Source of the DNA: an uncultured Gammaproteobacteria bacterium
GTDB taxonomy: Bacteria > Patescibacteriota > Microgenomatia > Levybacterales > GWA1-39-11
Reading direction: 5' to 3'
Assembly: GCA_964485575.1 (NCBI GenBank)
Contig: CAZAJO010000003.1
Location: 19,722-83,721 of the forward strand
Length of the DNA stretch: 64,000 bases
This document shows, piece by piece, positions 1 to 64,000 of the stretch. Numbering within the stretch: position 1 is the first letter of the stretch; each line of letters begins with the position of its first letter. The notes below the pieces were generated by a model, which was given only the letters and a program-made list of their open reading frames with translations, was not told the origin of the DNA and did not search any database. Made by a program: the position numbers and the translations under genes.

Positions 1-1587
1 CTTTGTTTGATATTTCGTTTCAAACTGGGATGGTGGTTGGCCTCCAAGAATGATGTCGACTCCACGACCAGCCATGTTTGTCGCAACAGTTACTGCTCCT
101 TTTTTACCTGCGTCTTTGATGATAAGTGCCTCTTGCATGTGATTTTTAGCATTGAGGACCTCATGTTTTATACCCCTTCTTTTAAGGGTTTCTGACACTA
201 TTTCGTTATGCTCGATTGATGCTGTACCGACAAGAACAGGTTGCCCTTTTTTGTGAGCCTCTTCTATTTCATTGACGACTGAAGTTATTTTTGCCCGGGC
301 GGTCTTGTAGATCTGATCTGAGATGTCTTCTCTTTGGATATTTTTATTTGAAGGGATGACAATTACATCTAATTTATATATTTTATGAAACTCCTCAGCT
401 TCAGTTGCTGCAGTTCCGGTCATGCCACTAAGCTTTTCGTACTTTCTGAAGTAATTTTGAAGAGAGACTGTTGCTAATGTCTTTGACTCTTGTTGAATAG
501 TGACACTTTCTTTAGCTTCAATTGCTTGATGAAGACCTTCAGAAAGCCTTCTTCCCTCAAGTAACCTTCCCGTGAATTCATCCACCAAAATTACTTGGTT
601 ATCCCGGACTATGTAATCTTTGTTCTTTGTATAAAGAAGCTTTGCTTTGAGTGCTGCTTCGATATGATACACGGTGTCAAAATCTTTCTCATAAATGTCT
701 TTTACTCCAAACATCGACTCAATCTTTCCGATTCCATGATCGGTAAGATGAACAGTCCGCCTTTTTTCATCCATCTTATAATCGATAGGTTGCAATTTAT
801 CGATAAGACCTGCGTATTCAAAGTATTTATTTGATGGCGTTGCATCAGGCATTGAGATGATATGTGGAGTTCTTGCCTCATCAATAAGGACAGAGTCTAC
901 CTCATCAATAATGGCAAAGTAGTGCTCTCGTTGGACGAGTTGGTCAATTGAGGTGACCATGTTGTCACGAAGATAATCAAATCCAAATTCAGAATTGATA
1001 CCATAAACAACATCCGCTTTGTAAGCTTCAGCCCTGGTCACCGGTTTTAAATGAGTTAGTCGATAGTCACTGACGTCTTTCTCCTCATAACTTTTATCAA
1101 ATACAAATGAATTGTCGTTGATAATTGCCCCTACTTGAAGTCCTAAGAAAGTAAAGATCTCACCCATCCAACCGGCATCGCGGCGGGCAAGATAGTCATT
1201 TACAGTAACAAGATGTACGGGCTTTCCGGTAAGGGCGTGGAGATATAATGCTGGAGTTGCTGAAAGAGTCTTTCCTTCTCCTGTTTTTTGCTCAGCTACC
1301 TTTCCTTGGGCAAGAACTGCTCCAGCAATAAGCTGAACGTCATAATGACGAAGTCCCAATGTTCTTTGAGCTGCCTCACGAACTAATGCAAATGCTTCAG
1401 GTAACAGAAGGTAAAGGCTTTCCCCTTTTTCTGCCCTCTTTTTAAGGTCTTCAGTTTTTTTAGGAAAATCGCTGTCTTTCAGCTTCTTAATTTTGTTTTC
1501 TAATGAGTTGATCTCGGCGACTATTGGCAGGAGTTTGTTGATTTCTTTGTCGTTACTGTCAAAAAGTTTTGTGATGAAATTAAGCAT
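1..1587 (-). CDS. secA: Preprotein translocase ATPase SecA, N-terminal part; the 3' end runs off the window start
   Basis: My own minus-strand translation starts MLNFITKLFD at ATG 1587..1585. It contains KTGEGKTL (Walker A), DEARTP and LTGKP motifs typical of SecA. The ORF track omits it because no stop lies inside the window. Confidence 0.85.
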   Translation of the reverse strand, partial: MLNFITKLFDSNDKEINKLLPIVAEINSLENKIKKLKDSDFPKKTEDLKKRAEKGESLYLLLPEAFALVREAAQRTLGLRHYDVQLIAGAVLAQGKVAEQKTGEGKTLSATPALYLHALTGKPVHLVTVNDYLARRDAGWMGEIFTFLGLQVGAIINDNSFVFDKSYEEKDVSDYRLTHLKPVTRAEAYKADVVYGINSEFGFDYLRDNMVTSIDQLVQREHYFAIIDEVDSVLIDEARTPHIISMPDATPSNKYFEYAGLIDKLQPIDYKMDEKRRTVHLTDHGIGKIESMFGVKDIYEKDFDTVYHIEAALKAKLLYTKNKDYIVRDNQVILVDEFTGRLLEGRRLSEGLHQAIEAKESVTIQQESKTLATVSLQNYFRKYEKLSGMTGTAATEAEEFHKIYKLDVIVIPSNKNIQREDISDQIYKTARAKITSVVNEIEEAHKKGQPVLVGTASIEHNEIVSETLKRRGIKHEVLNAKNHMQEALIIKDAGKKGAVTVATNMAGRGVDIILGGQPPSQFETKYQTK

Positions 1588-1640
1588 GATTTGAACTCTA
1601 ATTCTAGCATGTTTCAGTCCTTTTAGCTAGCTCTTTGAAA

Positions 1641-1680
1641 GGAAAAAATGCCCTTTGCGCTTTCGCACAAAGAGCATTTC
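1641..1680 (-). terminator. Putative intrinsic terminator downstream of the small Lys-rich ORF and upstream of secA
   Basis: Minus-strand RNA GCUCUUUGUGC-GAAA-GCGCAAAGGGC forms an 11-bp stem with two G-U pairs and a GAAA loop, followed by AUUUUUUCC. Confidence 0.45.
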
Positions 1681-1715
1681 AATAAATTTTTTAATTAGAA
1701 AATCTAGCGTAGCAA

Positions 1716-1823
1716 CTACTTTTTCTTAGCTGTCTTTTTCTTTGGTGCAGCTTTCTTAACTGTCTTTTTCACAGTCTTTTTAGCTGCTGCTTTTTTTGGA
1801 GCTGCTTTTTTCTTTGCTGGCAT
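1716..1823 (-). CDS. Small (35 aa) Lys/Ala-rich basic protein of the histone-H1/Hc1-like composition type
   Basis: ATG preceded by AAAGGAGGTG (SD) 7 nt upstream. Translation is MPAKKKAAPKKAAAKKTVKKTVKKAAPKKKTAKKK with a TAG stop, and a terminator hairpin lies just downstream. Confidence 0.4.
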   Translation of the reverse strand: MPAKKKAAPKKAAAKKTVKKTVKKAAPKKKTAKKK

Positions 1824-1900
1824 AGTCCAAACACCTCCTTTCATATTTATAATGAAATAAAATGAAAAAAATGTCAAACAAAAAAGATTATGCCTTTGGG

Positions 1901-1955
1901 GAGATTTTACAGATATGAAAACTCAACTTTTCGGAGAGATTTTACAGATATGAAA
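1901..1955. repeat. Two perfect 20-bp direct repeats (GAGATTTTACAGATATGAAA) 15 bp apart; the second copy contains the stop codon of the SGNH hydrolase gene
   Basis: Copy 1 is at 1901..1920 and copy 2 at 1936..1955. A related GGGGAGATTTT motif recurs at 2594..2604. Confidence 0.6.
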
Positions 1956-2589
1956 TGATGTTGTTTGATTCAAGATAATTCCTTACATCCTCAAACAATA
2001 ATCTATGACCCTCATCATTCATATGAACTCCATCAGCAAGTAAACTTGAGTAGTCTTCATCGATAAACTTCTTATATACCTCTATAAAGTGCGTGCCTTC
2101 TTTTTTTGCAACTTCCTCCATTATTTGATTGAAGTGTTCAACAAATTCATTTCTATACGACCTTTTTGGTGACCAGGGCATTGGATTTACCCGTCCGTCA
2201 ACAGGCATAGCTCCAATTACTACGATTTTTGATGAATATTTTTTAGCCAAACTGAGAAGCTCTGCCAAATTAGACCTAAAATCATCTTCACTAACTTCTG
2301 TTGTTCCTAGTGCCTCTGAAAATATAGAGTCATTAATTCCAAGATGAAACAGAAAAATATTTTCTCCCCCATATTTGTCCAAACGGGGTTTTGTTTCATT
2401 TTCAAAACGATCAAGGATATCTTTACTTTTATTACCGGAAACTCCTAAGTTGTAAACGAGATAATCCAGTTTGAAATCCGATTTAATAATTTTCTGATCT
2501 ATGAGTTTTCGGAGTCTCTGAACCCATCCACCTTCGCTATCCCATGCGCCATAAGTAGTACTAGTTCCAAAAACCAGAATGTTTGCCAT
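1942..2589 (-). CDS. SGNH/GDSL-family hydrolase (lipase/acylhydrolase-like)
   Basis: 215 aa, MANILVFGTSTTYGAWD with the GINDS block typical of the SGNH fold. Confidence 0.7.
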   Translation of the reverse strand: MANILVFGTSTTYGAWDSEGGWVQRLRKLIDQKIIKSDFKLDYLVYNLGVSGNKSKDILDRFENETKPRLDKYGGENIFLFHLGINDSIFSEALGTTEVSEDDFRSNLAELLSLAKKYSSKIVVIGAMPVDGRVNPMPWSPKRSYRNEFVEHFNQIMEEVAKKEGTHFIEVYKKFIDEDYSSLLADGVHMNDEGHRLLFEDVRNYLESNNIISYL

Positions 2590-3836
2590 TAAATTTTTGG
2601 GGAGATTTTGTCAAAACCTGTGTATTTTGTAAGCACTTCAGGAATTTGAACACTTCCATCTTCCTGTTGATAGTTTTCTAAAATTGCAATCAGTGTGCGC
2701 CCTATCGCAAATGCGGTTCCATTTAAAATGTTTACATACTTTTTCTCTCCGCCAGCTGGCGGATCCTCCCGATATTTAATGTTGAGTCGTCTGGCCTGAA
2801 AGTCTCCTGTTGTTGAAGTTGATGTCACTTCTCTATATTTTTCCTGTGTTGGCATCCAGGCTTCTATATCATATTTTCTTGCAGCAGGAAATCCGAGGTC
2901 CCCAGTACACATTTTTATAACTTGATAAGGGATTTTCAGATCTGAGAAAAATTCCTCTTCAATCCCTCGTAAAAATTCGTGCTCCGCATCGTCTTGACCG
3001 TCATGTACAAAACTTACCATCTCAACTTTATGAAACTCATGGACTCGTAGAATTCCCCGCGTGTCTTTTCCATAACTTCCGGCTTCACGTCTAAATGAAG
3101 AAGAGAATGCAACATATCTTTTAGGAAGCTCGACAGAGCTGAAAGTCTCATCTTTATGCATTGGGACAACCGACTGCTCTGCGGTTCCGACCAAAAATTT
3201 GTCGTCACTGGGCACCGAGAACATATCTTCTTCTCCTCCATTTTCCATGTACCCCAAGGCTTTCATGGTGTCTCTTGTTACCATCGTTGGGGGGATAATG
3301 GGCGCAAATCCTTTTTCAGTCAATTTTTCCATCGCAAAACGGATGAGGGCAAATTCCAGTTGAGCTCCTTGGTTTTTCAAATAATAATATCTCGCTCCAC
3401 TAACTTTTGCAGCTCTTTCTATGTCTATGATGTCTAACCTTGTCCCAAGCTCAACATGATCAAGGGGTTTAAAACTAAATTGAGGAATTTCACCAACGGT
3501 ATTTATAACATCATTTTCAGTGTCATTTTTACCTACCTTAACATCATCCTTTGGTAAAGCTGGTATCTGGGAAGTTAAGTCATTTAATTGAGTTTCAAGA
3601 CTAGTAAGTTCTGCTTCCAACCCATCTAATTGTTGTTTTATTTCCCGACCACGCTCGATGTTTCTTTCTTTTGCTGCATTGTTTCTCTCAGCTCTTAGAT
3701 TCTGAACTTCCGTTGATAATGATCGGTAACGCTCATCTAATTCAAGAATCTTTGAGACATCAATTGTTATGTTTTTTGAGGTGGCACCAGCTGCAACTTT
3801 TTCCGAATTTTCGCGAAGAAACTTAAGGTCTATCAT
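2589..3836 (-). CDS. serS: Seryl-tRNA synthetase
   Basis: 415 aa with an N-terminal coiled-coil arm plus class II core motifs (FRREAGS..G, GTAFAIGRTLIAILEN). Confidence 0.9.
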   Translation of the reverse strand: MIDLKFLRENSEKVAAGATSKNITIDVSKILELDERYRSLSTEVQNLRAERNNAAKERNIERGREIKQQLDGLEAELTSLETQLNDLTSQIPALPKDDVKVGKNDTENDVINTVGEIPQFSFKPLDHVELGTRLDIIDIERAAKVSGARYYYLKNQGAQLEFALIRFAMEKLTEKGFAPIIPPTMVTRDTMKALGYMENGGEEDMFSVPSDDKFLVGTAEQSVVPMHKDETFSSVELPKRYVAFSSSFRREAGSYGKDTRGILRVHEFHKVEMVSFVHDGQDDAEHEFLRGIEEEFFSDLKIPYQVIKMCTGDLGFPAARKYDIEAWMPTQEKYREVTSTSTTGDFQARRLNIKYREDPPAGGEKKYVNILNGTAFAIGRTLIAILENYQQEDGSVQIPEVLTKYTGFDKISPKI

Positions 3837-3901
3837 ATGCTCAATTATAGCTTATTCACACATTCTAAGCTATATGAATGTAGTGATTATAACTTCAAAA
3901 C

Positions 3902-4450
3902 TTATTTTTCGCTATTCAAAAATTCTTTTAGTTTTTGAAAGGCGAGAGCTCGATGGGAAACTTTATTTTTTAACTCAATATTCATCTCAGAAAATGTTTG
4001 AGTCTGTCCATCCGGCAATATAATGGAATCAAGTCCCCACCCTTTGTCTCCCCGTTCTTCTTTTGTAAAAATTCCTGGTACTACTCCTGAGAATACATGA
4101 ACTTTTTCTCCGTCATGATATCCCAATGTGCATATTACTTTTATGTTTCTATTCGTTTCGTTCCTTAGAAAATAAAGAAGCAGTGGAATTCCCCCTGCAT
4201 GATGTGCAAATTTTATGAAAGGTCCTGGAAAACCATTCCACACTTCAACTTCAACTGAGACGTCATCAACAATGACAGGAGCTTTTAATTTTTCGTAAGC
4301 TTGTTCAACTTTGTGCCTTATTATTACTCCCAAATCCATACTTTGAAGTTCGTCTAACTCAAGATCAGCTACCTCTAGATCAACTCCCAGCATTCGCTCG
4401 GCCTCGCCGGCTTTTCCTTTGTTACCAGTCGCGTAATAAATTTTTTTCAT
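3902..4450 (-). CDS. rdgB: Non-canonical purine NTP pyrophosphatase (Ham1/RdgB family)
   Basis: 182 aa, MKKIYYATGNKGK signature of the Ham1 family. Confidence 0.8.
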   Translation of the reverse strand: MKKIYYATGNKGKAGEAERMLGVDLEVADLELDELQSMDLGVIIRHKVEQAYEKLKAPVIVDDVSVEVEVWNGFPGPFIKFAHHAGGIPLLLYFLRNETNRNIKVICTLGYHDGEKVHVFSGVVPGIFTKEERGDKGWGLDSIILPDGQTQTFSEMNIELKNKVSHRALAFQKLKEFLNSEK

Positions 4451-4451
4451 G

Positions 4452-5969
4452 TTAGATTTTAGAAAGTCTATTTTTTACAAAATCTTTTTCCAAGCTTTGT
4501 AGTAACCACGCAGCTTTTGGACCGTGATCTTTTCCAAGAAAAGCAGTATAGATTGCCTTAAAAGCATCGACGGACTTGAGATCCATCTTTTTTGATTTCT
4601 CATATATTGCTGTTTGTAATTCCTCAGCGTTGATGTCTTTTTCAAAAAGTCCAATGAGAGATTTTAGATATGCTCTTTGTACATCTGACAAACCTGAAAC
4701 ATCTGGTAATTCTTTTTGGACAAGGAATTTATCACTTTCCGGTGCAAATCTTTCAACCCATATCCTGGCATATCTCGCCCACTCAGAAAGTCCTTCTTTT
4801 TTGATTTCTTCCTCCATGTTGGGCATCTGTACCCACTGGGCAAGGATTTTGAATCGAATAGAAGGTGGTTTTATAACTTCACCAATTTGAGATAACTCAA
4901 ATATTCTTGCAAGATCTGATCCATCTTTTGCAAAGTAGCATGACGCTGCTTCTTGGTACTCATCAAAAAGACTTGGGATTGTATCTGGAGTACTTGGATC
5001 AAACTCTATAGCCTGGGTCATTTTTGTTCGGACCATAACAAAACGTAGTAAAGCTGGTGGCAAGATATCTAGCATTTCAGAAGCTGAAAATCCTCTACCT
5101 TTTGACGAAGACATCTTTTTCCCTCCAACTAGGAAAAATTCGTAAGGGATTGGATATGGTACTGGATAATTGAAAATCTTATCACAAATGATACTTGTCA
5201 GATCATGTGATCCTCCGCGGCTCATATGATCTTTCCCTGCTCCTTCAACCGTTATACCAAGTACTTTCCATTTTGCACTCCACTCAATCTTCCATGGTAA
5301 TTTTCCTCGGATTTCTTGCTCATCGCTGAAAGGGCTTGTTGTGCCAGTTGTTCCGCATCCATTTGTCCAATCAAGTCTATCCATGTGACACGTGAAATTA
5401 ACCTCATTACCATCCCATCCGGTCACCTGTGTAGTTGAAACCTTTCCACAATTTGTACAATAGACCTGAAATGGATACCAATCATCTTTCAATTTATTTG
5501 AATACATTTCTTCATAAACATTTCTTATCTCATCACGTTTATCAAGGCATAACCGTATCAGATCATTCATCTTCCCGCTTTTGTATAGATCCGTAGACCA
5601 CAATATTTCAGGATTGCATCCTATTTTTGTAAATACATCTATAAAATCTTTTGCATAGTAGTCAGCGTAATTTTCGTAACCTTCAACCGGAGATGGAACT
5701 TTATATAATGGCAAACCAAGATATTTAGAATACTCTTCTTGGTCTAGATAGACTGGGAGCCCATCCATTGGATCATGATTGTCAAAAATATACGTGTATT
5801 TAGTGTTAACACCGATGTCTTTTAAGGCCTTGAAAGCCAAATCATGGATAACTACACCACGAAGCGCACCAACATGAATTTTCCCAGAAGGAGTCTTCAT
5901 GTCATCAACCCACTCAAGGGGAAGGTTTCTTTCTTTTAAGTCGTTTGCTATTTTATCAGCCCAAAACAT
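4452..5969 (-). CDS. lysK: Lysyl-tRNA synthetase, class I (archaeal type)
   Basis: 505 aa with a HIGH-like block (SGKIHVGALRG) and KMSSSKG (KMSKS), the class I LysRS architecture. Confidence 0.75.
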   Translation of the reverse strand: MFWADKIANDLKERNLPLEWVDDMKTPSGKIHVGALRGVVIHDLAFKALKDIGVNTKYTYIFDNHDPMDGLPVYLDQEEYSKYLGLPLYKVPSPVEGYENYADYYAKDFIDVFTKIGCNPEILWSTDLYKSGKMNDLIRLCLDKRDEIRNVYEEMYSNKLKDDWYPFQVYCTNCGKVSTTQVTGWDGNEVNFTCHMDRLDWTNGCGTTGTTSPFSDEQEIRGKLPWKIEWSAKWKVLGITVEGAGKDHMSRGGSHDLTSIICDKIFNYPVPYPIPYEFFLVGGKKMSSSKGRGFSASEMLDILPPALLRFVMVRTKMTQAIEFDPSTPDTIPSLFDEYQEAASCYFAKDGSDLARIFELSQIGEVIKPPSIRFKILAQWVQMPNMEEEIKKEGLSEWARYARIWVERFAPESDKFLVQKELPDVSGLSDVQRAYLKSLIGLFEKDINAEELQTAIYEKSKKMDLKSVDAFKAIYTAFLGKDHGPKAAWLLQSLEKDFVKNRLSKI

Positions 5970-5993
5970 ATTGTTATATTATATACCCTCAAG

Positions 5994-6021
5994 CTACAAA
6001 AAAACCCTCTTTTGGAGGGTT
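5994..6021 (-). terminator. Intrinsic terminator between greA and lysK
   Basis: Minus-strand RNA AACCCUC-CAAAA-GAGGGUU gives a 7-bp stem followed by UUUUUUU. Confidence 0.6.
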
Positions 6022-6045
6022 GTATCGTAGATATGATAGTTATTT

Positions 6046-6522
6046 CTAACTAATTTCTACGATGTGATAGAGTATCTTTCCAGCAGGTGCTTCGACTTCG
6101 ATTTTGTCATTGATATTTTTTCCAATAAGAGCTTTTCCAAGAGGTGACTCGTGAGAAATCTTTTTCTCAGCTGGATCTGCTTCCCACTCTCCTACCAACT
6201 CAAACACCTCTTTTTTACCATTAATTTTGACTGTAACTGTTGATCCAAGTTGGATAAGTGACCCTTTTTTAGAAGCTTTTGATTCATCAATCAACTCAAT
6301 CTTCTTAAGCATTTCACCTAATTCTTCTATTCTTGTATCAATAAGTGAGAGTTCTTCACGTGCTGCAGTGTACTCTGAATTCTCTGATAGGTCACCCATT
6401 GCTCGGGCTTGAGAAACGCGCTCTAAGACTTGTGGTCTTTTAACTTTCTCGAGATCATGAAGTTCCTGCTGCATCTCTTCAAGACCTTGTTTTGTTACAA
6501 ATATTTTTTTGTTAGTGTCCAT
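6046..6522 (-). CDS. greA: Transcription elongation factor GreA
   Basis: 158 aa, LSENSEYTAAREE coiled-coil plus C-terminal FKBP-like domain. Confidence 0.9.
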   Translation of the reverse strand: MDTNKKIFVTKQGLEEMQQELHDLEKVKRPQVLERVSQARAMGDLSENSEYTAAREELSLIDTRIEELGEMLKKIELIDESKASKKGSLIQLGSTVTVKINGKKEVFELVGEWEADPAEKKISHESPLGKALIGKNINDKIEVEAPAGKILYHIVEIS

Positions 6523-6540
6523 ATGTATTATGATTTACTT

Positions 6541-6580
6541 AAAAAAAACCCCCTCGTTTTTTTTGAGTGGGAGTTTTTCA
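6541..6580 (-). terminator. Possible weak terminator downstream of the nucleotidyltransferase-domain gene
   Basis: CCCACUC / GAGGGGG stem with one mismatch, followed by a U8 run on the minus-strand RNA. Confidence 0.3.
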
Positions 6581-6657
6581 AAGCTCTGGTCATTTTTTTA
6601 TGCGAGCTCATGACGTACTATACAAGAAAGATAAATACATGTCAATATCCTGGAGTT

Positions 6658-7593
6658 TTAGTTCAAAATTCGAATTTTTTTGTCCTCCATGTAAAATCTA
6701 GCCTCTTCGCGGTCTACCCAGATGTTATCGATATGAAGCTTTTTATAACGCTTGGAATGTAGAACAAACATATCCAATATTATCTTTTGGCGATCCAGAG
6801 GATGGAATAATGCTCTACCTTTCGTAACAGTTTCAATAGACCTATGTTTTTTCATATAGGACTTCTGTAAAGAGAAGGCAAGCTTTTCAAATGGTAACAT
6901 TATGCATTCCATGAATTTTCCTAACCCTATTGTCTTTTTTCTTTTTTGATCCGCTATCTTAAGATTAGGGAAAAATATCTCAACCCATTTATTTCTGGAA
7001 AGTAATTGAGAGTAAAATTCTCCCCTATCAAAAAGTGTCTTTAATTGTAATATCTCATGAGCAGTGTAAAGAGTCTTTCTTTTTTCTGAAAAAGAAAGCT
7101 TACTTTCTTCGATGAACATATTTGGACAAATTTTATCTCTGAAATTATGTATTCCTCTCCCTCTTTTTTGTCTTGTCAGAAGAAGTACAATATTTACAAG
7201 AAATCTCGTTATCCACAAAGAGTTGTTCTTTGTTATAAAGAATAAATCGATATCATCTGACATAGATGCGTTATTCATAGAAAGACTTCCACTTACACCT
7301 ATATATTCAATGGTAGGGATGAATGAAAGGAGTTTAGCAACGACTTTAGCTTTTGCCAGTTTTTCCATACTGATGTCCAATCTCTCCATTCTTTTTTCAG
7401 CGATAACATTACGCCCTAAAAAGTAAAAGTATCCATTCGATTCTTGGATAATAGGTATAGATTGGACTGCCTCCAAGAACTCGTCATCTGACAGTTCCAT
7501 TTCACAACATAAATATTTTTTTATTTCAGAAAAAGTTAGGGGATAATCAAAAATATCAAAATATGAAAGAGTCTCAATTATGCATTCATCCAT
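6658..7593 (-). CDS. Hypothetical protein with a Pol-beta-type nucleotidyltransferase domain
   Basis: 311 aa. GVSGSLS...SDDIDLFF matches the GS-x(n)-DxD nucleotidyltransferase motif. Confidence 0.45.
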   Translation of the reverse strand: MDECIIETLSYFDIFDYPLTFSEIKKYLCCEMELSDDEFLEAVQSIPIIQESNGYFYFLGRNVIAEKRMERLDISMEKLAKAKVVAKLLSFIPTIEYIGVSGSLSMNNASMSDDIDLFFITKNNSLWITRFLVNIVLLLTRQKRGRGIHNFRDKICPNMFIEESKLSFSEKRKTLYTAHEILQLKTLFDRGEFYSQLLSRNKWVEIFFPNLKIADQKRKKTIGLGKFMECIMLPFEKLAFSLQKSYMKKHRSIETVTKGRALFHPLDRQKIILDMFVLHSKRYKKLHIDNIWVDREEARFYMEDKKIRILN

Positions 7594-7612
7594 ACGAAAT
7601 TAAAAAAAATCT

Positions 7613-9010
7613 TTAATATCGCGAAAGTACCTGGGCAACCCCTTTTGCAAGGGTGTCAATCGCAGAGTCTGCCGACGTATTATTGTTAACTGATCTAACT
7701 GCATTTCCCATATAAACATTCATCTGTGTGATCATGCCATTCTCTCCATCATATGTATCAGAAGAAAAATAAGTTGATTGTGCATCATCTGCCTGTGCGA
7801 CAAAAGGATACACCAAATTGTTGGAAGATAAAAGAGGGGCCATAGACCTTCTTGGGTATAATGTACCAAAAAGCCTAACTTTTGACTGAGTTTGATATAG
7901 TTTTTGCATTGTCTCAGGCTTTGAGAGATATTCTATGAATTCAAAAGCTTCTTTTGAATTTTTTGTCTTACTTGTTACCCCCTCAGCCCAATAACTTGCG
8001 ACTGTATTGTTGCGACCTGCCAGTTTTGGCACTTTTACTACTTGAAATTGAAGGGATGGATTTAACCCTTTTATAGTAAAAATGTCCCAAGAGTAACCAA
8101 AATATAATGGGAGATTTCCTTTTGAAAATGCGAGTGTTGAATTATCCAGCGTTGCATCCCATACAGCCTTTTCACCTGACGCAAAAGCTGCATAGAACTT
8201 CAATGCGTCGTAAGCACTCTCTTTAGAACTTCCAGATAGATCTTTAAGATCAGCACCATTCTGAAGCAGCAATAACGCAACAATATCCGGAGCATGAGAA
8301 ATGTTATCGTAAGTTCCAAGAGAGATACTTGGAGTTACGATCTTACCGTTCTGATCTTTAACGACAAGCTCCGTCGCATATTTTATATAGATATCATTCC
8401 AGTCTTGAGGTATGGCAAGACCCTTGCTCTCTAAAGCCTGCGTATTCACAAACATCGCCAGAGTATCTATTCCTAAAGGAATACCATAATAAGCACCATT
8501 TATTTTCATATCCCGCCCAACAGTCTTGTAATAATCTGTTTCGATTTTGGTCTCAGTAACAAGTGGCTGTGGAAATGGAAGAAGATAATTTTTTAGTTGT
8601 TGGGTCCAACTACTATGGAAGCGGACAATATCCGGACCTTGACCATTGTTAATTCGGGTCGCTAACCTATCAACATATTGACCAAGTCCTTTAATATCTT
8701 GCTTTTCGTATTGGACTTTTATATGAGGATGAGTTCTTTCGAAATCTGCAATGATTGGCTGCATTACCGTCACATCGTCCCACAATCCCCAATATTTCAG
8801 TGTTACATCTTTCGGTTTTGAATTACTCTGCAATTTACCGGCTAGAAAAACTCCACCCACTATAACAAGAATGAGTATAACAATAGCAGCGACAAGAAAA
8901 ATAATTTTTTTGAGTATAGATCCTCTTTTTATATCGCCGTTGTAATAAGGGTCAACTGGTGCAGCAATTGGTGCTGGACCTCTTGAAGCAGGTGGTGAAT
9001 TAGGATCCAT
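7613..9010 (-). CDS. Extracellular solute-binding protein (ABC sugar-transporter SBP-like) with N-terminal membrane anchor
   Basis: 465 aa with an N-terminal hydrophobic segment (IIFLVAAIVILILVIVGGVFLAG), followed by an SBP-like domain. Confidence 0.55.
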   Translation of the reverse strand: MDPNSPPASRGPAPIAAPVDPYYNGDIKRGSILKKIIFLVAAIVILILVIVGGVFLAGKLQSNSKPKDVTLKYWGLWDDVTVMQPIIADFERTHPHIKVQYEKQDIKGLGQYVDRLATRINNGQGPDIVRFHSSWTQQLKNYLLPFPQPLVTETKIETDYYKTVGRDMKINGAYYGIPLGIDTLAMFVNTQALESKGLAIPQDWNDIYIKYATELVVKDQNGKIVTPSISLGTYDNISHAPDIVALLLLQNGADLKDLSGSSKESAYDALKFYAAFASGEKAVWDATLDNSTLAFSKGNLPLYFGYSWDIFTIKGLNPSLQFQVVKVPKLAGRNNTVASYWAEGVTSKTKNSKEAFEFIEYLSKPETMQKLYQTQSKVRLFGTLYPRRSMAPLLSSNNLVYPFVAQADDAQSTYFSSDTYDGENGMITQMNVYMGNAVRSVNNNTSADSAIDTLAKGVAQVLSRY

Positions 9011-9059
9011 ATTTTAAGTAATTTTGAGTATAATATAGTATAGTAAGAAACGTTACGAA

Positions 9060-10496
9060 ATGCCATTATCTATTAGTAGACATCACCTCAAAAAAATTGT
9101 TAAGAAAACGCACTATTACTCCAAAGGTCCGTTTTGGTTTTTGGTTGGCTTCTCGATAGCTGGTCTTACTATCATCTCCATTTGCATAATAGTTTTTCAG
9201 AATATGTATAAGGATATCGTTATCCCGGGTGTATACGTTGATAGTCTTGATGTCAGCGGCAAGACACAAACTCAAATCGAAAATATCTATGACAATAAAA
9301 ATGAACAGATCAAAAATACTACATTTACCTTTACCTTCAATGACCTTGTTGCAACAGCATCGGCAAAGGAGCTAGGTATAGGGTATGATTCAAAATTGAT
9401 AGCTCAACAGGCAGAAAGTTTGGGTAAATCTTCAAATCTTCTAACCAATATATTTATAGTAGCAACCTCTTATATGAATGGAACGACACTTCATTCCTCC
9501 TACACTTTCAACTCTGACAAATTTGCAGAGCTCGTAAAACCGATGCAAGAGAAAGCATACAAAGAGCCGATCAATGCACAATTTGAAGTTGAGAATAATA
9601 GAGTCAAAACCTTCAAAGAATCTAAAGATGGCACACAACTAGACGTTGCCAAAGCTCAACAATTCATGGAAGAAGCTGTTGGAAAAGCAGTTAAGGGTGG
9701 TGCGACACAAAATTTTAATTTCCAAATTCCTGCTATAACACTAAAACCAGATGTTACGACTGAAGAAGCTAATTCATTTGGGATTGTTGAGGAGATAGGT
9801 TCAGGCACCTCTTTATATAATCACTCTATCCCAAATAGGATCCATAACGTAAAACTTGCAGCGTCTCGAGTAACTGGAATTTTAGTGAAACCAGGTGAGG
9901 AGTTTTCTTTCGATAAGTATTTAGGGGATGTATCAAGGGCAACTGGATACGCAACCGCGTATGTCATTTCCGGTGGAAAGACAGTCCTTGGCGACGGTGG
10001 TGGCGTGTGCCAGGTTTCAACAACGCTATTTCGAGCGATTCTCAACGCCGGACTGCCAATAACGGAAAGGCATGCTCATGCTTATCGTGTTGGATACTAT
10101 GAAGAAGAATCACCTCCGGGAATTGATGCCACCGTCTTTTATCCATCAGTTGATCTTAAATTCGTAAATGACACGGGAAACTATATCCTTATTCAGTCAA
10201 AAGCATCTGAAGATGAACTAAGACTTACCTATACTCTTTACGGAAAGAAGGATGGAAGAACAATTACTATGACAACACCGATTGTCACCGGGTATTCTCC
10301 TGCACCTGAAGCTCTCAGGCAAGATGATCCGACACTTCCAAAAGGAACAGTAAAACAAATCGACTTTGCGGCAGCTGGTGCAACCACTTCATTTCGAAGG
10401 ACAGTAAAGGATAAGAATGGTAAGATCATGATTGATGAGAATTATGTCTCAAGGTACGCTCCTTGGCGGGCTGTATTTTTGGTTGGCACAGGTTAG
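9060..10496 (+). CDS. VanW-family protein with N-terminal membrane anchor
   Basis: 478 aa, GDGGGVCQVSTTLFRAILNAGLPITERHAH block typical of VanW domains. Confidence 0.65.
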   Translation: MPLSISRHHLKKIVKKTHYYSKGPFWFLVGFSIAGLTIISICIIVFQNMYKDIVIPGVYVDSLDVSGKTQTQIENIYDNKNEQIKNTTFTFTFNDLVATASAKELGIGYDSKLIAQQAESLGKSSNLLTNIFIVATSYMNGTTLHSSYTFNSDKFAELVKPMQEKAYKEPINAQFEVENNRVKTFKESKDGTQLDVAKAQQFMEEAVGKAVKGGATQNFNFQIPAITLKPDVTTEEANSFGIVEEIGSGTSLYNHSIPNRIHNVKLAASRVTGILVKPGEEFSFDKYLGDVSRATGYATAYVISGGKTVLGDGGGVCQVSTTLFRAILNAGLPITERHAHAYRVGYYEEESPPGIDATVFYPSVDLKFVNDTGNYILIQSKASEDELRLTYTLYGKKDGRTITMTTPIVTGYSPAPEALRQDDPTLPKGTVKQIDFAAAGATTSFRRTVKDKNGKIMIDENYVSRYAPWRAVFLVGTG

Positions 10497-10510
10497 AATA
10501 CTGTTAGCTT

Positions 10511-11503
10511 ATGGCAAATAAAAAAATCGCTATCTTTTGTGGTGGACCATCTTCTGAACACGAAGTGTCTCTTCTTAGCTCTAAAAATATTTACAAATTC
10601 ATTGATAAATCCAAGTACTCAGTCGTTTTCTTTTATATAACAAAGGATCTAAAATGTAGATTTGCTGATGACCTGGATGCACTTGAGAAAAATTCGGATT
10701 CAGATCTAACGTTCCTTGACGGGTTAACAAAAATAAAATCAGAAAATTATTTCGCGCTTCTTGCCGGGCTTCACGGAGAATTTGTCGAAGATGGAAAAAT
10801 CCAAACAATTCTGGAGTACTTTAAAATTCCTTATTTAGGTTCTGGTCCTGCTGCAAGTTCATTGGCAATGGATAAATACCGGGCTTCACTGCTTATAGGT
10901 ACTTTAAAGAATGTACTTATTCCTAAAACCTTCAAGGTGGAAAAGAACAACTCTATACCAAAAGGATTTTCTACATCACTCGTCGTAAAACCGAATACGA
11001 TGGGCTCAAGCATCGGAATATCTATAGTTAAATCAGAAGATGAATTTCGTAAGGCTGTCGAATATATAAAAACAAACTATCCATCACAGGAAATAATAGC
11101 CCAAGAATATTTGGAAGGCGCGGTTGAGATCCAATGTGGAGTCCTTCAGAAAAAAGACGGTAATTTCGTGGTGCTTCCTCCTATCGAAATCATTCCTAAA
11201 AAGAATGTGTTTTTTGATTATGATTCTAAATATCTTGTTGGGGGTGCGACTGAGATAACACCACCGGTAAGCGTTACTAAGAAAGTTGCTGATGAACTTT
11301 CTCAACTATCTATAGACGTACACGTACTTTTAGGACTACGGACTTATTCAAGAAATGATTTTCTTATTCATAAGAAAAAAATCTATTTTCTAGAAGCAAA
11401 TACTCTTCCAGGTATGACTGCTACTTCGCTCCTACCCCAGGAGGCAAAGGCAATCGGAATTTCATACACTCAACTTTTAGACTTTCTTATTGAAAACGCA
11501 TGA
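10511..11503 (+). CDS. ddl: D-alanine--D-alanine ligase
   Basis: 330 aa, ATP-grasp. The N-terminus MANKKIAIFCGGPSSEHEVSLLSS matches the Ddl family. Confidence 0.85.
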   Translation: MANKKIAIFCGGPSSEHEVSLLSSKNIYKFIDKSKYSVVFFYITKDLKCRFADDLDALEKNSDSDLTFLDGLTKIKSENYFALLAGLHGEFVEDGKIQTILEYFKIPYLGSGPAASSLAMDKYRASLLIGTLKNVLIPKTFKVEKNNSIPKGFSTSLVVKPNTMGSSIGISIVKSEDEFRKAVEYIKTNYPSQEIIAQEYLEGAVEIQCGVLQKKDGNFVVLPPIEIIPKKNVFFDYDSKYLVGGATEITPPVSVTKKVADELSQLSIDVHVLLGLRTYSRNDFLIHKKKIYFLEANTLPGMTATSLLPQEAKAIGISYTQLLDFLIENA

Positions 11504-11952
11504 CCAAGATTCTTACTGACAGTAATTTCGCCGATATCCCAAAAGAAGGAATCGTGCTTGCTGGAGGTTGTTTTGACGTAATTCATTTAGCCCACATAAA
11601 ATTCCTAAAACTAGCAAAAGAGAAAGGACAATTTTTGGTACTACTTCTTGAAAGCGATGAAAATATTAGGCAAATGAAAGGTAAATATAGGCCAGTGAAC
11701 AATCAAATTACTCGTGCAGAAAATTTATCCAAGCTAGAAACCGTTGACTATATTATTTTACTCAAAAAGCCCACTTCGTCCAACTATTACGAAAACATTG
11801 TAAAATCAATTCAGCCTGATATAATTGCAGTAACTAAAGGAGACCCCATGCTTTCAGTTAAAAAATTGCAGGCAGAGGAGGTCAACGGAAAAGTTATCGA
11901 AGTCATGGAGAGAAATAAAGAATTCTCCTCAACCAGAATAATTGAAAATTGA
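11500..11952 (+). CDS. Cytidylyltransferase-like nucleotidyltransferase (RfaE domain II / TagD-like)
   Basis: 150 aa with GCFDVIHLAHIKFL (the (H/T)xGH motif of the cytidylyltransferase fold). Confidence 0.6.
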   Translation: MTKILTDSNFADIPKEGIVLAGGCFDVIHLAHIKFLKLAKEKGQFLVLLLESDENIRQMKGKYRPVNNQITRAENLSKLETVDYIILLKKPTSSNYYENIVKSIQPDIIAVTKGDPMLSVKKLQAEEVNGKVIEVMERNKEFSSTRIIEN

Positions 11953-12059
11953 GTTTATACCAGATAACTCTTGCTCAAATTTCCAACTGAAAATTTGAGC
12001 TGAGACTCTCGGTATAACATTTCGCTCAAGGACTGTTATTTGTAAAAGGAGCTCATATT

Positions 12060-12530
12060 ATGAAAAAAATACTTTTAGCATACGGAGCATTAGTTGTAGT
12101 TGTTGTCCTCTTGGCTTTTGCCAAATTCAACGGCTTTAATTTTCTGTCTTCATTCGGCGGAAAGTCTGTTGTCGTGAACAATCATTCATATAAACTTCTT
12201 ATCGCAAACGATGACAAGACAAGACAGGTAGGACTCTCGAAAAGAAAATCTTTAGATAAAAATACCGGAATGCTTTTCATTTTCCAAAAGAAGGGTGTAT
12301 ATAGCTTTTGGATGAAAGATACTGAAATTCCACTAGATATGCTTTTTATAGATGGGGATAAAATCATCTATATCGTAAAGAATGCACCGCCTCAAGCAGG
12401 AAAAAGTGGACTCCTTCCTATATATACACCACCATCTGAGATAAATTATGTCTTAGAACTTAATGGTGGAGAAGTTGATAAAAATAAAATAAAAACTGGT
12501 GACAAAATTACTCTCAAAGGAGTTAAATAG
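12060..12530 (+). CDS. DUF192 (COG1430) family protein, secreted or anchored
   Basis: 156 aa with an N-terminal hydrophobic segment and a GMLFIF...FWMKDTEIPLDMLFID block typical of DUF192. Confidence 0.6.
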   Translation: MKKILLAYGALVVVVVLLAFAKFNGFNFLSSFGGKSVVVNNHSYKLLIANDDKTRQVGLSKRKSLDKNTGMLFIFQKKGVYSFWMKDTEIPLDMLFIDGDKIIYIVKNAPPQAGKSGLLPIYTPPSEINYVLELNGGEVDKNKIKTGDKITLKGVK

Positions 12531-12540
12531 TAATTCCCCT

Positions 12541-13704
12541 ATGCGCATCCTTGCCATTGAATCTTCATGTGATGAAACGTCTGCTGCAGTTCTGGAAAAA
12601 AATGGTGACGAGATTGTTGTACTCTCCAACATAACTGCTACCTCTCTTGAAATGCATGCTGCAACAGGAGGCATTATCCCTGAGAATGCAGCCCGCATGC
12701 AGGTAAAATACATCCTTCCAGTGATAGTAGAAGCACTCAATAAAAGTAAGGGGATGAACGGTGGATGGAAAACGGCGAGGGTAATTTTGAAAGATGATAT
12801 TGATGCGATTGCCGTAACGTATGGGCCAGGCCTTATTGGAAGTCTTCTTGTTGGTGTTGAGACCGTCAAAACACTAGCTTACGTTTTTGACAAACCAATT
12901 ATTCCAGTCAATCATCTACTCGCACACATATATGCAAACTTCCTTAGCGTAAATCCGAAAAAACTAAACCTTAAACCCTCTGCACTTGATATAACTAAAC
13001 CCTTTCCTTTTATAGGGCTTATTGTATCCGGTGGGCATACTGATTTACTTCTATTCAAAAAACACGGTGACTATGAATGGCTTGGGGGAACAAGAGATGA
13101 TGCTGCCGGTGAAGCTTTTGATAAGACTGGACGGATACTAGGTCTACCCTACCCAGCAGGCCCAGAGATTGAACGTCGTGCAAATTTAGTCACAAAAACT
13201 GATATCCGCTTTAAAAGCCCAATCATTGGGGAAGATAATTTTGACTTTTCATTTTCAGGACTTAAGACGGAGGTAAGCAGGTATATCGAAAGTGCAGGGG
13301 TGGCTAGCGGGGGGGGACCACCGTCGAGTGCCCGCAACCTGAGTGAAACGAATGGTGAGGACATCGGACGGGGGAGGAGCGACGGCAGGACCCCGTTAGT
13401 AAACCAAATTTGTTATGCCACGCAAAAAGCAATCATTGATGTCCTTGTCAAAAAGACGCTAAAAGCAGCTGAGAGATATAATTGTTCAACTATTTTGGTA
13501 GGAGGCGGGGTATCTGCTAACCAAACTCTTAGAAAAGAGTTTGAACTACAAACTGCAAAATACAAACTACAAACTAACATTGTTTTTCCAGAAAAAAAAT
13601 ACTCTACTGACAATGGTGCTATGATCGGAGCTTATGCATTGCTCAATCAAGCTCCAGTAACATGGAAAGAAGTCAACGCAAATCCTGAATTGTATTTTGC
13701 CTGA
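12541..13704 (+). CDS. tsaD: tRNA N6-adenosine threonylcarbamoyltransferase TsaD (Kae1/YgjD family), with an unusual GC-rich insertion
   Basis: MRILAIESSCDETSAAV N-terminus. I take the start at ATG 12541 after AAGGAG, so the 12499 extension in the ORF track is rejected. A roughly 35-aa G/S/P/R-rich insertion is encoded at about 13292..13400. Confidence 0.85.
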   Translation: MRILAIESSCDETSAAVLEKNGDEIVVLSNITATSLEMHAATGGIIPENAARMQVKYILPVIVEALNKSKGMNGGWKTARVILKDDIDAIAVTYGPGLIGSLLVGVETVKTLAYVFDKPIIPVNHLLAHIYANFLSVNPKKLNLKPSALDITKPFPFIGLIVSGGHTDLLLFKKHGDYEWLGGTRDDAAGEAFDKTGRILGLPYPAGPEIERRANLVTKTDIRFKSPIIGEDNFDFSFSGLKTEVSRYIESAGVASGGGPPSSARNLSETNGEDIGRGRSDGRTPLVNQICYATQKAIIDVLVKKTLKAAERYNCSTILVGGGVSANQTLRKEFELQTAKYKLQTNIVFPEKKYSTDNGAMIGAYALLNQAPVTWKEVNANPELYFA

Positions 13705-13802
13705 CCTCTTGCAAAGCATTTAAAAACCCCTTATACTCCCTCATTCACGGACAAATTTGAAAAAGGGCCACTGTGATATACTGGTTTTTGTCTGTAAAAA
13801 CT

Positions 13803-15833
13803 ATGGTAAAAGATGTAATTTTAGTAGAAAGTCCAACCAAGGCAAAGACATTGACCCGTTTTCTTGCAGGTAAATATACAGTGATTGCTTCAATGGGACA
13901 CATCCGCGATCTTCCTAAAAGTAAGCTTGGTGTTGATCTTGAAAATAATTTTGAGCCTCAATACATCATCCCTAAAGATAAGCAAAAGACCGTAAAGGAA
14001 CTGAAAGAAAAAGTAAAAGGTGCAAAACTAGTTATTCTAGCAACTGACCCTGACCGGGAAGGGGAAGCAATCTCTTTTCATCTTCATGAAATATTAAAAG
14101 ACTTCAACAAAAAAGCAGATTTTGAAAGGATTGTATTTCACGAAATCACCAAAGGTGCAATTGACGAAGCCATGACTCATAAAAGAAAAATTGATCAGGA
14201 TCTAGTGAATGCTCAGACAGCACGAAGAGTCTTGGATAGAGTCGTTGGATATAAGCTCTCCCCTATTCTATGGAAAAAAGTAAAACGCCATCTGTCTGCT
14301 GGCCGTGTGCAGTCAGTCGCATTGAGACTAATTGTTGAGCGCGAAAGTGAAATCAAGAAGTTTGAAAGCAAAACTTTCTTCAGGGTCCTTCTTGATGTTA
14401 ATAAAAAGGATGACACAAATGTTGTCGAATTTGAATTAACAAAAATTGATAATGAAAAAATTGAAAGCTCTACGCAAATAGACCTTTATGATGGTACATA
14501 TAAATATGCGTCAACCTCCGTTACCAAAGAACTTGCAGAATCAGTTCTTAACGATATTAAAGAACAAGGGCTTACTATCATCGATGTCCAACAAAAAGAA
14601 ACCAGACGTTCACCATATCCTCCATTTATAACATCGACATTGCAACAAGCAGCATTCAGAAGATTTGGATATGCCGGAAAAAGGACGATGTCACTTGCTC
14701 AAAGACTTTATGAAGAAGGTTTTATCACATATCACAGAACAGATTCTTTTAACCTTTCAGATGTATTTATCAAATCATCGAGAGAATATATCGAGAAAGA
14801 ACTTGGAAAAGAGTACTTATCACCCGAAGTTAAAGTATTTAAAACCAAATCCAAATCCGCACAAGAAGCACACGAAGCAATAAGACCTGTCAACATAGAA
14901 AGTAAAAAAGAAACAATCAAAAGAGAACTTGGAAATGATTATGCAAATCTATACGATCTTATTTTCAGACGGGCAGTTGCTACTCAAATGTCTGATGCTA
15001 TATTTGGATCGACAAAATTAGTTGGAGAAATCAAGAAAGATAAATCTTATATATTTGAAGCTTCAGGAAGTGTTATGAAATTCCCAGGATTTTTAAAAGT
15101 CTACTCTATCAAAGAAGATGATACTCAAATTCTTCCGGAGATTACGACAGGAGAAATACTAGAGTACAACGATTCAAGAGTCAGTGAGCACACTACCACT
15201 CCTCCACCAAGATACAACGAAGCATCACTTATAAGTTCTTTGGAAAAACACGGCATCGGTCGACCATCAACGTATGCACCAATCATCTCGACCCTTTTTG
15301 ACAGATTGTATGTTGAGAAAAACGAAGCAAGACTTTCCCCTACTGAAATTGGAATATCCGTAACAGAATTTTTAGTTAAGAACTTTTCAAATATCGATGA
15401 TATTCCATTTACTGCAAGGATGGAAGAAGAGTTAGATGAAATTGCTGAAGGAAAAATAAAATGGCAACCAATGATCAAAGAGTTTTATACACCGTTTGCA
15501 AAACAACTAAAGGAGGCTGAGAATGCTGAAGGAGTTAAAATAGAGATTGAATATTCTGACCGGATGTGTCCAAAAGATAATGGTAGGCTTATTTTCAGAC
15601 AGTCTAAATTTGGAAAATTTTTGGCATGCGAGAATTTCCCTGAATGTAGATTCACCGAGTCAGTGACAGAAACTTTGGATATTCCTTGTCCAAAAGATGG
15701 AGGACGGATAGTCATGAAAAGAACAAGAAAAGGAAGAACTTTTTATGGATGTTCTAATTATCCGAATTGCGACTTTGCAGTTTGGAAGAAAGAAGACGTA
15801 GTGCCAAAAGAAGCCCCATCAACTTCTAGCTAA
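13803..15833 (+). CDS. topA: DNA topoisomerase I
   Basis: VILVESPTKAKT..GHIRDLP Toprim N-terminus and C-terminal Cys4 zinc ribbons (CPKDNG..C, CPKDGG..C). I take the ATG at 13803 as the start. Confidence 0.9.
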   Translation: MVKDVILVESPTKAKTLTRFLAGKYTVIASMGHIRDLPKSKLGVDLENNFEPQYIIPKDKQKTVKELKEKVKGAKLVILATDPDREGEAISFHLHEILKDFNKKADFERIVFHEITKGAIDEAMTHKRKIDQDLVNAQTARRVLDRVVGYKLSPILWKKVKRHLSAGRVQSVALRLIVERESEIKKFESKTFFRVLLDVNKKDDTNVVEFELTKIDNEKIESSTQIDLYDGTYKYASTSVTKELAESVLNDIKEQGLTIIDVQQKETRRSPYPPFITSTLQQAAFRRFGYAGKRTMSLAQRLYEEGFITYHRTDSFNLSDVFIKSSREYIEKELGKEYLSPEVKVFKTKSKSAQEAHEAIRPVNIESKKETIKRELGNDYANLYDLIFRRAVATQMSDAIFGSTKLVGEIKKDKSYIFEASGSVMKFPGFLKVYSIKEDDTQILPEITTGEILEYNDSRVSEHTTTPPPRYNEASLISSLEKHGIGRPSTYAPIISTLFDRLYVEKNEARLSPTEIGISVTEFLVKNFSNIDDIPFTARMEEELDEIAEGKIKWQPMIKEFYTPFAKQLKEAENAEGVKIEIEYSDRMCPKDNGRLIFRQSKFGKFLACENFPECRFTESVTETLDIPCPKDGGRIVMKRTRKGRTFYGCSNYPNCDFAVWKKEDVVPKEAPSTSS

Positions 15834-15834
15834 T

Positions 15835-16383
15835 ATGGATATTAAAAAACTTGGAGCAGAAGATCTCAGAGTCGTAACGCCAACAGAAGAACAGCTAAAA
15901 CAGGTCAAAGCATCGCGTCAAGAACTATATATCATTCTTGATAATGTTTTGGACACATATAATATAGGAAGCATCTTTCGCCTTGCCGATGCCGTAGGTG
16001 CAAAAAAGATATTGCTATGTAATGGTAGTGAAACACCACCAAATTCACGGATCCAAAAATCATCGATCGGAACCTGGCAATGGGTTGAATGGGAATACTT
16101 CGATTCAACGGCAAAAGCCATTGAAAACTTAAAACTTAAAACCGAAAACTTAAAAGTAATTGCTGTTGAGTTGGACGACAAAGCAATTGATTATACAAAG
16201 GCCGACTACACTCTTCCAATTGCTCTTGTTGTCGGACATGAATCCGATGGAATAAGTCGAGAAATATTGGACATGTGTGACGAAATTGTCCAACTTCCAC
16301 AGCTTGGGATAAATAAAAGTCTTAACGTGATGGTATCCTTAGGAATTGTCCTTTATGAAGTCTTAGAAAAAACAAACTCCTGA
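15835..16383 (+). CDS. SpoU/TrmH-family RNA 2'-O-methyltransferase
   Basis: 182 aa, LDNVLDTYNIGSIFRLADAVGA SPOUT motif. Confidence 0.75.
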   Translation: MDIKKLGAEDLRVVTPTEEQLKQVKASRQELYIILDNVLDTYNIGSIFRLADAVGAKKILLCNGSETPPNSRIQKSSIGTWQWVEWEYFDSTAKAIENLKLKTENLKVIAVELDDKAIDYTKADYTLPIALVVGHESDGISREILDMCDEIVQLPQLGINKSLNVMVSLGIVLYEVLEKTNS

Positions 16384-16460
16384 GTCTGAACTAGGTATTT
16401 TTCGGGTGACCCGACTGGGGAACCCCCACCTTGCAGTTCTATGGTAGAATATAGGTCATT

Positions 16461-17426
16461 GTGAATATGGAACTGCTCGTTTTATCCTCAATCCTCATCG
16501 TCGGATTTTCAATTGTTATCTATCTGATTGTAAAAAAACAAAGCTCTAATCAGGACAGTACCGTTGTCGAATGGCTCAAGTCTATGGATAAAAGACTCGA
16601 CAATAATTCCCAAGAAGTAAACACAAGACTAAATAATGCCGCGGTTGCTTTTGCTTCTGTCCAAAAAAGTCTTGGTGAGATGAGCGAGATAGGTCGTTCA
16701 ATGCATGATCTCCAAGAATTTCTGAATAGTCCAAAATTGAGAGGAAATATAGGAGAGCAAGTCTTGAAAGAACTACTTTCACAATTTCTACCAAAAAATA
16801 CGTATAAATTTCAACACAGATTCAAGACAGGAAGCATAGTGGATGCCATCATCATTACCGCTGGAGGCACTATCCCAATTGATAGTAAATTCCCCATGGA
16901 AAATTTCAGAAAAATTGCAACAACTCTCGACGAGAAAGAAAAGAAATTAGTAGAAAAAGAATTTATCAACGATATAAAAAAACATATTGATGCTATTTCA
17001 TCAAAATATATATTAACAAATGAAGGGACGATTGATTTTGCGTTGATGTATGTACCCTCTGAATCAGTCTATTACGAAATAGCAAATGAGAGTACACTTT
17101 ATGACCATGCAACAAAAAAAAGAGTTTTGGCAGTAAGTCCCATGACATTTTACGCATTTTTGCGCACAATCCTCATAGGATTTGAGGGACAAAAAATATC
17201 ACAGCAAGCAAATAAAATTTTATCTAATTTAAGATCTATCCAAAAAGAATATGAGAAAACTAATGAGACTTTGGAAACTTTAGGACGTCATGTGACAAAT
17301 TCATATAACATGATGACGCAAGTCTCATCATCATTTGGGAAATTAGGACAACAAATTGATACCACAAACCAGCTAGGAGAAGTGATTGATGATGAACCTG
17401 TCATTCCTGCGAAGGCAGGAATCTAG
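16461..17426 (+). CDS. rmuC: DNA recombination protein RmuC
   Basis: 321 aa with an N-terminal TM helix, a coiled-coil and an RmuC C-terminal domain. Confidence 0.7.
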   Translation: MNMELLVLSSILIVGFSIVIYLIVKKQSSNQDSTVVEWLKSMDKRLDNNSQEVNTRLNNAAVAFASVQKSLGEMSEIGRSMHDLQEFLNSPKLRGNIGEQVLKELLSQFLPKNTYKFQHRFKTGSIVDAIIITAGGTIPIDSKFPMENFRKIATTLDEKEKKLVEKEFINDIKKHIDAISSKYILTNEGTIDFALMYVPSESVYYEIANESTLYDHATKKRVLAVSPMTFYAFLRTILIGFEGQKISQQANKILSNLRSIQKEYEKTNETLETLGRHVTNSYNMMTQVSSSFGKLGQQIDTTNQLGEVIDDEPVIPAKAGI

Positions 17427-17434
17427 TATTCTGG

Positions 17435-17455
17435 ATCCCGCATCGAGTGCGGGAT
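17435..17455. terminator. GC-rich hairpin between the convergent rmuC and oxidoreductase genes
   Basis: ATCCCGCA-tcgag-TGCGGGAT is a perfect 8-bp stem, unusual in AT-rich DNA. The core motif recurs in the recombinase-flanking repeats. Confidence 0.45.
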
Positions 17456-17462
17456 GACTGTG

Positions 17463-18194
17463 TCAGTATCCTTCGAATTCTTCAAATATTATTTTTTCAC
17501 TAAACACTCCCATCCCTCTTACCGCTTCTTTGAGAGCTGTTACCATTGCAGGTGGTCCGGAAAAGAAGTACTTGGAAACATTCAATTCTGAAACGTATTT
17601 CTTGATCATCGTTTCATCAATTCTCCCTATCTCACCATCCCATTCTGAAGGAACCAAACTTTCTTCTGTCAAGGTTGGTACATATGAAAAATTATCCATA
17701 TGATTGTTGGCCTGTCTAAAAAAGTCATCAAAGATCATCTCTTCTCTATTTTTCCAAGAGACAAATAAAATCATTTGAGTGTCCAAATTTTTCTCCGTCG
17801 CATATTTTACAATCGAATGATATGGAGTTATCCCAATTCCCCCAGCCAAAAAAACATGAGGAGATTTATCATGTTCATCAAAATTCAAATCATTCCACGG
17901 TCCATCAAACTGTACCTGCTCTCCTGGTTTCAGTTCTGCAAGTCTCATTTTAAAAGTGCTTTGGATTATTCGAGTTGTGATAGTATAAAATTCACGATCT
18001 AAGGGACTTGAACTAATAGTAAATACGTGTACATCTCCCCGCTCATCAGGATTTTTTATATCAAGCTTTATCTCAAAATATTGCCCTGGTGTGAATTCAG
18101 GTGACTCAGGTGTCCTCTTAAAATAGAAGGTGTAACAATCATTAGTTAACTGTTCCTTCTTAATTAATGGTAAGATAAAATTACCCATGGTCAA
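17463..18194 (-). CDS. FAD/NAD(P)-binding oxidoreductase (ferredoxin-NADP reductase-like)
   Basis: 243 aa with RxYS-type FAD-binding (HVFTISSSP) and GGIGITP NAD-binding motifs. Confidence 0.65.
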   Translation of the reverse strand: MTMGNFILPLIKKEQLTNDCYTFYFKRTPESPEFTPGQYFEIKLDIKNPDERGDVHVFTISSSPLDREFYTITTRIIQSTFKMRLAELKPGEQVQFDGPWNDLNFDEHDKSPHVFLAGGIGITPYHSIVKYATEKNLDTQMILFVSWKNREEMIFDDFFRQANNHMDNFSYVPTLTEESLVPSEWDGEIGRIDETMIKKYVSELNVSKYFFSGPPAMVTALKEAVRGMGVFSEKIIFEEFEGY

Positions 18195-18948
18195 TATTAT
18201 TATAGCATTGGCAATATCGCTTTTAATCCAAATTGTATTTTTTATTTTCGCATATCATTACAAAACGGATAAGGTTACAGATCTTTCTTATGGTCTAACA
18301 TTTATTGTAATAATGATCTTCTTACTTGTTAAGAACGGTGTATCAATTCCTAACCTAATAGTTACTACTCTAGTAATTTTGTGGGCTTTACGACTGACAT
18401 GCTATTTGTTTATTCGGATTCAAAACATTAAAAAGGATGCGAGATTTGATGGTATCCGTGAGAAATTTGTTTCCTTTGCAAAGTTTTGGTTATTGCAAGG
18501 AATAGCCATTTGGGTAATATTATTACCAATCACAGTGTTTACCGAGTATTCATCAAGTTATACATTCAACATCCAACAATTTATTGGATTCTTTATTTTT
18601 ATGCTTGGACTCGTTATTGAAACAGTTTCAGATTATCAAAAATATTTGTTTAAAAGCAAGGGCAATAAAAGTTGGATCCAAACTGGTTTGTGGAGATACG
18701 CTCGTCATCCAAATTATTTCGGTGAAATGCTATGTTGGTGGGGAATCTTTATTATTTGTACCCACTCACTATCAATTCTTTTCTTAACTATAATCGGCCC
18801 TTTGTCTATTACGTTTTTACTTATGTTTGTGACTGGGATACCGCCATTGGAAAAAAGGTACAATCAGAAATTTAAAGAGGATAGTAAATATCAAATGTAT
18901 AAAAAAGAGTCAAACCTCTTAGTTCCTGTACCATTTAAGTTTTTCTAA
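18187..18948 (+). CDS. DUF1295 / steroid-5-alpha-reductase-like integral membrane protein
   Basis: 253 aa, multi-TM, RYARHPNYFGEMLCWWG signature. Confidence 0.6.
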   Translation: MVNIIIALAISLLIQIVFFIFAYHYKTDKVTDLSYGLTFIVIMIFLLVKNGVSIPNLIVTTLVILWALRLTCYLFIRIQNIKKDARFDGIREKFVSFAKFWLLQGIAIWVILLPITVFTEYSSSYTFNIQQFIGFFIFMLGLVIETVSDYQKYLFKSKGNKSWIQTGLWRYARHPNYFGEMLCWWGIFIICTHSLSILFLTIIGPLSITFLLMFVTGIPPLEKRYNQKFKEDSKYQMYKKESNLLVPVPFKFF

Positions 18949-21900
18949 TTAATAAAATTTCTAAGTTTACAGTATTCGCAATCAAGATCTTTACATGTAT
19001 CATTCCAGAAAGAAAGAGAAGATATCTCTTCTCCTACCTTTACCGTCTGCTCAAGTAATATCTTTTCCTCTTCGTCAGTAATATCAAATACTTCCCGCCT
19101 GTAATCTCCTTTTTCGGTTGGTTCTACAAATTCGATTATGCCATTATTCATCTTAAAAAAACCGTTTCGAAAGCGGTCTAGTAAAATTTTGTAGAACACT
19201 AGTTGTCTTTTATAATTCCCATCCCCATCTTTTACATTTCCTTCAATAACATTTCTTGATTTTGGCTTTCCTGTCTTAAAATCAGTGACATCAAATTTAC
19301 CTCCATCCACTGGACGTATCATATCTATCTTTCCATTAAGAATAAGGTCATCATTTATTCTTATTCCCTTTATTTCAAGTTCTGTCTCCATGTCACTTTC
19401 CCAATCAGTCATTTGATTGTCATAAAATCCAGAAAGAGCCTCTTTTCCTCTTTCCATAAATCTATCCCTCTCGTTTTCAGAGAATGGGAGGATATCCATT
19501 TCTTCTCTAAATTTTTCTATCAATAATTCCTTTGTCACTTTCTTGCCTTTTTTAAGTTGCACCAAATACTGATTCAGAGCACCATGGATTGCACTACCGT
19601 AAAGATTTGAATTTTCAATTTTCTGCGGAAGACGTATGAGATTTACAAAAAAGAATTTCCAAGGACATGTTAAATAATTGTTCAATGCACTAACCGATAA
19701 ACCTTGTCTTCTAAATAACTCTTTTGCATATTTTGATGATATCAGCTGACCTTTTTCTGATTTGGAGCTTACGAGTATTGCTTCTAAATTAGAGGATAGC
19801 TTTTTTTCGAAATTGACTATATTCTCCTCAAATATAAATTCTTCAGGAATTTCACTTATGAATTGAGAAGGAATTTGTTCTCTTCCATCCATCGAGGTCA
19901 TAGAGTATGTGATAAATATTTTTTTTCTAGCTCGTGTCATAGCTACATAAAAAAGTCTCCTCTCATCAGCATTCTTGTCCATCTCCTCATCTGACTCACG
20001 AGTTCCTACCAGATATTCCCATGGTATTTCAAATTTTGAACCAATATTGTGCTTGTTACCCCAATGTGTGTCATAGCAGTTCACAATAAAAACATTATCA
20101 AACTCAAGACCTTTTGATTTGTGAACAGTCATTACTCTGACAAGATCTTCTGGAATAATGCTGGTATTAAGTTTTAGAGAGATTTTATGGGTTTTTAAAA
20201 GATCTATGAATTTTATGAAATCAGTTACAGTATATAGTGGATTTCTTGCTACCTGTTTTTTTATTTCATCATAAAGCCTGGTAACTCTTAGTAAAATTTC
20301 TTGCCCGTGAGGTTTTTTTAGAATTGTTGTCATAAGTCCAGATTTGTTCAGAACGTCAACAAACAACACATCAAACCGCGAATTTACAGATTGTTTTACA
20401 AATCCATCCTCTCCCATAAATAATTTAACAAACTGTTCTATTGGTTTTTTATTTAATATCTCTATCTCATCCAACCAATTGTTGTTTGTAAGCACATCCC
20501 AAACAGGAACTTTTTTATCATATGAAAGTCTGTTAATTTTAAAAACATCGAGTGGCGATATTTTAAAGCAATCCAAAAGTAATGCGCGCTGTACATTTTC
20601 ATTGGTTTGCTTTGCAACTGTCTTTAAGAGAAGAACTAATTTTTGAACATCAAGGTCATCAAGTATATCGTTGTCTGCCTCCACAATGTATGGAATTTTT
20701 TCATTTTCAAATACCGGAATAAAACTTTCAACATCCCTGTTGTTACGGACCAGAACTGCTATCTCATGCCCCTTGGCAGACTTTAAAAGTTCTTTTATTT
20801 TCTCTGTAACAAAATAAACTTCAGATGTGCTAGTTGATAGGGATGCTATGTGAATCTTTTCTTCACTATATCCCACATTCTTTTTGAGAGCATGGCTTTC
20901 AGCCAAAATTTTTGAATGTTTTGGATTATTACTGATCAGTGAAAACGACGAATCTAAAATATTTTTTGTAGAGCGGTAGTTATCTGAAAGATTTATCAGT
21001 CTTGCATCTGGATACTTTTCTTTAAATTTGTAAAAGTTTGCAATTGTTGCTCCCTGAAACCTAAATATTGCTTGTTTTTCATCACCTACAATAAAAAGGT
21101 TTGGGTTCTCAAAATAGTTTGAGATCAACTCTACTATCTTATTTTGAGAAGCATTTGTATCCTGATGCTCATCGACTAAAAGATAGTGGAATTTTTCTTG
21201 CAGATATTGAAGTAAATATTCATGCTCTTCAAGTTTTTTTATTACTTCCAAAAGCATGTCGTTATAGTCATATTTCTTTCCCTTGAACAATCTTTTCTGA
21301 TACTCTTTGTAAACTAAAAGTAATTCTTTACTTTTTTCAAGATTATCAAATTGCTTCTTATATTGACTCTTCATCTTTCCTTTGTGAGCCCCTTTTTCGT
21401 GTAGAAGGTCGGGCCTATCTTTAAGATCTTTTTCAAAATCTTTTAGACCTTTTTCAAATCCTTCAGGAGTTATGTTTTCCTGTTTAAGATTGCCGATCAT
21501 TCTCATCGCAGGTTGGACATAATAAGTAAGATCTCCTAATGGCTTTAGAATCTTTAATGGGAGATCATTTATGGCACCTTCCACAATTTCTAGTTGATCT
21601 ATCTCATTTATATTTTCTGATGAAATAATATGAGCAAATTCCTCTTGATGAGTTTTAATAAAACTGTTACAAAATGAGTGGAATGTCGTGATGTCTACTC
21701 GATACGCATCGTGCCCAATAATCGAAAGTAATCTTTTTCTCATCTCATGAGCTGCTGCTTCAGTAAAGGTAAGGGCTAAAATATTTTCAGCATTCACTTG
21801 AGTTTTAAGAAGAATATTTGCAATGCGAAGTGTAAGAGTTTTTGTTTTTCCTGTTCCAGGTCCCGCAACAACCATAATAGCCCCTTCTATAGTGTCTACA

Positions 21901-21959
21901 GCTTCTTTTTGGGCGAGATTTAATCCTTTATATTGTTTTTCAAATTCTCGTGACGTCAT
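18945..21959 (-). CDS. UvrD/PcrA-type SF1 helicase fused to a C-terminal PD-(D/E)XK (RecB/Cas4-like) nuclease domain with a Cys cluster
   Basis: 1004 aa with AGPGTGKT Walker A and UvrD motifs. The C-terminus has a Cys cluster (CKDLDCEYC), as in AddB/Cas4-type nucleases. Confidence 0.75.
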   Translation of the reverse strand: MTSREFEKQYKGLNLAQKEAVDTIEGAIMVVAGPGTGKTKTLTLRIANILLKTQVNAENILALTFTEAAAHEMRKRLLSIIGHDAYRVDITTFHSFCNSFIKTHQEEFAHIISSENINEIDQLEIVEGAINDLPLKILKPLGDLTYYVQPAMRMIGNLKQENITPEGFEKGLKDFEKDLKDRPDLLHEKGAHKGKMKSQYKKQFDNLEKSKELLLVYKEYQKRLFKGKKYDYNDMLLEVIKKLEEHEYLLQYLQEKFHYLLVDEHQDTNASQNKIVELISNYFENPNLFIVGDEKQAIFRFQGATIANFYKFKEKYPDARLINLSDNYRSTKNILDSSFSLISNNPKHSKILAESHALKKNVGYSEEKIHIASLSTSTSEVYFVTEKIKELLKSAKGHEIAVLVRNNRDVESFIPVFENEKIPYIVEADNDILDDLDVQKLVLLLKTVAKQTNENVQRALLLDCFKISPLDVFKINRLSYDKKVPVWDVLTNNNWLDEIEILNKKPIEQFVKLFMGEDGFVKQSVNSRFDVLFVDVLNKSGLMTTILKKPHGQEILLRVTRLYDEIKKQVARNPLYTVTDFIKFIDLLKTHKISLKLNTSIIPEDLVRVMTVHKSKGLEFDNVFIVNCYDTHWGNKHNIGSKFEIPWEYLVGTRESDEEMDKNADERRLFYVAMTRARKKIFITYSMTSMDGREQIPSQFISEIPEEFIFEENIVNFEKKLSSNLEAILVSSKSEKGQLISSKYAKELFRRQGLSVSALNNYLTCPWKFFFVNLIRLPQKIENSNLYGSAIHGALNQYLVQLKKGKKVTKELLIEKFREEMDILPFSENERDRFMERGKEALSGFYDNQMTDWESDMETELEIKGIRINDDLILNGKIDMIRPVDGGKFDVTDFKTGKPKSRNVIEGNVKDGDGNYKRQLVFYKILLDRFRNGFFKMNNGIIEFVEPTEKGDYRREVFDITDEEEKILLEQTVKVGEEISSLSFWNDTCKDLDCEYCKLRNFIN

Positions 21960-21978
21960 GGGGAGATAAAAATGCCTC

Positions 21979-22338
21979 AGGAAGAGAGTGAGCCGGATTC
22001 TGTTTTAATCGTAATCTCTCTCGATTTGATATTAGTCAATTCGTTCGCCTATTCGGCGAATGCCCTCAAACTTTGGTGCTAGTCACCCTTACGGGTGACA
22101 GGTAATGTACGTTCGCACCTTTCGGAGGTTGCAGCAGGTGGGATTGCCCGTTTCACACTCACTCGTCTCTGTTGCTCTCAGAAAATGTTAATTCATCTTC
22201 TGTCCTAGTCTTCACATGTGAGTAAAAAGACTAGTAACCAGCGCTTCCACGTCGGAGCTTGCACTCCAACCCTGACATTACACCTGTCCGGACTTTCCTC
22301 TGCATTCAATAAAGATTGCAGTAACGAAACTTCTTCCT
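21979..22338 (-). ncRNA. rnpB: RNase P RNA (bacterial type)
   Basis: The minus strand carries GAGGAAAGUCCGGAC (P4 5' strand), AAAGGUGCGAAC and ACAGAAUCCGGCUCAC (P4 3' strand). A terminal P1 pairs AGGAAGAAG with CUCUUCCU. The gene lies in a GC-rich ORF-free gap. Confidence 0.8.
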
Positions 22339-22389
22339 AAGGCTTACGTATTATACCACGAGGATAAAAGCACAACAACTTATAGTAAA

Positions 22390-23328
22390 TTACTTCGTGA
22401 GGAAATTATTTAATTCACTTTTTATCTCATCAACATAGTTTTTTTCAATATCAAACCAAATTGTGTTCCCGTATTTACGGAACCACGTCATCTGGTTTTT
22501 TGCATGACGGTATTCTGAAATCTTCCAGCGGTAAGCTGCTTCTTCCAAACTTATTTCCCCCTGTAGGTATTGAAAAAGTTGCTTGTATCCATTTGCATCT
22601 TTTATCTGTGGCGCCAAACTATCATAAATTTCAAACAATTTTGCTACCTCCACTAATGCTCCTTGTTTCAGGCGATCAGCTACTCTCAGATCAATTCTCT
22701 GTTTAAGAACATCTCTTTCGCACTGCAACCCAATCACCAAACTTTCCTCATTTGTATTTTCCTTGATTTCTAGTTCTTGATTCTTAATTCTTGATCGCTC
22801 AACCTCAATCGCTCTGATAAGTCTTCTTGGATTATTTCTATCTGAATCGTTCAGAGAATTTAGCTTTACACTAGGGAGTAGTTTTTGAAGTTTCAAAACA
22901 GACAATTTCTCAAGTTTACTGCGTAGTTTTATATCAGGTTTTATCGAAGCTGTATCTATTGGCTCCAATAATGATTTGACATATAGTCCAGTTCCTCCAA
23001 CAACAATTGGCAATTTATTATTCTTAAGAATTTTTCCTATAGTAATAGTCGCAATATCTTGGAAATTAGAAACAGAAAATGCTGAAGTTGGATCTACAAT
23101 ATCAAGTAGAAAAATAGGGATGCCCCTATCAATATAAAAGCCTGCGTTATTTCCATGTTTGAAGGCAGTTTTGGATAAATCTTTCCCCGAAACTATATCA
23201 AGTCCTTTATAGACCTGAATAGAATCAGCGCTAATCAATTCGGCATTAAATTCCTTAGCAAGACTGAATGCAAGGTCTGTTTTTCCCACACCAGTCGGCC
23301 CGACGATATAAACTATTTTTTGCATGAG
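22390..23328 (-). CDS. miaA: tRNA dimethylallyltransferase
   Basis: MQKIVYIVGPTGVGKTDLA P-loop N-terminus. I prefer the Met at 23328 (GAGG upstream) over the 23343 start. Confidence 0.85.
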   Translation of the reverse strand, partial: LMQKIVYIVGPTGVGKTDLAFSLAKEFNAELISADSIQVYKGLDIVSGKDLSKTAFKHGNNAGFYIDRGIPIFLLDIVDPTSAFSVSNFQDIATITIGKILKNNKLPIVVGGTGLYVKSLLEPIDTASIKPDIKLRSKLEKLSVLKLQKLLPSVKLNSLNDSDRNNPRRLIRAIEVERSRIKNQELEIKENTNEESLVIGLQCERDVLKQRIDLRVADRLKQGALVEVAKLFEIYDSLAPQIKDANGYKQLFQYLQGEISLEEAAYRWKISEYRHAKNQMTWFRKYGNTIWFDIEKNYVDEIKSELNNFLTK

Positions 23329-23348
23329 GCTATTATACCTCACTATAG

Positions 23349-23627
23349 TTATTTAATGGCCTTTTTTAAGCTCTTACCAGGAGTAAATCCCGGAGCCTTT
23401 CTTGCAGAGATAGTTATTGCTGCGCCTGTTTTTGGGTTTCTTCCCTTGCGGGCTTTTCTTGATCTTACAGAAAAAGTACCAAAACCGGTAATTACAACTT
23501 TCTCTCCTCTTTTTAGTGAATCACGGATTCCATTCAAAAAAACTTTAACGGATTCTTTGGCAGCTTTATTGGTCAGGTTTCCTTTTTTAGCGACGAGCTC
23601 AATGAGCTCTTTTTTTGTAACGGACAT
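23349..23627 (-). CDS. hup: HU/IHF-family DNA-binding protein
   Basis: 92 aa, GFGTFSVRSRKARKGRNPKTG arm motif. Confidence 0.9.
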   Translation of the reverse strand: MSVTKKELIELVAKKGNLTNKAAKESVKVFLNGIRDSLKRGEKVVITGFGTFSVRSRKARKGRNPKTGAAITISARKAPGFTPGKSLKKAIK

Positions 23628-23706
23628 ATGAAATTCACCCCCTCTCGTTTAATTTTTCCTTGATTTAACAATACAAACTATCAATTGGTTTGTCAATATA
23701 TCGGTT

Positions 23707-23985
23707 TTGGATTACAATATTTCAGTGAGCACATTAGAGGAAAGAATCGAAAAAATCGAACAAAGAAACAAGAACGTAGAGTCTGACAAAGCTTGGGAAG
23801 GAAGTTGGACAAGAAAAACTGTTCTTATATTGTTTACATACATTACGATTGGACTGTATCTTAATGTAATCAATATATCCGATCCATGGATCAACGCAAT
23901 CGTTCCATCGATAGGGTTCTTCTTATCTACACTGACACTGCCTTGGATAAAAATCTGGTGGAAGAAAAATTTATATACGAGCTGA
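23707..23985 (+). CDS. Hypothetical small membrane protein (TTG start in track; an alternative GTG lies at 23725)
   Basis: 92 aa with two predicted TM helices and no recognisable family. Confidence 0.3.
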   Translation: MDYNISVSTLEERIEKIEQRNKNVESDKAWEGSWTRKTVLILFTYITIGLYLNVINISDPWINAIVPSIGFFLSTLTLPWIKIWWKKNLYTS

Positions 23986-23987
23986 GG

Positions 23988-25145
23988 TCACTCTTTTGGC
24001 TCGGTAACGCGGAATTCGCGGATAACTGTTACTCTAACAACTCCTGGAACGATAACTTTTCTATCAATTTCTTCTTTTATTTTTCGAGCTAAAATTGTCG
24101 TTTCAACGTCATCCAATTTTCCAGGATTAACGGCTACTCTGATCTCACGACCCGCCTCGAAGGCGTAAGCGTCCTCAACACCATCATAATGCTTTGCTAT
24201 CTCTTCCATATCCCGAAGTCTCTTCATATAGTCCTGTAGATCCTCATGTCTCGCGCCGGGTCTTGCACCGGAAATACTGTCAGCTGTTGACACGATCATT
24301 GACTCTATTGAAGAGAATGGCTTATCTTCATGATGCTCTGCTACGCAATTGACGATCTCACGTGGAATTTTATATTTATTGAGAAGTTCTACCCCAAGAT
24401 CAACGTGACTTCCTTCTTTTTCAGTGACAATCTTTCCGATGTCGTGGAAAAGGCATCCAAGCTTTACTGTCTCGACATTTGCTCCTATTTCGTGTGCGAT
24501 TTGCATTCCAATCTTCGTCTCTTCTAATGTATGAACAACTAGATTTTGTCCAAAAGAAGTTCTGAATTTAAAGCGTCCAAGCATTTGGATAAGATCTGGG
24601 TGAATATTGTATGCGTCAACTGCATGGGCCAATTTTTCTCCTTCTTCGTATACTATTTTATTAACCTCTTTCTGTTGCTGTTCTACTACTTCCTCGATTC
24701 TGACTGGCTGAATCCTTGTATCTCTTATGAGAAGTTCCAATGATCTTCTAGCTACTTCACGTCTAACTGGATCAAAGCTTGATAGGCGTATAATTCCTCT
24801 CTCCTCAAGATCAACATCTACTCCGGTTGCATTCTCAAATGCTCTTATATTTCTTCCTTCTTTTCCTATGATTCTACCTTTCATGTCCTCATCCTCAATC
24901 TTTACGACCGAGAGTGTGTATTCTGGAAGAAAATCAAGTGCTCCATGCTTTATAGCATCAGCCAAAATTTCTTGAGCCTTTTTGTGTGCTACAGCTTTTG
25001 TTTCTGCTTCTGCTTCTTTGATCTCTTTGGCCATTTCGCCCTTAAGATCATTTTGCATTTCTGCGATAAGTAGCCTTTTTGCCTCTTCAGAGGTTATATG
25101 AGAGATTTCTTCTAATTTTTTTATGTAATTTTTTCTATCGTCCAT
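23988..25145 (-). CDS. rny: Ribonuclease Y (KH + HD domains), lacking an obvious N-terminal TM
   Basis: 385 aa. KH block GRIIGKEGRNIRAFE and HD block FHDIGK..H..D. Confidence 0.8.
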   Translation of the reverse strand: MDDRKNYIKKLEEISHITSEEAKRLLIAEMQNDLKGEMAKEIKEAEAETKAVAHKKAQEILADAIKHGALDFLPEYTLSVVKIEDEDMKGRIIGKEGRNIRAFENATGVDVDLEERGIIRLSSFDPVRREVARRSLELLIRDTRIQPVRIEEVVEQQQKEVNKIVYEEGEKLAHAVDAYNIHPDLIQMLGRFKFRTSFGQNLVVHTLEETKIGMQIAHEIGANVETVKLGCLFHDIGKIVTEKEGSHVDLGVELLNKYKIPREIVNCVAEHHEDKPFSSIESMIVSTADSISGARPGARHEDLQDYMKRLRDMEEIAKHYDGVEDAYAFEAGREIRVAVNPGKLDDVETTILARKIKEEIDRKVIVPGVVRVTVIREFRVTEPKE

Positions 25146-25342
25146 TTTTGGACAAAGCGGAAGACCTATTTAAAATAGGTGAGGCGTAAAGTTGGTTTGA
25201 ACATTTTGGTATTCATGGCTTTTACTCCGTACCGCATTGATTGTTTGATTATATCAGCCTTGTCATGTTTTCACAATATTGAGAGGCTGACACAATCAGG
25301 CTTGTGTTGAACGACCAAAGCCGATAAACTAGAATACTGCCC

Positions 25343-26608
25343 ATGTTAATAACTAATTTTGACCAACTTGCAATAACTCCTCAGAGAAAGACAATTCTTG
25401 ATATTATTGAGGCTGGCTTTGAATCCTTACAACCTGATGTCAATTTCAAGAAAACCGTCCAGTTTGATAACAATATTTTGACCATTTTAGATCAACAATA
25501 TGATCTCAATACCTTTGATCACGTATACCTCATAGGCTTTGGTAAAGGAAGTTCAACCAACGCCAAACTGCTTGAAGATCTATTGGGGGAAAAGTTAAGT
25601 GAAGGATATGTAATTGACACAAAGGAACAAGAATTCAAAAAAATTCAATTCACGCTTGGAACTCATCCAGTTGTTTCTCAACAAAATGTAGATTTTACAT
25701 TCAAGTTGATGGATAGATTCTCAAAAATGACTGAACGTGATCTTGTCTTGGTTGTTGTTTGCGGGGGAGGAAGTGCAATGCTTGAGCATCCACACTCAGT
25801 GAGTATTGAGCAAAAGATAGAAATAGAAAAAGCTTTATTGAAATCAGGGGCCAATATAATAGAAATGAACAAAATTAGACAACACCTATCAGATGTCAAA
25901 GGAGGAGGACTTGCACAAATTTTGTATCCAGCAACAGTTGCTACATTAATTTACTCAGATGTCCCTGGAAATGATATTTCCTATATAGCATCGGGTCCTA
26001 CAGTAAAAGATGATACCACTATTGATGACGCGATGGCGCTCGTTACAAAATTTAATATCCCTGATATTACACCCGAAGTATTCATAAATAACCCTCATGA
26101 TGATAAGTATTTCGAGAAGGTACGGAACCATATCGTTCTTTCTAACCTAACCGCCCTCAACAAGATGAAGGAAATAGCAGAACAAAACAATCTCTCCGCA
26201 ACAATCTTTAGTGATAAATTTCAGGGAGAGGCAAGAAATGCTTCACTAGAACTTATGAGCAAGCAAGAAGGACCAGGAATACTTTTTGCCGGTGGTGAAA
26301 CCACGGTAACGGCAAAAGGAGATGGGAAAGGTGGACGCAACCAAGAGGCTACTCTTTCAGCCCTCATAAATCTACCTGATAATACCCTTGTCTGCTTCTT
26401 TGCATCGGATGGGTGGGATAACTCCGAGGCAGCAGGAGCAATAGCAGATAGTGAAACAAAAAGAAAAGCGACAGAACAGAATGTGGATCTTTCAGGATTT
26501 TTGGAAAATAATGATAGCTTTACTGCATTTCAACAAACAAAAGATGCAATCATGACTGGTCGCCTACCTTCAAACGTCGCCGATTTAATGATAGTATGGA
26601 AGTGGTAG
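25343..26608 (+). CDS. Glycerate kinase (MOFRL / glycerate-2-kinase family)
   Basis: 421 aa with a DUF4147/MOFRL-like organisation (GGGSAMLEHP, GGETTVT). Confidence 0.6.
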   Translation: MLITNFDQLAITPQRKTILDIIEAGFESLQPDVNFKKTVQFDNNILTILDQQYDLNTFDHVYLIGFGKGSSTNAKLLEDLLGEKLSEGYVIDTKEQEFKKIQFTLGTHPVVSQQNVDFTFKLMDRFSKMTERDLVLVVVCGGGSAMLEHPHSVSIEQKIEIEKALLKSGANIIEMNKIRQHLSDVKGGGLAQILYPATVATLIYSDVPGNDISYIASGPTVKDDTTIDDAMALVTKFNIPDITPEVFINNPHDDKYFEKVRNHIVLSNLTALNKMKEIAEQNNLSATIFSDKFQGEARNASLELMSKQEGPGILFAGGETTVTAKGDGKGGRNQEATLSALINLPDNTLVCFFASDGWDNSEAAGAIADSETKRKATEQNVDLSGFLENNDSFTAFQQTKDAIMTGRLPSNVADLMIVWKW

Positions 26609-26802
26609 TGGACAAATTGAGAATTGATTTTGAGAATTAATGAAGTGAACATTTTCAAAAAAAAGCATTTGAAAGCCGAGCAGGACCTTTTTTACGATAA
26701 GAAAAACCTGAATGAAAGGCTTTCATATAGTGAAGGGAGTTATTATTAATTAGCGTAACTGAATCCGAACGGGCTTTTTTTAAATAATGTGAACGGAATC
26801 CT

Positions 26803-27663
26803 ATGGAAGAAATAACTCAAGAAAAAATACTAGAACTCGAAGAAATCGCGGTCAAAGCACGTGAGCTTTTGATGACTACCTTATTGGAAGCAGGAAGTGG
26901 TCATTCTGCCGGGCCTCTTGGAATGGCTGATATCTTCACTGCGTTCTATTTTCATTTGCTAAATCACGACCCTAAAAATCCAGAATGGCCTGACCGCGAC
27001 CGTCTCATTCTCTCAAACGGTCATATCTGTCCTATCCGTTATGTATCAATGGCACAAGCTGACTACTTCCCCATAGAAGAGCTCAAAACTCTGAGAAAAA
27101 TTAACTCAAGAATCCAAGGCCATCCTCATAGGACCGCTCTACCGGGTCTTGAAACAACTTCAGGACCGCTTGGAGAAGGACTTTCGCAAGCTGTTGGAAT
27201 TGCACTTGCCGGAAGGTTAGATAAAAAAGATTACCAAGTCTATTGCATAGCATCAGATGGTGAACACCAAGAGGGTAATACTTGGGAGGCGGCAATGTGT
27301 GCTGCAAAATACAAACTAGACAATCTGACTTTGATAATAGACAGAAATAATATCCAGATTGATGGGAATACTGAAGATATAATGCCACTTGAATCTATGA
27401 GACTTAAATATGAATCTTTTAACTGGAATGTGTTGGAGATTAATGGCAATGATATTCGAGCAATTGTCGATGCCGTCCAGACTGCAAAGGCAATGCGAGA
27501 AAGGCCAACATGTATTATCGCCCACACTGTTCCTGGAAAAGGAGTGGACTTTATGGAGAATGATTTTACATGGCATGGCAAACCACCAAATGACAAAGAA
27601 GCAAAGTTAGCTCTTGCAGAACTAAGAACCCTGCAAGGTAAAATTGAATCAGAACACCAGTAG
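26803..27663 (+). CDS. Transketolase, N-terminal (TPP-binding) subunit
   Basis: 286 aa, GHSAGPLGMADI and GDGEHQEGNTWEA motifs. Confidence 0.85.
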   Translation: MEEITQEKILELEEIAVKARELLMTTLLEAGSGHSAGPLGMADIFTAFYFHLLNHDPKNPEWPDRDRLILSNGHICPIRYVSMAQADYFPIEELKTLRKINSRIQGHPHRTALPGLETTSGPLGEGLSQAVGIALAGRLDKKDYQVYCIASDGEHQEGNTWEAAMCAAKYKLDNLTLIIDRNNIQIDGNTEDIMPLESMRLKYESFNWNVLEINGNDIRAIVDAVQTAKAMRERPTCIIAHTVPGKGVDFMENDFTWHGKPPNDKEAKLALAELRTLQGKIESEHQ

Positions 27664-27666
27664 TCT

Positions 27667-28659
27667 ATGTTAAATAACGAATTCAAACTTAACGAAAATT
27701 TATTTGACGAAGATGTCAAAAAAGCAGCAACCCGCGCCGGATATGGCGAGGGCTTGGTAGCACTTGGGGAGACCAACCCAAATGTAGTTGTTCTGTCTGC
27801 CGATCTTACTGAGTCGACAAAGGTAAATGAATTTGCTGAAAAATACCCGGAAAGATTTTTTGAAATGGGAGTTGCAGAACAAAATATGGCAGCTGTAGCG
27901 GCTGGTCTTGGAGTCACTGGAAAAGCAGCATTCATTTCCTCTTACGCTACATTCTCACCAGGAAAAAATTTGGAAACATTAAGAACAACAACAGTTTATA
28001 ACGACGCAAATGTAAAAATTGCAGGTCACCACGCAGGTCTCATGACGGGTCCGGATGGCGCAACTCATCAAGCAACTGAAGACTTAGCAATCACAAGAAC
28101 ATGGCCTAAGATGAGAGTTATTGTCCCGTGTGACGCCAACCAAGCGGCAAAATCTACAATGTATGCCGGCAATAATTACGGCCCTTTCTATCTTCGGTTC
28201 ACAAGAGACAATACTCCTTTGATAACTACGGTTGATACCCCATTTGAATTTGGAAAGGCCCAAACATTTTGGGTAACTCAAAATCCTACCGCTTCAATTT
28301 TTGCGACCGGATACATGGTTTTTCATGCACTTACTGCTGCAAAAGAATTGGAAGAAGAAGGAATAAATATATTAGTGACAAATATCCATACCATAAAACC
28401 AATCGATGAAGAGGCAATAATAAATATTGCAAGAGAAACGGGTGCTATTGTTTCGGTTGAAGATCATCAGGTTGATGGAGGGCTTGGCAGCGCAATAGCA
28501 GAAGTTCTTTCAAGAAATCTTCCAACACCTCAAGAATACATCGGACTTCAAAACACATTTGGAGAGTCAGGAAAGATCGATGAGTTACTCACAAAATATA
28601 AAATGGACAAAGATGCCATCAAAGAAGCAGTCAAAAAAGTTATTTCTAGAAAATCCTGA
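27667..28659 (+). CDS. Transketolase, C-terminal (pyrimidine-binding) subunit
   Basis: 330 aa, adjacent to the N-terminal subunit with a 4-bp gap. Confidence 0.85.
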   Translation: MLNNEFKLNENLFDEDVKKAATRAGYGEGLVALGETNPNVVVLSADLTESTKVNEFAEKYPERFFEMGVAEQNMAAVAAGLGVTGKAAFISSYATFSPGKNLETLRTTTVYNDANVKIAGHHAGLMTGPDGATHQATEDLAITRTWPKMRVIVPCDANQAAKSTMYAGNNYGPFYLRFTRDNTPLITTVDTPFEFGKAQTFWVTQNPTASIFATGYMVFHALTAAKELEEEGINILVTNIHTIKPIDEEAIINIARETGAIVSVEDHQVDGGLGSAIAEVLSRNLPTPQEYIGLQNTFGESGKIDELLTKYKMDKDAIKEAVKKVISRKS

Positions 28660-28672
28660 ACTTGTCGAAGAA

Positions 28673-30655
28673 TTAATATCCCGCTTTGATTTCTTCCTGC
28701 GCAAATATTCCAAGCTCTTCTATTTTTTCTAAATAATTTATGACCGTGCTTACAAATTCGGAATGACTCCAGGTCAATGGTGTTGCCGACAGATGCGCAC
28801 CGGTCACTGCATCTATCTGTTCTGGAAGTATCCCAGTCGACCCGGCCTGCTTTACAACCCACGTCAAAATTTCTTTAACCTTATCAAAATCCTTCTCTTC
28901 TTTTGCGGCAATTACATAATATTGAGCCAACCACAGCGTAGTGATAATCCACGGGTTTCCCGGAACATCGTGGGATGATTTGTGGTATGCATCATTTTCG
29001 TACCGTGGAATTCCACCAACCGGAATTTTTTTAGAAATCTCCTCCATAGTTTTTATCGAAGCAACTACCATGGGATCATGTGCATCCAAAACTCTAAACC
29101 GAAAGATCCCATAAATACTTGATATATCCATTGTTTCATCATAGATTGGGTAGCCATCTTCAAAATTAACCATTTTATAAAACATTTTTTTATCTTCGCT
29201 CCATAAGTATTTTATGACAGCCTCTTTTACTTTTTCGCCAGTCGTGATGTATTTTTTTTCGTGCTCAACCTTTCCTAGTAATTTAGAGAATTTGCCGGCA
29301 GCCATGAGTGCCCCATATACACTTGATGCCGTGAATGTAGATACTCCAAATTTTTCCTCCCACAAATCATAACTTGGTTTTGGAAGACCAGTTTCTGTAT
29401 TTACATAACTTACGATAAAATCAGCAGCTTTCTTAATAAGTGAGTTATAAATTGACTCAATAAATTCAAGATCTTTAGAGAATTCATAATGCTTCCATAA
29501 TGAATAAATTACTAGCGCAGTTTCGTCTTCTTGGATAGGAAATTGAGGCTTGTTTTTATATACCCATGAATGCCATGAACTCCCCAATGACTTATCCGGC
29601 CGGTATTTATGCATGAAATAACCATCTTTTGTAATGACATCGTTACAGAAATCAAAAAACCTTTTTGCTACGTTATAATCTCCAGCCTTATCAAGAGCAA
29701 TTGCTGAAAGAGCACCATCTCGAGGCCACATGTAACTATACGCATCCCTTCCGTATTGCAGGAGCGTCGAATCACCTGAAGCAAGAATCGAACCATTATC
29801 ATCAACATGAGCCCTCAAAATCAAAAGTGATTTCTTGAAAAGATCAACTACCTCGTCCTCTAGGTGGTAGAAATTAAAGTTCCTGTTGTTGAGCCAGGCA
29901 TGCCAAAAATCCTTCGTAGTCTTTATGAGATAAGAGAGAGATCTGTCTTTTACGTATTCATTAATATCATCTGCATCCTGGATGGTTTTTGCGATTGCTA
30001 TCCAATAATCAACTGTCTTTGAAGTGTTCGGCTCTATATCAAGATAAATCCCAATAACAGAATCTGTTTTCCCATGTTCTATGGAATTTTTGGAAAGTGC
30101 TCCATCTTCAGCATCTTTGTGACTTCCTTCTTTGCCTTCTATCCCAAATATCCCGATTGTGTAATCATCAAATCCTTTGCCGTCACACTCGGTACTTATC
30201 AGAAATACACGTCTTCCTTTATAGTGGATTACGACGTTCTTTTCTAGATCGTAGTATGCGGTATCCCCTCGGTGAGACTCGTAGATTTCGAATTCATGAC
30301 TAATATACAGCTTTATTTGACGCTTATGGTCCCGAAGATTTTTGACGATTATCTGCCTCATGAAGATATTCTTTTCGTTATAAAGAACGTCTTCGAAATG
30401 TAATTCTACCCCCAATTCTTCGCTAACAGCCGTTATCTCACCTGACATCGTCTCTTCACCAGAACCGGTTGTAACATTCCATTTACTATCTGACAACCAT
30501 CCAAATTTCCCATCAACCCACACTCCTACCCTGTGACGGAATCTTCCTCCTACATGGTTTTCAAGTCCCACAAAAGGAAAATATAGGTCACGCAATTCGG
30601 CATTTTTATCAATACCAATTAGTGTGCTTCCGTTTCCAAGAACTATATCTGGCAT
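28673..30655 (-). CDS. Glycoside hydrolase family 15 protein (glucoamylase/glucodextranase-like)
   Basis: 660 aa with an N-terminal beta-sandwich and (alpha/alpha)6 architecture, located in a glycogen-gene context. Confidence 0.6.
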   Translation of the reverse strand: MPDIVLGNGSTLIGIDKNAELRDLYFPFVGLENHVGGRFRHRVGVWVDGKFGWLSDSKWNVTTGSGEETMSGEITAVSEELGVELHFEDVLYNEKNIFMRQIIVKNLRDHKRQIKLYISHEFEIYESHRGDTAYYDLEKNVVIHYKGRRVFLISTECDGKGFDDYTIGIFGIEGKEGSHKDAEDGALSKNSIEHGKTDSVIGIYLDIEPNTSKTVDYWIAIAKTIQDADDINEYVKDRSLSYLIKTTKDFWHAWLNNRNFNFYHLEDEVVDLFKKSLLILRAHVDDNGSILASGDSTLLQYGRDAYSYMWPRDGALSAIALDKAGDYNVAKRFFDFCNDVITKDGYFMHKYRPDKSLGSSWHSWVYKNKPQFPIQEDETALVIYSLWKHYEFSKDLEFIESIYNSLIKKAADFIVSYVNTETGLPKPSYDLWEEKFGVSTFTASSVYGALMAAGKFSKLLGKVEHEKKYITTGEKVKEAVIKYLWSEDKKMFYKMVNFEDGYPIYDETMDISSIYGIFRFRVLDAHDPMVVASIKTMEEISKKIPVGGIPRYENDAYHKSSHDVPGNPWIITTLWLAQYYVIAAKEEKDFDKVKEILTWVVKQAGSTGILPEQIDAVTGAHLSATPLTWSHSEFVSTVINYLEKIEELGIFAQEEIKAGY

Positions 30656-30658
30656 ACC

Positions 30659-31882
30659 TTAGTTGGGTGTGCCTGCCACTTCATGAGCTGCCTGAGCTTT
30701 TTGACTAAGTCTCAGTTGGATATCATTCAAAACATTCATAAAGGCGATAAATGCGTCATACGGAGTGTCGTAGGGGTTAAAGTATTTATGAACATCTCCA
30801 TCAGAAAACCACTTAGTACACATGTAATAGAAGTGGTCTGATGTAGTCATCTTTCTCCAGTCATGGATAAGTATCGGATCTTCTGATTTTAATACTTGTT
30901 GTTCTAACCGGAAGAGTTTTTCCATAGCATCCTTCTGTATATCATTTGACATCCATGCCGATAGATCTCTTTCAGTGTCTGCCCATGAAATATAGTATGG
31001 GATAGATAAGGTTTGGACTGCAGGAAGCGTATCAATTGCCTCAGAGGGAGTTACAAACTTATTGTGTGGATTTTTTAAAACTTCTTCTGGAAATTTCTTG
31101 AGAAATTCAAATATTCCACTGTCTTCCCACTGATGCTCACCAAATGTTTCATAGTCCATGAAAAGATTAATGACATCTCCCTGGGGAACGCTTAACCACT
31201 GCGCATACTTATCAACGGTCAGAGGGTGTTCTTTCCAGGTCTTCTCTGAAAATCTAAAGGCTACATCATCAGATAACTTGTAATTTTTTAATAAAAGCTT
31301 TAGATTTTCTGTACCAGCGGCACGGTAGATGTAATTAGGACTTTGCCATCCCAAAATTTTATCCGCTCCTTCGGTTAATATCCCTTTATATCCTAATTTT
31401 TCTACAACACTTCCTATCCAGTCGTTGTAGATAAGCTCAGTATTTCTAAATACTGTTGGAACAACTCCAAAAACTTCTTCCACTTTTTTCCTATGTAAAT
31501 TTATCTGGCTTATGTATTCTTCTTCAGAGTATAAAAATGAAAGTGAATGATAGTACGTTTCATCTAGTAACTCGACTCTTCCGGTAGCTATTAGCTCTTT
31601 AAATGATTCAATGACTTCTGGCATATATTCTTCGGCCTGCTCTATAAATACGCCTGACAATGAAAAGGCTATTTTAAACTCTGGATGCTTTTTAAGAAGA
31701 TCTAAATATGTTTTATTGGCAGGAAGATAGCATTTATTTGCAACTTTAGTAAAAACCTTTTTGTTATTAAGATCCGTTTGATCATCTGCATCGAAATACT
31801 TATTACTTCGACCAATATCAAAAATGCGGTATTTCTTTATCCTGTATGGTTGGTGTACCTGAAAGTACATGCAAATATTCAT
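30659..31882 (-). CDS. Glycoside hydrolase family 57 (alpha-amylase/4-alpha-glucanotransferase)
   Basis: 407 aa, MYFQVHQPYRI N-terminal GH57 signature. Confidence 0.7.
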   Translation of the reverse strand: MNICMYFQVHQPYRIKKYRIFDIGRSNKYFDADDQTDLNNKKVFTKVANKCYLPANKTYLDLLKKHPEFKIAFSLSGVFIEQAEEYMPEVIESFKELIATGRVELLDETYYHSLSFLYSEEEYISQINLHRKKVEEVFGVVPTVFRNTELIYNDWIGSVVEKLGYKGILTEGADKILGWQSPNYIYRAAGTENLKLLLKNYKLSDDVAFRFSEKTWKEHPLTVDKYAQWLSVPQGDVINLFMDYETFGEHQWEDSGIFEFLKKFPEEVLKNPHNKFVTPSEAIDTLPAVQTLSIPYYISWADTERDLSAWMSNDIQKDAMEKLFRLEQQVLKSEDPILIHDWRKMTTSDHFYYMCTKWFSDGDVHKYFNPYDTPYDAFIAFMNVLNDIQLRLSQKAQAAHEVAGTPN

Positions 31883-31884
31883 AA

Positions 31885-33084
31885 TTAATGTACTAATGTC
31901 TTATAAAGATTTAGAGTTTCGTTTGCTGCCGTGTCCCAAGAAAATGTCCCTACCTCATCCCTTCCGTTTGCCTGAAGCACGGACTTAAGGGACTGATATG
32001 ATATCACCGATAATATTTTGTTAGCCATCTCATCAGTGTCCCAAAAATCTACTTTCAATGCATTCTGTACTATCTCTGATACACCAGACTGCTTTGAAAT
32101 AATAACAGGTGTTCCATGAATAATCGATTCCAAAGCCGCTATACCAAATGGCTCACTTACTGATGGCATAACAAAAACATCTGCTAACTTGAAAATGCTT
32201 CTCAATTCTTCCCCTCTTAAAAATCCAGTAAATAGAACTTTATCTGAGATTCCAAGAGAAGCGGCAAGATTGATCATCTTATACTCCATATCTCCTGATC
32301 CAGCCATAACAAAAAGAACATTTTGATCATAATCTAAGACTTTTCTTGCAGCATCCAAGAAATATTCAGGCCCTTTTTGTAGAGTTATCCTTCCTGCGTA
32401 TAGAACGATTTTCTTCCCATCCATTTTAAGTTGAAATATGCGCTCATCCACCGGTTGGTTGTATTCATCTGCATTAATCCTATTGTGTATTGCATACACT
32501 TTTGACGGTGAGATACCGTAATGTTCTTCTATTATTCTTTTAGTAAGATTACTGACGCCAACCACCTTATCTGCAAGTTCCATACCTCTTTTTTCTATAT
32601 CATAGACCGCCTGATTTAGATTTTGACCACCGCATCTATCATATTCAGTTGAGTGCAACTGAACGATCAATGGTTTACCACTTACCTCCTTAGCAGCTAT
32701 TCCAGCTTCAAATGAAAGCCAGTCATGGGCATGAATCACATCAAACTCTTCTCTTTCGGCAATTTTTCGCGCTTCAAGAGCATATCTTTTTACCTCAGAG
32801 AACAAATCATTTCCATAAAGAGTAACATCCTCTTCCATTCGTGCATATTCTGCAGAGGTCAGATATGGTCTCAATGGTGAGTCAATAATGGTGACTTTTA
32901 TGTTATTGGCAAAAAGAAGCTTTAGAAAGCTTGCATCTACCTCAACTTTGCGTGGCAAAACAAATGTTATATCAACATTTTTTGCTAAAGCCTTTGAAAG
33001 TCCGTAGCATGCCACCCCAAGACCACCACTATTAAATGGGGGTAATTCCCAGCCAAACATGAGCACTTTCAATCTTTTTTCCAT
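31885..33084 (-). CDS. Glycogen-synthase-like GT-B glycosyltransferase (GT4/GT5)
   Basis: 399 aa, FGWELPPFNSGGLGV N-terminus and a C-terminal GT1-type domain. Confidence 0.6.
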   Translation of the reverse strand: MEKRLKVLMFGWELPPFNSGGLGVACYGLSKALAKNVDITFVLPRKVEVDASFLKLLFANNIKVTIIDSPLRPYLTSAEYARMEEDVTLYGNDLFSEVKRYALEARKIAEREEFDVIHAHDWLSFEAGIAAKEVSGKPLIVQLHSTEYDRCGGQNLNQAVYDIEKRGMELADKVVGVSNLTKRIIEEHYGISPSKVYAIHNRINADEYNQPVDERIFQLKMDGKKIVLYAGRITLQKGPEYFLDAARKVLDYDQNVLFVMAGSGDMEYKMINLAASLGISDKVLFTGFLRGEELRSIFKLADVFVMPSVSEPFGIAALESIIHGTPVIISKQSGVSEIVQNALKVDFWDTDEMANKILSVISYQSLKSVLQANGRDEVGTFSWDTAANETLNLYKTLVH

Positions 33085-33146
33085 ACCAGATTATTTCAGG
33101 CCATAAGCCCTCTAATTTAATTATGTAAGAAAAAATGGGTAAAAAC

Positions 33147-33217
33147 AATGACTCAAATCACAGCAAAATGACTATGAGTCATCAAGTCATTTTGCTTGCT
33201 GAATTAGCAAAATGACT
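33147..33217. promoter_or_regulatory. Operator-like repeat array in the divergent promoter between the glycogen-synthase-like gene and the patatin-like gene
   Basis: AGCAAAATGACT at 33162..33173, its exact inverse AGTCATTTTGCT at 33185..33196, a third direct copy at 33206..33217 and a partial CAATGACTC at 33147..33155. Confidence 0.4.
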
Positions 33218-33261
33218 AAAGGAGTAAGTGTAGAATTTTTCCGTATCCGTCTATACAATTA

Positions 33262-34260
33262 TTGTACATGAAAAAAGTAGTAAGAGTTCTTTCAATTGAT
33301 GGAGGTGGAGTTAGAGGGATTATTCCGGCCATAGTTCTTGCAGAAATTGAATCAAGAACTGGCAAACCGATTGCTGAACTTTTTGACCTTATTGGTGGAG
33401 CATCTACTGGTGGAATTCTAGCACTGGGCCTTACCGCTCCTGATCAGAATGGAAAACCTAAATTTACCGCTACTCAAATGGTCGATTTTTATGTATCAAA
33501 GCTTGGTAGTATCTTTTATTCTTCACTTTTCAGACGTATATTCTTTTTTCTGGATTTCTTTCGCCCTAAATATTCACCATCTGGGCTTGAAGAGAACACG
33601 GAAAAGCTCGTTGGCAACACAAAGCTCTCAGATGCGATAACAGAAGTACTCGTTCCTGCCTACGAAATAGAAAAAGGTAAGGCAGTATTTTTCAAAAGTA
33701 AAAATGTCAAAAATGACAAACAAGAAGACTTTTATATGAAAGATATAGTTCGGGCAACGTCCGCTGCACCCACTTTCTTTCCGGCCGCAAAGATCAAACC
33801 AGTTGAGGGAGAAAACACTTATTACATGATCGATGGGAGCACATTTGCCAGCGATCCCTCTATGTGTGCTTATGCTGAAGCAAAAAACATCTACCCTGAG
33901 ATGGAGAGCGTAATACTTGTCTCATTAGGCACTGGAAGACACTCAAAAACAATCCCGTATAGAAAGGCGAGACTTTGGGGCTCACTTTTTTGGGCAGTAC
34001 CAGTGTTAAATATTCTATTCGATGGCATGCCAGATACGGTAGACTATCAACTCAAAAAAATATTGAATGTCAATTCTCCCCACCAACAGTATTTCTTCCG
34101 TTTGCAAGTTGAACTTGATGGGACAAACGATTCATTGGATGATGCAAGCAGTCAGAACCTAAAAAAACTTAGAGGGCTAGCAGAAAAAATGATCGAAGAT
34201 CAGACTACTCTCATTGATGAGATGTGTAGAATACTTACAGATAAGACCTTAGGAGAGTAA
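33262..34260 (+). CDS. Patatin-like phospholipase
   Basis: 332 aa, DGGGVRG oxyanion loop and GASTGG (GxSxG) nucleophile motif. Confidence 0.8.
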   Translation: MYMKKVVRVLSIDGGGVRGIIPAIVLAEIESRTGKPIAELFDLIGGASTGGILALGLTAPDQNGKPKFTATQMVDFYVSKLGSIFYSSLFRRIFFFLDFFRPKYSPSGLEENTEKLVGNTKLSDAITEVLVPAYEIEKGKAVFFKSKNVKNDKQEDFYMKDIVRATSAAPTFFPAAKIKPVEGENTYYMIDGSTFASDPSMCAYAEAKNIYPEMESVILVSLGTGRHSKTIPYRKARLWGSLFWAVPVLNILFDGMPDTVDYQLKKILNVNSPHQQYFFRLQVELDGTNDSLDDASSQNLKKLRGLAEKMIEDQTTLIDEMCRILTDKTLGE

Positions 34261-34608
34261 TTCTATTTTTGAAGCCATAATGAAGTCATTAGTAGATAAC
34301 CCTTTGATTGCGTGAGTTGTTAAAAATATATCAACTTTATTGTAATAAATTGTAATATCTGGGTGGTGTCCTTGTTCTTCAGCCACTTCCGCTACTTTGT
34401 TCACAAAAACCATTGCTTGCCTAAAATCTTTAAATTTAAATTGTTTTTTAATTGATTTTGAGTCAGTTGAAACTTGCCAAGGAGTTTTAAGGTATGAAAT
34501 ATAGATCTTTATTTCATCACCCCTCATGGGTTCTACTCCACCCTCACAAGGAACACAGTGCCCTTTTACTAAATGAGAATTGTTCATAATATTAACCGAT
34601 TCTAGCAC
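34249..34608 (-). CDS. Pterin-4a-carbinolamine dehydratase (PCD/DCoH)
   Basis: 119 aa, EQGHHPDITIYYNKVDIFLTTH signature. Confidence 0.75.
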   Translation of the reverse strand: MLESVNIMNNSHLVKGHCVPCEGGVEPMRGDEIKIYISYLKTPWQVSTDSKSIKKQFKFKDFRQAMVFVNKVAEVAEEQGHHPDITIYYNKVDIFLTTHAIKGLSTNDFIMASKIELLS

Positions 34609-35377
34609 CCTTTGTTTTTTTGAGTCTTACCATTTTGTGCTTTATAGCTCTATGGGGATAGAACTTCTCTTTACCTATAGCAATCAATGTGTCATTGAAG
34701 ACGTCAAATTCTAATTTTTCTTCTTGTATTTTATTTGAATCAATTTCATCAAGAAGCAACAACGAACCAATAACAGTTACTGAAAATATTGCAGCCGAAA
34801 TTTGTGAAACCAATGTCTCATCACGACCAAGAAAAAGTGCACAAATTATGATAAAGCCTAATATTAATAACATCGCCCATTCGGGAGGATCGACGTCACG
34901 GGGAGCCACTTGAGCTATTTGGTTGCGGGTGGCAGGCAAATAATACATCGACTCATGCATGTAGGCAATGGCATTGGATTCAGCCTCAGTTGTAGGTTTT
35001 GCTTTTCTTAAGGGTTCAAAAATCGCAAAAAACTCCTTGTTTGTTGCTTTTACGTACTGTGTCAGAGGATACTTTATTGCTAAGATCAAATACTGCTCGA
35101 TTCTATCTTCGATTTCTTTTGCAATATCCTTTGGAAGTATCTGAGACAGATTCCACAAAGCAAGAATGCTTGCTGATTCTGCAGAGACGAGGGATTTTAA
35201 TGATGCAAAATTCTGAAGAACTACAGCTGCTTCAAAACCGTAAAAAATACCGTACAAGAAAGTGGCAGATGCTAAAATACCATCAATGTTGTCGACTTTT
35301 ACAATCGGCAAGACCATTGCAAGCCATAATAAAATTAACCCCGATAATATCAGCTTTGAAAACAAACCAAACCTCAT
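34592..35377 (-). CDS. Hypothetical integral membrane protein
   Basis: 261 aa with several hydrophobic helices and no recognisable family. Confidence 0.4.
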   Translation of the reverse strand: MRFGLFSKLILSGLILLWLAMVLPIVKVDNIDGILASATFLYGIFYGFEAAVVLQNFASLKSLVSAESASILALWNLSQILPKDIAKEIEDRIEQYLILAIKYPLTQYVKATNKEFFAIFEPLRKAKPTTEAESNAIAYMHESMYYLPATRNQIAQVAPRDVDPPEWAMLLILGFIIICALFLGRDETLVSQISAAIFSVTVIGSLLLLDEIDSNKIQEEKLEFDVFNDTLIAIGKEKFYPHRAIKHKMVRLKKTKGARIG

Positions 35378-35408
35378 ATTTTAATTAAGGATAATTTGAG
35401 GGAATAAG

Positions 35409-35993
35409 TCAAGAGTTCTGAGGTATGAATTTAAATGTCTCAAGCGCTTTATTAATTGAGGATTTGTTATTGGGAGACAACGTTTCACTGTAAAAATTGA
35501 TAAGAAAAAGTGTACCGGCTTTATCTGTACAATATTGCCTTACGTACCAAAATCTTTGACCGGAAGGTAAGGCAGGGCCGTCTAAATCTTGCTTCCAGAC
35601 AGTCTCTGTCCACTTGTTTTCACCAATTTCAAGCTGATTTTCACTTATTGGAGTTATCGGACTTGAGAAAGAAACATTTGTCTCTTTTGCCTTGAGATCA
35701 GGTCCACCAGATTTTTGAAGCTCAATAAAATCTGAGCATGTAATTTTATCCTGAGTAGTAATAAGTCCAGGAGATAGCTCCCCAATCTTTTTTTTGTTAA
35801 CGTCATAAATTGTTGATCCTTCTTGTTTCATGTCATCAGGCAATGTCATTGAATAACTATAACTGACAGTAGCAGAAGACGGAAACTCAGTGTCATCATT
35901 AATTGTTGGGGTGACGGCTTTATTTGGTCTTAGGAAATAGAATATAGCAAGAGAGACAATGACTATCAAAATTACAATCAGAATTTTTCTCAT
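35409..35993 (-). CDS. Hypothetical secreted/anchored protein
   Basis: 194 aa with an N-terminal signal-anchor (MRKILIVILIVIVSLAIFYF). Confidence 0.4.
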   Translation of the reverse strand: MRKILIVILIVIVSLAIFYFLRPNKAVTPTINDDTEFPSSATVSYSYSMTLPDDMKQEGSTIYDVNKKKIGELSPGLITTQDKITCSDFIELQKSGGPDLKAKETNVSFSSPITPISENQLEIGENKWTETVWKQDLDGPALPSGQRFWYVRQYCTDKAGTLFLINFYSETLSPNNKSSINKALETFKFIPQNS

Positions 35994-36021
35994 GAACTAA
36001 ATCAATTATACCACTCGAAAA

Positions 36022-36708
36022 CTAGATCAACATAGTTGTAGTTAAAAATCTACCTTCATTTTCCTTATTCCTGCTATCTCTGTAGTGTGAGAAGAAATTT
36101 GAATCACGAGCTGTATCAGTGGTATCAACTACAATATTTTCTGCTCTTACACCTTTAAGCAAAAGCTGCTGCATGTTCTCCCCGATAAGATCGTATCCAT
36201 TTGGATGTTCTTCAAGCATGTATGATTCTTTCTTGATTGAGGGTCCCATAAAAACTTTCAATTCATGAAGGTTGGTATCATATTCCCTTCTGAAAAAAGA
36301 TATCAGAATTTGAGAAAATCTACTTTCAGTATTTTTTCGGCTAATGTGCGCAAGACATAAAATCCCATTTGGTCTATCAAATATAATTGCTGGAATACAG
36401 TCTGCAGTAAGAAGTCCTACTGCTAGATTTTTCTCTCGGGTCACGATTGCATCGGCTTTGATAGCAGAGGCTGCCGAATTAATCCCTGTTCCCCCCAGGC
36501 TTGAGGATGCTTCAATTATTTTTGTCCCATGCTGTACTTCAATTATGATTGCTCTTTCGGTAGGAATTCTAATGTCAGTAAAAAACTTCTTCCTGTTAGA
36601 TAAAACCTCTTCACGCTCTCCATATACATAGGACATATTCCCTTCATCTTTTGTTGAGATATGGTGTCTTACAAATCTGTTTGTCAGTAATTGTGGAATA
36701 AAATACAT
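36022..36708 (-). CDS. YfiH/PgeF (DUF152, laccase-domain) family protein
   Basis: 228 aa, LLTADCIPAIIFD and LAHISRKNTES blocks of the YfiH family. Confidence 0.65.
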   Translation of the reverse strand: MYFIPQLLTNRFVRHHISTKDEGNMSYVYGEREEVLSNRKKFFTDIRIPTERAIIIEVQHGTKIIEASSSLGGTGINSAASAIKADAIVTREKNLAVGLLTADCIPAIIFDRPNGILCLAHISRKNTESRFSQILISFFRREYDTNLHELKVFMGPSIKKESYMLEEHPNGYDLIGENMQQLLLKGVRAENIVVDTTDTARDSNFFSHYRDSRNKENEGRFLTTTMLI

Positions 36709-36727
36709 GTTTGATTTATTGAAACTT

Positions 36728-36816
36728 TGTCGAGCTCTACCAAAAAGTTAGAACTCTTCTTTATTAGCTCGCCCCTTCGGGGCTCGCAATGTTTCGCGGC
36801 GTGTGCGGGCGCCGCG
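36728..36816. repeat. IR-A: 89-bp perfect inverted-repeat copy (left boundary of the accessory segment)
   Basis: It is the exact reverse complement of 47486..47574 and starts with the TGTCG core. Confidence 0.9.
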
Positions 36817-37384
36817 AGAAAGTTATCATAATTATTTTTAGCGCGCGCAGTACAAAGAAATTTTTTTATATTTGTCCTTGTCCCGCCACCCGTACGCGGA
36901 CAAATCATAATTTGAAATTATTGTATCCCTTTAAAAAAGAAAACAAACAACGTTTGTCTCATCCTATAAATCCCACCCACCCAAGAAATATTGTGGCGGC
37001 GACCCCTTCCTTTGGGCGCAGGTCGCGCTAAGGCGCAACTCGCCAAAGTTTTGCCAGTTTTTAAAACCTCTAACAATCTCTTCCGGAGAAAATTTCCATT
37101 TAATACGGAAGCGCCGTCGGAGGGGTGTCCGCTTATTCGCCCCCGCCTTTTTTATTCTATCCCTCCTGTTTTACTTTCTTTGGGAAGACACATAATGACT
37201 CGTGCCGATGCTTTCTAAGACCCGAAGGATTTGCAATCGGCACTCGTGTGGGAGAAAAATACTTTGTAAAGTTCTTCCTAAGTCAACCGCTACCAGAAAA
37301 GTATTTTTCTCTTTTTAGGGCGCAATTCCAGACGGAGCGGGGGCGGCGGAGCCGCCAGGGAAAAGAAAAAAATATTGTGGACCA

Positions 37385-37566
37385 CAGAAGAACTGTGGAT
37401 GAATTTTTGAAATCCACAGATTGCCACAGTTTAGCCTCAACCTATCCACAGCTTGTGGACATCCACAGTCCTGTGGGTTTTACAAAAAACTTGAGGCTAT
37501 TTTTTTACATGTCTTGTGGGTACCCTGTGGGTTTTTGAAGCAAGATTTCCAAAACATCAACCCACA
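37385..37566. promoter_or_regulatory. Cluster of about 11 CCACAG/CTGTGG repeats, six resembling DnaA boxes (TTATCCACA) within 2 mismatches
   Basis: CTATCCACA at 37452..37460, AAATCCACA at 37420..37428 and ACATCCACA at 37469..37477, plus reverse copies. The run includes the palindromes TGTGGACCACA and CCACAGTCCTGTGG. Confidence 0.5.
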
Positions 37567-38108
37567 GAAAAGTCGATTTTTGGAATTCCCGACTCTGCGA
37601 TATTGCGCTCTATTTGTTGTCTCATATTTTTTGCATCCTCAAATTCCTTTCCTCTGGCCGCTGTCCTCTGAAGTAAAAGATCATTGCTAATTTGAAGGTC
37701 TACTATTAAATCCGCATCGAATACAATGGTTCCAAACACAGGCTCTCCAGGCCTTACTTTCACCCGTTCTTTTGCTAATCGTTCCATAGTTCTACCAATG
37801 TCTTCTGTCCATGGTTGCTGTTCGACATACACAGTTTCTTCAGGTGTTAGTTGGGGAAATATCAACTCGTCCATATCATGCGCACCAATGATGCTTTGGA
37901 GTAGAGTGGATTTACCGGTGCAAGTAGTACCGACCACAACGACCCGTTTGTCTTTATTCAGGTCAAGCACCGCTTGGAGTTTGTTTGCCAACTCTGATTT
38001 TTCACTGGGTATTTGGGAAACTTCTCTTTTAATTTTTTCTTCAGCCCTAGCTTTAACAATTTCAATTTGTATTCTTTGTCTTCTTAATTGTTCAAAAATG
38101 TTAGGCAT
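37557..38108 (-). CDS. P-loop NTPase, probable nucleoside/nucleotide kinase
   Basis: 183 aa with VVVVGTTCTGKSTLL Walker A and a small kinase-like size. Confidence 0.5.
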   Translation of the reverse strand: MPNIFEQLRRQRIQIEIVKARAEEKIKREVSQIPSEKSELANKLQAVLDLNKDKRVVVVGTTCTGKSTLLQSIIGAHDMDELIFPQLTPEETVYVEQQPWTEDIGRTMERLAKERVKVRPGEPVFGTIVFDADLIVDLQISNDLLLQRTAARGKEFEDAKNMRQQIERNIAESGIPKIDFSVG

Positions 38109-38111
38109 AGT

Positions 38112-38678
38112 TTATCGATTATTTTTTAAAATTTTACTATATATCAAATTTCTTATATAGTCTGCCTTGCTTATGTTTGATTGTTTTGATTGTTCAGAAA
38201 TAAATTTATACATCGAATCACTCATCATAAAATTAAACCTATTTGACAATATTTGTTTATTTGCAAAATTGAGATATTTATTGAATATTTCATTCAGTGT
38301 TTTTTTTGATTCTGGATTATACTGTTTAATCATTAGTAATCTGTTTGGATCTGCCAGGTATAAACCTGAATATCTTACTTGTGCTAAAAAGAGTGTTGGA
38401 ATTCCTTTTTGGAGTGCCTGAGACAATAAAAAACCAGCACCCGTACTTGAAATGGTTCCTTCAAAGACTAATCCATCGCATTTCAGCATCTCTTTAGAGA
38501 GCTTTTTGGCACGTTCTTCGAGCTCTTTTTCCGAAATAACACCCAGTTCGTGGGGCTCATCAAAAGAATGTTTAGAGAGTACCTCGTTTCCAAGAATTTC
38601 AAGCTCATCGACTATCTTACGATAATTGTTTTTTACTTTTGGATCAGACGATATACTTGCTAAGAAAAAAAGTTTCAT
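38112..38678 (-). CDS. Nucleoside 2-deoxyribosyltransferase-like (NDT/DNPH1-fold) protein with a C-terminal extension
   Basis: 188 aa. CDGLVFEGTISSTGAGFLLSQALQKGIPTLFL resembles the PF05014 core. Confidence 0.45.
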   Translation of the reverse strand: MKLFFLASISSDPKVKNNYRKIVDELEILGNEVLSKHSFDEPHELGVISEKELEERAKKLSKEMLKCDGLVFEGTISSTGAGFLLSQALQKGIPTLFLAQVRYSGLYLADPNRLLMIKQYNPESKKTLNEIFNKYLNFANKQILSNRFNFMMSDSMYKFISEQSKQSNISKADYIRNLIYSKILKNNR

Positions 38679-38688
38679 AGTGTTCTAC

Positions 38689-38716
38689 TTGATAAATTTT
38701 TTATTTGCCATATAAT
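38689..38716 (+). promoter_or_regulatory. Sigma70-like promoter for the methyltransferase-to-aminotransferase gene string
   Basis: TTGATA-N16-TATAAT, 40 bp upstream of the ATG at 38757. Confidence 0.5.
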
Positions 38717-38756
38717 ATCATAAAATGTTATGTAATGTATAACTTTTTTAGTTATT

Positions 38757-39443
38757 ATGGTCACGGAGAGATTAGACTTGAAACCTGTTCAGAGATTACT
38801 TGCTAGACATGCTCAACACAACTCTCCTTACTCGCAAGAGTTTGGAGGACTTAACTTAGTTATCTACCCAGACGTTTTTAATCCAGCCTATACTACGGTA
38901 AGTAGTTTATTACATGAAAATTTATCTATTGATCCCGGAGATAGAGTATTAGATATGTTTTGCGGATCTGGCGTACTGGGATTATCTGTAGCAGGATTAG
39001 CAGAAAAGGTTGTTGGTGTAGACATAGCTCCTATTGCAATAAAGTGCGCAACAGAAAACGCTTCAACCAATGGATTGTCGGAAAAAACTGAATTTAGATG
39101 CGGAAATGTATGGGGTGCGGTGAATGAAGGAGAAGTATTCGACTTAATTATTGCAAATCCTCCACTGCTTCCTGCCTACCCGGAATCCATACTTGAAGCT
39201 GCTGTTGCTGATAGTCCTGAGATGAGTATTACTACGAGATTTATAAATGAATGTGGAAAATACCTATCCAAAAAAGGACGAGCTTTAATGGCATTTTCTG
39301 ATGCATCTAGAATTGTATTTGATAATCCACTAGATCATGTTAGAAAATTATCGGACAAAGCAGGATTGTCTATGAATATAAAGGCCGAAAAAGATATGGT
39401 GTATGAAGTATATAGGATTTTAGAATTCAGGAGGAGCATGTAA
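38757..39443 (+). CDS. Class I SAM-dependent methyltransferase (HemK/small-MTase-like)
   Basis: 228 aa, LDMFCGSGVLG motif I and IIANPPL motif IV. Confidence 0.65.
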   Translation: MVTERLDLKPVQRLLARHAQHNSPYSQEFGGLNLVIYPDVFNPAYTTVSSLLHENLSIDPGDRVLDMFCGSGVLGLSVAGLAEKVVGVDIAPIAIKCATENASTNGLSEKTEFRCGNVWGAVNEGEVFDLIIANPPLLPAYPESILEAAVADSPEMSITTRFINECGKYLSKKGRALMAFSDASRIVFDNPLDHVRKLSDKAGLSMNIKAEKDMVYEVYRILEFRRSM

Positions 39444-40603
39444 TGGCAAAAATAATAGCAACTGCGGAAAACTTTGCATTTGGTCCTGCAAGTAAGCTTG
39501 TTACTGTTTGTGAGAAACTATTGCAAAATGGGCATGAAGTAATTTTTGTGGGAGAAGGCACAGCCTATCAGCTAGCAAGCAAAGTAAAATTCACAAAGAT
39601 TTATAAATATAACACTGACAATAAAAGTTTTATGAAATGGGGAGAAAAAGTCTTTAAACAAGCAGATATTCTTCTATCTAGTGTTGATAGATCAAGTGTG
39701 ATTCTCGCTAAAAAAATAGGGCTTCCCGTCATTTGGCTAGATATGCTTTTTTGGTGGTGGGATGAAATTCCAGAATATTTGTTCGATATAGATTTATATA
39801 TCCAACAAAATTCCGTGAAAAATGAAAGAAACATGAATAGATATAAGAATAAGATAAAAAACATGGTGATAGTGGGTCCGATTATTGATAAATCTTACAA
39901 TAAAAACAAGAAATTAAATCAACTACTTGTTGCTTTTGGAGGTTCCAATGCAGAAGGATGGGTAAAAATTGGAAGAGATACAAACTACCCTTATACTTTC
40001 GCAAATTTAATAATAAACAAAGTTCACACGGATAAATATGACAAAGTTTTATTTGCAGGAAATGAAGAGATTATGGCTAACCTGCAAAAAAAACACGGCA
40101 ACGAAAAGTTTAAATTTTCCATCCTTTCTCATGAAGAATGGCTAAGAGAAGTAGACAGATCTAGAGATATTTTAATCAATCCTGGGTTGGAGGCTCCACT
40201 AGAAGCAATAGCTTATGGTAAACCAATCTTTTTCCTTCCACCATATAACAGCAGCGCGTACGTGGAATTAGACGAATTTAGAGAGAAGGGATTAGCTGAT
40301 AAAAATAATTCAATTCATTTTTCTGATTATTTCCCTCATAAAAATTTAGCTGGAAGGGATTTAAAACAAATCATGACAGAATTCCTCGAGGAATTAAGAA
40401 AATTTGAAAATTCTCAAGAAATTTTGGACAATTGTGCAAGAAGAATTAATCAGTATCTACAATTATCCAGTAAAGAAAAGGATGCACAAAAACATAGACA
40501 GAACCAATTTATTAAAAGTTTGGGTAAAGAAGGATTGACAGATACAGTTTCTCTAATCAATAACATTATTTCTAATATTTCAAATAAACCATATGTTAAG
40601 TGA
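39443..40603 (+). CDS. Putative GT-B glycosyltransferase (MurG/UGT-like fold)
   Basis: 386 aa, N-terminal Rossmann-like MAKIIATAENFAFGPASKL..GHEV. Weak family assignment. Confidence 0.35.
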   Translation: MAKIIATAENFAFGPASKLVTVCEKLLQNGHEVIFVGEGTAYQLASKVKFTKIYKYNTDNKSFMKWGEKVFKQADILLSSVDRSSVILAKKIGLPVIWLDMLFWWWDEIPEYLFDIDLYIQQNSVKNERNMNRYKNKIKNMVIVGPIIDKSYNKNKKLNQLLVAFGGSNAEGWVKIGRDTNYPYTFANLIINKVHTDKYDKVLFAGNEEIMANLQKKHGNEKFKFSILSHEEWLREVDRSRDILINPGLEAPLEAIAYGKPIFFLPPYNSSAYVELDEFREKGLADKNNSIHFSDYFPHKNLAGRDLKQIMTEFLEELRKFENSQEILDNCARRINQYLQLSSKEKDAQKHRQNQFIKSLGKEGLTDTVSLINNIISNISNKPYVK

Positions 40604-41678
40604 AGTAGAGCCAATAGTTAACAAACATATGGCAAGTACTGAAAATGGGTACCTTTTAAGGAGATTAAGAGGCGGAATTAGTAGTGAAAACTATCAAGTA
40701 ACCCCTAACGTTCCTGATGAAGCAACCCACTCAGTAGTATTTACACTCTTTAGAGATCCATCTACCTGGGGTAGTATTGAAAGAGAAAATACTATTTATG
40801 ATCTTGTTAAAGATGATAAGGATGTTCGAATCCCTAAGATATTTGATTCAGGCATTGACAATATTGACGGTGTGCAAGTTGCCTTTTTACTCAGAGAATT
40901 TCTTGAAGGAGAAGACCTAGATACTATTTTAGATTCAAGACTTAACCCTCAGAGAAAAATGGGTGAAATAGCTGATATTGCAAAAGACTTAGGATTCAGA
41001 CTAGGAGCATTACATAGACATGATACTTCTATGTATGGTTTGATTGGAAAACCAAATAATGGATATACAAGTTGGGGTAATTATATTTTTGATGAGATAG
41101 AAAACGAAGCGCGACTTATTGGAGAAGTACCTCAAGAAAAGCAAATAGGAAGAACTAAGGCTGGAGATGTAGCTAAAACTTTATCTGGCTTAAGCGTCGT
41201 CTTCGGTACAATGCAAGATGCGTTTCGTATAAAAGAAAACCCGAGTTTAGCTCATGGCGATGCAAGGTTTGCGAATTTTATAGCCGAAAAAGACCATAAT
41301 AAATGGGGCATACAAGGAATGATTGACATGGAAGAAGCAACTGGCGGAGATCCCGAAATTGATATCGCCTTTATTGAAAATTGGCTGCACTTTGCGGATT
41401 ATAAAGTCGATTTCTATGCTCAATCACGGTATTTTACTCAAGGATATTTAAGTGTTAGAGGAATTAGCCCGAAATATAATGAGCGAAGATTAGCATATCA
41501 TGCTTTACGTTCTTTATCATACCTGAGAACAGTTTTTGGTTTTGATATAGATACTTTCTTGAGCATGAATTCGAGGAATGAGGCGTATGTGAAGAAACAT
41601 TTCGAAATTCTTGATTCCATTTCAAAGGGAAACGGTTTAGAGGATCTAGATATTAGACCTTTAATAAAGTTACATTAG
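40593..41678 (+). CDS. Phosphotransferase of the APH/choline-kinase family
   Basis: 361 aa with AHGDARFANF (catalytic HGD..N) and IDMEEATGGDPEIDIAF (DxE). Confidence 0.6.
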   Translation: MLSEVEPIVNKHMASTENGYLLRRLRGGISSENYQVTPNVPDEATHSVVFTLFRDPSTWGSIERENTIYDLVKDDKDVRIPKIFDSGIDNIDGVQVAFLLREFLEGEDLDTILDSRLNPQRKMGEIADIAKDLGFRLGALHRHDTSMYGLIGKPNNGYTSWGNYIFDEIENEARLIGEVPQEKQIGRTKAGDVAKTLSGLSVVFGTMQDAFRIKENPSLAHGDARFANFIAEKDHNKWGIQGMIDMEEATGGDPEIDIAFIENWLHFADYKVDFYAQSRYFTQGYLSVRGISPKYNERRLAYHALRSLSYLRTVFGFDIDTFLSMNSRNEAYVKKHFEILDSISKGNGLEDLDIRPLIKLH

Positions 41679-41679
41679 T

Positions 41680-42681
41680 ATGAAGAATAAACACGATGAA
41701 AGTTTCTATAAAAATAAAAAAGTATTAATTACTGGAGGCTTAGGATTTTTAGGCAGTAGTCTTGCAATTGAATTAGTAAAGCTTGGGGCTGACGTTACAG
41801 TTGTAGACTCGCTTATAAAAGGGTACGGAGGGAATATATATAATGTCCAGGATGTAAAAAATAAGATAAACATAAACATTTCTGACGTTCGGGATAGATA
41901 TAGCATGGATTACCTGGTGAAGGATAAGGAGATAATGTTTAATTTAGCAGGTACGTTAAGTCATGTTGATAGTATGGCTGATCCCTTTTCCGATCTTGAA
42001 ATAAATTGCAAAAGCCAGCTTTCTATATTGGAATCTTGTAGGCATAATAATCCAGAAATTAAAATTGTATGGGCGGGAACGAGAAATCAATATGGTAGAG
42101 CACAATATTTACCCGTTAATGAAGATCATCCACAAGTTCCGACAGATGTTAACGGAATTAATAATATTGCCGGTGAACAATATCACCTTCTCTACAATTC
42201 AGTCTATGGATTAAAAACCTGTTCTCTGAGGTTAACAAATTGTTATGGCCCAAGACATCAAATGCGACATTCCAGGCAAGGGGTTTTAAACTGGTTTATA
42301 AGACAAATTATGGATGGAGAAGAAATAAAATTATTTGGTTCAGGAATACAAATTCGAGATATTAACTTTGTTGATGATGTGACCAATGCATTTCTATTGG
42401 TAGGTGCCGCTGATAACGTTTGGGGGCAGGCGTACAATTTAGGAGGAAACGCTGTAAGCCTGGAAGAGTTTGTAAAAAAAATAATTAAAGTCTATGGTAA
42501 AGGTAGATTTAGCTCAGCAGAGTTTACTGATGATAGAAAAAAAATAGAGATAGGGAATTATATAGCAGATTGGGGAAAAATAAAAAAAGATGTAAATTGG
42601 AAACCAATTGTTAACGTAGAAAAAGGCATAGAAAGAACAATTAAGTACTATGAAAAAAACAAAAAACAATATTGGGGTTAA
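41680..42681 (+). CDS. NAD-dependent sugar-nucleotide epimerase/4,6-dehydratase (SDR family)
   Basis: 333 aa with a VLITGGLGFLGSSL Rossmann motif and a YxxxK-type core. Confidence 0.8.
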   Translation: MKNKHDESFYKNKKVLITGGLGFLGSSLAIELVKLGADVTVVDSLIKGYGGNIYNVQDVKNKININISDVRDRYSMDYLVKDKEIMFNLAGTLSHVDSMADPFSDLEINCKSQLSILESCRHNNPEIKIVWAGTRNQYGRAQYLPVNEDHPQVPTDVNGINNIAGEQYHLLYNSVYGLKTCSLRLTNCYGPRHQMRHSRQGVLNWFIRQIMDGEEIKLFGSGIQIRDINFVDDVTNAFLLVGAADNVWGQAYNLGGNAVSLEEFVKKIIKVYGKGRFSSAEFTDDRKKIEIGNYIADWGKIKKDVNWKPIVNVEKGIERTIKYYEKNKKQYWG

Positions 42682-43780
42682 GGTCCCATTTTTTCCAGCG
42701 GCAATAGAATACGCTTCGATAATGCATGATTTGCATGATGCCCTAGATGAGGTCGGAAGAAGTGGAAGATTAATTTTTGGACAAAAAGTTAATACCCTTG
42801 AAAACACAATCGCAAAATTAATGGAGTCTAAATATTGTGTAACTTGTGCTTCCGGAACTGATGCGATCATGCTTTCACTAAAGGCATTAGGAATCAAATC
42901 TGGTGATGAAGTAATTGTTCCTGCAAATGCGTACCCAACAGTATTTGGAGTTGTCCTAGCGGGTGCAATACCAAAATTAATAGATGTTAAAAATGAAACA
43001 GGTAATTTAAATCCCAAGCTTCTTAAAGATGCAATAACAAAAAAAACAAAAGCTGTCATTTTAGTTCATCTTTATGGGTTGGCTGCTGATATTCATGAAG
43101 TCAAAAAAATTTGTAAACAAAAAGGGGTATATTTGATTGAAGATTGTGCTCAGGCTTTTGGGTCAATGCATAAAGGAAGTCCGGTTGGTTCATTCGGGGA
43201 TATATCAATATTAAGTTTTTACCCAACAAAAAATCTTGGTGCATTAGGTGATGGTGGTGCGATAGTAACATCAATCAAAAAGGTACATGAAAAACTCTTG
43301 ATGTTGAGAATGTACGGAGAGAAAAAACGTTATGACAGTGAGTTGCTAAGCGGTCACAGTCGCCTTGATGAGTTACAAGCTGCATTTTTACTAAAAAAAC
43401 TTAGAAAATTGAACGGTTGGATTACAAGACGAAAAAGGCTTGCTAAAATTTACATGGAATCTTTATCTAATATTAAAAACCTATCACTACCCATAGATCA
43501 TTTAGAAGAGCATACGTATCATTTGTTCGTTGTTCAAACTGAATATCGAGATGAACTTCAGCTTTGGCTTTCTAAAAATGGCATAGAAACTGGTATCCAT
43601 TATCCAAAATCAATACATTTAACAAAAACATTTTCTTTTGCTGGAAAAGTTGGAGATTTTCCTGTTTCTGAAAAACATAACAGAACTGTACTGTCTCTAC
43701 CCATGCATCAGTTTTTAACTTATAAACAAATAAAATATGTTTCTAGTAAAATTGTAGATTTTTTTGAGACAATTAGTTAA
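42650..43780 (+). CDS. DegT/DnrJ/EryC1/StrS-family PLP-dependent sugar aminotransferase
   Basis: 376 aa with SGTDAIMLSLKALGI and an SFYPTKNLGALGDGG PLP-lysine block. Confidence 0.8.
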   Translation: MKKTKNNIGVKVPFFPAAIEYASIMHDLHDALDEVGRSGRLIFGQKVNTLENTIAKLMESKYCVTCASGTDAIMLSLKALGIKSGDEVIVPANAYPTVFGVVLAGAIPKLIDVKNETGNLNPKLLKDAITKKTKAVILVHLYGLAADIHEVKKICKQKGVYLIEDCAQAFGSMHKGSPVGSFGDISILSFYPTKNLGALGDGGAIVTSIKKVHEKLLMLRMYGEKKRYDSELLSGHSRLDELQAAFLLKKLRKLNGWITRRKRLAKIYMESLSNIKNLSLPIDHLEEHTYHLFVVQTEYRDELQLWLSKNGIETGIHYPKSIHLTKTFSFAGKVGDFPVSEKHNRTVLSLPMHQFLTYKQIKYVSSKIVDFFETIS

Positions 43781-43789
43781 TTAAAAAAT

Positions 43790-44215
43790 ATGAAAGTTTT
43801 TATAGCAGGTATAATGCAAGGAAATCGTAAGGATAAACTGATCCACTCTCAAGATTATAGAGAAATCATATCTAATAAATTAGATCTGATTGTGGAAAAC
43901 GTTGAGGTAATCGATCCTGATAAGACTGACCCGGATAGATTATCTTATAACCATGAACAAGCAAAAGAAATGTTTTTTAAATATTGTAAAATAGCCGGAG
44001 AAGCGGACTTGTTAATAGCCTACATTCCAGAAGCCAGTATGGGATCTGCGGTGGAAATGTGGATGGCGTATCAAGCAAGAATCCCAATAGTAACTATCTC
44101 TTCAATGAAAGCAAATTGGGTAATTAAATTGTTATCAAACGAGATATATGAAACCTTAGAAGAATTCATTGAAAATTTTGACAACGATATGCTTAGCAAG
44201 CTAAAAACCATTTAG
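43790..44215 (+). CDS. Second nucleoside 2-deoxyribosyltransferase-like protein
   Basis: 141 aa. ADLLIAYIPEASMGSAVEMWMAYQARIPIV resembles the NDT-family core. Confidence 0.4.
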   Translation: MKVFIAGIMQGNRKDKLIHSQDYREIISNKLDLIVENVEVIDPDKTDPDRLSYNHEQAKEMFFKYCKIAGEADLLIAYIPEASMGSAVEMWMAYQARIPIVTISSMKANWVIKLLSNEIYETLEEFIENFDNDMLSKLKTI

Positions 44216-44824
44216 ATGATCTATAAAGTTAATATTAATTAATTTATACTCTTTGCTTATTGGGTCAAAATATACAGTAGTAATTGAAGCCTCATTAATC
44301 GTATCTTCGAGGGAATCAGTAAGTGATGGTACTACTGATTTCAATAATTTCTCATCGAATATATTCCGTAAAAAATCCCCAATAATTCCCCCATGCGTAA
44401 CTAATACTAGATTAAGATCAGAATAATCTGACGAACTAATTATCTTATGTATTCTATTTCCAGCATCTCTAGACGAGTCGCCGACAGGCGGAATCCAATC
44501 TCTGTCTACTGTGGATCTGTTCCACATCTCTAAAAATTGTTCAAATGACTGATTTTGATCATCTCCCCAATTTGCACGCTCTCTAAGCAAGTCGTCGACC
44601 TTAAATGTAAGGTTTAATTCCTTTGAGATAATTTCCGCGGTTTGCTTAGATCTTAAAATGGGGCTAGACAAAACAACGTGTACATTTTTATTAGAGAGAT
44701 GTTGGGCGGTTTTTTTAACCTGCGCTTGCCCTTTAGCTGTCAATGGAGGATCACCTTTAATTTTTTGCTTCTCTCCGTGTCTTATTATGTAGATAGTGGT
44801 AGCCATAAAAAAATTATACAACAA
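44201..44824 (-). CDS. Histidine phosphatase (phosphoglycerate-mutase / SixA family)
   Basis: 207 aa with an RHGE catalytic motif (IIRHGEK) and a downstream His. Confidence 0.7.
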   Translation of the reverse strand: MLYNFFMATTIYIIRHGEKQKIKGDPPLTAKGQAQVKKTAQHLSNKNVHVVLSSPILRSKQTAEIISKELNLTFKVDDLLRERANWGDDQNQSFEQFLEMWNRSTVDRDWIPPVGDSSRDAGNRIHKIISSSDYSDLNLVLVTHGGIIGDFLRNIFDEKLLKSVVPSLTDSLEDTINEASITTVYFDPISKEYKLININFIDHLNGF

Positions 44825-45170
44825 ATTACTTAAATTTAAGACAATTTATGAACCTGAGCATAATATTGCATTTTTTACTCTTGCATTTGTAAGAAAAAGA
44901 AGCAAAAATATTTATATGGATGAAAACCAGTATAAAGAAAGTCCTGAAACTAGAGAGATTAAAAGTGAGATAGCGCAGGAGAAACCTCGTGATGAGGAAG
45001 GGCATTTTGTTCACGTAGAGCAGCCCCAGACCTCCACAACACCACATTTTAATCCTATCTCTCATTCCTCCACGATGAAACAGCCATCCACAAATCCAAT
45101 GATGATGAGCTTATCGATGTCCATGTGGGAAATCCTCTTCACAAGATTGTGGAACTGCTTCAAGATATAA
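44796..45170 (+). CDS. Hypothetical protein (may start at ATG 44916)
   Basis: ORF only, with Q/P/T-rich low-complexity sequence. Possibly one frameshifted gene together with 45125..45517. Confidence 0.2.
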   Translation: MVAIKKLYNKLLKFKTIYEPEHNIAFFTLAFVRKRSKNIYMDENQYKESPETREIKSEIAQEKPRDEEGHFVHVEQPQTSTTPHFNPISHSSTMKQPSTNPMMMSLSMSMWEILFTRLWNCFKI

Positions 45171-45517
45171 AAAAGCAAAAAGCATTTAGTTTTACTCTTA
45201 AAGGTTCTTTGGGTATTGCGGGGGTAGCACTTGCCCTTGGGATGTTCGGAATTTTCGGAGCGGGAAATTTACTGTGCGAGAAAGGCACTCAAAAAGAGAT
45301 TGGGGTAATCAAAACCCTCAGTGTTATGGAAGAGGAACCAGTGGCAATTCCGCTTTTGTCAGACATTATTGATTATTTTGCGCCAAGAGCCAGACACTAC
45401 AGCGTTGTTTTGATTAGAAAAGATGAGTCCGTCATTTCCCTTCCTTATTCTCGGAACGTAAATTTTTCTCAATACAATAATGCCCCCGTCATCGCCACCG
45501 GCAACTACGACGCTTGA
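45125..45517 (+). CDS. Hypothetical small membrane protein (GTG start)
   Basis: 130 aa, with one TM-like segment GSLGIAGVALALGMFGIFGAG. Confidence 0.25.
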   Translation: MGNPLHKIVELLQDIKKQKAFSFTLKGSLGIAGVALALGMFGIFGAGNLLCEKGTQKEIGVIKTLSVMEEEPVAIPLLSDIIDYFAPRARHYSVVLIRKDESVISLPYSRNVNFSQYNNAPVIATGNYDA

Positions 45518-45616
45518 GGCCAGAAACTAAAAAGTCACCGACCCGTCTGCTCTTGAAGGTTACAATACACTTCCCTAATCTATCCAAGCTCTCTTCTTCA
45601 AAAAACACGATAACAA

Positions 45617-45645
45617 TTGCTATCAGCCTCAAACAGGCGTATAAT
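45617..45645 (+). promoter_or_regulatory. Sigma70-like promoter upstream of the OLD-family nuclease gene
   Basis: TTGCTA-N17-TATAAT ending 15 nt before ATG 45661. This implies a very short leader. Confidence 0.4.
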
Positions 45646-45660
45646 TTTGCTAGCTCAAAC

Positions 45661-47295
45661 ATGTTTATAAAATCCCTAAAAATCAAGAACTTCAGATCAA
45701 TAAAACATCTTGATATTGAACCAAGCGATTTATGCGCTATTATTGGACCCAATAGTGCTGGAAAAACAAATATTCTAAAAGCAATAGATTTGATTCTTGG
45801 AGAAGGATGGACAACGAAAGCAAAAGTTGCAAAAGAGCTATTCAATGATCCAGACAAGCCGGTTGAAATAGCAATAGAATTAGATGAATCTATAAGCTTC
45901 ACGGGAGGAAAAGGATATGACGTTACTGTTTCAAGTATAGAGTTGGAAATGACACTACGTCCTGAACTACATGTTCAGACAACAATAAATAGGGGTGATA
46001 AATTTTACGATCAAGAAAAATTTAAAAAATTATGCCATTTTATTTACATCCCTTCAGAAAGGTCTCTAGAGTCAGAATTGAGAGTTAGTCAGTGGACGAT
46101 GTTAGGTAAATTGATGAAACTTATTTATGAAGCATACCTTACAAACTACGACAACGATGAAGTAAAGTTAAAAGATGCATTTGAAAAGGAAATAAATCCG
46201 GCAAAAGAATTCCTTGAAAAAGATTTTTCAAATGGTTCAAGTCTAATAACTTTTAAAAAGTTTTCTGATGTATTTAAAAAATATTGTCTTAAAAATAGTG
46301 CGGGATTAGCAAATGGCTTTGAACCTGTCCTTAATATTTACAATATAAACTGGTTTTACAAAACTTTACAAATACATGTCAAGGAGGATCTGCCAGATAA
46401 ACATTTTGAAAGCGATGAAGTTGGTGCCGGAATGCAAACGCTTCTTATGATTTCAATTTTTCAAACCTATGCAGAACTTATGGGTGGAAGAGTTATCTTT
46501 GGAGTTGAAGAACCAGAGATTTATTTATATCCACAGGCACAAAGGTCTCTTTATAAAAACTTTATTGAATTATCAAACAATACGCAGATATTTTACACAA
46601 CACATAATCCAAATTTTGTTGATGCAGCCAGACCAGATAACATGCTTCTATTGAGAAAATCAACAGATAAGGGCACATATAAATTAGAAAAAAATGAATA
46701 TTTTAACTCAACAATTGCAGAGAAAGAGAAATATAAAATTTATACACATTTTAATCCAGAGAGAAATGAAGTATTTTTTGCGAGAAAAGTGTTATTGGTT
46801 GAAGGAGATTCCGATAAAATACTTTTTACCACGCTTTGTGAAGAAAAGTGGAATATAGATATAGATTTACTAGGTGTATCAATTATATCTTGTGGTGGAA
46901 AAAGTGGTGTTAATTATTTTATAGGTGTTTGTAATCTAATAGGCTTAGACGATTATTTTGCCGTTTGGGATGAGGACAATGATCATTTTCAACCAGATAA
47001 AGATTTCCTACCATATACGTTTGCAGCAAACAAAGGGCTAGAAATTAAAGAAAATTTAGAGAAATTTTTAAAGCTTTCTTCGAATAAAGACGCAACTAAA
47101 GTCAAGAATGCTTACGAATGGGCAATTAATATAAAAACAGATGACATCCCTCAAGAATTTAGGATTATAAAAGATTTCATTATTGAAGGATATCATCCAA
47201 AGAGTAGTAATAAGGTTGAGGTAGTAACTACAAATGTAATTGTCGAAACTACAGAAGTAGATACAGAACCTAACCCAGACGATATTCCATTTTAA
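45661..47295 (+). CDS. OLD-family (overcoming lysogenization defect) ATPase-Toprim nuclease, standalone class-1-like
   Basis: MFIKSLKIKNFRSIKHLDIE..IIGPNSAGKTN gives the ABC-ATPase N-terminus. The C-terminal Toprim block is VLLVEGDSDKILF. I chose the start at the family-typical N-terminus rather than the 45514 extension. Confidence 0.75.
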   Translation: MFIKSLKIKNFRSIKHLDIEPSDLCAIIGPNSAGKTNILKAIDLILGEGWTTKAKVAKELFNDPDKPVEIAIELDESISFTGGKGYDVTVSSIELEMTLRPELHVQTTINRGDKFYDQEKFKKLCHFIYIPSERSLESELRVSQWTMLGKLMKLIYEAYLTNYDNDEVKLKDAFEKEINPAKEFLEKDFSNGSSLITFKKFSDVFKKYCLKNSAGLANGFEPVLNIYNINWFYKTLQIHVKEDLPDKHFESDEVGAGMQTLLMISIFQTYAELMGGRVIFGVEEPEIYLYPQAQRSLYKNFIELSNNTQIFYTTHNPNFVDAARPDNMLLLRKSTDKGTYKLEKNEYFNSTIAEKEKYKIYTHFNPERNEVFFARKVLLVEGDSDKILFTTLCEEKWNIDIDLLGVSIISCGGKSGVNYFIGVCNLIGLDDYFAVWDEDNDHFQPDKDFLPYTFAANKGLEIKENLEKFLKLSSNKDATKVKNAYEWAINIKTDDIPQEFRIIKDFIIEGYHPKSSNKVEVVTTNVIVETTEVDTEPNPDDIPF

Positions 47296-47354
47296 CTACA
47301 TTTGATATATATCCTCTCAGTTGAAAAACTTCGTGAAACTGATATATTAAACTC

Positions 47355-47436
47355 GAACACAACACTTTGGATCTCTTTTTTGATGGCCGCTTTGGACAAT
47401 TGGAGAGATCCTGTTGTGTTCAACCAGAGCGGCCAT
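47355..47436. repeat. Interleaved inverted repeats A-B-A'-B' between the OLD gene and IR-A'
   Basis: GAACACAACA..GGATCTC (47355..47375) pairs with GAGATCCTGTTGTGTTC (47405..47421). ATGGCCGCTTTGG (47383..47395) pairs with CCAGAGCGGCCAT (47424..47436). The two hairpins are mutually exclusive. Confidence 0.6.
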
Positions 47437-47485
47437 TTTAGAAAATTTTTGCGTTTTCAAAAGGCGAGCCAACACATTTAAGGTA

Positions 47486-47574
47486 CGCGGCGCCCGCACA
47501 CGCCGCGAAACATTGCGAGCCCCGAAGGGGCGAGCTAATAAAGAAGAGTTCTAACTTTTTGGTAGAGCTCGACA
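47486..47574. repeat. IR-A': 89-bp perfect inverted copy of IR-A
   Basis: It is the exact reverse complement of 36728..36816 and ends in CGACA, the reverse complement of the core. Confidence 0.9.
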
Positions 47575-47672
47575 TTTAAAGAGTTTTCATTTTTAAGCTC
47601 AGAAAGTTGGAGTCCCGCAAGTGCGGGACGGATTGCCCCAAAGCCCTTTTTGAGAATTGGGGAAAGTTGCCG
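47570..47672. repeat. IR-B: 103-bp inverted-repeat copy immediately upstream of the serine recombinase gene
   Basis: It is the reverse complement of 49099..49202 apart from one 1-bp indel, contains the palindrome GTCCCGCA-AG-TGCGGGAC, and overlaps IR-A' by the 5-bp CGACA core. Confidence 0.9.
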
Positions 47673-47704
47673 AAAAGAAGTAGAAAACGCAAAAATTTAA
47701 TACC

Positions 47705-49342
47705 ATGAAATACATTGCATACTGCAGGAAATCCAGAGATGAAGCTGATAAACAGGTCTTGTCTATTGAGGCCCAAATTGCAGAGTTACAGGAATTTGCA
47801 AAACGTGAGAAAATTGAAATTGTTGAATTTGTCGAAGAAGCAAAAACTGCCAAAGCCCCCGGACGTGAGAAATTTTCAGAAGTAATTCAAAAGCTAGAGC
47901 GCGGACTTGCCCAGGGGATTATTGCGTGGCATCCCGACCGCTTGGCAAGAAACAGTATTGATGGTGGAAAGATTATCTATTTACTCGATACCGGAAAAAT
48001 AAAGGATTTAAAGTTTCCAACCTTCTGGTTTGAAAATACTCCTCAGGGAAAATTTATGTTAAATATCGCTTTTGGACAAAGTAAATATTACATAGATAAT
48101 CTTTCTGAAAATGTGAGGCGGGGGCTTCGGCAGAAAATACGTAATGGCGTCTGGCCGCACAAGCCAACGTATGGATATGTAAATAATCCTAAAACCCGCG
48201 GTATTGATGTTGACCCTTTTGCCTCTTCGGGAATCATAAAAGCATATGAAGCGTTTTGCAAAGGAGACAAGACCTTTACAGATATTTCAAAGTTATTATT
48301 CAAATGCGGCTTGCAACAAAGAAACGGAAAGCCACTTCATATAAATGAAGTAAGAAAAATACTGTCCGACAAGTTTTATATTGGCATTATGAAATTTAAG
48401 GGGGAATATCATCCCGGAACACATAAGCTATTTATCCCAAAAGATTTATTTCAAAAAGTACAGGAGGAATTAAAATGGCGTGAGGCACATCACAATAAAT
48501 CTTTTGGCTTTCCGTTTCTGGGACTTATGAAATGTAGTGAGTGTGGCGCTTCCATAACCGCTGAAAAACATACAAAATTCTATAAAGGTACCAACCGTCG
48601 TCCCACCTATGTTTACTACCGCTGTACTAAAAAAATGGGTCCTTGCTCACAGAAAATGATAAAAGGTGAACTATTGGAAGAACAACTGAGAGAAATTGTT
48701 GCAAGCTGCGCATTACCGGAAAGCTGGATTCCTCAATGGCTTTCCTGGGTTGAGAGGTATGAAATATCTGAAAAAGAATTATCGGCTTCATCTATTCAAA
48801 AATTTCAGGATGAGATAGTATCACTCGACAAAAAGTTAAATATCCTGCTTGATGGTTTTTTGGAAAATATAGTTGACAGTGATACATATAAAAGAAAGAA
48901 AAATGAAATTTTTGAAGAAAAGATACTTCTTGAAGAACAAATCGCAAAATTAAAGGGTGAGGATGGAAACCGGCTCGAACTTCTTCGGGAATTAATAGAA
49001 GTGTCGTCACAATGCGAAAAAATTGCGCGCGCTAAAAACAATTGCGAGGATTTGGCAATCCTCGCGAAACGTGTCGGCTCGAACTTCTTTTTAAAGGAAC
49101 GGCAACTTTCCCCAATTCTCAAAAAGGGCTTTGGGGCAATCCGTCCCGCACTTGCGGGACTCCAACTTTCTGAGCTTAAAAATGAAAACTCTTTAAATGT
49201 CGGGGTGCAGGGAATTGAACCCTGGCCGCACGACCCCCAGCCGTACATTCTACCGTTAAACCACACCCCGAGCGAAGCGAGGGGAGCCAAGACAAAATCT
49301 CTGATTTTGGCTTACACCCCGATAGGTCGCTCCATATTTTAA
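47705..49342 (+). CDS. Large serine recombinase (integrase/invertase family); true C-terminus uncertain
   Basis: MKYIAYCRKSRDE is the resolvase catalytic-Ser N-terminus. A recombinase domain (GVWPHKPTYGY) is followed by a zinc ribbon (CSECG..YYRCTKK..C) and a coiled-coil. The ORF stays open through IR-B' and the antisense tRNA-Pro until 49342. Confidence 0.8.
   Translation: MKYIAYCRKSRDEADKQVLSIEAQIAELQEFAKREKIEIVEFVEEAKTAKAPGREKFSEVIQKLERGLAQGIIAWHPDRLARNSIDGGKIIYLLDTGKIKDLKFPTFWFENTPQGKFMLNIAFGQSKYYIDNLSENVRRGLRQKIRNGVWPHKPTYGYVNNPKTRGIDVDPFASSGIIKAYEAFCKGDKTFTDISKLLFKCGLQQRNGKPLHINEVRKILSDKFYIGIMKFKGEYHPGTHKLFIPKDLFQKVQEELKWREAHHNKSFGFPFLGLMKCSECGASITAEKHTKFYKGTNRRPTYVYYRCTKKMGPCSQKMIKGELLEEQLREIVASCALPESWIPQWLSWVERYEISEKELSASSIQKFQDEIVSLDKKLNILLDGFLENIVDSDTYKRKKNEIFEEKILLEEQIAKLKGEDGNRLELLRELIEVSSQCEKIARAKNNCEDLAILAKRVGSNFFLKERQLSPILKKGFGAIRPALAGLQLSELKNENSLNVGVQGIEPWPHDPQPYILPLNHTPSEARGAKTKSLILAYTPIGRSIF
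49099..49202. repeat. IR-B': 104-bp inverted copy of IR-B, ending at the tRNA-Pro 3' end
   Basis: It matches the reverse complement of 47570..47672 with one extra G, and terminates with the TGTCG core overlapping the last bases of the tRNA. Confidence 0.9.
49200..49270 (-). tRNA. tRNA-Pro (anticodon GGG)
   Basis: A manually folded 71-nt cloverleaf on the minus strand has a 7-bp acceptor stem (CGGGGUG/CACCCCG), a D-arm with GG and a T-arm CAGGG-UUCAAUU-CCCUG. The anticodon loop is CU-GGG-GG with U33 and G37. CCA is not encoded. Confidence 0.8.
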
Positions 49343-49454
49343 CAAATTATTGTTGAAATTTATGTTCACATTTTTTGACCTATTGAATTAGTATAGAATT
49401 CTGTTTAGAATGTTTTTTACTACCCCACGTCTTGCACCCGACAGAATTTAGTGT

Positions 49455-50549
49455 ATGGCAAAGCCTTCAAAAAAATCAGAAAAACCAAATGGGATCACTC
49501 CTGATTCCGGAAAAATGGGAGCCATTCAGATGGCGATGGACCAAATAGAAAAACAATACGGTAGAGGTTCTATCATGAAATTTGGAGATGCGGCCGCTCA
49601 GATGGCCATTGATGTGATACCCACAGGTGCTTTCCCGCTCGATATTGCTCTCGGCGTTGGAGGGCTCCCCCGTGGGAGAATAATAGAGATCTACGGTCCG
49701 GAAGCCTCCGGGAAGACGACCGTCTGCCTCTCTGTTATTGCTGAAGCCCAGAAAAAGGGTGGCGTTGCTGCATTTATTGATGCAGAGCACGCTCTAGATC
49801 CTCTATGGGCACAGACAATCGGAGTAAAGCTTGATGAACTTTTAATTTCACAACCGGACACCGGAGAACAGGCTTTAGAAATTGCAGAGTCACTTATTCG
49901 AAGCGGTGGAATTGACGTACTTGTCATCGATTCAGTAGCAGCGCTTGTACCAAGAGCTGAAATTGAAGGAGAGATGGGAGACTCAGTCATGGGAATGCAG
50001 GCAAGACTTATGTCTCAAGCGCTTCGCAAACTTACCGCAGTTATTTCAAAAAGCAGAACTGTTCTTATTTTTACAAATCAATTACGTCAAAAAATTGGAG
50101 TTATGTTTGGAAATCCAGAGACTACAACTGGGGGTATGGCACTTAAATTCTATGCTTCAATCCGACTTGATGTCAGAAGAATTGAGACATTAAAGCAGGG
50201 AGACAAAGTTATCGGAAACCGAACAAGAGTAAAAGTTGTTAAAAATAAAGTAAGTCCGCCTTTTAGAATTGCTGAATTTGATATTCTGTCTACCGGTATC
50301 TCAAAAGAGGGTGGAGTCTTGGATGTTGCTATTGAGATGGGTATTGTCAGCAAAAGTGGAGCATTTTTGCGATATGGTGAAGAGCTTATTGGACAAGGAC
50401 GGGAAGCTGCAAAACAATTCATGTCTGAAAATCCTGATATGACTAAAAAAATCATGGCAGAAGTGATGGAAAAAATAAAAGAAGTAAAACCGAGACTCGA
50501 AGTAGGCACGGAAGAACATGATGAAGACGACGACACGGAGGAAGTTTAG
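49455..50549 (+). CDS. recA: Recombinase RecA
   Basis: 364 aa with [25 protein letters not shown] Walker A and an acidic C-terminal tail. Confidence 0.9.
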
Positions 50550-51003
50550 TCGCAAAACCTCTGCTCCCACAACCCCATTTAACCAAGCTCTCAAATATCT
50601 TTCTATAAGATCAAGAAGCGTAAAAGAAGTCCATGACTATTTGGTGAAAAAAGAATACGTGGAAGAAGATATCAGTGAAGCAATCAAACAATTGATAGAG
50701 CTAAAATTTCTAAATGATGATGATTTTGCCCGACTCTTTACTGAAAACAGACAAAGAAAAGGAAAGAGTAAAAAGTTAATCTCATTTGAGTTGAGTATGA
50801 AGGGAGTTAGTAAAGAAACGTCTCAAGATGTCATGGAATACGCAAAAAATGATTATAAAACAGCGATGGAATACATTTCAAAAAGATTAAAACAGTTTGA
50901 TAGATACGAACCCGAGGAAAAACAAAAGAAAATAATTTCACGTTTACGAAGTCGTGGATATGACTGGGACACAATATCGAGAGTTTTAAAAAAACTTCAA
51001 TAG
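50518..51003 (+). CDS. recX: RecA regulator RecX
   Basis: 161 aa located immediately after recA, with a three-helix repeat architecture ([15 protein letters not shown]..). Confidence 0.7.
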
Positions 51004-51071
51004 ATACTATTTCTTTGGGGAAGATTTCAATGGGTACTTCGACAAGCTCAGCACTACGTCGAAAAAAGACT

Positions 51072-51536
51072 TTATCGTTTTGGAGAACTCTTTTTTCTCC
51101 TTGCTTTACCTGCGTTTCCGACTTTGCGTCGTTCACGGGTACGAGGATCACGTGTTAAGTGCCCTTTCTGACGTAGTGTGTCATGAAAGGTGTCTCTGTC
51201 CATTTTGTCTAGTGCGCGAGCCATACCAAGGATCAGAGCGTCTAGCTGACTCTCTATTCCTCCGCCGGTAACTCTAGAAGTAAATACGTATTTGCCACTG
51301 ACTCCAAGATCCAAAAGGAATTTGTTAACTACAGGCATGTGAGCTTTAAATCTGAAATACTCTCCTGCTGGCTTGTTGTTGACTAAAATATCCCCTTTAG
51401 TAACAGCAACTCCATTGATCTCTGATTTTCCGGTATAAAGTCTTACCCGTGCAACAGCCTCACGTCGTCTTCCAACTGAAGAAACGTAATTTTTGTTGAT
51501 TTTTTGTCTTACTACTACTGCTTCTGCTTTTGCCAT
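51072..51536 (-). CDS. rpsI: 30S ribosomal protein S9
   Basis: GRRREAVARVRLY and C-terminal LTRDPRTRERRK..ARRKKSSPKR. Confidence 0.9.
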   Translation of the reverse strand: MAKAEAVVVRQKINKNYVSSVGRRREAVARVRLYTGKSEINGVAVTKGDILVNNKPAGEYFRFKAHMPVVNKFLLDLGVSGKYVFTSRVTGGGIESQLDALILGMARALDKMDRDTFHDTLRQKGHLTRDPRTRERRKVGNAGKARRKKSSPKR

Positions 51537-51537
51537 A

Positions 51538-51963
51538 TTATTTTTCTCCTAATTTATCAGCGTACTTGTGATTTTCATCTGAAAAGACATACAGTCTTTT
51601 AAGCATTGATGCTCTCAATTTGTTCTTTGGAAGCATACCACTTACTGCGTGAGTGATAATAAGTGTTGGATCCTGCGCTCTCATTTCTTTTAACGTTCTT
51701 GTCCTTAGTCCTCCTGGATATCCAGAATAATTCGTGTATTTCTTGAGTAACTCTTTCTTTCCGGTTGTTCTAACATCTTTTGCGTTGATGACAACGACAA
51801 AGTCTCCACAATCCATATTATTAGCAAAATAAGCTTTTCCCTTACCCATTAATTTGTGAGCTATTGCCACAGCCTGGCGACCCAATACTTGATCTTTCAC
51901 ATCAATGAGATGCCAATTTCTTTTGATATCACTTGTTTTTGTAGGTTTTGTTGCTTGTTGCAT
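51538..51963 (-). CDS. rplM: 50S ribosomal protein L13
   Basis: 141 aa, WHLIDVKDQVLGRQA motif. Confidence 0.9.
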   Translation of the reverse strand: MQQATKPTKTSDIKRNWHLIDVKDQVLGRQAVAIAHKLMGKGKAYFANNMDCGDFVVVINAKDVRTTGKKELLKKYTNYSGYPGGLRTRTLKEMRAQDPTLIITHAVSGMLPKNKLRASMLKRLYVFSDENHKYADKLGEK

Positions 51964-51964
51964 A

Positions 51965-52498
51965 TTAACTGCTTCCTTTCTTTTGACGGGTCACCATTTG
52001 CTTTATGTTGGCAAGTGGTTTGAATGCTGATCTTTTTTCTCCTGTTTTTGATGTAATCTCACTGACTTTTGCTTCAACTTTTTTAGTTGATGTCTTTTTA
52101 GTTGATGGTTTTACGTTTCTTTTTGTGCTTACTTTTACTGCTTTTTCTCCTTTAGCAACGAGCTCAAGAAGCACCATCTCTGCGTTATCTTTCGTTCTTG
52201 CTCCCATTCTGATGATTCTTGTGTATCCACCATTTCTTTCTTTCATGCGTGGAGCAATATCTTTTATAAGTCTATCAACTGCGTCTTCTGCCAAATGCTT
52301 TACCAAATGATAGCGTGCCTCTTCCCCTCTTTTTGCTTTTGTAATATGGGACTCAAATTCACCTTTAATAGCCTTTGCTTTTGATTCTGTTGTTTTGATA
52401 CTTTCATTGAGAGCCAATGAACGCATAAGACCTTTGAATAAGGCTTTTGTTTGATTTGGGTATTTTTTAAATTGTCTTCCGTATCCTCTTTTTCTCAT
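51965..52498 (-). CDS. rplQ: 50S ribosomal protein L17 with a Lys-rich C-terminal extension
   Basis: MRKRGYGRQFKKYPNQTKALFKGLMRSL N-terminus. Confidence 0.85.
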   Translation of the reverse strand: MRKRGYGRQFKKYPNQTKALFKGLMRSLALNESIKTTESKAKAIKGEFESHITKAKRGEEARYHLVKHLAEDAVDRLIKDIAPRMKERNGGYTRIIRMGARTKDNAEMVLLELVAKGEKAVKVSTKRNVKPSTKKTSTKKVEAKVSEITSKTGEKRSAFKPLANIKQMVTRQKKGSS

Positions 52499-52571
52499 AT
52501 GTCCCCTTTTTACTAAAAATGCGTCATGATGACGCAGTTTTTATATATCCTGATTGTGTTTTGCTCTTGTT

Positions 52572-53495
52572 TTAAGCGTTGAAAGCAATTCCCTTTTTAC
52601 CCAAAGCCTCTTCGATGATTGAGAGAGACTTCGCACCAAGATTTCGGTACGTCATAAGTTCTTTTCTTGGTGTTGTCAAAAGATCGGTTACTGTCTCGAT
52701 CCCTGCATTCTTAAGGCTATTGTAGATTCTTGTTGGAAGGTCCAACTCATCAACTGTGATGCTTCCACCATCTGGGATTGCTGCTGATACTGCAGAAGTT
52801 ACTTCACCAGCAACTGCTCCATTTGGATCAAATACCTGTTTGAAGTAGCTGACAAGGATATTGCTTGCCTTTTCTAATGCATCTTTAGCGTCAACCGTTC
52901 CATCTGTCCAAACTTCTAATATAAGCTTGTCATAGTTTGTTTGACGTCCTACACGAGTTTGTTCAACTTTGTAGTTAACTTTGCTAATAGGAGTAAATAT
53001 TGCATCAATTGGAATAACTCCAACTGTTGAAATCTTTCTCTCTTCAGCGAGTGAGTATCCAAGTCCACGCTCAACGGTCATTTCGATTTCGATCTTTGAT
53101 TTCTTGTCAGCGAGTGATCCGATGTAGTGTTTTGGATCAACTACCTCAACGCCATCTTTTGTTTCGATATCAGAAGCCAGGATTTCTCCAGGTCCTGTTT
53201 TTGAAAGAGTAACGGTTGCTGAATTTACACCTTCTGGAAGTTTGATTCTGAGAGTCTTTATGTTGAAGATGATTTCAATGACATCTTCCTTAAGTCCTGG
53301 AAGAGTTGAGAACATATGTCTTACATTTTCAATCTTTACTGAGGTTACTGCAGCGCCTTCAATGTTTGTCAAAAGTACGCGTCTTAGTGCAACTCCAAGA
53401 GTGTTTCCAAATCCTGGCTCTAGAGGTTCTATAACGAATTGGGTGTATCCCTTTTCTTTCTTTTCTTCGATAACTTTAAAACTTGGTTGAATCAT
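52572..53495 (-). CDS. rpoA: DNA-directed RNA polymerase subunit alpha
   Basis: 307 aa with an N-terminal dimerisation domain and C-terminal alpha-CTD (ELDLPTRIYNSLKNAGIETV). Confidence 0.9.
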   Translation of the reverse strand: MIQPSFKVIEEKKEKGYTQFVIEPLEPGFGNTLGVALRRVLLTNIEGAAVTSVKIENVRHMFSTLPGLKEDVIEIIFNIKTLRIKLPEGVNSATVTLSKTGPGEILASDIETKDGVEVVDPKHYIGSLADKKSKIEIEMTVERGLGYSLAEERKISTVGVIPIDAIFTPISKVNYKVEQTRVGRQTNYDKLILEVWTDGTVDAKDALEKASNILVSYFKQVFDPNGAVAGEVTSAVSAAIPDGGSITVDELDLPTRIYNSLKNAGIETVTDLLTTPRKELMTYRNLGAKSLSIIEEALGKKGIAFNA

Positions 53496-53547
53496 ATTAT
53501 TTTAGACCATTCTTCCACAGAACGGACAACAAGAGTATATTTTACTA

Positions 53548-54156
53548 TTAACGTGAGTAAAATTCAATAACCAATTGATAATCTGCTGGATTTGGTACTT
53601 CATCAGTCGTAGGCTTTTTTGCGAGCTTACCTACGGTATCTTTCCGTTCAAGATATGGTAAGAGATTTGAGGCTGTTTCTTCGATATGAAGCTTTAACAC
53701 TTCATTCTTGAGAAGCTTTTTATCAAGAGATACCTTCTCGCCAATCTTTACATTATAAGATGGAATGCTAACTCTTTTACCATCTACTGTCACGTGACCG
53801 TGTGTCACAAACTGTCTTGCCATGTTTCTGGAATTAGCAAATCCAAGTCTGTAAACGACATTATCTAAGCGTCCTTCAAGTAATTGAATGAGCATTTCGT
53901 CAGTATTCTCACGGCTTTTTTGAGCCATCTCTACATATTTTCTGAATTGTTTTTCGAGTAAACCGTATGATCTTTTAAGCTGTTGTTTTTCTCGAAGTTG
54001 CAAACCGTATTCTGAAGTCTTTCTTCTTCCTCCACGTCGGGATTGAATTCCCGGCATTACATTGAGCCTTCGCTCAAGTGAAGCAGAAGCTTTTTCGAGG
54101 ATATTAACACCCTCTCTTCTTGCTAATTTATGTTTTGGACCTGTATATCGTGCCAT
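53548..54156 (-). CDS. rpsD: 30S ribosomal protein S4
   Basis: MARYTGPKHKLARREG N-terminus. Confidence 0.9.
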   Translation of the reverse strand: MARYTGPKHKLARREGVNILEKASASLERRLNVMPGIQSRRGGRRKTSEYGLQLREKQQLKRSYGLLEKQFRKYVEMAQKSRENTDEMLIQLLEGRLDNVVYRLGFANSRNMARQFVTHGHVTVDGKRVSIPSYNVKIGEKVSLDKKLLKNEVLKLHIEETASNLLPYLERKDTVGKLAKKPTTDEVPNPADYQLVIEFYSR

Positions 54157-54167
54157 AAATAATAAAA

Positions 54168-54557
54168 CTATGCTCTTCTTTTCTTCTTACCTCTTGGACC
54201 GTTGTGTGGGATTGGTGTAACGTCTGCAATCATTGAGATTGACATACCTGAATTTCTGACTGCTCGAAGAGCTGCATCACGTCCAACACCTGGACCTTTA
54301 ATAAATACCTCAACACTATTGACTCCTACTTCCTTAGCTTTTTGGATTGCTTGCTCAACTGCTGAGGTTGCCGCAAATGGAGTAGACTTTCTGGTTCCTT
54401 TAAATCCGGCGTTACCAGCTGATGACCATGCGATTGCGTCTCCCTTTTCGTTGGTGACAGTGACAATTGTATTATTGAATGTTGTGGATACAAAAACTTT
54501 ACCGTTACCGGTTGTGATGATTGTCTTTGGTTTTTTTGTTACAACTTTTTTTGCCAT
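54168..54557 (-). CDS. rpsK: 30S ribosomal protein S11
   Basis: 129 aa, NNTIVTVTNEKGDAIAWSSAG motif. Confidence 0.9.
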   Translation of the reverse strand: MAKKVVTKKPKTIITTGNGKVFVSTTFNNTIVTVTNEKGDAIAWSSAGNAGFKGTRKSTPFAATSAVEQAIQKAKEVGVNSVEVFIKGPGVGRDAALRAVRNSGMSISMIADVTPIPHNGPRGKKKRRA

Positions 54558-54568
54558 ATTACTGTTAT

Positions 54569-54958
54569 CTATTTAATTCCCATCTTCTCTGCTACATCTT
54601 TTCTGATAGCACCGATTGTTACTCTCTTACCTCTTTTAGTACGTGCGTTACTTCTTGTTCTTTGTCCCTTTGAAGGAAGATTTCTAACGTGTCTAATACC
54701 TCTGTATGAACCTATTTCTTTAAGTCTTTTTATGTTATTTACGACTTCTGCTCTAAGATCTCCTTCAGTTTTTATGGTATCCAAAACTTTTTGGATCTTA
54801 ACAACTTCTTCCTCAGAAAGGTCTTTCAATCTTCTCGAACCGTCAATTCCGGCTAATTTAAGAAGATCAAGTACATTTTTCGGACCAACACCGTATATAT
54901 AAGGCAAAGCCCTATCTACTCTTTTGTGATCCGGTATATTTACTCCTCCTACTCGCAT
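54569..54958 (-). CDS. rpsM: 30S ribosomal protein S13
   Basis: MRVGGVNIPDHKRV N-terminus. Confidence 0.9.
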   Translation of the reverse strand: MRVGGVNIPDHKRVDRALPYIYGVGPKNVLDLLKLAGIDGSRRLKDLSEEEVVKIQKVLDTIKTEGDLRAEVVNNIKRLKEIGSYRGIRHVRNLPSKGQRTRSNARTKRGKRVTIGAIRKDVAEKMGIK

Positions 54959-54970
54959 ATATAAAAAAAA

Positions 54971-55189
54971 CTATCTATATCTGTATGTTATTCTGCCTCT
55001 TTCGGTGTCGTATGGAGTCATTTCGACTCTAACTTTGTCACCTGGCATGATCTTTATGAAATAGATCCTCATCTTTCCTGACAAATGGCATAGTACTATT
55101 TTTCCTCCCTCAATTTCTATCCGAAATAAAGTATTTGGTAGTACTTCTTTTACGACTCCGTCTATTTCAATCGAACCTTGATGTGCCAT
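54971..55189 (-). CDS. infA: Translation initiation factor IF-1
   Basis: 72 aa, S1-like fold. [24 protein letters not shown]. Confidence 0.9.
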
Positions 55190-55286
55190 AATTTTGCGCC
55201 TAGTGATTATACATGAAAACCACGCTCAACGCAAAAACAAGCGTTCGTATATTCTACCAGAAAAATTGAAGCCAAGCAAGCACAAA

Positions 55287-56060
55287 TTAGAGGGACTCGC
55301 CAGGGAAATAGGTGATGAGTTCCGGACCTTGATCAGTGATAAGTATCGTACGCTCAAATAGCCCTGCCAAAGTACCGTCTTCTGTCACAATTGTCCAGTC
55401 GTCGCTTCCATCGTATTTAACACCGATTCCGCCCATATTGTATATAGCCTCAACTGCTATTGTCATGCCCTCTTCTAAAATTGGAGTTTTTCGCATCTCA
55501 CGCTCTAAATAGCCAGGCACTTCTGGTGCTTCATGCAGCTCTTTTCCTACTCCATGACCCACAAGACTTCTGACTACAGAGTACCCTCCACCTTCAATAG
55601 TCTCTTGCATAGCACGCGAGATGTGCCCTACACGGTGCCCTGGCTTTGCTTGCCTGATCCCTTCATACATCGCTTTTTTACCGGTCTTTAAAAACTCAAG
55701 AACGTGTCCGTCACTTGATTTGCCGACAATGACTGTTTCTGCCATATCGGTGTGATACCCATCCAAATACACACCACAATCGATACCAATGATATCCCCC
55801 TCCTCAAGTACTCTTTCTTTCGGTATTCCATGAACAACGACGTTATTTGTACTTACACAAACCGTATGCATATATCCATCGACTTTCTTGAACCCACACT
55901 CTCCACCTTTTTCAAGGATCAATCGTTCTGCCAGACGGTCTAGTTCAATTTCAGTGATACCAGGCCTAACAGCGCTCAATACTTCTGCAAGCACCTCTCC
56001 AAGCATTTTGCCAGCGATACGCATGGCGTCTATTTTTCTTCTTGTTTTATCATCAATCAT
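55287..56060 (-). CDS. map: Methionine aminopeptidase, type I
   Basis: 257 aa with the pita-bread fold and metal ligands at D..D..H..E..E positions. Confidence 0.85.
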   Translation of the reverse strand: MIDDKTRRKIDAMRIAGKMLGEVLAEVLSAVRPGITEIELDRLAERLILEKGGECGFKKVDGYMHTVCVSTNNVVVHGIPKERVLEEGDIIGIDCGVYLDGYHTDMAETVIVGKSSDGHVLEFLKTGKKAMYEGIRQAKPGHRVGHISRAMQETIEGGGYSVVRSLVGHGVGKELHEAPEVPGYLEREMRKTPILEEGMTIAVEAIYNMGGIGVKYDGSDDWTIVTEDGTLAGLFERTILITDQGPELITYFPGESL

Positions 56061-56743
56061 AATAGATTCCTCTTTCTTAATTCTCCTTTTACTTTATTTA
56101 CCGTATCTTCAATCGTATCGTGTGAAGTGTCAACGACAACCGAGTCGGGACTGATGACAAGAGGTGCATATTCACGCTCACTATCTGCCCTATCTCGCTC
56201 AACAACATCACGTCTTACGTCATCATAGCTGATATCAACTTTTTTCTCCCGTAATTGCTTGTATCTTCTATTAGCTCTCTCGTCAACGCTTGCCGTCAAG
56301 TAAATCTTGAGATCTGCATCGGGGATGATATGTGTTGCAACATCTCTTCCCTCAACAACCCCTTTTTTATTGTGAGAGATATCTCTTTGTAGCCCAGCCA
56401 TTTCTTGCCTTACTTTTTCGTGTGCCGCAACTACAGGAGTGCTATTACTGACATCCGGGAAAAATATCTCATTGGTCACATCCTCGCCATTTAAAAATAT
56501 TTTAGTGAGGGGAGAATCAGATTCTATCCGCAAATCTATGTCAGATTTTCTAAACACATCAAGAACCTTTTCTTCATCGTGGATGTCTATCTTCTCTCTC
56601 AAACACGCAAGAGTCAGCGCTCTCCACATTCCTCCTGTGTAGATATGTACTGCATTCAGTTCTTTTGCAAGGGCTACCGCGAGCGTTCCCTTTCCCGATC
56701 CGACCGGCCCATCGATTGCAATTTGTAGGGGTTTAATATCCAT
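56057..56743 (-). CDS. cmk: Cytidylate kinase
   Basis: IAIDGPVGSGKGTLAVALAKEL P-loop of CMP kinases. Confidence 0.8.
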   Translation of the reverse strand: MDIKPLQIAIDGPVGSGKGTLAVALAKELNAVHIYTGGMWRALTLACLREKIDIHDEEKVLDVFRKSDIDLRIESDSPLTKIFLNGEDVTNEIFFPDVSNSTPVVAAHEKVRQEMAGLQRDISHNKKGVVEGRDVATHIIPDADLKIYLTASVDERANRRYKQLREKKVDISYDDVRRDVVERDRADSEREYAPLVISPDSVVVDTSHDTIEDTVNKVKGELRKRNLL

Positions 56744-57302
56744 ATTTTTTCATGAATGTATCAAGTTTACGCTCAAAATCTTTCATATCACTATTGCTAT
56801 CTATGTAAACGTCTGCAAGAGCAATACAAAGCGCAGTCTGAAGACCAGTTATTTTCTCATCTACGCCAAGATCGCGCAAGTCCAATGATCTAAACAAACT
56901 TTTTGTGAGCTTTTCTCTTCTCTTTAGCTTCCTGAGACGTTCAAATCTGATATCCCGATCAGCAACAACGGCAAGAAGTACACCTTTATTTTTTCTAAGA
57001 ACTTCTACTTCCCCGAGATTTCTTAGCCCATCAATTACAATCTTCTCATTATTTTTAACAGATGATAATGCCTTTGTCGCAAGAATACCTGAACCGTATA
57101 CTTCTCTCCACTCATTACCGATATCTTGAAGAACTTTTCTAGTCAGTGGAAGTTTTCTTTTGAGAGCTTCTTTTTCTAAGGGTTGTGAAAGAGCTACAAC
57201 TTTGTATCCTTTATTTTCTAAATATTTTGCGGCTGTCGTTTTACCGCTCCCAAAAGCACCAGTTATTCCAATTATCCGCTTTGTATTACTTGAGGATTCC
57301 AT
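56733..57302 (-). CDS. P-loop nucleotide kinase (dephospho-CoA kinase-like)
   Basis: 189 aa with IIGITGAFGSGKTT. Family assignment is tentative. Confidence 0.45.
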   Translation of the reverse strand: MESSSNTKRIIGITGAFGSGKTTAAKYLENKGYKVVALSQPLEKEALKRKLPLTRKVLQDIGNEWREVYGSGILATKALSSVKNNEKIVIDGLRNLGEVEVLRKNKGVLLAVVADRDIRFERLRKLKRREKLTKSLFRSLDLRDLGVDEKITGLQTALCIALADVYIDSNSDMKDFERKLDTFMKKYGY

Positions 57303-57315
57303 GAAAATCGAACTG

Positions 57316-57852
57316 TCAAACCCTAAGCTTTTTCACAATTTCGTGGTGAATTTCTTTTATTGGTTTTTCCCCATCAATTTCATGAACTATTTTCTTTTTA
57401 CGATAATAATCTATAACTGGTTTTGTTTTCTCGTGAAATAAATTGATTCTTTTTTTAATTGCCTTTAGAGTATCGTCTTCACGGTCGTCATCTCTTCCAG
57501 CCAATCTCCACAATGCTTCTTTATCACTTACTGCCAAGTAAATCACTCCTTTTATTCCATTTTCAAACCGTTCTGCCTGTGGAACCGTACGGGGAAATCC
57601 ATCAAGTATATAACCATTTTTGTATTCATCCCGTCCTAAGTATTCTTGGACAATCTCAAGAGTTTTCTCGTCTGAAATCAAAAACCCAGCATTCATAGTT
57701 TCTTTAATATAACGGCCTATCGGGGTTTTTTCTTTAGCCATTTCACGAAAAATATGTCCTGAAGAAAGATAGGGAATTTTAAGTTTTTTAGATAGTAAAT
57801 TGCCCTGAGTACTCTTACCACTACCTTGAATTCCGATGAGTATTATTTTCAT
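57316..57852 (-). CDS. adk: Adenylate kinase (short form)
   Basis: MKIILIGIQGSGKSTQG P-loop and an NMP-binding region. Confidence 0.85.
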   Translation of the reverse strand: MKIILIGIQGSGKSTQGNLLSKKLKIPYLSSGHIFREMAKEKTPIGRYIKETMNAGFLISDEKTLEIVQEYLGRDEYKNGYILDGFPRTVPQAERFENGIKGVIYLAVSDKEALWRLAGRDDDREDDTLKAIKKRINLFHEKTKPVIDYYRKKKIVHEIDGEKPIKEIHHEIVKKLRV

Positions 57853-57858
57853 GAATTA

Positions 57859-59145
57859 TTAAAGATTGAATCTTTCGTATGAACGGGTTACAAGCTGGGT
57901 TTGGAAGATTTTGACTGTTTCGATGACTACAGAGACTACAATCAAAATACTTGTTCCACCGACAAGTAAGGCTTGAATACCTGTGGCTGATTGGAGAATA
58001 TTAGGGATGATTGCAACAAGACCAAGAAATAGTCCCCCAACAAGTGTAATTCTTGTCACTATGTAGTTCAAATAGTGTGCCGTTGGTTTTCCAGGACGTA
58101 TACCAGGTATAAAACCTCCTCCTTCTTGGATATCCTCAGAAACTTTTTGAGGATTTATGACGATTGCTGTATAAAAATACGTGAATCCAAAAACCATGAG
58201 GAAGTAAACTATGTTATACCAGATGGTTGTTGAAGAAAAATTTGTAGCTAGGAAATGCCCAACACCTGCAAGGGCTACATTTTTTGATGCGATAAAGTAA
58301 TTTGACAAGAGGGATGGAAGAAGAACTATTGAGATAGCAAAGATGATTGGAACGACTCCTGCTGAATTAAGGCGCAATGGTAAGAATGTTTGTTGTGCAC
58401 TCTCAGATTTTCCTCCACGAATGCGTCTTGCATAGACAACTGGAACTTTTCTGACAGCCTCAGTGACAAAAACAATAGCAGCGATAAGAGCAAAAGCTGC
58501 TGCTGCGATAAGAGCGTAATTCATAAGCTGATCAGGTGTTATAGTTGTAAATGCTTGTCCAATCGCTGATGGGACTCCTCCGACAATACCTGCAAATATG
58601 ATAAGAGAAATGCCATTGCCGATATTTTGCTCTGAGATAAGTTCTCCAATCCAAAGGATAAGCATCGTTCCTGCAACGAGTGTTGTAATGAATGTGACTA
58701 ATAAAAAGGGGTCGAGATTTGCGATAAGACCTTGAGATCTTAGCAATGCATACATTCCAATTGCCTGCAGTACTGCAAGTGGAAGAGTGATATAGCGTGT
58801 GTACTGATTTATTTTTTGACGGCCATATTCTCCCTCTTTCTGCAGTTCTTCAAGTTTTGGATAAATTTGTGTTGCAAGCTGCATCACAATTGAAGCGTAG
58901 ATGTATGGACCTATCCCAACGGCAAGTACCGAGAAATTCGCAAGTGTTCCTCCACCCAAAAGATTGACGAGTCCTAAAAATTGATTCTGATCAAAAAGAG
59001 CTTTTAACTGATTGATATTAACTCCTGAAACTGGGATATGTGCTAAAAATCTGAATGCTAGTAAGAGGGCAAGAACGACGATTGTCTTTTTCCTTAGTTC
59101 ACGATCTTTGAGGATCTTCTTAAGGACTGCAAAAAATTTGCTCAT
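57859..59145 (-). CDS. secY: Protein translocase subunit SecY
   Basis: 428 aa with 10 TM helices, located after rplO in the conserved position. Confidence 0.9.
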   Translation of the reverse strand: MSKFFAVLKKILKDRELRKKTIVVLALLLAFRFLAHIPVSGVNINQLKALFDQNQFLGLVNLLGGGTLANFSVLAVGIGPYIYASIVMQLATQIYPKLEELQKEGEYGRQKINQYTRYITLPLAVLQAIGMYALLRSQGLIANLDPFLLVTFITTLVAGTMLILWIGELISEQNIGNGISLIIFAGIVGGVPSAIGQAFTTITPDQLMNYALIAAAAFALIAAIVFVTEAVRKVPVVYARRIRGGKSESAQQTFLPLRLNSAGVVPIIFAISIVLLPSLLSNYFIASKNVALAGVGHFLATNFSSTTIWYNIVYFLMVFGFTYFYTAIVINPQKVSEDIQEGGGFIPGIRPGKPTAHYLNYIVTRITLVGGLFLGLVAIIPNILQSATGIQALLVGGTSILIVVSVVIETVKIFQTQLVTRSYERFNL

Positions 59146-59153
59146 AAATAAAT

Positions 59154-59585
59154 CTACTCTATGCTACCGCCTGCCTTTTCTACCTTCGCGCGCGCTGAAT
59201 TTGATATAGGAAGTTTGATCGTATAAACACCCTTCAAATCCCCGTCTCCTAAAATCTTCACGCCAAATTTCTTTGCATCGGCGGATGCTACTATATTATG
59301 TTTGATAAGCATTTCAATATCAACAACAGACTTTACCGGAAGAAGATTTAATGCACTCAGATTTATAACTATTGGTTTTGTCTGTAAAGAATAGTTTCTC
59401 CCTTTACCACGTCTAAATGGGAGTCTTTTTATTAGCGGGAGTGCTCCTCCTTCAAATGAGAGAGCTCTTTTGCTTCGGGCATTCTGCCCTTTCATTCCCC
59501 GTCCTGAAGTCTTTGCACGACCTGTCCCGTGTCCTTGTCCAAGTCTTCTTGATCTTTTAGTTGTTAATTTTGGTAAATTGTTCAT
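59154..59585 (-). CDS. rplO: 50S ribosomal protein L15
   Basis: GRGxGSGxGKTSGRG glycine-rich N-terminus. Confidence 0.9.
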   Translation of the reverse strand: MNNLPKLTTKRSRRLGQGHGTGRAKTSGRGMKGQNARSKRALSFEGGALPLIKRLPFRRGKGRNYSLQTKPIVINLSALNLLPVKSVVDIEMLIKHNIVASADAKKFGVKILGDGDLKGVYTIKLPISNSARAKVEKAGGSIE

Positions 59586-59617
59586 ATGTTACTTTTGCTT
59601 GCTAAAGCAAGCTTTGC

Positions 59618-60061
59618 TTATGCGTTTGTCTTTCTCCCAAGTTCTTTAAGTGCAGCAAATGTTGCGTGAACATTACTTCCTTTATTTGCAGTACCTAAAA
59701 TCTTTGATGAAATGTTTCTAATTCCGGCTGCCTCAACCACACTTCTTACAGCTCCCCCAGCAATGATTCCTGACCCTTGAGGTGCTGGTTTTAAAATGAT
59801 TTGTGCTGCACCTTCTTTGACACGGATTGCTCTTGGAATTGTGTCATTTATTATCGGTACATCGATAAAATGCTTTTTAGCATAAGAGATTGCTTTTTGG
59901 ATAGCTTGGGAAACATCGGCTGACTTTCCAAGACCAACGCCAACTTTACCCTTGCGGTCCCCAACAACAGCTAGAGCTGAAAATCTCATTTTGTTACCAC
60001 CTTTAGTTTTTTTAGAAACCCGGTTGATCTGTACTATTTTTTCGTCGTATTGATTATCCAT
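59618..60061 (-). CDS. rpsE: 30S ribosomal protein S5
   Basis: 147 aa, RFSALAVVGDRKGKVGVGLGKS. Confidence 0.9.
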   Translation of the reverse strand: MDNQYDEKIVQINRVSKKTKGGNKMRFSALAVVGDRKGKVGVGLGKSADVSQAIQKAISYAKKHFIDVPIINDTIPRAIRVKEGAAQIILKPAPQGSGIIAGGAVRSVVEAAGIRNISSKILGTANKGSNVHATFAALKELGRKTNA

Positions 60062-60062
60062 A

Positions 60063-60401
60063 CTAGAATATCAGTCCTCCTTCTCGTGCAGAATCTGCCA
60101 AAGCTTTTACACGTCCGTGGAACTTGTAAGATCCTTTGTCAAAAACTACTTTTGTAACTTTTTTTGCTTTTGCTTTTTCTGCAATTAACTTTCCTACCTC
60201 AATTGCTTGCTCCATTTTCTTCGTTGCCTTTACCTCTTTTGATGATGCTGAAGCGACTGTTTTTGCCTTTGAATCATCAATGATCTGAGCATATATATTT
60301 GTATTTGAACGATAGACAGAAAGTCTTGGTCTATCAGAAACAAACGCAATCTTTTTTCTAATTCTTGTTGTCCTTCTTGTTTTGCTATTTTTATTATTCA
60401 T
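60063..60401 (-). CDS. rplR: 50S ribosomal protein L18
   Basis: 112 aa, [20 protein letters not shown]. Confidence 0.9.
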
Positions 60402-60439
60402 ATTATTTTTATAACTAAACGCTAAACCCTAAACGCTTA

Positions 60440-60979
60440 TTAGGCGGCCTTCGCTGCTTTACCTGCCTTTCTTCTTACTTTCTCACCTTCATATTTGATT
60501 CCCTTTGCCTTATAAGGATCCGGTGGTCTTACTTTTCTTATTTTGCTTGCAACATCTCCAACAATTTGTTTGTCTATACCAGTAACGGTTATGATATTCT
60601 CCTCAACTGCAAATGTGACATTCTCAGGTGCAGAAATCTTTACCGGATGAGAAAATCCAAGATTTAAGATAAGGTCACGTCCATCAACTCTTGCTCTATA
60701 ACCAACTCCAGACAATTCCAACTTCCTATTAAATCCCTTTGATACTCCCGTTGCCATGTTTGAGATGAGAGATCTTGTTAGACCATAGAATTTTTCAAGA
60801 TACTTCGCATCGTGTTCTTTTTTAACGGTAACGATATTGTCTGCAACAACAACGTCTATCCCTGTTGGGATATTCCATGACAAAGAACCCTTAGTTCCTG
60901 TGACAGTAACGTTCTTACCGTCTTTTACGACAGTAACTCCTGCATCCAATGTTATTATTTGTTTTCCGATATTTGACAT
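60440..60979 (-). CDS. rplF: 50S ribosomal protein L6
   Basis: 179 aa with two repeated L6 domains. Confidence 0.9.
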   Translation of the reverse strand: MSNIGKQIITLDAGVTVVKDGKNVTVTGTKGSLSWNIPTGIDVVVADNIVTVKKEHDAKYLEKFYGLTRSLISNMATGVSKGFNRKLELSGVGYRARVDGRDLILNLGFSHPVKISAPENVTFAVEENIITVTGIDKQIVGDVASKIRKVRPPDPYKAKGIKYEGEKVRRKAGKAAKAA

Positions 60980-60981
60980 AA

Positions 60982-61371
60982 TTAACTTATTCGGGCGAGT
61001 AGTTCTCCACCGATTCCTAATTTAGTTGCTTTTCTGTTAGACATTATTCCCTGGTTGGTTGAAAGGATTGCCAAATCATATTTTGTTGCAACTTTTCTTG
61101 TCTTAACTTTATTTACATATGTGTGCACTGAAGGTTTTGAGATGATTTTTACGTCCTTCATTGCAGCTTCATTTTTTCTGTACAACAATGTAGCTTTTAC
61201 AACTGGCTTTTCCTCTTCTTTTCCTTCTTTAATGTCTTTTATATATCCTTCATCTTTAAGGACCATTCCGATAGAAAGGACCATCTTGGAGTAAGGAAAA
61301 CTTACTTCATTTTTATTAGCCATGTAGGCATTTTTTATTTGTATTAAAAAACTTGCGATAGGGTATGTCAT
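60982..61371 (-). CDS. rpsH: 30S ribosomal protein S8
   Basis: 129 aa, DPIADFLIRIKNA-like N-terminus (PIASFLIQIKNA). Confidence 0.9.
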   Translation of the reverse strand: MTYPIASFLIQIKNAYMANKNEVSFPYSKMVLSIGMVLKDEGYIKDIKEGKEEEKPVVKATLLYRKNEAAMKDVKIISKPSVHTYVNKVKTRKVATKYDLAILSTNQGIMSNRKATKLGIGGELLARIS

Positions 61372-61381
61372 ATTTTAATTT

Positions 61382-61567
61382 TTACCAAGAAGCTTTTTTA
61401 ACTCCTGGAAACTCTCCTTTCAATGCTCTTTCACGGAAACATATTCTACAGATTCCGAATAATCTCATGTATCCTCTTGTTCTTCCACAAAGCGCACAGA
61501 GATTAACGTTACGTGTTTTGTATTTCTGTTTCTTTCCTAATTTTACGATTGTTGATGTTTTGCTCAT
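61382..61567 (-). CDS. rpsZ: 30S ribosomal protein S14, type Z (zinc-binding)
   Basis: 61 aa, [23 protein letters not shown]. Confidence 0.9.
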
Positions 61568-61572
61568 ATTAT

Positions 61573-62124
61573 TTAGTTCTTAGCTTCTCCTTTAACAAAT
61601 GGCATTCCCATTGCAGTTAACAATGCTTTTGCTTTTTCATCATCCCGCGCATTAGTTACTATTGTAACCTGCAAAGAACGAAGAACATCTACTTTACCGG
61701 AATCGATTTCAGGGAAAACCAGTTGTTCAGAGAAGCCAAACGATATATTACCTCTTCCGTCGAAAGCTTTCAAGTCTACCCCGTTAAAATCTTTAACCCG
61801 AGGGAATACGATTTTAACAAGTTTTTCTAAGAAATCATACATTCTCTGACCACGAAGAGTAACATTCATTCCGATTTTGTCTCCTTCACGAAGTTTAAAG
61901 GTAGCGATAGAAACTCTCGCTTTTGCAATTCTTGGCTTTTGACCCGTAATTAATGTCAGATCCTCAAGTGCACGTTCTATGTTTTTCTTATCCTTTAAGA
62001 ACTCACGAGAACTCATGTTAACGTTAATCTTTGTGACTCTTGGTACAGCCATAACAGATTTAACCTTAAGCTGAGCTTTTAGGTCTTTTACAATTTTTTC
62101 TTCAAAGTTTTTTCTAAATTCCAT
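61573..62124 (-). CDS. rplE: 50S ribosomal protein L5
   Basis: 183 aa, located directly upstream of the S14 gene. Confidence 0.9.
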
Positions 62125-62136
62125 AGTATTAAATAA

Positions 62137-62250
62137 TTAACCTTGTCTCTGTTTGTGGCGTGGATTTTCACAAATCACAAGCAATCGTCCCTTTCTTTTG
62201 ACGATCTTACAATTCAGACAACGTTTTTTAACTGATGCTTGTACTTTCAT
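62137..62250 (-). CDS. rpmJ: 50S ribosomal protein L36, in a non-canonical position between rplX and rplE
   Basis: Found by my own translation, since it is below the ORF-track size cutoff: [37 protein letters not shown] with a TAA stop. This is the C-x2-C...C..H zinc-ribbon pattern of L36. Confidence 0.8.
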
Positions 62251-62252
62251 AT

Positions 62253-62558
62253 TTAGATTTTTTCCTTACTCATTCTGCTAATTCTTTCTTTTACACCTTT
62301 AACAATTTTGTATCCTACTCTTGTTGGTTTTTTCTTTTTAGGATCAAGTAAAGAAACTTTACTTGCATGCAATGGTTTTGAAAAAGTTACAATTTCGGAT
62401 TTTTGTCCTTGTTGTCGTGACTTTACATGTCTTTTATATTGATTTAAGTTCTCAACCAATACCATATCTTTTGAAGGGAAAACCCTCATGACCGTTCCGG
62501 TCTTACCTTTGTCTTTTCCTATCATAACTTGTACTGTATCTCCTTTATGTATTTTCAT
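62253..62558 (-). CDS. rplX: 50S ribosomal protein L24
   Basis: [24 protein letters not shown] motif. Confidence 0.9.
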
Positions 62559-62601
62559 AATTAATTTATTAATTTCAAGCTTTGCTTATAGTTAATTTAA
62601 T

Positions 62602-62973
62602 TTAAACGACGTTCTTGGCTAACGATGCAATTTTTGCAAATCCTGCGTCTTTTACTTCACGAGCCACTGGTCCGAATATACGAGTCCCCATTGGATCTTT
62701 TGTTTTTTCATCTATTACAACTCCTGCATTTTCAGAGAATCTGATGTAAGTTCCGTCATCTCTTCGCTGTTCTTTTTTTGCTCTGACCAGAACTACTTTT
62801 ACCTTGTCTCCCTTTTTGAATTGTCCGTGTGGTAGAGCCTTTTTGACGACACATCCAAGTGTTTCTCCAAGATAACCAAAACTTCTTTTTGATCCACCGT
62901 AAATGTGGATTACTTGAAGTTGTTTTGCACCGCTGTTGTCAGCGACAACCAACATTGTTCTGTGTTGTACCAT
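62602..62973 (-). CDS. rplN: 50S ribosomal protein L14
   Basis: 123 aa, MVQHRTMLVVADNSGAK. Confidence 0.9.
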   Translation of the reverse strand: MVQHRTMLVVADNSGAKQLQVIHIYGGSKRSFGYLGETLGCVVKKALPHGQFKKGDKVKVVLVRAKKEQRRDDGTYIRFSENAGVVIDEKTKDPMGTRIFGPVAREVKDAGFAKIASLAKNVV

Positions 62974-62974
62974 A

Positions 62975-63304
62975 TTACTTCTTATCCTCCTTAGAGACTA
63001 CTTTATAATTTTTGTCTTTACTTAACGGTCTAGTTCCTTGAATCTTTACAATGTCTCCATCGGCAAGATTCATACCGTTTGAGTCTACCTTCAATCTCTT
63101 GGTAACTTTTATCAACTTTCCGTATAACTTGTGTGCAACTTTTCTCTCAATTGCGACAACTACAGTTTTTTGCATTTTTGTTGAAACGACAGTACCTGTC
63201 ATTGTTCTTTTAGTTGTATCCATAACTTCTTTTGTAGCTTTTGGTTTTGTCTCCTTTACTACTTTTTTTTCAATTGTTTTTGTTGTTTTCTTTGTTGTTG
63301 CCAT
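62975..63304 (-). CDS. rpsQ: 30S ribosomal protein S17 with an N-terminal basic extension
   Basis: MTGTVVSTKMQKTVVVAIERKVAHKLYGK. Confidence 0.85.
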   Translation of the reverse strand: MATTKKTTKTIEKKVVKETKPKATKEVMDTTKRTMTGTVVSTKMQKTVVVAIERKVAHKLYGKLIKVTKRLKVDSNGMNLADGDIVKIQGTRPLSKDKNYKVVSKEDKK

Positions 63305-63305
63305 A

Positions 63306-63545
63306 TTATTTAGTTAGCTCTTTTTGTTCTTCAGTTTTTTTAATTTCAGTTCCTTGCTTTTCAGAAAGGTATGTCAAAACTCGTGCAATATCTTTTTTCT
63401 TCATATATAAAGCGTTTGTGTTCTCTGCTTTTCCTGTTTTCATATCCAAAGCAAGCTTACTAACTTCAGAGCGCATACCACGAAGTTCATGGATCAGCTC
63501 ATCAACTGTCTTTGTTCTTAATTCTTTTTTCTGTTGTGTCTTCAT
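63306..63545 (-). CDS. rpmC: 50S ribosomal protein L29
   Basis: 79 aa, helical, LRTKTVDELIHELRGMRSE. Confidence 0.85.
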   Translation of the reverse strand: MKTQQKKELRTKTVDELIHELRGMRSEVSKLALDMKTGKAENTNALYMKKKDIARVLTYLSEKQGTEIKKTEEQKELTK

Positions 63546-63546
63546 G

Positions 63547-63960
63547 TTAATTGTGTTTTTTAACGAATGTTGCCTTTACTGCCAATTTCATAGCAGCAAG
63601 TCTTAATGCTTCTTTTGCTGTTGCTTCATCAATTCCGCCCATCTCAAACATGACTTGTCCGAGTCTTACGATAGATACCCAATGATCAACATCCCCTTTT
63701 CCTCCACCCATTCTCGTCTCCGGCGGTTTTTTAGTAATAGGCATTGCAGGAAAAATCCGTATCCAGACTCTTCCTCCTCTTTTTATGAAATGGACAATAG
63801 CCCGTCTTGCAGCCTCTATTTGACGTGATGAGACGTGCCCTGACTCTGACGCCTGAAGTCCATACTCACCAAAGCTAACCTTGGTTCCCTTTACGGCAGG
63901 CCCTGGTAGGCTTCTTGGCTTAAATAATTTTCTATATTTTGTTTTCTTTGGTTGTAACAT
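63547..63960 (-). CDS. rplP: 50S ribosomal protein L16
   Basis: [17 protein letters not shown]-terminus. Confidence 0.9.
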
Positions 63961-63972
63961 ATTTTTTAACGC

Positions 63973-64000
63973 TTATTTCTTGTTGATCCAAACTTTTACT
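63973..64000 (-). CDS. rpsC: 30S ribosomal protein S3, extreme C-terminus (partial at window end)
   Basis: The minus strand reads VKVWINKK-stop, matching the conserved S3 GVKVWIF block, and sits directly upstream of rplP. Confidence 0.5.

What the first reader, a model, noticed from the sequence alone, without database searches (positions are those of the whole stretch)
36728..49270. 12.5-kb accessory segment bounded by two inverted-repeat pairs, a large serine recombinase and the 3' end of tRNA-Pro
The repeat pairs are IR-A/IR-A' (89-bp perfect, 36728..36816 and 47486..47574) and IR-B/IR-B' (103/104-bp with one indel, 47570..47672 and 49099..49202). One pair brackets a 10.7-kb cargo and the other brackets a large serine recombinase gene. 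The outermost repeat ends within 2 nt of the 3' end of tRNA-Pro(GGG), a classic integration hotspot. Repeats this long and this identical in an AT-rich genome imply recent or ongoing recombination, because gene conversion keeps them identical. Two readings are possible. It may be a tRNA-targeting integrative element with its recombinase at one end. Alternatively it may be two adjacent recombinase-controlled invertible segments that share a central site. Serine invertases act on inverted sites.
Basis: partly seen in the sequence, partly recalled or inferred. Interest (0 to 1): 0.9.

Follow-up and report, generated by a model that had tools for sequence, protein, structure and literature searches.

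The report
tRNA-inserting recombinase element with spare attP
The 12.5-kb segment is a mobile element inserted at the end of a proline tRNA gene by a large serine recombinase, and its "two inverted-repeat pairs" are the two halves of its attachment site plus a complete spare copy kept upside-down in front of the recombinase gene, a layout that recurs in dozens of ultra-small (Patescibacteria) bacterial genomes and that I could not find described.

Summary
Both inverted-repeat pairs are perfect: 89 nt and 103 nt, with no indel. They share a 5-nt core, TGTCG, that overlaps the 3' end of tRNA-Pro(GGG).

The segment is a real insertion. A relative has YfiH, tRNA-Pro and RecA adjacent. The same element, 99.9-100% identical, sits in hosts whose flanks are only 85-92% identical.

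Site anatomy:
- IR-A is attL.
- IR-B' is attR.
- IR-A'+IR-B is an intact, inverted copy of attP just upstream of the large serine recombinase (LSR) gene.

The LSR reading frame crosses attP. Integration therefore swaps a conserved C-terminal tail for antisense-tRNA read-through.

This layout recurs in 69 of 81 homologous loci, nearly all Patescibacteria, at many different tRNAs. Arms are about 100% identical within a locus but about 50% between loci, which indicates concerted evolution.

Two metagenomes carry the 10.7-kb segment in the opposite orientation relative to the LSR. The LSR itself always faces the tRNA.

The element and its site anatomy are well supported. The role of the spare attP is inferred: most likely an inversion switch that restores or regulates the recombinase. 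I found no prior description.

The parts
36728..36816 (+). attL (site S1): 5-nt core TGTCG (36728-36732) plus IR-A, the P'-type half of attP. IR-A also carries the last 11 codons of the recombinase's native reading frame.
36955..37400 (+). Conserved, GC-rich non-coding block just inside attL. It is a candidate structured RNA followed by a terminator-like hairpin at 37382-37398.
   Evidence: It is 76-86% identical at nucleotide level to the same position in L051, L017, L031, L027 and L016. It has long-range invariant pairs and a hairpin with 5 compensatory pairs. A terminator-like site was found. There is no Rfam family match.
37557..38678 (-). Two cargo genes of unknown role: a 183-aa P-loop NTPase-like protein (37557-38108) and a 188-aa protein (38112-38678).
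   Evidence: All family matches are weak.
38757..44824 (.). Cargo resembling a sugar or small-molecule modification cluster. It encodes a SAM methyltransferase (38757-39443), a 386-aa unknown (39443-40603), an APH-type kinase (40593-41678), an NAD epimerase/dehydratase (41680-42681), a DegT aminotransferase (42650-43780), a nucleoside-deoxyribosyltransferase-like protein (43790-44215) and a histidine phosphatase (44201-44824, minus strand).
   Evidence: Pfam. His_Phos_1 comes from the gene table of L095.
45514..47295 (+). Cargo: OLD-family ATPase/TOPRIM nuclease, a candidate anti-phage defence gene.
   Evidence: Pfam AAA_15 and OLD-like_TOPRIM. PADLOC 'Old' at 5.5e-47.
47434..47458 (+). Arm C of a third inverted repeat that brackets the internal attP. 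It is complementary to the recombinase leader.
   Evidence: pair I5. Conserved by covariation in 33 of 38 loci. A 16-bp stem closes the internal attP in the RNA fold, z = -5.6.
47486..47672 (-). Site S2: an intact spare attP in inverted orientation, made of IR-A' (47486-47574) and IR-B (47570-47672) with core CGACA at 47570-47574. Its reverse complement equals IR-B' joined to IR-A, which is the attP of the excised form including the native 3' end of the recombinase ORF.
47683..47707 (+). Arm C', the leader of the recombinase gene, overlapping the ATG at 47705.
47705..49342 (+). Large serine recombinase gene as it reads in the integrated state (545 aa). The family-conserved sequence ends at the core (49202). 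The last 46 codons are read-through of the antisense tRNA.
49100..49202 (+). attR (site S3): IR-B', the P-type half of attP, which codes recombinase residues about 466-499. The core TGTCG is at 49198-49202.
49199..49270 (-). tRNA-Pro(GGG), the integration target (B'-type half of attB). Its 3' end is kept intact by the element's core.

Best explanation
Window 36728-49202 is an integrated mobile element. It belongs to a large family whose only conserved gene is a large serine recombinase (LSR) and which inserts at the 3' ends of tRNA genes in Patescibacteria.

Shown:
- The element's attachment site attP is IR-B' joined to IR-A through the core TGTCG.
- Recombination with attB (the YfiH-side flank joined to the tRNA-Pro 3' end) produced attL (IR-A) and attR (IR-B').
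- The recombinase ORF crosses attP. In the un-integrated context it ends 11 codons past the core with a family-conserved tail (...ELYQKVRTLLY). In the chromosome that tail is replaced by unconserved antisense-tRNA read-through.
- A second complete copy of attP, including the tail codons, sits inverted directly upstream of the recombinase gene (IR-A'+IR-B). It is enclosed by a third, covarying inverted repeat.
- The arms of this copy are kept identical to attL and attR.

Inferred:
- Identity is maintained by gene conversion between the arms.
- The arms make both the recombinase cassette and the cargo invertible.
- Flipping the recombinase cassette across IR-B/IR-B' would rejoin the gene to its native tail in the spare attP and place it downstream of the tRNA promoter, an 'on' state.
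- The arrangement seen in all consensus genomes, with the recombinase converging on the tRNA and carrying a junk tail, would be the stable 'off' state.
- On this view the spare attP acts as a DNA-encoded switch for recombinase activity in elements that carry no recognisable directionality factor.
For: - Insertion: L003 has YfiH, tRNA-Pro and RecA adjacent with nothing between them.
- Mobility: the element is 99.9-100% identical in L115 and L116, and 98.9% in L114, while DNA beyond the tRNA is 87-92% identical and DNA beyond YfiH about 80%.
- Recombinase identity: Pfam domains, invariant Y6/R8/S10 and four Cys, and a model with a long coiled coil matching the SPbeta, LI, Bxb1 and phiC31 integrases.
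- Site anatomy: a TCGAAC-like motif lies at +13 on the tRNA side and +17/18 on the IR-A side. The shift is +4 or +5 in 38 of 39 loci. This is the attB/attP difference reported for serine integrases (PMC11722253).
- Family-wide layout: 69 of 81 loci have the pair flanking the recombinase. About 35-38 also have an adjoining second pair, and 34 of those arm pairs were scored for identity. In 41 loci a minus-strand tRNA starts at the outer end of the downstream arm, across 11 amino-acid specificities.
- Split gene: the tail motif [IV]-R-T-x-F occurs in 47 of 56 attP-context reconstructions, with wobble-position variation. Integrated tails are 0.7-115 aa and unconserved. In the top 100 protein clusters, 3 have native tails and the great majority of the other 97 have tRNA read-through tails.
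- Concerted evolution: within-locus identity has a median of 100%. IR-A arms are perfect in 25 of 34 loci and IR-B arms in 44 of 59. The nearest other locus has a median of about 50% and a maximum of 91%.
- Alternative isomer: L013 (JGI 3300045384) and L111 (SRR8643115) join the attL-side end of the cargo, through IR-A'.IR-B, to the recombinase 5' end at 100% identity. L112 and L113 show native-tail recombinases of other elements joined through attP to the end of the cargo that normally abuts the spare attP.
- Third repeat.
Against: - No locus or contig shows the recombinase cassette itself flipped next to a tRNA (0 of 41). The proposed 'on' state is therefore unobserved.
- No excised circle junction of the simple kind (recombinase 3' end, then IR-B'.IR-A, then the attL-side end of the cargo) and no empty site in the window's own strain were found.
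- The metagenome pattern scan found nothing.
- Canonical serine integrases do not recombine attP with attL or attR, so inversion would need RecA or a non-canonical activity.
- L013 is also chimeric at 48956 with high-GC DNA, which weakens it as a witness. L111 is independent but short.
- In relatives, the conserved block inside attL is always distal to the recombinase, so cargo inversion is not frequent.
- Whether the tail matters for activity is unknown. CGA is strongly preferred for the Arg codon, so part of the tail's conservation could reflect DNA recognition rather than the protein.
- The third repeat does not cover the ribosome-binding site in loci that have one, so its role is open.
Confidence: 0.6

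Rival explanations
1. The spare attP is a regulatory site, not a recombination substrate. Recombinase bound to a full attP between a cargo-side promoter and its own start codon, or the stem formed by the third repeat around it, represses or insulates the recombinase gene. On this view arm identity is a by-product of gene conversion, and the rare inverted isomers are accidents of homologous recombination.
For: The copy always lies 30-150 nt upstream of the start codon. A covarying stem encloses it. A promoter-like site at 47321-47348 would transcribe through it. Consensus genomes show a single orientation.
Against: A binding site needs about 50 bp. Here 187 bp, and up to about 550 bp in L091, is kept identical to attL and attR. 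The copy also preserves the tail codons in frame with IR-B', which a simple operator would not need.
Confidence: 0.2
2. The spare attP is a second working attP. It gives the excised form two equivalent sites, and it remains active in the chromosome. There it can recombine with other tRNA genes or with incoming DNA that carries attB, producing inversions or capturing DNA.
For: It has complete P-type geometry. In L037 the upstream arm abuts a real tRNA-Glu(UUC) while the downstream arm abuts tRNA-Glu(CUC), as expected if the spare attP had recombined with a second attB. Cargo between conserved ends differs completely among close relatives.
Against: Integration through the spare copy should leave the recombinase 5' end next to the tRNA, and this is never seen. 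A live attP in the chromosome would be hazardous to the host. L037 is a single case with diverged arms (83%).
Confidence: 0.12
3. The region is primarily a phase-variation device. Two invertible segments controlled by an invertase switch cargo expression (surface-sugar genes, OLD nuclease), and the tRNA position is incidental.
For: There are inverted sites around both segments. Both relative orientations of the 10.7-kb segment exist in nature. The cargo includes glycan-type enzymes and a defence nuclease.
Against: The whole unit is absent from a relative and has been transferred between hosts. The enzyme is a large serine integrase with attP/attB asymmetry, not a small invertase. The layout is independent of cargo, which ranges from 0.7 to 10.7 kb with no shared genes. 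Orientation is fixed in consensus genomes.
Confidence: 0.05
4. The repeats come from mis-assembly, or from two adjacent insertion-sequence-like units each with terminal inverted repeats.
For: Contigs often break at the arms.
Against: Independent assemblers and samples give the same structure. Breaks fall at k-1 = 30 nt into the repeats, as expected for true repeats. The cores of the middle and outer sites are inverted and usually lack a palindromic dinucleotide, so neither unit could excise on its own. There is no target-site duplication.
Confidence: 0.02

Closest known systems
Serine-integrase (large serine recombinase) integrative elements and prophages (phiC31, Bxb1, A118/LI, SPbeta; LSR-borne genomic islands)
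   Same: The domain set and fold are the same. Recombination is attP x attB through a short shared core. The outer DNA-binding-domain motif lies 4-5 bp closer to the centre in attB than in attP (PMC11722253). The integrated element is flanked by hybrid attL and attR sites.
   Different: No directionality factor is recognisable, and in minimal members no other conserved gene is present. The target is the 3' end of tRNA genes, with a T-arm-like motif used on both sites. A second, inverted, intact attP is kept inside the element. The recombinase ORF crosses attP.
Integration-split genes: SSV1-type archaeal integrases (attP inside int) and mycobacteriophage BPs-type integration-dependent immunity (from my own knowledge)
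   Same: attP lies inside a coding sequence of the element, so the protein made from the integrated form differs at its C-terminus from the protein made by the free form.
   Different: Those systems use tyrosine integrases. Here only the last 9-16 codons are exchanged, and a spare copy of the lost 3' end is kept inverted upstream of the gene. No functional consequence has been shown here.
Serine-invertase switches (Hin H segment, Gin/Mu G segment, Cin, PinQ)
   Same: As with hin, the recombinase gene lies inside a segment bounded by inverted sites. As with gin and the G segment, an adjacent segment is bounded by inverted sites. Alternative 3' ends for a gene can be selected by inversion.
   Different: The enzyme is a large integrase, not a small invertase with a C-terminal HTH. 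The arms are 90-370 nt of perfect repeat rather than about 26-34 bp sites. The unit is itself mobile. Consensus genomes show one orientation.
Yeast 2-micron plasmid (FLP/FRT inside long perfect inverted repeats)
   Same: The predicted excised form would be a circle divided by two long perfect inverted repeats, each containing the recombinase's site, with the recombinase gene in one unique segment. The repeats are homogenised.
   Different: FLP is a tyrosine recombinase. No replication genes are present here and no circle has been observed. The amplification role of FLP has no counterpart here.
Serine-recombinase transposons (Tn4451 TnpX, Tn5397 TndX, IS607)
   Same: These are minimal elements moved by a serine recombinase without an accessory directionality protein.
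   Different: They lack the attP/attB asymmetry, the tRNA targeting and the internal inverted site copy seen here.

Membership tests
Large serine recombinase / serine integrase | N-terminal resolvase-type catalytic domain with the nucleophilic serine in a Y-x-R-x-S context | tested here: met
   PF00239 at 4e-22 over residues 4-150. Y6, R8 and S10 are invariant in 30 homologues.
Large serine recombinase / serine integrase | Recombinase domain plus zinc-ribbon domain carrying an inserted coiled coil | tested here: met
   PF07508 and PF13408. C277, C280, C307 and C314 are invariant. The model of homologue P0046 has helices 339-386 and 392-418. Its top fold matches are the SPbeta, LI, Bxb1 and phiC31 integrases at E values from 1e-18 to 1e-10.
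Large serine recombinase / serine integrase | attP and attB half-sites share motifs, but the outer motif is 4-5 bp closer to the centre in attB | tested here: met
   The TCGAAC-like motif is at +13 on the tRNA side and at +17/18 on the IR-A side. The shift is +4/+5 in 38 of 39 loci. The rule is taken from PMC11722253.
Large serine recombinase / serine integrase | A cognate recombination directionality factor for excision | tested here: inconclusive
   No protein is shared across cargos. Only a small Xre-type HTH occurs, in 6 of 33 loci. Directionality factors are diverse, so absence cannot be proven.
Large serine recombinase / serine integrase | Catalysis of attP x attB recombination | not testable with these tools
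   This needs an in vitro or in vivo assay.
tRNA-targeting integrative genomic island | Occupied and empty versions of the same chromosomal site | tested here: met
   The window has 12.5 kb between YfiH and tRNA-Pro. In L003 they are 7 nt apart. The flank next to the tRNA differs between hosts, so an exact empty site for the window's strain was not found.
tRNA-targeting integrative genomic island | Element more conserved than its chromosomal flanks (horizontal transfer) | tested here: met
   The element is 99.98-100% identical in L115 and L116, and 98.9% in L114. Flanks are 85-92% identical on one side and about 80% on the other.
tRNA-targeting integrative genomic island | Excised circular form | tested here: inconclusive
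   No contig shows the recombinase 3' end joined through attP to the attL-side end of the cargo. L112 and L113 show attP-intact, native-tail junctions for other family members, but their upstream context is cut off.
Serine-invertase phase switch (Hin/Gin type) | Small serine recombinase with a C-terminal helix-turn-helix | tested here: not met
   The protein has about 500 aa and the integrase domain set.
Serine-invertase phase switch (Hin/Gin type) | Both orientations of the segment present in populations | tested here: inconclusive
   The opposite relative orientation of cargo and recombinase occurs in 2 samples, against the window arrangement in at least 5. The recombinase cassette is never seen flipped relative to the tRNA (0 of 41). 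No read-level data are available.
Integration-split element gene (SSV1 / BPs type) | attP lies within a coding sequence, so integration changes the product | tested here: met
   The ORF crosses the core. A conserved tail is present in attP context in 47 of 56 loci, and tails in the chromosome are unconserved.
Integration-split element gene (SSV1 / BPs type) | The change alters stability or activity of the product | not testable with these tools
   The model places the tail in a helix (residues 494-510, block pLDDT about 81). Its function is unknown.
Insertion sequence / transposon with terminal inverted repeats | The two outer ends are inverted copies of each other, and a target-site duplication is present | tested here: not met
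   The outer ends are IR-A and IR-B', which are different sequences. Each pairs with the middle site instead. There is no duplication beyond the 5-nt core.

The most novel reading that the evidence does not exclude
A very large family of minimal mobile elements in Patescibacteria may control a serine integrase without any directionality protein. Integration cuts off the enzyme's own C-terminal tail. An inverted spare attP upstream of the gene would then let a rare DNA inversion rebuild the full gene, and couple it to the tRNA promoter, to re-activate mobility. This would be a DNA-encoded on/off and directionality switch.
Probability: 0.3. Interest if true: 0.85.

Novelty: new variant of a known kind. 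Interest (0 to 1): 0.72.

Why it matters
Serine integrases are major genome-engineering tools, and their one-way behaviour is normally reversed by a separate protein. A natural family in which the integrase gene is rewired by its own integration, and carries a built-in spare site, would be a new way of controlling directionality.

The family also offers a ready set of enzymes that read a conserved tRNA feature, the T-arm, and so address many different tRNA genes.

It also appears to be a dominant kind of mobile element in Patescibacteria, whose mobile DNA is poorly known. One scan returned 594 confirmed hits among species-representative genomes. The elements ferry defence and glycan-type genes between hosts.

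Tried and rejected
- Assembly artefact: rejected.
- Each repeat-bounded unit as an independent transposon able to excise: rejected. The cores of the middle and outer sites are inverted, and in many loci they contain no palindromic dinucleotide.
- Prophage: rejected. There are no phage genes, and only 5 relatives occur in IMG/VR.
- IR-A as a decayed tRNA rather than a P-type half-site: rejected because of the constant +4/+5 shift.
- Arm hairpins as intrinsic terminators: no T-runs on reading, and the pattern scan found none in 47250-47800.
- Conserved directionality factor or other core gene in the cargo: none found.
- The third repeat as a simple mask of the ribosome-binding site: not general.
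- A known RNA family for the block at 36955-37400: none in Rfam.
- Exact-pattern scan of metagenome contigs for the middle-site junction: 0 hits, evidently because that collection lacks the relevant contigs.
- Six literature searches on large serine recombinases, inverted repeats, Patescibacteria/CPR and tRNA targets: nothing found that describes this layout.
- A 61-aa junction ORF used as a probe: it found the second inverted-isomer contig, L111.

Full report
**Observation**

The window holds two perfect inverted-repeat pairs:
- 36728-36816 / 47486-47574, 89 nt.
- 47570-47672 / 49100-49202, 103 nt.

No indel is needed. The two middle arms overlap by CGACA. Its complement, TGTCG, starts the left arm and ends the right arm.

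tRNA-Pro(GGG) lies at 49199-49270 on the minus strand, so the right arm overlaps its 3' end by 4 nt.

The ORF 47705-49342 encodes a 545-aa protein with Resolvase, Recombinase and Zn_ribbon_recom domains. It runs through the right arm and the antisense of the tRNA.

The structure is real:
- JGI contigs from four samples reproduce it at 99-100% identity.
- Logan k=31 contigs from many runs stop exactly 30 nt inside the arms, as expected at true repeats.

**It is an insertion, and it moves**

Contig L003 encodes a RecA identical in protein sequence. There YfiH, tRNA-Pro and RecA are adjacent, with 7 nt between the YfiH start codon and the tRNA 3' end.

The element is more conserved than its surroundings:
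- L115 is 99.98% identical to the window's element and L116 is 100% identical. DNA beyond the tRNA is 87-92% identical.
- L114/L095 is 98.9% identical across the element, with 79-87% flanks.

In L006 a quite different recombinase-like ORF reads into the same tRNA end, so the site is a hotspot.

**Site anatomy**

I write the sites as half-sites:
- Left site: flank | IR-A.
- Right site: IR-B' | tRNA.
- Reverse complement of the middle site: IR-B' | IR-A.

So attP is IR-B'.IR-A, and attB is flank.tRNA-3'. The outer sites are attL and attR. The middle site is a complete attP in inverted orientation, ending 32 nt before the recombinase start codon.

**The layout is family-wide**

A scan of species-representative genomes returned 594 confirmed relatives, and I held 80 of them. 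Record titles name Microgenomates, Woesebacteria, Gottesmanbacteria, Shapirobacteria, Saccharibacteria and other Patescibacteria. A set of 'binchicken' MAGs is labelled otherwise.

Counts, including the window:
- 69 of 81 loci have a near-perfect inverted pair, with one arm upstream of the recombinase start and the other over its 3' end.
- About 35-38 also have a second pair, with one arm adjoining (usually abutting) the first and the other 0.7-10.7 kb further upstream. Of these, 34 arm pairs were scored for identity.
- In 41 loci a minus-strand tRNA begins at the outer end of the downstream arm. These cover 11 amino-acid specificities: Pro, Gln, Glu, Arg, Leu, Ser, Lys, Trp, Tyr, Ala and Gly.
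- No locus has a tRNA abutting the upstream arm, except the special case L037.

**The sites follow serine-integrase rules**

A TCGAAC-like motif, the tRNA T-arm, lies at +13 from the junction on the tRNA side in 29 of 39 loci. It lies at +17/18 on the IR-A side in 33 of 39. The shift is +4 or +5 in 38 of 39.

A 4-5 bp inward displacement of the outer DNA-binding-domain motif is exactly what distinguishes attB from attP half-sites in serine integrases (PMC11722253).

A structure model of homologue P0046 has the expected domains and long coiled coil. It matches the SPbeta, LI, Bxb1 and phiC31 integrases.

**The recombinase gene is split by integration**

I reconstructed the ORF in attP context by following the downstream arm with the reverse complement of what lies left of the upstream arm. 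In that context the ORF ends 9-16 codons past the core.
- The tail is conserved: ..(L/V)(Y/F)-x-K-(I/V)-R-T-x-F.. For the window it is NVELYQKVRTLLY*.
- 47 of 56 loci have the motif.
- Codons vary at wobble positions (ATT/ATC/ATA, GTT/GTC, ACG/ACT/ACC), which points to selection on the protein.
- CGA is over-used for Arg, which points to an overlapping DNA constraint.

In the chromosome the tail is replaced by 0.7-115 unconserved residues. Among the best 100 protein clusters, 3 carry native tails and the great majority of the other 97 carry tRNA read-through.

The spare attP keeps the tail codons in frame with its copy of the arm. In the model the tail is a helix, residues 494-510.

**Concerted evolution**

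Over the 56 nt (IR-A) or 70 nt (IR-B) next to the core, within-locus identity has a median of 100%. IR-A arms are perfect in 25 of 34 loci and IR-B arms in 44 of 59. The most similar arm from any other locus has a median of about 50% and never exceeds 91%.

Conservative site-specific recombination cannot copy sequence. Gene conversion by homologous recombination between arms is therefore the simplest cause, but this is an inference. A few loci have both pairs decayed to 83-90% (L025, L056, L075).

**Isomers**

Two contigs from independent samples join the reverse complement of the attL-side cargo end to the middle site and the recombinase 5' end, at 100% identity:
- L013 (JGI 3300045384) joins the reverse complement of 36728-38207 to 47486-48956.
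- L111 (Logan SRR8643115) joins the reverse complement of 36728-37528 to 47486-47829.

This is the opposite relative orientation of cargo and recombinase. The window arrangement occurs in the window itself, L095/L114, L115, L116 and L118.

L112 and L113, from other family members, show native-tail recombinases joined through attP to the cargo end that normally abuts the spare attP.

In relatives, a conserved block just inside attL is always distal to the recombinase. So one isomer dominates.

**Other conserved features**

- A third inverted repeat brackets the spare attP: 47434-47458 against 47683-47707. It is present in 33 of 38 loci. Clades have different sequences but retain complementarity. 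As RNA it closes a multi-branch fold, z = -5.6.
- A conserved GC-rich non-coding block follows attL (about 36955-37400). It has long-range invariant pairs, a covarying hairpin and a terminator-like end, and it matches no Rfam family.

**Cargo**

No protein is shared across the family. In the window the cargo is a methyltransferase / kinase / epimerase / DegT aminotransferase cluster plus an OLD-family nuclease.

**Mechanism**

What is shown is an integrase-borne element at a tRNA, with attL, attR, a spare inverted attP and a self-split integrase gene.

What is inferred is the purpose of the spare attP. My preferred reading is as follows:
- The arms make the recombinase cassette invertible.
- Flipping across IR-B/IR-B' would rejoin the gene to its native tail and place it downstream of, and co-directional with, the tRNA.
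- The arrangement seen in all consensus genomes is then the stable 'off' state.

This explains four things:
- The spare copy keeps the tail codons.
- The spare copy is inverted.
- The arms are long and homogenised.
- Only one orientation accumulates.

The flipped cassette has never been observed. Canonical integrases also do not recombine attP with attR.

Rivals are an operator or insulator role, a second working attP (L037 is suggestive), or a cargo phase switch.

**Novelty**

Six literature searches found no description of this layout. The enzyme class and tRNA-island lifestyle are known. The conserved inverted spare attP combined with a self-split integrase gene is a new variant.

Noticed in passing
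window 36955-37400 (+); L051 4648-5075, L017 5012-5410, L031 5385-5780, L027 660-1070, L016 2885-3335: A conserved GC-rich non-coding block lies just inside attL. Its invariant elements are CCCACCCACCCA, GGCGGCGACCCC, and GCCCCCGCC pairing with GCGGGGGC. It has a hairpin with five compensatory pairs and a terminator-like end. It matches no Rfam family and is a candidate new structured RNA.
   Followed up: partly
window 47434-47458 and 47683-47707; 33 of 38 related loci: A third inverted repeat encloses the internal attP, with one arm in the recombinase leader. The sequence differs between clades but complementarity is kept. Its role (RNA stem, paired operators or a DNA structure) is unknown.
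   Followed up: partly
L044 370-5850; proteins P0002, P0004, P0006, P0007, P0009 and others; L109, L110: There are recombinase-in-recombinase insertions. A sister lineage of these elements integrates inside the recombinase gene of a resident element, between ...GKFMLS and AFGQSKYY.... There CAG TCG AAA offers a T-arm-like TCGAA at about +14. This produces roughly 900-aa fusion ORFs and orphan N-terminal fragments of 117 residues.
   Followed up: partly
L037 9796-9954 and 11425-11582: The recombinase cassette is flanked by two real, convergent tRNA-Glu genes (UUC and CUC) instead of IR-A' and a tRNA. It looks as if the spare attP recombined with a second tRNA gene, giving a chromosomal inversion.
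   Followed up: partly
L013 2863-3120 and L014 1315-1572 (breakpoint at window 48956): In one sample, seen in both the JGI and Logan assemblies, the recombinase gene is cut at codon 418 and continues into high-GC foreign coding sequence. This is either a chimera or a real junction. The breakpoint coincides with the end of the 28-nt direct repeat 42797-42824 / 48929-48956.
   Followed up: no
L006 2-727: An unrelated recombinase-like ORF (zinc-ribbon and coiled-coil C-terminal part) reads into the same tRNA-Pro(GGG) 3' end in another strain. At least two recombinase lineages therefore use this tRNA.
   Followed up: partly
L062 9030-9061 vs 10089-10120; also L058, L061, L066, L078, L086: In a clade of minimal elements, the 30-37 nt directly inside arm A are a perfect inverted copy of recombinase nt about 89-120. 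This could be an antisense or remnant feature.
   Followed up: no
L117 8396-9087: One JGI contig has the cargo ending at the OLD stop codon (window 47295) and then continuing into a ribosomal protein S18 gene. This is either a different context or a chimera.
   Followed up: no
window 47321-47420: A promoter-like site (TTGAAA-16-TATATT with an upstream TG) is followed by nested hairpins (GAACACAACA...TGTTGTGTTC and ATGGCCGCT...AGCGGCCAT), all upstream of the spare attP. This stretch is conserved with L027.
   Followed up: no
L114 11636-13891, L115 3112-5101, L116 8442-10697: In three JGI contigs that are 99-100% identical to the window over the recombinase gene, no gene was called for it in the collection's gene tables. 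The window's 545-aa product is also not on record. Automated annotation may therefore under-report this family.
   Followed up: no

Follow-up and report, generated by a model that had tools for sequence, protein, structure and literature searches.

We have analysed a gene cassette on a mobile island of 12.5 kb (36715..49198) within a stretch of 64,000 nucleotides of DNA, called the window here. The island is inserted at the 3' end of a tRNA-Pro gene (49199-49270, minus strand). Besides the cassette it carries genes for an OLD-family nuclease (45514-47295) and a large serine recombinase (47705-49342), both identified by gene-family search; no exporter was found in the island. The insertion at tRNA-Pro is real, since an empty site exists in L104, where yfiH is followed directly by tRNA-Pro and RecA is identical. 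Copies of the island are 98.9-100% identical across contigs, while the flanks of the same contigs are only 79-92% identical. The view of a first-pass annotation that the segment is mobile is thus borne out by the empty site.

The cassette has nine ORFs, g1 to g9, all of which lie where that annotation had placed them. Six are co-directional on the plus strand and form an operon: g3 (38757-39443; 228 aa), a SAM methyltransferase of the MTS/HemK-like class; g4 (39443-40603; 386 aa), a predicted GT-B glycosyltransferase; g5 (40593-41678; 361 aa), a phosphotransferase of the APH/choline-kinase fold; g6 (41680-42681; 333 aa), an extended SDR; g7 (42650-43780; 376 aa), a PLP sugar aminotransferase of the DegT/DnrJ/EryC1 family; and g8 (43790-44215; 141 aa), with an NDT/DNPH1 fold. 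The remaining three are on the minus strand. The histidine phosphatase (branch 1) g9 (44201-44824) is convergent with g8, with an overlap of 15 nt, and has 207 aa, or 201 aa when counted from the ATG start chosen by gene callers elsewhere. Divergent from the operon is g2 (38112-38678; 188 aa), with a DNPH1/NDT fold and a C-terminal ribbon-helix-helix (RHH), and the P-loop NTPase g1 (37557-38108; 183 aa) starts 3 nt past the g2 stop codon.

A sigma-70-like promoter, TTGATA-N16-TATAAT (38689..38716, plus strand), can be read in the sequence ahead of g3. With 11/12 positions matched it is the best such site between 36.7 and 47.8 kb, a region in which promoter-like sites are not above chance (34 found, 37.7 expected). 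Its sequence and position agree with the earlier description, but six genes (g3-g8) lie downstream in the same direction rather than the seven it was said to drive. A candidate operator, the palindrome GTTATGTAATGTATAAC (38727..38743), lies between the -10 box of this promoter and the g3 start and overlaps a weak divergent promoter-like site for g2 (38741-38712). It is unique in the window, where 0.01 chance matches are expected, and a palindrome of the form GTT(A/G)TAC-AWT-GTATAAC adjoins the g2 start in 7/7 g2-bearing CPR loci. The g2 gene is conserved only in the CPR versions of the cluster. In Foldseek searches with its AF2 model (pLDDT 78.6) the top matches were all DNPH1/Rcl (E 3e-6, TM relative to target ~0.7). 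In the motif S78-x-G80-xxx-L84, however, Leu stands in place of the catalytic Glu, the nucleophile, and all g2 homologues have Leu, Tyr or Phe at this position. Residues 146-179 give a weak match (0.0035) to a NikA-like RHH Pfam family. Because the nucleophile is missing, an RHH tail is present and a conserved palindrome adjoins the gene, g2 is most likely a putative NMP-sensing RHH transcriptional regulator and not a pathway enzyme. Modelling and fold search thus uphold the NDT-like fold previously read for g2, though not its listing among the enzymes.

For g8 the corresponding assignment held in full. Its AF2 model (pLDDT 90.5) has MilB as top Foldseek match in the PDB (4jel, 4jem, 4ohb; TM 0.67-0.71), followed by DNPH1 and NDTs. 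The motif S83-x-G85-xxx-E89 is invariant, with spacing identical to that of Ser97, Gly99 and Glu103 in MilB, where the first two contact phosphate and Glu103 is the nucleophile (PMC4081090). Overall identity to MilB is only 17%. The match of g8 to PF15891 (3e-5) is under the gathering score; among 35 g8-family members, 10 match PF05014 and 3 match a SLOG-family model. From the model, we propose g8 as a putative NMP N-glycosidase that would free a base and ribose 5-phosphate.

The g4 product has no Pfam family match. Against NCBIfam it matches TIGR04467, the CGA synthase model, at 3.5e-11, with 42.8 bits against a cut-off of 300 bits. This model is matched by 36/36 aligned family members (g4 and 35 relatives), the best at 4.1e-27 and none near 300 bits, and the only other NCBIfam matches of these members were two marginal ones to glycosyltransferases. 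The C-terminal half weakly matches UGT/YjiC chains, which are UGT-type GT-B enzymes. The family has 1315 50%-identity clusters at E<=1e-3; its database names are mostly 'hypothetical', and one distant member is a UniRef 'lipid-A-disaccharide synthase'. No relatives were found among 2.9 million viral contigs. Some family members are fused to radical SAM/SPASM, DegT or methyltransferase domains, and the fusions mirror the order CGA synthase, radical SAM, aminotransferase of blasticidin-type pathways. Its sequence places g4 in an uncharacterised family that is sister to CGA synthase, an enzyme that joins free cytosine to UDP-glucuronate (PMC3715490), and by analogy we propose it as a putative nucleobase N-hexosyltransferase.

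Pfam family calls for the other genes were accepted when above the gathering score, and those for the methyltransferase (g3, PF05175, 1e-15), APH (g5, PF01636, 7e-16), DegT (g7, PF01041, 2.9e-97) and histidine phosphatase (g9, PF00300, 2e-25) products agree with the first-pass annotation. The g3 product also matches NF011529 (2.5e-28), and its motif IV, ANPPLLP (N134-P-P-L137), does not vary among the CPR and actinobacterial orthologues. The catalytic motifs of g5 (H221-G-D223-xxxx-N228), g7 (PLP lysine K194 in SFYPTK) and g9 (R15-H16-G17) are intact. The nearest equivalogs of g7 are PseC and WecE-like, all under their cut-offs, and JGI names it 'dTDP-4-amino-4,6-dideoxygalactose transaminase'. 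The annotation of g6 as an SDR 4,6-dehydratase/epimerase is correct as to the extended SDR family (PF01370, 6e-40, above the gathering score), and the Rossmann motif is intact, but not as to catalytic class. Three independent HMMER alignments to GalE/RmlB structures place N158 and N162 at the positions of the catalytic Tyr and Lys, and T134-R135-N136 stands where 4,6-dehydratases carry T-D-E. The orthologues in L003, L005 and L026 have the same substitutions, while the SDRs of other cluster variants are canonical. Because the catalytic Tyr and Lys are missing, g6, judged from these residues, falls outside the canonical dehydratases and epimerases. The P-loop kinase call for g1 was likewise too specific: its Walker A motif is GTTCTGKST and all profile matches are generic P-loop ones under curated cut-offs, which fits a P-loop NTPase but not a kinase in particular. 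No g1 homologue was found in 93 related loci, and the P-loop genes that neighbour the clusters of L008 and Streptomyces are not homologues of g1, which is probably outside the conserved cassette. Two of the nine genes, the likely regulator g2 and g1, unlinked to the cassette elsewhere, are thus probably not enzymes of the pathway.

The set recurs in many other genomes, and profile searches did not reassign the NDT-like, glycosyltransferase and kinase ORFs to unrelated housekeeping families. The genes g3, g4, g8, g5 and g9 keep their synteny across 12-15 distinct loci, which belong to Roizman-, Levy-, Woese- and Saccharibacteria as well as Streptomyces, Kribbella and Catenulispora (g3 in 15 loci, g5 in 14, g9 in 12). 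One uncharacterised core is thus common to many tiny-genome (CPR) bacteria and Streptomyces. In the Actinobacteria a g8 homologue directly follows the glycosyltransferase gene, and the g5 homologue is duplicated. DegT and SDR genes are present in only 6-7 of ~15 distinct loci (g7 in 6). The conserved core is therefore methyltransferase, glycosyltransferase, N-glycosidase, APH kinase and histidine phosphatase, with DegT and SDR as accessories. The earlier emphasis on a classic amino-deoxy-sugar toolkit does not survive this distribution, nor the lack of the catalytic dyad in the SDR. The accessory modules vary, comprising DegT/SDR, FdtA (also FdtA plus DegT), a GT2-like second transferase, a carbamoyltransferase, HisG-E-I-A, a PhyH dioxygenase and extra methyltransferases, and are typical of natural-product tailoring. 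The His genes (HisG, HisE, HisI, HisA) are embedded in relatives L005, L028, L029, L030 and L033; L028 and L030 have a dedicated HisG plus HisE, HisI and HisA. The Streptomyces version has ordinary BGC-like surroundings, and in Roizmanbacteria the genes on either side of the locus encode RM methylases, Fic, HNH and a PIN-TPR protein.

Among known systems we compared the cassette with the CGA pathways of blasticidin S, mildiomycin, arginomycin and gougerotin, which have BlsM/MilB with BlsD/MilC. As is proposed for the cassette, an NMP N-glycosidase of the NDT superfamily is paired with a glycosyltransferase of the CGA-synthase lineage (PMC3715490, PMC4081090), and a PLP enzyme aminates the sugar afterwards; the radical SAM and DegT fusions of the g4 family resemble BlsE/BlsH-type steps. 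The differences are the low g4 score and g8 identity given above, the lack of radical SAM, peptide/amide ligase and CMP hydroxymethylase genes in the window, the addition of an MTS-type methyltransferase, APH kinase and histidine phosphatase to the core, and the presence of CPR among the hosts. The pentostatin/coformycin clusters, in which PenA is a HisG copy, PenB an SDR and PenC SAICAR-synthetase-like, reportedly leave histidine biosynthesis at a branch point after HisA (Ren et al., in 2020). Nucleoside clusters of the pentostatin type are known to contain HisG copies, and a dedicated HisG is a hallmark of pathways branching from early histidine biosynthesis (PMC12648386). Related cassettes L028 and L030 share this feature, but the window itself has no His genes, no SAICAR-synthetase homologue was found anywhere in the cassette family, and pentostatin clusters have neither the glycosyltransferase nor the NMP glycosidase. 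In angustmycin biosynthesis (AgmA AMP phosphoribohydrolase, AgmE phosphoallulosyltransferase) a base is also freed from an NMP and joined to another sugar, which sets a precedent for the order of hydrolysis and re-glycosylation proposed below. There, however, the base is re-attached by an APRT-like phosphoribosyltransferase with a ketose pyrophosphate in place of a GT-B enzyme with an NDP-hexose, and the hydrolase family differs from that of g8. Finally, the 2'-deoxynucleoside 5'-phosphate N-hydrolases DNPH1/Rcl are the best structural match for g2 and a good one for g8, and both retain Ser and Gly where phosphate is bound; unlike g2 with its Leu and DNA-binding tail, DNPH1 is a stand-alone housekeeping enzyme.

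The reading we favour, at a probability of roughly 55%, is a self-regulated mobile cassette making a hexosyl-nucleobase molecule of nucleoside-antibiotic type by a 'sugar swap'. This is in line with the central idea of the first-pass annotation, a compact island pathway whose substrates are a sugar and a nucleoside or nucleotide. The analysis itself shows the folds and motifs, the synteny, the conservation of the operator and the mobility of the island; we infer all substrates, the step order and the product. The MilB/DNPH1-type g8 would release the base from a nucleoside 5'-monophosphate, leaving ribose 5-phosphate, and g4 would couple the freed base to an NDP-hexose, or glycosylate the base before g8 acts, giving a hexopyranosyl nucleoside. 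The DegT enzyme g7, perhaps with the atypical SDR g6, would put an amino group on the sugar. Purely by analogy, we propose that g3 either N-methylates the product or protects the producer by methylating its target, e.g. rRNA, and that g5 phosphorylates the product or an intermediate and g9 dephosphorylates it. As a pair the two could act through an intermediate with a cryptic phosphate, or run a prodrug cycle for self-protection. The catalytically dead g2 would sense a nucleotide, bind the palindrome over both divergent promoters and control the operon. Analogy with CGA synthase suggests cytosine as the base, and the HisG, HisE, HisI and HisA genes within several related clusters suggest one derived from a purine. 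The reading is strengthened because the glycosyltransferase is related to CGA synthase and almost nothing else in NCBIfam because g8 models as a MilB-like NMP N-glycosidase and because the gene set recurs in other genomes; the intact motifs of g5, g7 and g9 also count for it. Against it, g6 lacks the residues for the oxidation that would feed the aminotransferase. No NDP-sugar nucleotidyltransferase or 4,6-dehydratase that could supply the keto-sugar was found in the window. The low score of g4 against the CGA synthase model and the lack of an exporter on the island also weigh against it. Defence genes (OLD nuclease, RM, Fic) on the island and in some related loci also speak against it, as does the resemblance of g3 to the MAD2 methylase domain.

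These last points lead to an anti-phage or inter-microbial conflict system, in which a nucleotide derivative would be made or destroyed within the cell. This might be a nucleotide analogue that terminates chains or acts as a signal, or the NDT-like enzyme might deplete nucleotides. The cassette would then be part of a defence island rather than the source of a secreted antibiotic. The island nuclease matches PADLOC Old at 5.5e-47, the Roizmanbacteria flanks fit, and g3 matches mad2 (6.6e-25, methyltransferase domain only covered), g1 mad8 (8e-7) and g5, weakly, MAD6 (0.004). The SLOG family, seen in three g8 relatives, is linked to conflict systems. Yet the MADS matches are limited to generic methyltransferase, P-loop and kinase domains, and g4, g2, g6, g8 and g9 match no PADLOC model. 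With the glycosyltransferase relatives absent from viral contigs, accessories (carbamoyltransferase, PhyH, FdtA/DegT, HisG-E-I-A) that are biosynthetic, and the BGC-like context in Streptomyces, we consider this unlikely, though the strongest of the rivals. A resistance or detoxification/salvage cassette, in which the glycosyltransferase, APH kinase and methyltransferase inactivate an antibiotic or protect its target while the NDT-like enzyme and phosphatase clear a toxic nucleotide analogue, is less probable again. Classical resistance enzymes include GT1-like transferases, APH kinases and rRNA methylases, and DNPH1-type enzymes sanitise modified nucleotides (PDB descriptions). An RsmC-like MTS methylase within the BGC gives saskemycin producers self-resistance (PMC12637814). 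Such a role leaves unexplained the strict pairing of glycosyltransferase and NMP glycosidase, the aminotransferase, ketoisomerase, carbamoyltransferase and histidine-pathway modules, and the fusions to radical SAM and DegT.

The surface-glycan and nucleic-acid-modification options, which the first-pass annotation had left open, are less likely than the hexosyl-nucleobase pathway. In the former, an NDP-amino-deoxy sugar would be moved to a glycan, lipid or protein; DegT and SDR enzymes typically occur in the sugar pathways of O-antigens and S-layers, and the JGI name of g7 and the 'lipid-A-disaccharide synthase' relative of g4 agree. But DegT and SDR are outside the conserved core, the SDR lacks its catalytic residues, and genes for a flippase, polymerase, polyprenyl-phosphate transferase and nucleotidyltransferase are all missing from the cassette. 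Glycan assembly also has no use for an NMP N-glycosidase, a kinase/phosphatase pair or HisG-E-I-A. We think this reading very improbable. We give least credence to hypermodification, in which bases of the host's own DNA or tRNA would be glycosylated, aminated or methylated. MTS/HemK-like methyltransferases with an NPP motif often act on nucleic-acid bases, PF15891, weakly matched by g8, was defined in the context of DNA-modification systems, and a nuclease shares the island. Set against this are the lack of a base-excision/transglycosylase enzyme, polymerase-linked gene or modification-specific restriction partner, and the absence from viral contigs; moreover, g8 retains the 5'-phosphate-binding motif of mononucleotide hydrolases, and accessories such as the histidine-pathway genes and the carbamoyltransferase suggest chemistry on small molecules.

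The cassette (nine genes in the window, g1 to g9) is best read as a new and widely distributed version of a nucleoside-natural-product theme. All nine ORFs reported in the first-pass annotation were found where it had placed them; its observations proved largely right, and its interpretation of the cassette as an amino-sugar and nucleoside-modifying gene set holds in outline. Six genes, g3 to g8 (38757-44215), lie on the plus strand and either overlap or are no more than 9 nt apart. They are preceded by the promoter motif TTGATA-N16-TATAAT at 38689-38716, which scores higher than any other sigma-70-like site in the 11-kb stretch examined, though sites of this kind are not enriched there overall. 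The promoter motif is retained from the earlier annotation, which had assigned seven genes to it, but the number of genes is six, since g1 and g2 are transcribed away from the operon and g9 is convergent with g8.

Five of the genes (g3, g5, g6, g7 and g9) pass the gathering scores of Pfam families. The product of g3 is an MTS-class methyltransferase. That of g5 has the APH/choline-kinase fold (59.1 bits, cut-off 23.2) with an intact H-x-D-xxxx-N catalytic loop (H221-G-D223-ARFA-N228), and g9 encodes a branch 1 histidine phosphatase (90.1 bits, cut-off 21.7) in which the RHG motif is intact (R15-H16-G17). The g7 product belongs to the DegT/DnrJ/EryC1 family (326.6 bits, cut-off 19.8) and has the PLP-binding lysine, K194 within SFYPTK, but reaches no equivalog cut-off in NCBIfam. 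g1 encodes a generic P-loop NTPase for which no homologue was found among 93 related loci. Nor is it related to the P-loop genes that accompany the cluster in its other versions, and it was rejected as a conserved pathway kinase.

The g4 glycosyltransferase (GT) matches no Pfam family. Its C-terminal half bears a weak resemblance to UGT-type GT-B enzymes, and the whole protein matches the NCBIfam model TIGR04467 (42.8 bits, E = 3.5e-11), which describes cytosylglucuronate/hydroxymethylcytosylglucuronate (CGA) synthase. In the blasticidin and mildiomycin pathways this enzyme joins UDP-glucuronate to free cytosine (PMC3715490). All 36 aligned relatives of g4 match the same model, the best with an E-value of 4.1e-27, and almost no further NCBIfam model is matched; all of them, g4 included, nevertheless fall far short of the curated equivalog cut-off of 300 bits. 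By sequence similarity, g4 is thus classed as a homologue of CGA synthase and not as an equivalog. The wider GT superfamily (E ≤ 1e-3) forms 1315 clusters at 50% identity, and the majority of retrieved members are named "hypothetical"; a function established for one member would annotate many genes. Some members (P0323, P0333, P0351/P0362 and P0074) are fusions, their partners being radical SAM/SPASM, DegT and class-I methyltransferase domains; one GT-DegT fusion is found in a Rhabdochlamydia genome. These fusions recall the order of blasticidin-type pathways, namely CGA synthase, radical SAM enzyme and aminotransferase. No relatives were detected in viral contigs scanned with the GT profile. 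Sequence searches of PDB chains with g2, g4, g5 and g8 yielded nothing useful and profiles were of marginal help only, so that structure prediction was needed.

For g8, which falls below the Pfam gathering scores (24.7 versus 30 bits for PF15891 and 16.1 versus 28.8 bits for PF05014), the predicted structure was informative (pLDDT 90.5). The model adopts the flavodoxin-like fold of nucleoside 2-deoxyribosyltransferases (NDTs) and DNPH1: the best Foldseek match in the PDB is MilB, the CMP/hmCMP N-glycosidase of the mildiomycin pathway, followed by DNPH1 and NDTs (probability 1.00, TM 0.6-0.7). At E ≤ 0.01, PF05014 is matched by 10 of 35 family members and PF15891 by 9 of 35. The motif S-x-G-xxx-E, which in g8 reads S83-M-G85-SAV-E89, is invariant both in 16 and in 35 homologues. 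Its Ser, Gly and Glu are the counterparts of MilB Ser97 and Gly99, which bind phosphate, and of the nucleophile Glu103 (PMC4081090). Since MilB is the best match to the model and its Ser/Gly/Glu motif is kept, g8 is read as a putative nucleoside-monophosphate (NMP) N-glycosidase.

The g6 product retains the Rossmann motif and passes the Pfam score for extended SDRs. In three independent alignments to the structures of GalE and RmlB, Asn158 and Asn162 occupy the two positions at which canonical enzymes have their catalytic Tyr and Lys, and the T-D-E of dehydratases is replaced by T134-R-N. Orthologs from clusters of the same type carry equal substitutions, whereas the SDRs of the other variants are canonical. 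Judged by these residues, g6 does not qualify as a 4,6-dehydratase or epimerase, the name given to it in the first-pass annotation, and an RmlB-like role was rejected on the same grounds.

The second protein with an NDT/DNPH1 fold, g2, appears to have a different function. Structure prediction and fold search assign its first 140 residues to the DNPH1 fold, but the catalytic Glu nucleophile of NDT/DNPH1 enzymes is absent; g2 has L84 at this position, where all its homologues have Leu, Tyr or Phe. As the fold is present and the catalytic residue replaced, this part of the protein is regarded as a probable non-catalytic sensor domain. The last 40 residues give a weak match to the NikA-like ribbon-helix-helix (RHH) motif (E = 0.0035), and in the model the C-terminus consists of a short disordered or strand segment followed by two helices. 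A 17-bp palindrome, GTTATGTAATGTATAAC, lies at 38727-38743, between the -10 box and the start of g3; it occurs once in the window, where 0.01 occurrences are expected by chance, and in each of the seven CPR loci with a g2 gene the same palindrome adjoins it. The replaced nucleophile, the RHH-like tail and the conserved adjoining palindrome are together best explained if g2 is not an enzyme but a putative regulator that senses a nucleotide and represses or activates the divergent promoters. Both the joining of a DNPH1 fold to an RHH-like tail and the SDR with its catalytic dyad missing pose small enzymological puzzles of their own.

Whether this gene set occurs elsewhere had been left as a question by the first-pass annotation, and it does recur. 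Homologues of the GT with 35-77% identity are found in Roizman-, Levy-, Woese-, Pace-, Ames-, Shapiro- and Saccharibacteria, and others with about 40% identity in Streptomyces, Kribbella and Catenulispora. The closest named relatives of the GT are the basis for placing the window in the CPR. Clustering of the ORFs that neighbour these homologues separates a core from accessory genes. The core consists of five genes (methyltransferase, GT, g8-type glycosidase, APH kinase and histidine phosphatase) and is present in 12-15 distinct loci. The accessory modules vary: DegT with the atypical SDR in the window, L003, L005 and L026; FdtA ketoisomerase, DegT and a GT2-like protein in L006 and L028; a carbamoyltransferase with the GT2-like protein in L007, L030, L033 and all the Actinobacteria; PhyH dioxygenase with a second APH in Actinobacteria; and extra class-I methyltransferases. 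A literature search for this combination of genes returned only papers on known pathways and no description of it. As possible identities of the Streptomyces cluster, those for tunicamycin, capuramycin, puromycin/A201A, amicetin, septacidin, huimycin and bacimethrin were weighed; its gene content does not appear to fit any of these.

Several related loci contain embedded genes of histidine biosynthesis: HisG in L005, L028, L029 and L030, HisE in L028 and L033, and HisI with a HisA-like barrel in L028 and L030. Other CPR versions have a DUF84 NTPase, or NUDIX with a pyrophosphatase. These histidine-pathway or DUF84/NUDIX/pyrophosphatase genes are located at 3346-4095 and 8228-9533 in L028, 8570-9319 and 15428-16941 in L030, 2749-3483 in L005, 7308-7613 in L033 and 15794-16602 in L007; there are none of either kind within the window. 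In L007 an apparent truncated remnant of HisG lies between g2 and g3. The embedded genes of the CPR relatives point to a pathway that branches off early in histidine biosynthesis. Purine nucleoside clusters of the pentostatin type characteristically have a HisG of their own (PMC12648386), and by analogy its presence in relatives of the cassette suggests that the nucleotide used by this family may be derived from a purine rather than from cytosine.

An NMP N-glycosidase paired with a CGA-synthase-like transferase implies an exchange of sugars. Our overall reading, to which we assign a probability of about 0.55, is that the cassette encodes a sugar-swap pathway, for which we infer the substrates, order of steps and product. 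The base would be freed from ribose 5-phosphate and then joined to a hexose; alternatively, it could be glycosylated first and freed afterwards. Tailoring by amination and methylation would follow, the kinase and phosphatase might add and remove a cryptic or protective phosphate, and the whole pathway would be controlled by the nucleotide-sensing regulator g2. Both the CGA pathways and that of angustmycin are documented cases in which an NMP is hydrolysed and its base then re-glycosylated. The methyltransferase might instead protect the target of the producer, as does the RsmC-like methylase encoded in the saskemycin cluster (PMC12637814); apart from this precedent, saskemycin was rejected as a related system.

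Other roles for the cassette were weighed against this sugar-swap pathway. A role in defence or conflict is suggested by the OLD nuclease on the same island, by defence-like neighbours of the cassette elsewhere and by domain-level matches to components of MADS (g3 to mad2, g1 to mad8 and g5 to MAD6). We consider it unlikely, however: PADLOC identifies no system, the multi-gene mad1-8 set of MADS is not found, the GT, g2, g6, g8 and g9 have no PADLOC match of any kind, and the accessory genes are biosynthetic. Resistance or detoxification is less probable again, as it leaves core genes unexplained; the same objection applies to surface-glycan synthesis, which we rank somewhat lower, and to nucleic-acid modification, which we rank lowest.

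The genomes of CPR bacteria are very small, and few secondary-metabolite clusters are generally reported from them. A mobile, strain-variable cassette resembling those for nucleoside antibiotics would, if this reading is true, provide a chemical weapon or signal for their episymbiotic lifestyle. A more elaborate proposal, which we put forward only tentatively and as rather doubtful, is that CPR and actinomycetes share an undescribed family of nucleoside natural-product pathways that combines a new nucleobase-hexosyltransferase family with a MilB-like hydrolase. In some lineages captured HisG-E-I-A would feed the pathway, giving a purine- or AICA-derived base; as a phosphate ester the product would do no harm before the phosphatase acts on it, and the serine-recombinase island would spread the pathway between strains. 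If true, few antibiotic-like pathways would have been defined earlier in episymbiotic ultra-small bacteria, and g2 would exemplify a new kind of RHH regulator that senses a nucleotide. The clear orthologs of the cassette in culturable Streptomyces, among them a cluster of Streptomyces chartreusis (CP108840.1, around 4.366-4.378 Mb), make the question directly testable.

That the cassette is carried on a mobile segment, as had been proposed, is borne out by a large serine recombinase, by insertion next to tRNA-Pro and by an empty site in a related genome. The island is 12.5 kb in length (36715-49198) and is inserted at the 3' end of tRNA-Pro (49199-49270, minus strand). Its bounds follow from L104, a 205-kb contig with an identical (100%) RecA, in which, at 9795-9872, yfiH is followed directly by tRNA-Pro. 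The island is 98.9-100% identical among contigs whose flanks are just 79-92% identical. In one of these, L094, compared with 36028-49270 of the window, a block of 98.9% identity covers yfiH and the island while the flanks, at 79-87%, represent a second host background. The recombinase (545 aa, 47705-49342) crosses the right inverted-repeat arm and the antisense of tRNA-Pro; a related cluster representative is just 418 aa in length. An OLD-family ATPase/TOPRIM nuclease (45514-47295; PADLOC Old, 5.5e-47) has no GajB-like partner on the island and is a stand-alone defence gene travelling with the cassette. In L097 the sequence beyond the OLD gene leads into a ribosomal protein S18 gene; this points to a different context or to a chimera.

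Perfect inverted repeats are present as two pairs, one of 89 nt (36728-36816 and 47486-47574) and one of 103 nt (47570-47672 and 49100-49202), and this arrangement may be an invertible structure. The 187-nt block at 47486-47672 corresponds, in reverse complement, to the right end of the island joined to its left end, TGTCG being common to both ends; it resembles an attP junction in inverted orientation, just upstream of the recombinase gene. Inversion of 47673-49099 would change the C-terminal tail of the recombinase. The same block is found in the independent assemblies L094 and L095, and contig L096 breaks within the repeats. Non-coding island DNA at 37382-37567 (186 bp) contains 9 of the 20 CCACAG/CTGTGG motifs of the window, several of them in T(T/C)ATCCACA-like, DnaA-box-like contexts and one forming the palindrome TGTGGACATCCACA; GC-rich hairpins lie just upstream, at 36770-37030. 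This cluster could represent iterons, an origin or a protein-binding array. Adjoining the island, the segment from a GT4 gene to yfiH (33262-35993) is a second strain-variable spot, with patatin, bestrophin-like and 194-aa genes in the window and Pterin_4a in L094 and L104.

What the first reader, a model, noticed from the sequence alone, without database searches (positions are those of the whole stretch)
47486..47672. Central 187-bp composite site whose two halves are each duplicated, inverted, at the segment termini; all copies share a TGTCG core
The region 47486..47672 reads a'-CGACA-b. IR-A (36728..) is TGTCG followed by the reverse complement of a'. IR-B' (..49202) is the reverse complement of b followed by TGTCG. 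The site in front of the recombinase gene is therefore a full site, while the two termini are half sites carrying the same 5-bp core. This geometry is expected if strand exchange occurs at the core between a full site and half sites. It is not expected from random duplication. The b arm also carries the perfect palindrome GTCCCGCA-AG-TGCGGGAC. That palindrome is a plausible recombinase or accessory-protein binding site, and it sits in the recombinase promoter region.
Basis: seen in the sequence. Interest (0 to 1): 0.7.

Follow-up and report, generated by a model that had tools for sequence, protein, structure and literature searches.

The report
Spare attachment site of tRNA-targeting island
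The 187-bp site is an intact second copy of the attachment site of a 12.5-kb mobile island that a large serine recombinase inserted into the end of a tRNA-Pro gene. The same layout, two inverted site copies around the recombinase gene, recurs in dozens of related elements in Patescibacteria and was not found described in four full-text searches.

Summary
47486-47672 reads a'-CGACA-b. a'+core is repeated inverted at 36728-36816 (89 nt, 100%), and core+b at 49100-49202 (103 nt, 100%).

The interpretation needs correcting. The distal copies are hybrid junctions of an integrated island (36728-49202), not half sites. The right one joins b to the 3' end of tRNA-Pro(GGG). The left one joins a' to the former tRNA-downstream spacer. 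A close relative (L104) has the empty site.

The recombinase ORF runs through rc(b)-core. The excised circle would therefore carry two inverted copies of the site around the gene. One was consumed by integration, and the other is the finding.

The geometry recurs widely. 38 of 82 related loci show both repeat pairs, and 59 sit on tRNAs of 12 amino-acid types. The crossover maps to tRNA nt 71-72. The a' arm carries a T-loop-like motif 4 nt further out than the real T-loop.

One element is 99.5% identical in two hosts, and both site copies travelled with it. In L072, L114 and L115 the recombinase cassette lies in the opposite orientation. In L047 the a' arm is replaced by a second tRNA. The spare copy therefore looks recombination-competent, but its function is inferred. 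The palindrome behaves as a covarying hairpin, not a fixed operator.

The parts
36728..36816 (.). X: left junction of the island (attR-type). It consists of the core TGTCG (36728-36732) plus the reverse complement of arm a'. The host spacer and Cu-oxidase gene lie immediately to the left.
   Evidence: It is 100% inverted repeat of 47486-47574. The empty site in L104 shows that the insertion begins here. The same junction type occurs in more than 30 related loci.
36830..36849 (.). Short inverted copy of recombinase codons for KIARAKN (partner 49024-49043). It brackets the junction-side copy of the site.
   Evidence: This is I13. An equivalent motif, TTATTTTTTGCGCGCGCGATTTT, lies 1-14 nt inside X in most of the 26 of 31 loci that have it.
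36960..37358 (+). Conserved structured non-coding module (candidate RNA) at the X-proximal end of the cargo. It is an accessory of the larger elements.
   Evidence: A profile search finds it in 14 of 84 loci, always on the + strand and close inside X. No conserved ORF is present and there is no Rfam hit. 19 covarying pairs were found, and controls support the fold.
36817..47485 (.). Cargo segment between the two a' copies. It encodes a P-loop NTPase-like protein, a methyltransferase, an APH-type kinase, an epimerase, a DegT aminotransferase, a histidine phosphatase and an OLD/GajA-like nuclease (45514-47295).
   Evidence: Pfam and PADLOC scans support these assignments. Cargo differs between related elements, from 0.56 to 10.7 kb.
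47296..47457 (.). Conserved backbone module upstream of Y. It holds a promoter-like site (47321-47348, +), a long hairpin ATGGCCGCTTTGG...CCAGAGCGGCCAT followed by a T-run, and an inverted copy of the int leader/ATG (47434-47458).
   Evidence: The module is homologous in at least 12 elements, and it lies on the other side of int in L114/L115. The leader bracket occurs in 22 of 31 loci.
47486..47672 (.). Y: the finding. It is an intact element-borne site, a' (47486-47569) - core CGACA (47570-47574) - b (47575-47672).
   Evidence: The family profile shows GTTCGAA/GTTCTAA at -22..-16, TTTTC at -13..-9, ACCA at +2..+5 and GAAAT at +11..+15 relative to the crossover.
47570..47571 (.). Inferred crossover dinucleotide CG. 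It corresponds to tRNA nt 71-72 in the right junction (49201-49202) and to 36731-36732 in the left junction.
   Evidence: The minimal shared core across 31 anchored loci is positions 0/+1. Identity to the tRNA-side junction starts exactly at 0 in most of them.
47612..47629 (.). Palindrome GTCCCGCA-AG-TGCGGGAC (a 7-bp stem with a 4-nt loop) in arm b, 42 nt from the core.
   Evidence: L001 has GTCCCGC-aatc-GCGGGAC. Other elements have different perfect stems at +16 to +46. Stems of at least 7 bp occur in 55% of b arms versus 6% of shuffles.
47705..49342 (+). Large serine recombinase gene as it stands in the integrated state. Codons 466-498 are encoded by rc(b). Codons from about 499 onward (49203-49342) are read-through across the antisense tRNA.
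   Evidence: Pfam finds Resolvase, Recombinase and Zn_ribbon_recom. Homology stops at about residue 499, and the tails of homologs translate antisense tRNA. The native tail predicted from rc(a') is ...SLNV-ELYQKVRTLLY*. Such native tails are seen in P0046, P0080 and P0081.
49100..49202 (.). Z: right junction of the island (attL-type). It consists of the reverse complement of arm b plus the core TGTCG (49198-49202), which overlaps the tRNA 3' end.
   Evidence: It is 100% inverted repeat of 47570-47672. It abuts tRNA-Pro. The empty site in L104 confirms the boundary.
49199..49270 (-). tRNA-Pro(GGG), the integration target. Its last nucleotides are now supplied by the island.
   Evidence: ARAGORN detects it and Rfam scores it 55.5 bits. 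It is 72/72 nt identical in the empty-site relative L104.

Best explanation
Shown: window 36728-49202 is a 12.5-kb integrative island. A large serine recombinase (47705-) inserted it into the 3' end of tRNA-Pro(GGG), with exchange at a 2-bp step (tRNA nt 71-72, the CG of the shared CGACA). The two distal copies are the products of that event. X is a' arm + core + host spacer. Z is tRNA T-arm/acceptor + core + b arm. The b arm restores the discriminator and 3' end of the tRNA.

Shown: the element carries its attachment site twice, in inverted orientation, on either side of the recombinase gene. One copy spans the last ~45 codons and 3' UTR of the gene in the joined-ends (circular) form, and integration split that copy. 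The other is the intact 187-bp site just upstream of the gene. Both copies travel with the element between hosts.

Shown: the a' arm mimics the tRNA T-loop (GTTCGAA/GTTCTAA), placed 4 nt further from the crossover than the real T-loop. This is the attP-versus-attB half-site geometry known for serine integrases. It explains how relatives target 12 different tRNA types.

Inferred: the retained copy is still a live recombination site. It shares its b arm with the tRNA junction. Exchange between those two inverted sites therefore flips the recombinase cassette and regenerates the same two kinds of site. One state has int convergent on the tRNA with a foreign tail, and this is the common state. The other has int downstream of the tRNA with its native tail and 3' structures.
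For: Repeats and core.

Target and enzyme: tRNA at the right end. Large serine recombinase domains, invariant S10 and four Cys.

Empty site in a relative with identical RecA and identical tRNA-Pro.

Read-through: antisense-tRNA tails are seen in nearly all homologs.

Recurrence: the three-site geometry occurs in L001, L003 and L004. Of 82 loci, 38 have both repeat pairs, 24 have the int-flanking pair only and 9 the distal pair only. A convergent tRNA sits at the int 3' end in 59 loci, of 12 amino-acid types. The junction triplets align in more than 30 loci.

Site anatomy: the minimal core is tRNA nt 71-72, and b starts with A-C-C-A. The T-loop mimic is at half-site positions 17-23 and the real T-loop at 13-19. 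This compares with 16-24 versus 11-19 in Rutherford 2013 (PMC3783163).

Transfer: one element is 99.5% identical over 7.1 kb in two hosts whose flanks are 72-74% identical. The same G/A difference between its two b copies is present in both hosts.

Other states: L072 is the flipped state in an integrated element. L114 and L115 have the native tail and an inverted flank. In L047 the a' arm is replaced by a second tRNA-Glu, which needs exchange at the core without flanking homology. L006 shows the cargo of this very element in the other orientation.

Hairpins: they are enriched and their stems covary.
Against: No circular form was observed, and no read-level evidence for switching in this strain was obtained. 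The exact-match metagenome scan found nothing. Logan contigs simply break 30 nt into the repeats.

L006 carries a chimeric join to GC-rich foreign DNA further along. Its inverted junction could therefore be technical.

Assemblies are heavily biased to one state. About 59 loci are convergent versus 3-4 flipped, and the cargo marker is canonical in 12 of 12 elements. Flipping is therefore rare, selected against, or not a regulated switch.

Flips could be made by host homologous recombination within the ~100-nt repeats. recA is adjacent, and sequence cannot distinguish this from exchange at the core.

Canonical serine integrases do not recombine attP with attL/attR or with attP. The half-site type of arm b is unresolved. 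Two tRNA-Arg elements have 2 extra nt at X relative to Y.
Confidence: 0.72

Rival explanations
1. The internal copy is a non-recombining regulatory element. It would act as an operator or leader through which the recombinase, or RNA/DNA hairpins, controls its own gene. Gene conversion would keep it similar to the functional site. The rare alternative arrangements would be accidents.
For: The site lies between a promoter-like element (47321-47348) and the ATG. An inverted copy of the int leader/start region brackets it in 22 of 31 loci and could sequester the start site in read-through transcripts. The arms are GC-rich, hairpin-bearing and fold well, with z = -4.2. State bias is strong.
Against: L047 shows the a' arm of such a copy exchanged for a tRNA exactly at the core, with no flanking homology. 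Identity extends 60-137 nt on both sides, far beyond an operator. Differences between copies show no bias expected for RNA pairing: 9 versus 7 transitions, plus many transversions and indels.
Confidence: 0.25
2. The inverted repeats are substrates only for host homologous recombination. The flipped states and the concerted evolution of the copies would be RecA-driven, and the recombinase would act only on the copy at its 3' end.
For: The repeats are about 100 nt at about 98% identity. The copies differ by random-looking changes consistent with periodic conversion. recA/recX lie next to the site. Canonical serine integrases do not use attP x attL pairs (PMC3783163).
Against: L047 cannot be made by homologous recombination. 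The tandem junction in L003, where a foreign int 3' end is joined to rc(a') at the core, also needs site-specific exchange. The repeat boundary on the outer side always falls at the 2-bp crossover.
Confidence: 0.3
3. The central site would be the active full site, and the termini would be half sites that exchange strands with it. The whole region would then be an inversion system and not an insertion.
For: Both repeat pairs are inverted and share the core. Both sub-segments are seen in the opposite orientation somewhere.
Against: The termini have full second arms. The tRNA arm is conserved and carries the T-loop at attB spacing. An empty site proves insertion. The same element moved between hosts as a unit.
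Confidence: 0.08
4. The region holds two independent mobile units lying side by side. One would be an IS-like recombinase cassette with 103-bp terminal inverted repeats, and the other a non-autonomous cargo cassette with 89-bp terminal inverted repeats.
For: Each sub-segment is bounded by its own perfect inverted repeat ending in the core. In L047 the recombinase cassette alone sits between two tRNAs.
Against: The unit that moved between hosts is X to Z as a whole. The two repeat pairs co-occur wherever the flanks are long enough. No solo cassette at a non-tRNA site was seen. The conserved backbone modules lie outside the recombinase cassette.
Confidence: 0.06
5. The structure is an assembly artefact caused by mixing integrated and excised forms.
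For: Many contigs break at these repeats.
Against: The same geometry appears in dozens of independent assemblies made with different assemblers, including contigs of 0.2-1 Mb and complete genomes. The junctions M1end-a' and b-int need real reads. The internal copy differs from the junction copy by inherited substitutions.
Confidence: 0.01

Closest known systems
Large serine recombinase (serine integrase) integration modules of phages and integrative elements (phiC31, Bxb1, A118/LI, SPbeta, TP901-1)
   Same: The domain set is the same: resolvase catalytic domain, recombinase domain and zinc ribbon. The inferred 2-bp crossover is shared by the element and host sites. Only a few bp are identical between the partners. 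A recognition motif sits about 4-5 bp further from the centre in the element arm than in the host arm (PMC3783163). The products are hybrid junctions flanking the element.
   Different: The element carries two inverted copies of its site around int, not one. The site lies inside the 3' end of the int ORF. The conserved identity and structure of the arms extend about 100 nt, not about 25 bp. The target is the T-arm/acceptor end of tRNA genes. The host-side right arm shows no conservation. Alternative arrangements imply pairings (site x hybrid junction) that canonical integrases refuse. By sequence the protein is distant from all solved structures; the only hit is the 3g13 catalytic domain at E = 1e-7.
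tRNA-targeting genomic islands and prophages with tyrosine integrases (Islander-type islands; tycheposons of Prochlorococcus, bioRxiv 10.1101/2020.12.28.424599)
   Same: Insertion is at the 3' end of a tRNA gene, and the element supplies the tRNA end. Cargo is variable and includes defence genes. Related elements use many tRNA species.
   Different: The enzyme is a serine recombinase, not a tyrosine recombinase. Shared identity is 2-9 bp, not tens of bp of tRNA sequence. int points into the tRNA and reads through it. An internal spare site is present.
2-micron plasmid Flp/FRT layout, and invertible cassettes of Hin/Gin/Cin-type invertases
   Same: The recombinase gene or an adjacent segment is bounded by inverted repeats that contain the enzyme's own crossover site. 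Both orientations occur.
   Different: Flp is a tyrosine recombinase on an autonomous plasmid. Hin and Gin are small serine recombinases that need an enhancer and Fis and sit outside or beside the invertible segment. Here a large serine recombinase lies inside the segment, and one of the two sites is split by chromosomal integration.
Serine-recombinase transposons Tn4451/Tn5397 (TnpX/TndX)
   Same: A large serine recombinase excises and inserts a cargo-bearing element via a circular form without strict attP/attB-only behaviour (from memory, not checked here).
   Different: Those elements have a single joint site, a GA crossover and no tRNA targeting. They have no inverted duplicate of the joint next to the gene.
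SSV1-type archaeal integrases whose attP lies within the int gene
   Same: Integration splits or alters the integrase ORF because the site is inside it (from memory).
   Different: Those are tyrosine recombinases, and the whole gene is partitioned. Here only the last ~12 codons are swapped, and a spare copy of that end lies upstream in inverted orientation.

Membership tests
Large serine recombinase / serine integrase | N-terminal resolvase-type catalytic domain with nucleophilic serine | tested here: met
   PF00239 scores E = 4e-22 over residues 4-150. Y6, R8, K9 and S10 are invariant in 21 homologs. The PDB hit 3g13 covers the catalytic domain only.
Large serine recombinase / serine integrase | C-terminal recombinase domain plus zinc-ribbon domain | tested here: met
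   PF07508 (E = 4e-8) and PF13408 (E = 7e-9) both match. C277, C280, C307 and C314 are invariant.
Large serine recombinase / serine integrase | Coiled-coil motif embedded in the zinc-ribbon domain that controls directionality | not tested
   Residues ~330-430 are conserved and heptad-like by eye. No structure prediction or coiled-coil analysis was run.
Large serine recombinase / serine integrase | Exchange at a 2-bp central dinucleotide shared by element and host sites | tested here: met
   The minimal shared core across 31 anchored loci is 2 nt, at tRNA nt 71-72. This is inferred from junction sequences, not from cleavage mapping.
Large serine recombinase / serine integrase | ZD-type recognition motif about 5 bp further out in attP half sites than in attB half sites | tested here: inconclusive
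   The left halves fit: GTTCGAA at positions 17-23 in a' versus 13-19 in the tRNA. The right halves do not resolve. Arm b has only a weak motif about 3 nt closer than in a', and the host right arm shows no conservation.
Large serine recombinase / serine integrase | Strict attP x attB selectivity, with excision needing a directionality factor | not testable with these tools
   No candidate factor was identified. L003, L047 and L072 suggest looser pairing.
tRNA-integrated genomic island | Insertion at a tRNA gene with the tRNA left intact | tested here: met
   tRNA-Pro(GGG) at 49199-49270 is found by ARAGORN and scores 55.5 bits in Rfam. The b arm supplies the nucleotides after nt 72.
tRNA-integrated genomic island | Empty target site in a close relative | tested here: met
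   L104 has the identical RecA protein and identical tRNA-Pro. Its Cu-oxidase gene is 6 nt + GTCG away from the tRNA end.
tRNA-integrated genomic island | Evidence of horizontal movement as a unit | tested here: met
   For a sister element, L001 and L008 are 99.5% identical over 7.1 kb while host flanks are 72-74% identical. This was not shown for the window's own element.
Site-specific DNA inversion switch (inverton) | Segment bounded by inverted repeats and found in both orientations | tested here: met
   At family level, the int cassette is flipped in L072, L114 and L115. For this element only the cargo flip in L006 was seen, and it carries a chimera caveat.
Site-specific DNA inversion switch (inverton) | Both orientations coexist within one population and the flip is catalysed by the linked recombinase | not testable with these tools
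   No read-level data were available. Assemblies are strongly biased to one state.
Hin/Gin-type invertase system | Small serine recombinase with C-terminal HTH, plus enhancer/Fis dependence | tested here: not met
   The protein is 498+ aa with recombinase and zinc-ribbon domains.
Transposon or IS with terminal inverted repeats and target duplication | The unit bounded by the inverted repeats moves on its own and duplicates its target | tested here: not met
   The unit that moved is X to Z. The ends of the whole island are different arms with a directly repeated core. No solo cassette was seen.

The most novel reading that the evidence does not exclude
This family would turn a normally one-way serine integrase into a reversible switch without a directionality factor. 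The internal site (a'-core-b) and the tRNA junction (tRNA-core-b) differ only in their left arms, one attP-type and one attB-type. They share an identical right arm. Recombining them inverts the recombinase gene and regenerates the same two site types, so the reaction can run again in either direction. The flip would move int between a silenced state and an excision-competent state. In the silenced state it is tRNA-convergent with a foreign C-terminal tail. In the competent state it is driven from the tRNA side and has its native tail and 3' structures. Long structured arms and, in larger elements, a dedicated ~400-nt RNA would assist. The T-loop mimic would make any tRNA gene a potential target.
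Probability: 0.25. Interest if true: 0.85.

Novelty: new variant of a known kind. Interest (0 to 1): 0.7.

Why it matters
Patescibacteria (CPR bacteria) have tiny genomes, and their routes of gene exchange are poorly known. This analysis defines a large, coherent family of integrative elements in them. The recombinase search returned 6920 significant hits among the 8000 candidates scored. The elements sit on at least 12 tRNA types and carry defence and cell-surface sugar genes. One element was caught in two host species.

For recombination biology, the family offers natural serine-integrase sites with three unusual properties. A tRNA T-loop serves as the host recognition motif. The crossover is at a fixed tRNA position. 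A second inverted site copy makes the recombinase gene itself invertible. If the flip is enzyme-catalysed, it shows how attP x attB chemistry can be made reversible by arm sharing. That is directly testable on plasmids and relevant to integrase-based genome engineering, for example tRNA genes as ubiquitous landing pads.

If the spare copy is only regulatory, the finding is still a useful annotation rule. Recombinase ORFs ending in '...SLxVG-(G/R)IEP...PLNYTP' are read-through into a tRNA, and they mark island ends to the base.

Tried and rejected
(1) Assembly artefact. Rejected because the geometry recurs in independent assemblies and the two copies carry inherited differences.

(2) A palindromic core (TGT-CG-ACA) making orientation neutral. 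Rejected because the central dinucleotide is not palindromic in most relatives: CT, TC, CC and CA all occur.

(3) Copies kept alike by pairing of the int mRNA leader with its 3' end. Rejected because there is no wobble bias (9 versus 7), and transversions and indels are common.

(4) Prophage origin. The recombinase family is almost absent from IMG/VR, with 2 distant hits. No phage genes are present in the cargo.

(5) The palindrome as a terminator. No terminator-like site was found in 47250-47760.

(6) Known RNA family for the conserved non-coding module. No Rfam hit at E <= 1. Three viral pattern hits were GC-rich chance matches.

(7) Exact-match scan of JGI metagenome contigs for a'+core, to count junction types. 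It returned zero hits.

(8) Exact-protein look-ups of cargo and flank genes, to find alternative junctions. Logan contigs end 30 nt into each repeat and are uninformative. JGI contigs L088, L092 and L094 show the canonical left junction.

(9) Cargo orientation among relatives. All shared segments are co-linear.

(10) Literature. Four full-text searches found no description of this architecture.

(11) Full mapping of the L003 tandem array was abandoned as too complex for the remaining value.
Full report
OBSERVATION

The repeat finder on 36000-50000 reports two perfect inverted repeats. Positions 36728-36816 pair with 47486-47574 (89 nt). Positions 47570-47672 pair with 49100-49202 (103 nt). They overlap in 47570-47574, CGACA. 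A BLAST of the 187-bp site against all 64 kb finds only these three copies. The palindrome GTCCCGCA-AG-TGCGGGAC is at 47612-47629. The ORF 47705-49342 has Resolvase, Recombinase and Zn_ribbon_recom domains, so it is a large serine recombinase.

WHAT THE DISTAL COPIES ARE

ARAGORN finds one tRNA in the window, tRNA-Pro(GGG), on the minus strand at 49199-49270 (Rfam 55.5 bits). The right copy therefore ends, with its TGTCG, inside the last nucleotides of the tRNA. The recombinase ORF continues through the antisense tRNA for 46 more codons.

An alignment of 20 homologs shows that real homology stops near residue 499. Nearly all homologs then read '...VG.(G/R)IE(P/L)...PLNYTP', which is the antisense translation of a T-arm and acceptor stem. 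The whole family therefore sits convergent on tRNA 3' ends.

The left copy abuts the 5' region of a Cu-oxidase_4 gene (36022-36708, minus strand). recA and recX follow the tRNA.

A look-up of the identical RecA protein found L104, a 205-kb ENA contig. There the Cu-oxidase gene start is followed by ATATTTGA, then GTCG, then a 72/72-identical tRNA-Pro, with no island. The flanks are 88-93% identical to the window. So 36728-49202 is a 12.5-kb insertion.

X (left) is a'-core-host spacer. Z (right) is tRNA-core-b. These are hybrid junctions of the attR/attL kind, not half sites.

Joining the island ends gives rc(b)-TGTCG-rc(a'), which is the reverse complement of the central site. In that form the recombinase ORF would end '...SLNV-ELYQKVRTLLY*'. 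The circular form must therefore hold two inverted copies of the site around the recombinase gene body (1427 bp). Integration used the copy at the 3' end of the gene, and the finding is the other copy.

RECURRENCE

The recombinase belongs to a very large Patescibacteria family. The search returned 6920 significant hits among the 8000 candidates scored.

Contigs for three homologs at 65-72% identity show the same three-site geometry at tRNA-Pro/recA. I then fetched 80 loci from reference genomes and scanned them. The set covered 82 distinct loci:
- 38 have both repeat pairs.
- 24 have only the int-flanking pair.
- 9 have only the distal pair.
- 11 have neither.
Many of the incomplete cases are contigs that end at the gene. 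A convergent tRNA lies at the int 3' end in 59 loci, and the tRNAs are of 12 amino-acid types.

In the 32 loci with abutting repeats, the median arm lengths are 98 nt (a') and 103.5 nt (b). Mean identity is 98% for both. Cargo between the a' copies ranges from 0.56 to 10.7 kb.

In each locus the three junctions align as X^ = a'-core-variable, Y = a'-core-b and Z^ = tRNA-core-b.

SITE ANATOMY

I anchored 31 loci on the T-loop, so that position 0 is tRNA nt 71. Identity between Y and the tRNA junction begins exactly at position 0 in most loci. Identity between Y and the left junction ends between +1 and +9. The minimal common core is therefore nt 71-72, a 2-bp exchange as expected for a serine recombinase.

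The b arm begins N-N-A-C-C-A, so the element rebuilds the discriminator and the CCA region. A conserved G-A-a-a-t lies at +11..+15.

The a' arm carries GTTCGAA/GTTCTAA at -22..-16 and TTTTC at -13..-9. The real T-loop GTTCGA sits at -18..-13. In half-site numbering this is 17-23 versus 13-19.

Rutherford et al. 2013 place the zinc-ribbon-domain motif at 16-24 in attP and shift it 5 bp inward in attB (PMC3783163). The left arms thus behave as classical element-type and host-type half sites. The T-loop is the shared recognition motif, which explains the spread over many tRNAs.

The host-side right arm shows no conservation. The type of arm b is unresolved.

THE ELEMENT MOVES WITH BOTH COPIES

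L001 and L008 share 99.5% identity from the left core to the right junction (7.1 kb). Their flanks, including recA and ribosomal genes, are only 72-74% identical, and their tRNA-Pro sequences differ. In both hosts the upstream b copy has G where the 3' copy has A. The two copies are therefore inherited as such and are not remade at each insertion.

ALTERNATIVE ARRANGEMENTS

(a) L072 has tRNA-Trp upstream and co-directional with int. The order is b, int, a full rc(b)-core-rc(a') site, with the native tail.

(b) Three of about 96 homologs with complete ends have native tails. Their contigs L114 and L115 start inside b. The ~200 nt after the full site is the reverse complement of a conserved module. 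In at least 12 canonical loci that module lies upstream of Y; in the window it is at 47296-47457. The b-bounded recombinase cassette therefore occurs in both orientations.

(c) In L047 both b arms are joined to tRNA-Glu genes (ttc and ctc). This requires exchange at the core of the internal copy with a partner that shares no flanking homology.

(d) L006, a JGI contig, is 100% identical to the window. It joins rc(36817-38207) to a'-core-b-int, which means the cargo is flipped. Its far end, and that of an independent Logan contig, runs into GC-rich foreign DNA. I treat it as suggestive only.

(e) L003 is a tandem array in which another recombinase gene reads into core-rc(a').

Against frequent switching, the cargo marker module is canonical in 12 of 12 elements, and flipped int states are a few per cent.

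ARMS BEYOND THE CORE

Both arms are GC islands (0.5-0.7, versus 0.37-0.49 for the loci). They carry hairpins at similar positions. The stems differ between elements yet remain perfect, and many share 8-nt loops such as GGTGGGGT or CCCGCCCA. Perfect stems of at least 7 bp occur in 55% of b arms and 58% of a' arms, versus 6% of dinucleotide shuffles.

L001 keeps the stem GTCCCGC/GCGGGAC with a different loop. It lies 42 nt from the crossover, beyond the conserved core-proximal motifs. In its other copy it encodes a variable stretch of the recombinase tail.

Each full site is also bracketed by a short inverted repeat. The int leader/ATG region is repeated left of a' in 22 of 31 loci; in the window the pair is 47434-47458 and 47683-47707. 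A KIARAKN-coding motif of int is repeated just inside X in 26 of 31 loci; in the window the pair is 49024-49043 and 36830-36849.

The copies differ by about 1.6% with no wobble bias. This argues against selection for RNA pairing and for periodic homogenisation.

COMPARISON AND NOVELTY

The system works like a serine-integrase integration module and meets that family's sequence-level criteria. It also resembles tRNA-targeting islands, which are usually tyrosine-integrase elements. It differs in several ways:
- duplication of the site in inverted orientation around int
- placement of the site inside the ORF end
- the T-loop mimic
- the ~100-nt structured arms
- evidence for pairings that canonical integrases refuse.
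Four literature searches found nothing describing it. I class it as a new variant of a known kind.

CONFIDENCE

Confidence is high (about 0.9) for the integration reading and for the two-copy design. It is moderate (about 0.45) for the claim that the retained copy is a live site whose exchange with the tRNA junction flips the recombinase cassette. Who catalyses the flips, and what the flip achieves, is not shown.

SIDE FINDING

A ~400-nt conserved non-coding module lies at 36960-37358 on the + strand. It occurs just inside the left junction in 12 distinct elements (14 of 84 loci). It has no conserved ORF and no Rfam match.

The predicted multi-helix fold has 19 pairs with compensatory changes. 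In that fold 90.5% of cells are paired, versus 46-57% when partners are slid. Only eight sequences were used, and the structure was derived from the same alignment.

Noticed in passing
window 36960-37358 (+); also L001 4652-5050, L046 4619-5031, L013 2891-3321, L014 5029-5403, L034 4304-4676, L031 5402-5773, L027 663-1054, L009 5782-6215, L075 3209-3700: A conserved ~400-nt non-coding module lies just inside the left junction of the larger elements, always on the int strand. It has no conserved ORF and no Rfam match. The multi-helix fold has 19 covarying pairs, with 90.5% of cells paired versus 46-57% in slid controls. G-U pairs favour the + strand. It is a candidate new structured RNA, or an ssDNA structure, linked to this recombinase family.
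   Followed up: partly
window 47296-47457: A conserved backbone module lies between the cargo and Y. It is homologous in at least 12 elements. It contains a promoter-like site (47321-47348), a long hairpin ATGGCCGCTTTGG...CCAGAGCGGCCAT followed by a T-run, and an inverted copy of the int leader/ATG. A 31-codon minus-strand ORF starts at 47436, but it is not conserved as an ORF in L114.
   Followed up: partly
window 47434-47458 / 47683-47707 and 36830-36849 / 49024-49043: Each full copy of the site is bracketed by its own short inverted repeat made of int sequences. One pair comes from the leader and start codon. The other comes from the codons for the invariant KIARAKN motif. The pattern is general: 22 of 31 and 26 of 31 loci. 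The first pair could sequester the int start region in read-through transcripts.
   Followed up: partly
arms of many loci (e.g. L024, L025, L028, L029, L031, L034, L043, L050 a' arms; L013, L031, L034 b arms) and window 36972-36982: Hairpin loops in both arms are often the 8-mers GGTGGGGT/GGTGGGGG or their C-rich counterparts. The RNA-like module has a conserved unpaired CCCACCCACCC. The two are complementary, but whether they interact is unknown.
   Followed up: no
L024 and L029 (tRNA-Arg elements), left junction versus internal site: The left junction has two extra nucleotides (GC) next to the core compared with the internal copy, in two related elements on different tRNA-Arg genes. Simple conservative exchange does not explain this.
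   Followed up: no
L006 2863-3120 and L007 1315-1572 (break after window 48956): Two independent assemblies of one sample join the recombinase gene at codon 418 to ~65% GC foreign DNA. The chimeric join is present in the reads. It lowers trust in L006 as evidence for cargo inversion.
   Followed up: partly
L047 9796-11582: The recombinase cassette is flanked on both sides by inverted tRNA-Glu genes (ttc and ctc), and a truncated tRNA-like fragment lies just upstream (9700-9795). This suggests that the internal site recombined with a second compatible tRNA gene, which implies a chromosomal rearrangement.
   Followed up: partly
L003 1943-11569: This is a tandem or nested array at tRNA-Pro. It holds an N-terminally truncated recombinase gene (2589-3545) that ends in a b-like arm. 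A second, different recombinase gene (6616-8160) reads into core-rc(a'). The canonical unit follows. The arrangement implies accretion at an already occupied site.
   Followed up: partly
window 45514-47295 and 38757-44824: The cargo includes an OLD/Gabija-GajA-like ATPase-TOPRIM nuclease (PADLOC Old, E = 5.5e-47). It also holds a block of sugar/nucleotide-modifying genes: methyltransferase, APH-type kinase, NAD epimerase, DegT aminotransferase, a deoxyribosyltransferase-like protein and a histidine phosphatase. The sister element in L001 carries a different ABC/AAA_21-type ATPase at the same position.
   Followed up: partly
proteins P0002, P0004, P0006, P0007, P0009 and others: A set of ~880-930-aa homologs matches the recombinase over ~86% of its length at 44-48% identity. 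Their extra ~400 residues were not examined.
   Followed up: no
record titles: Many reference MAGs carrying these Patescibacteria-type loci are titled 'uncultured Gammaproteobacteria' or 'Pseudomonadales' (binchicken co-assemblies). The neighbouring genes and recombinase relatives point to Patescibacteria, so the titles look like placeholder or mislabelled taxonomy.
   Followed up: no
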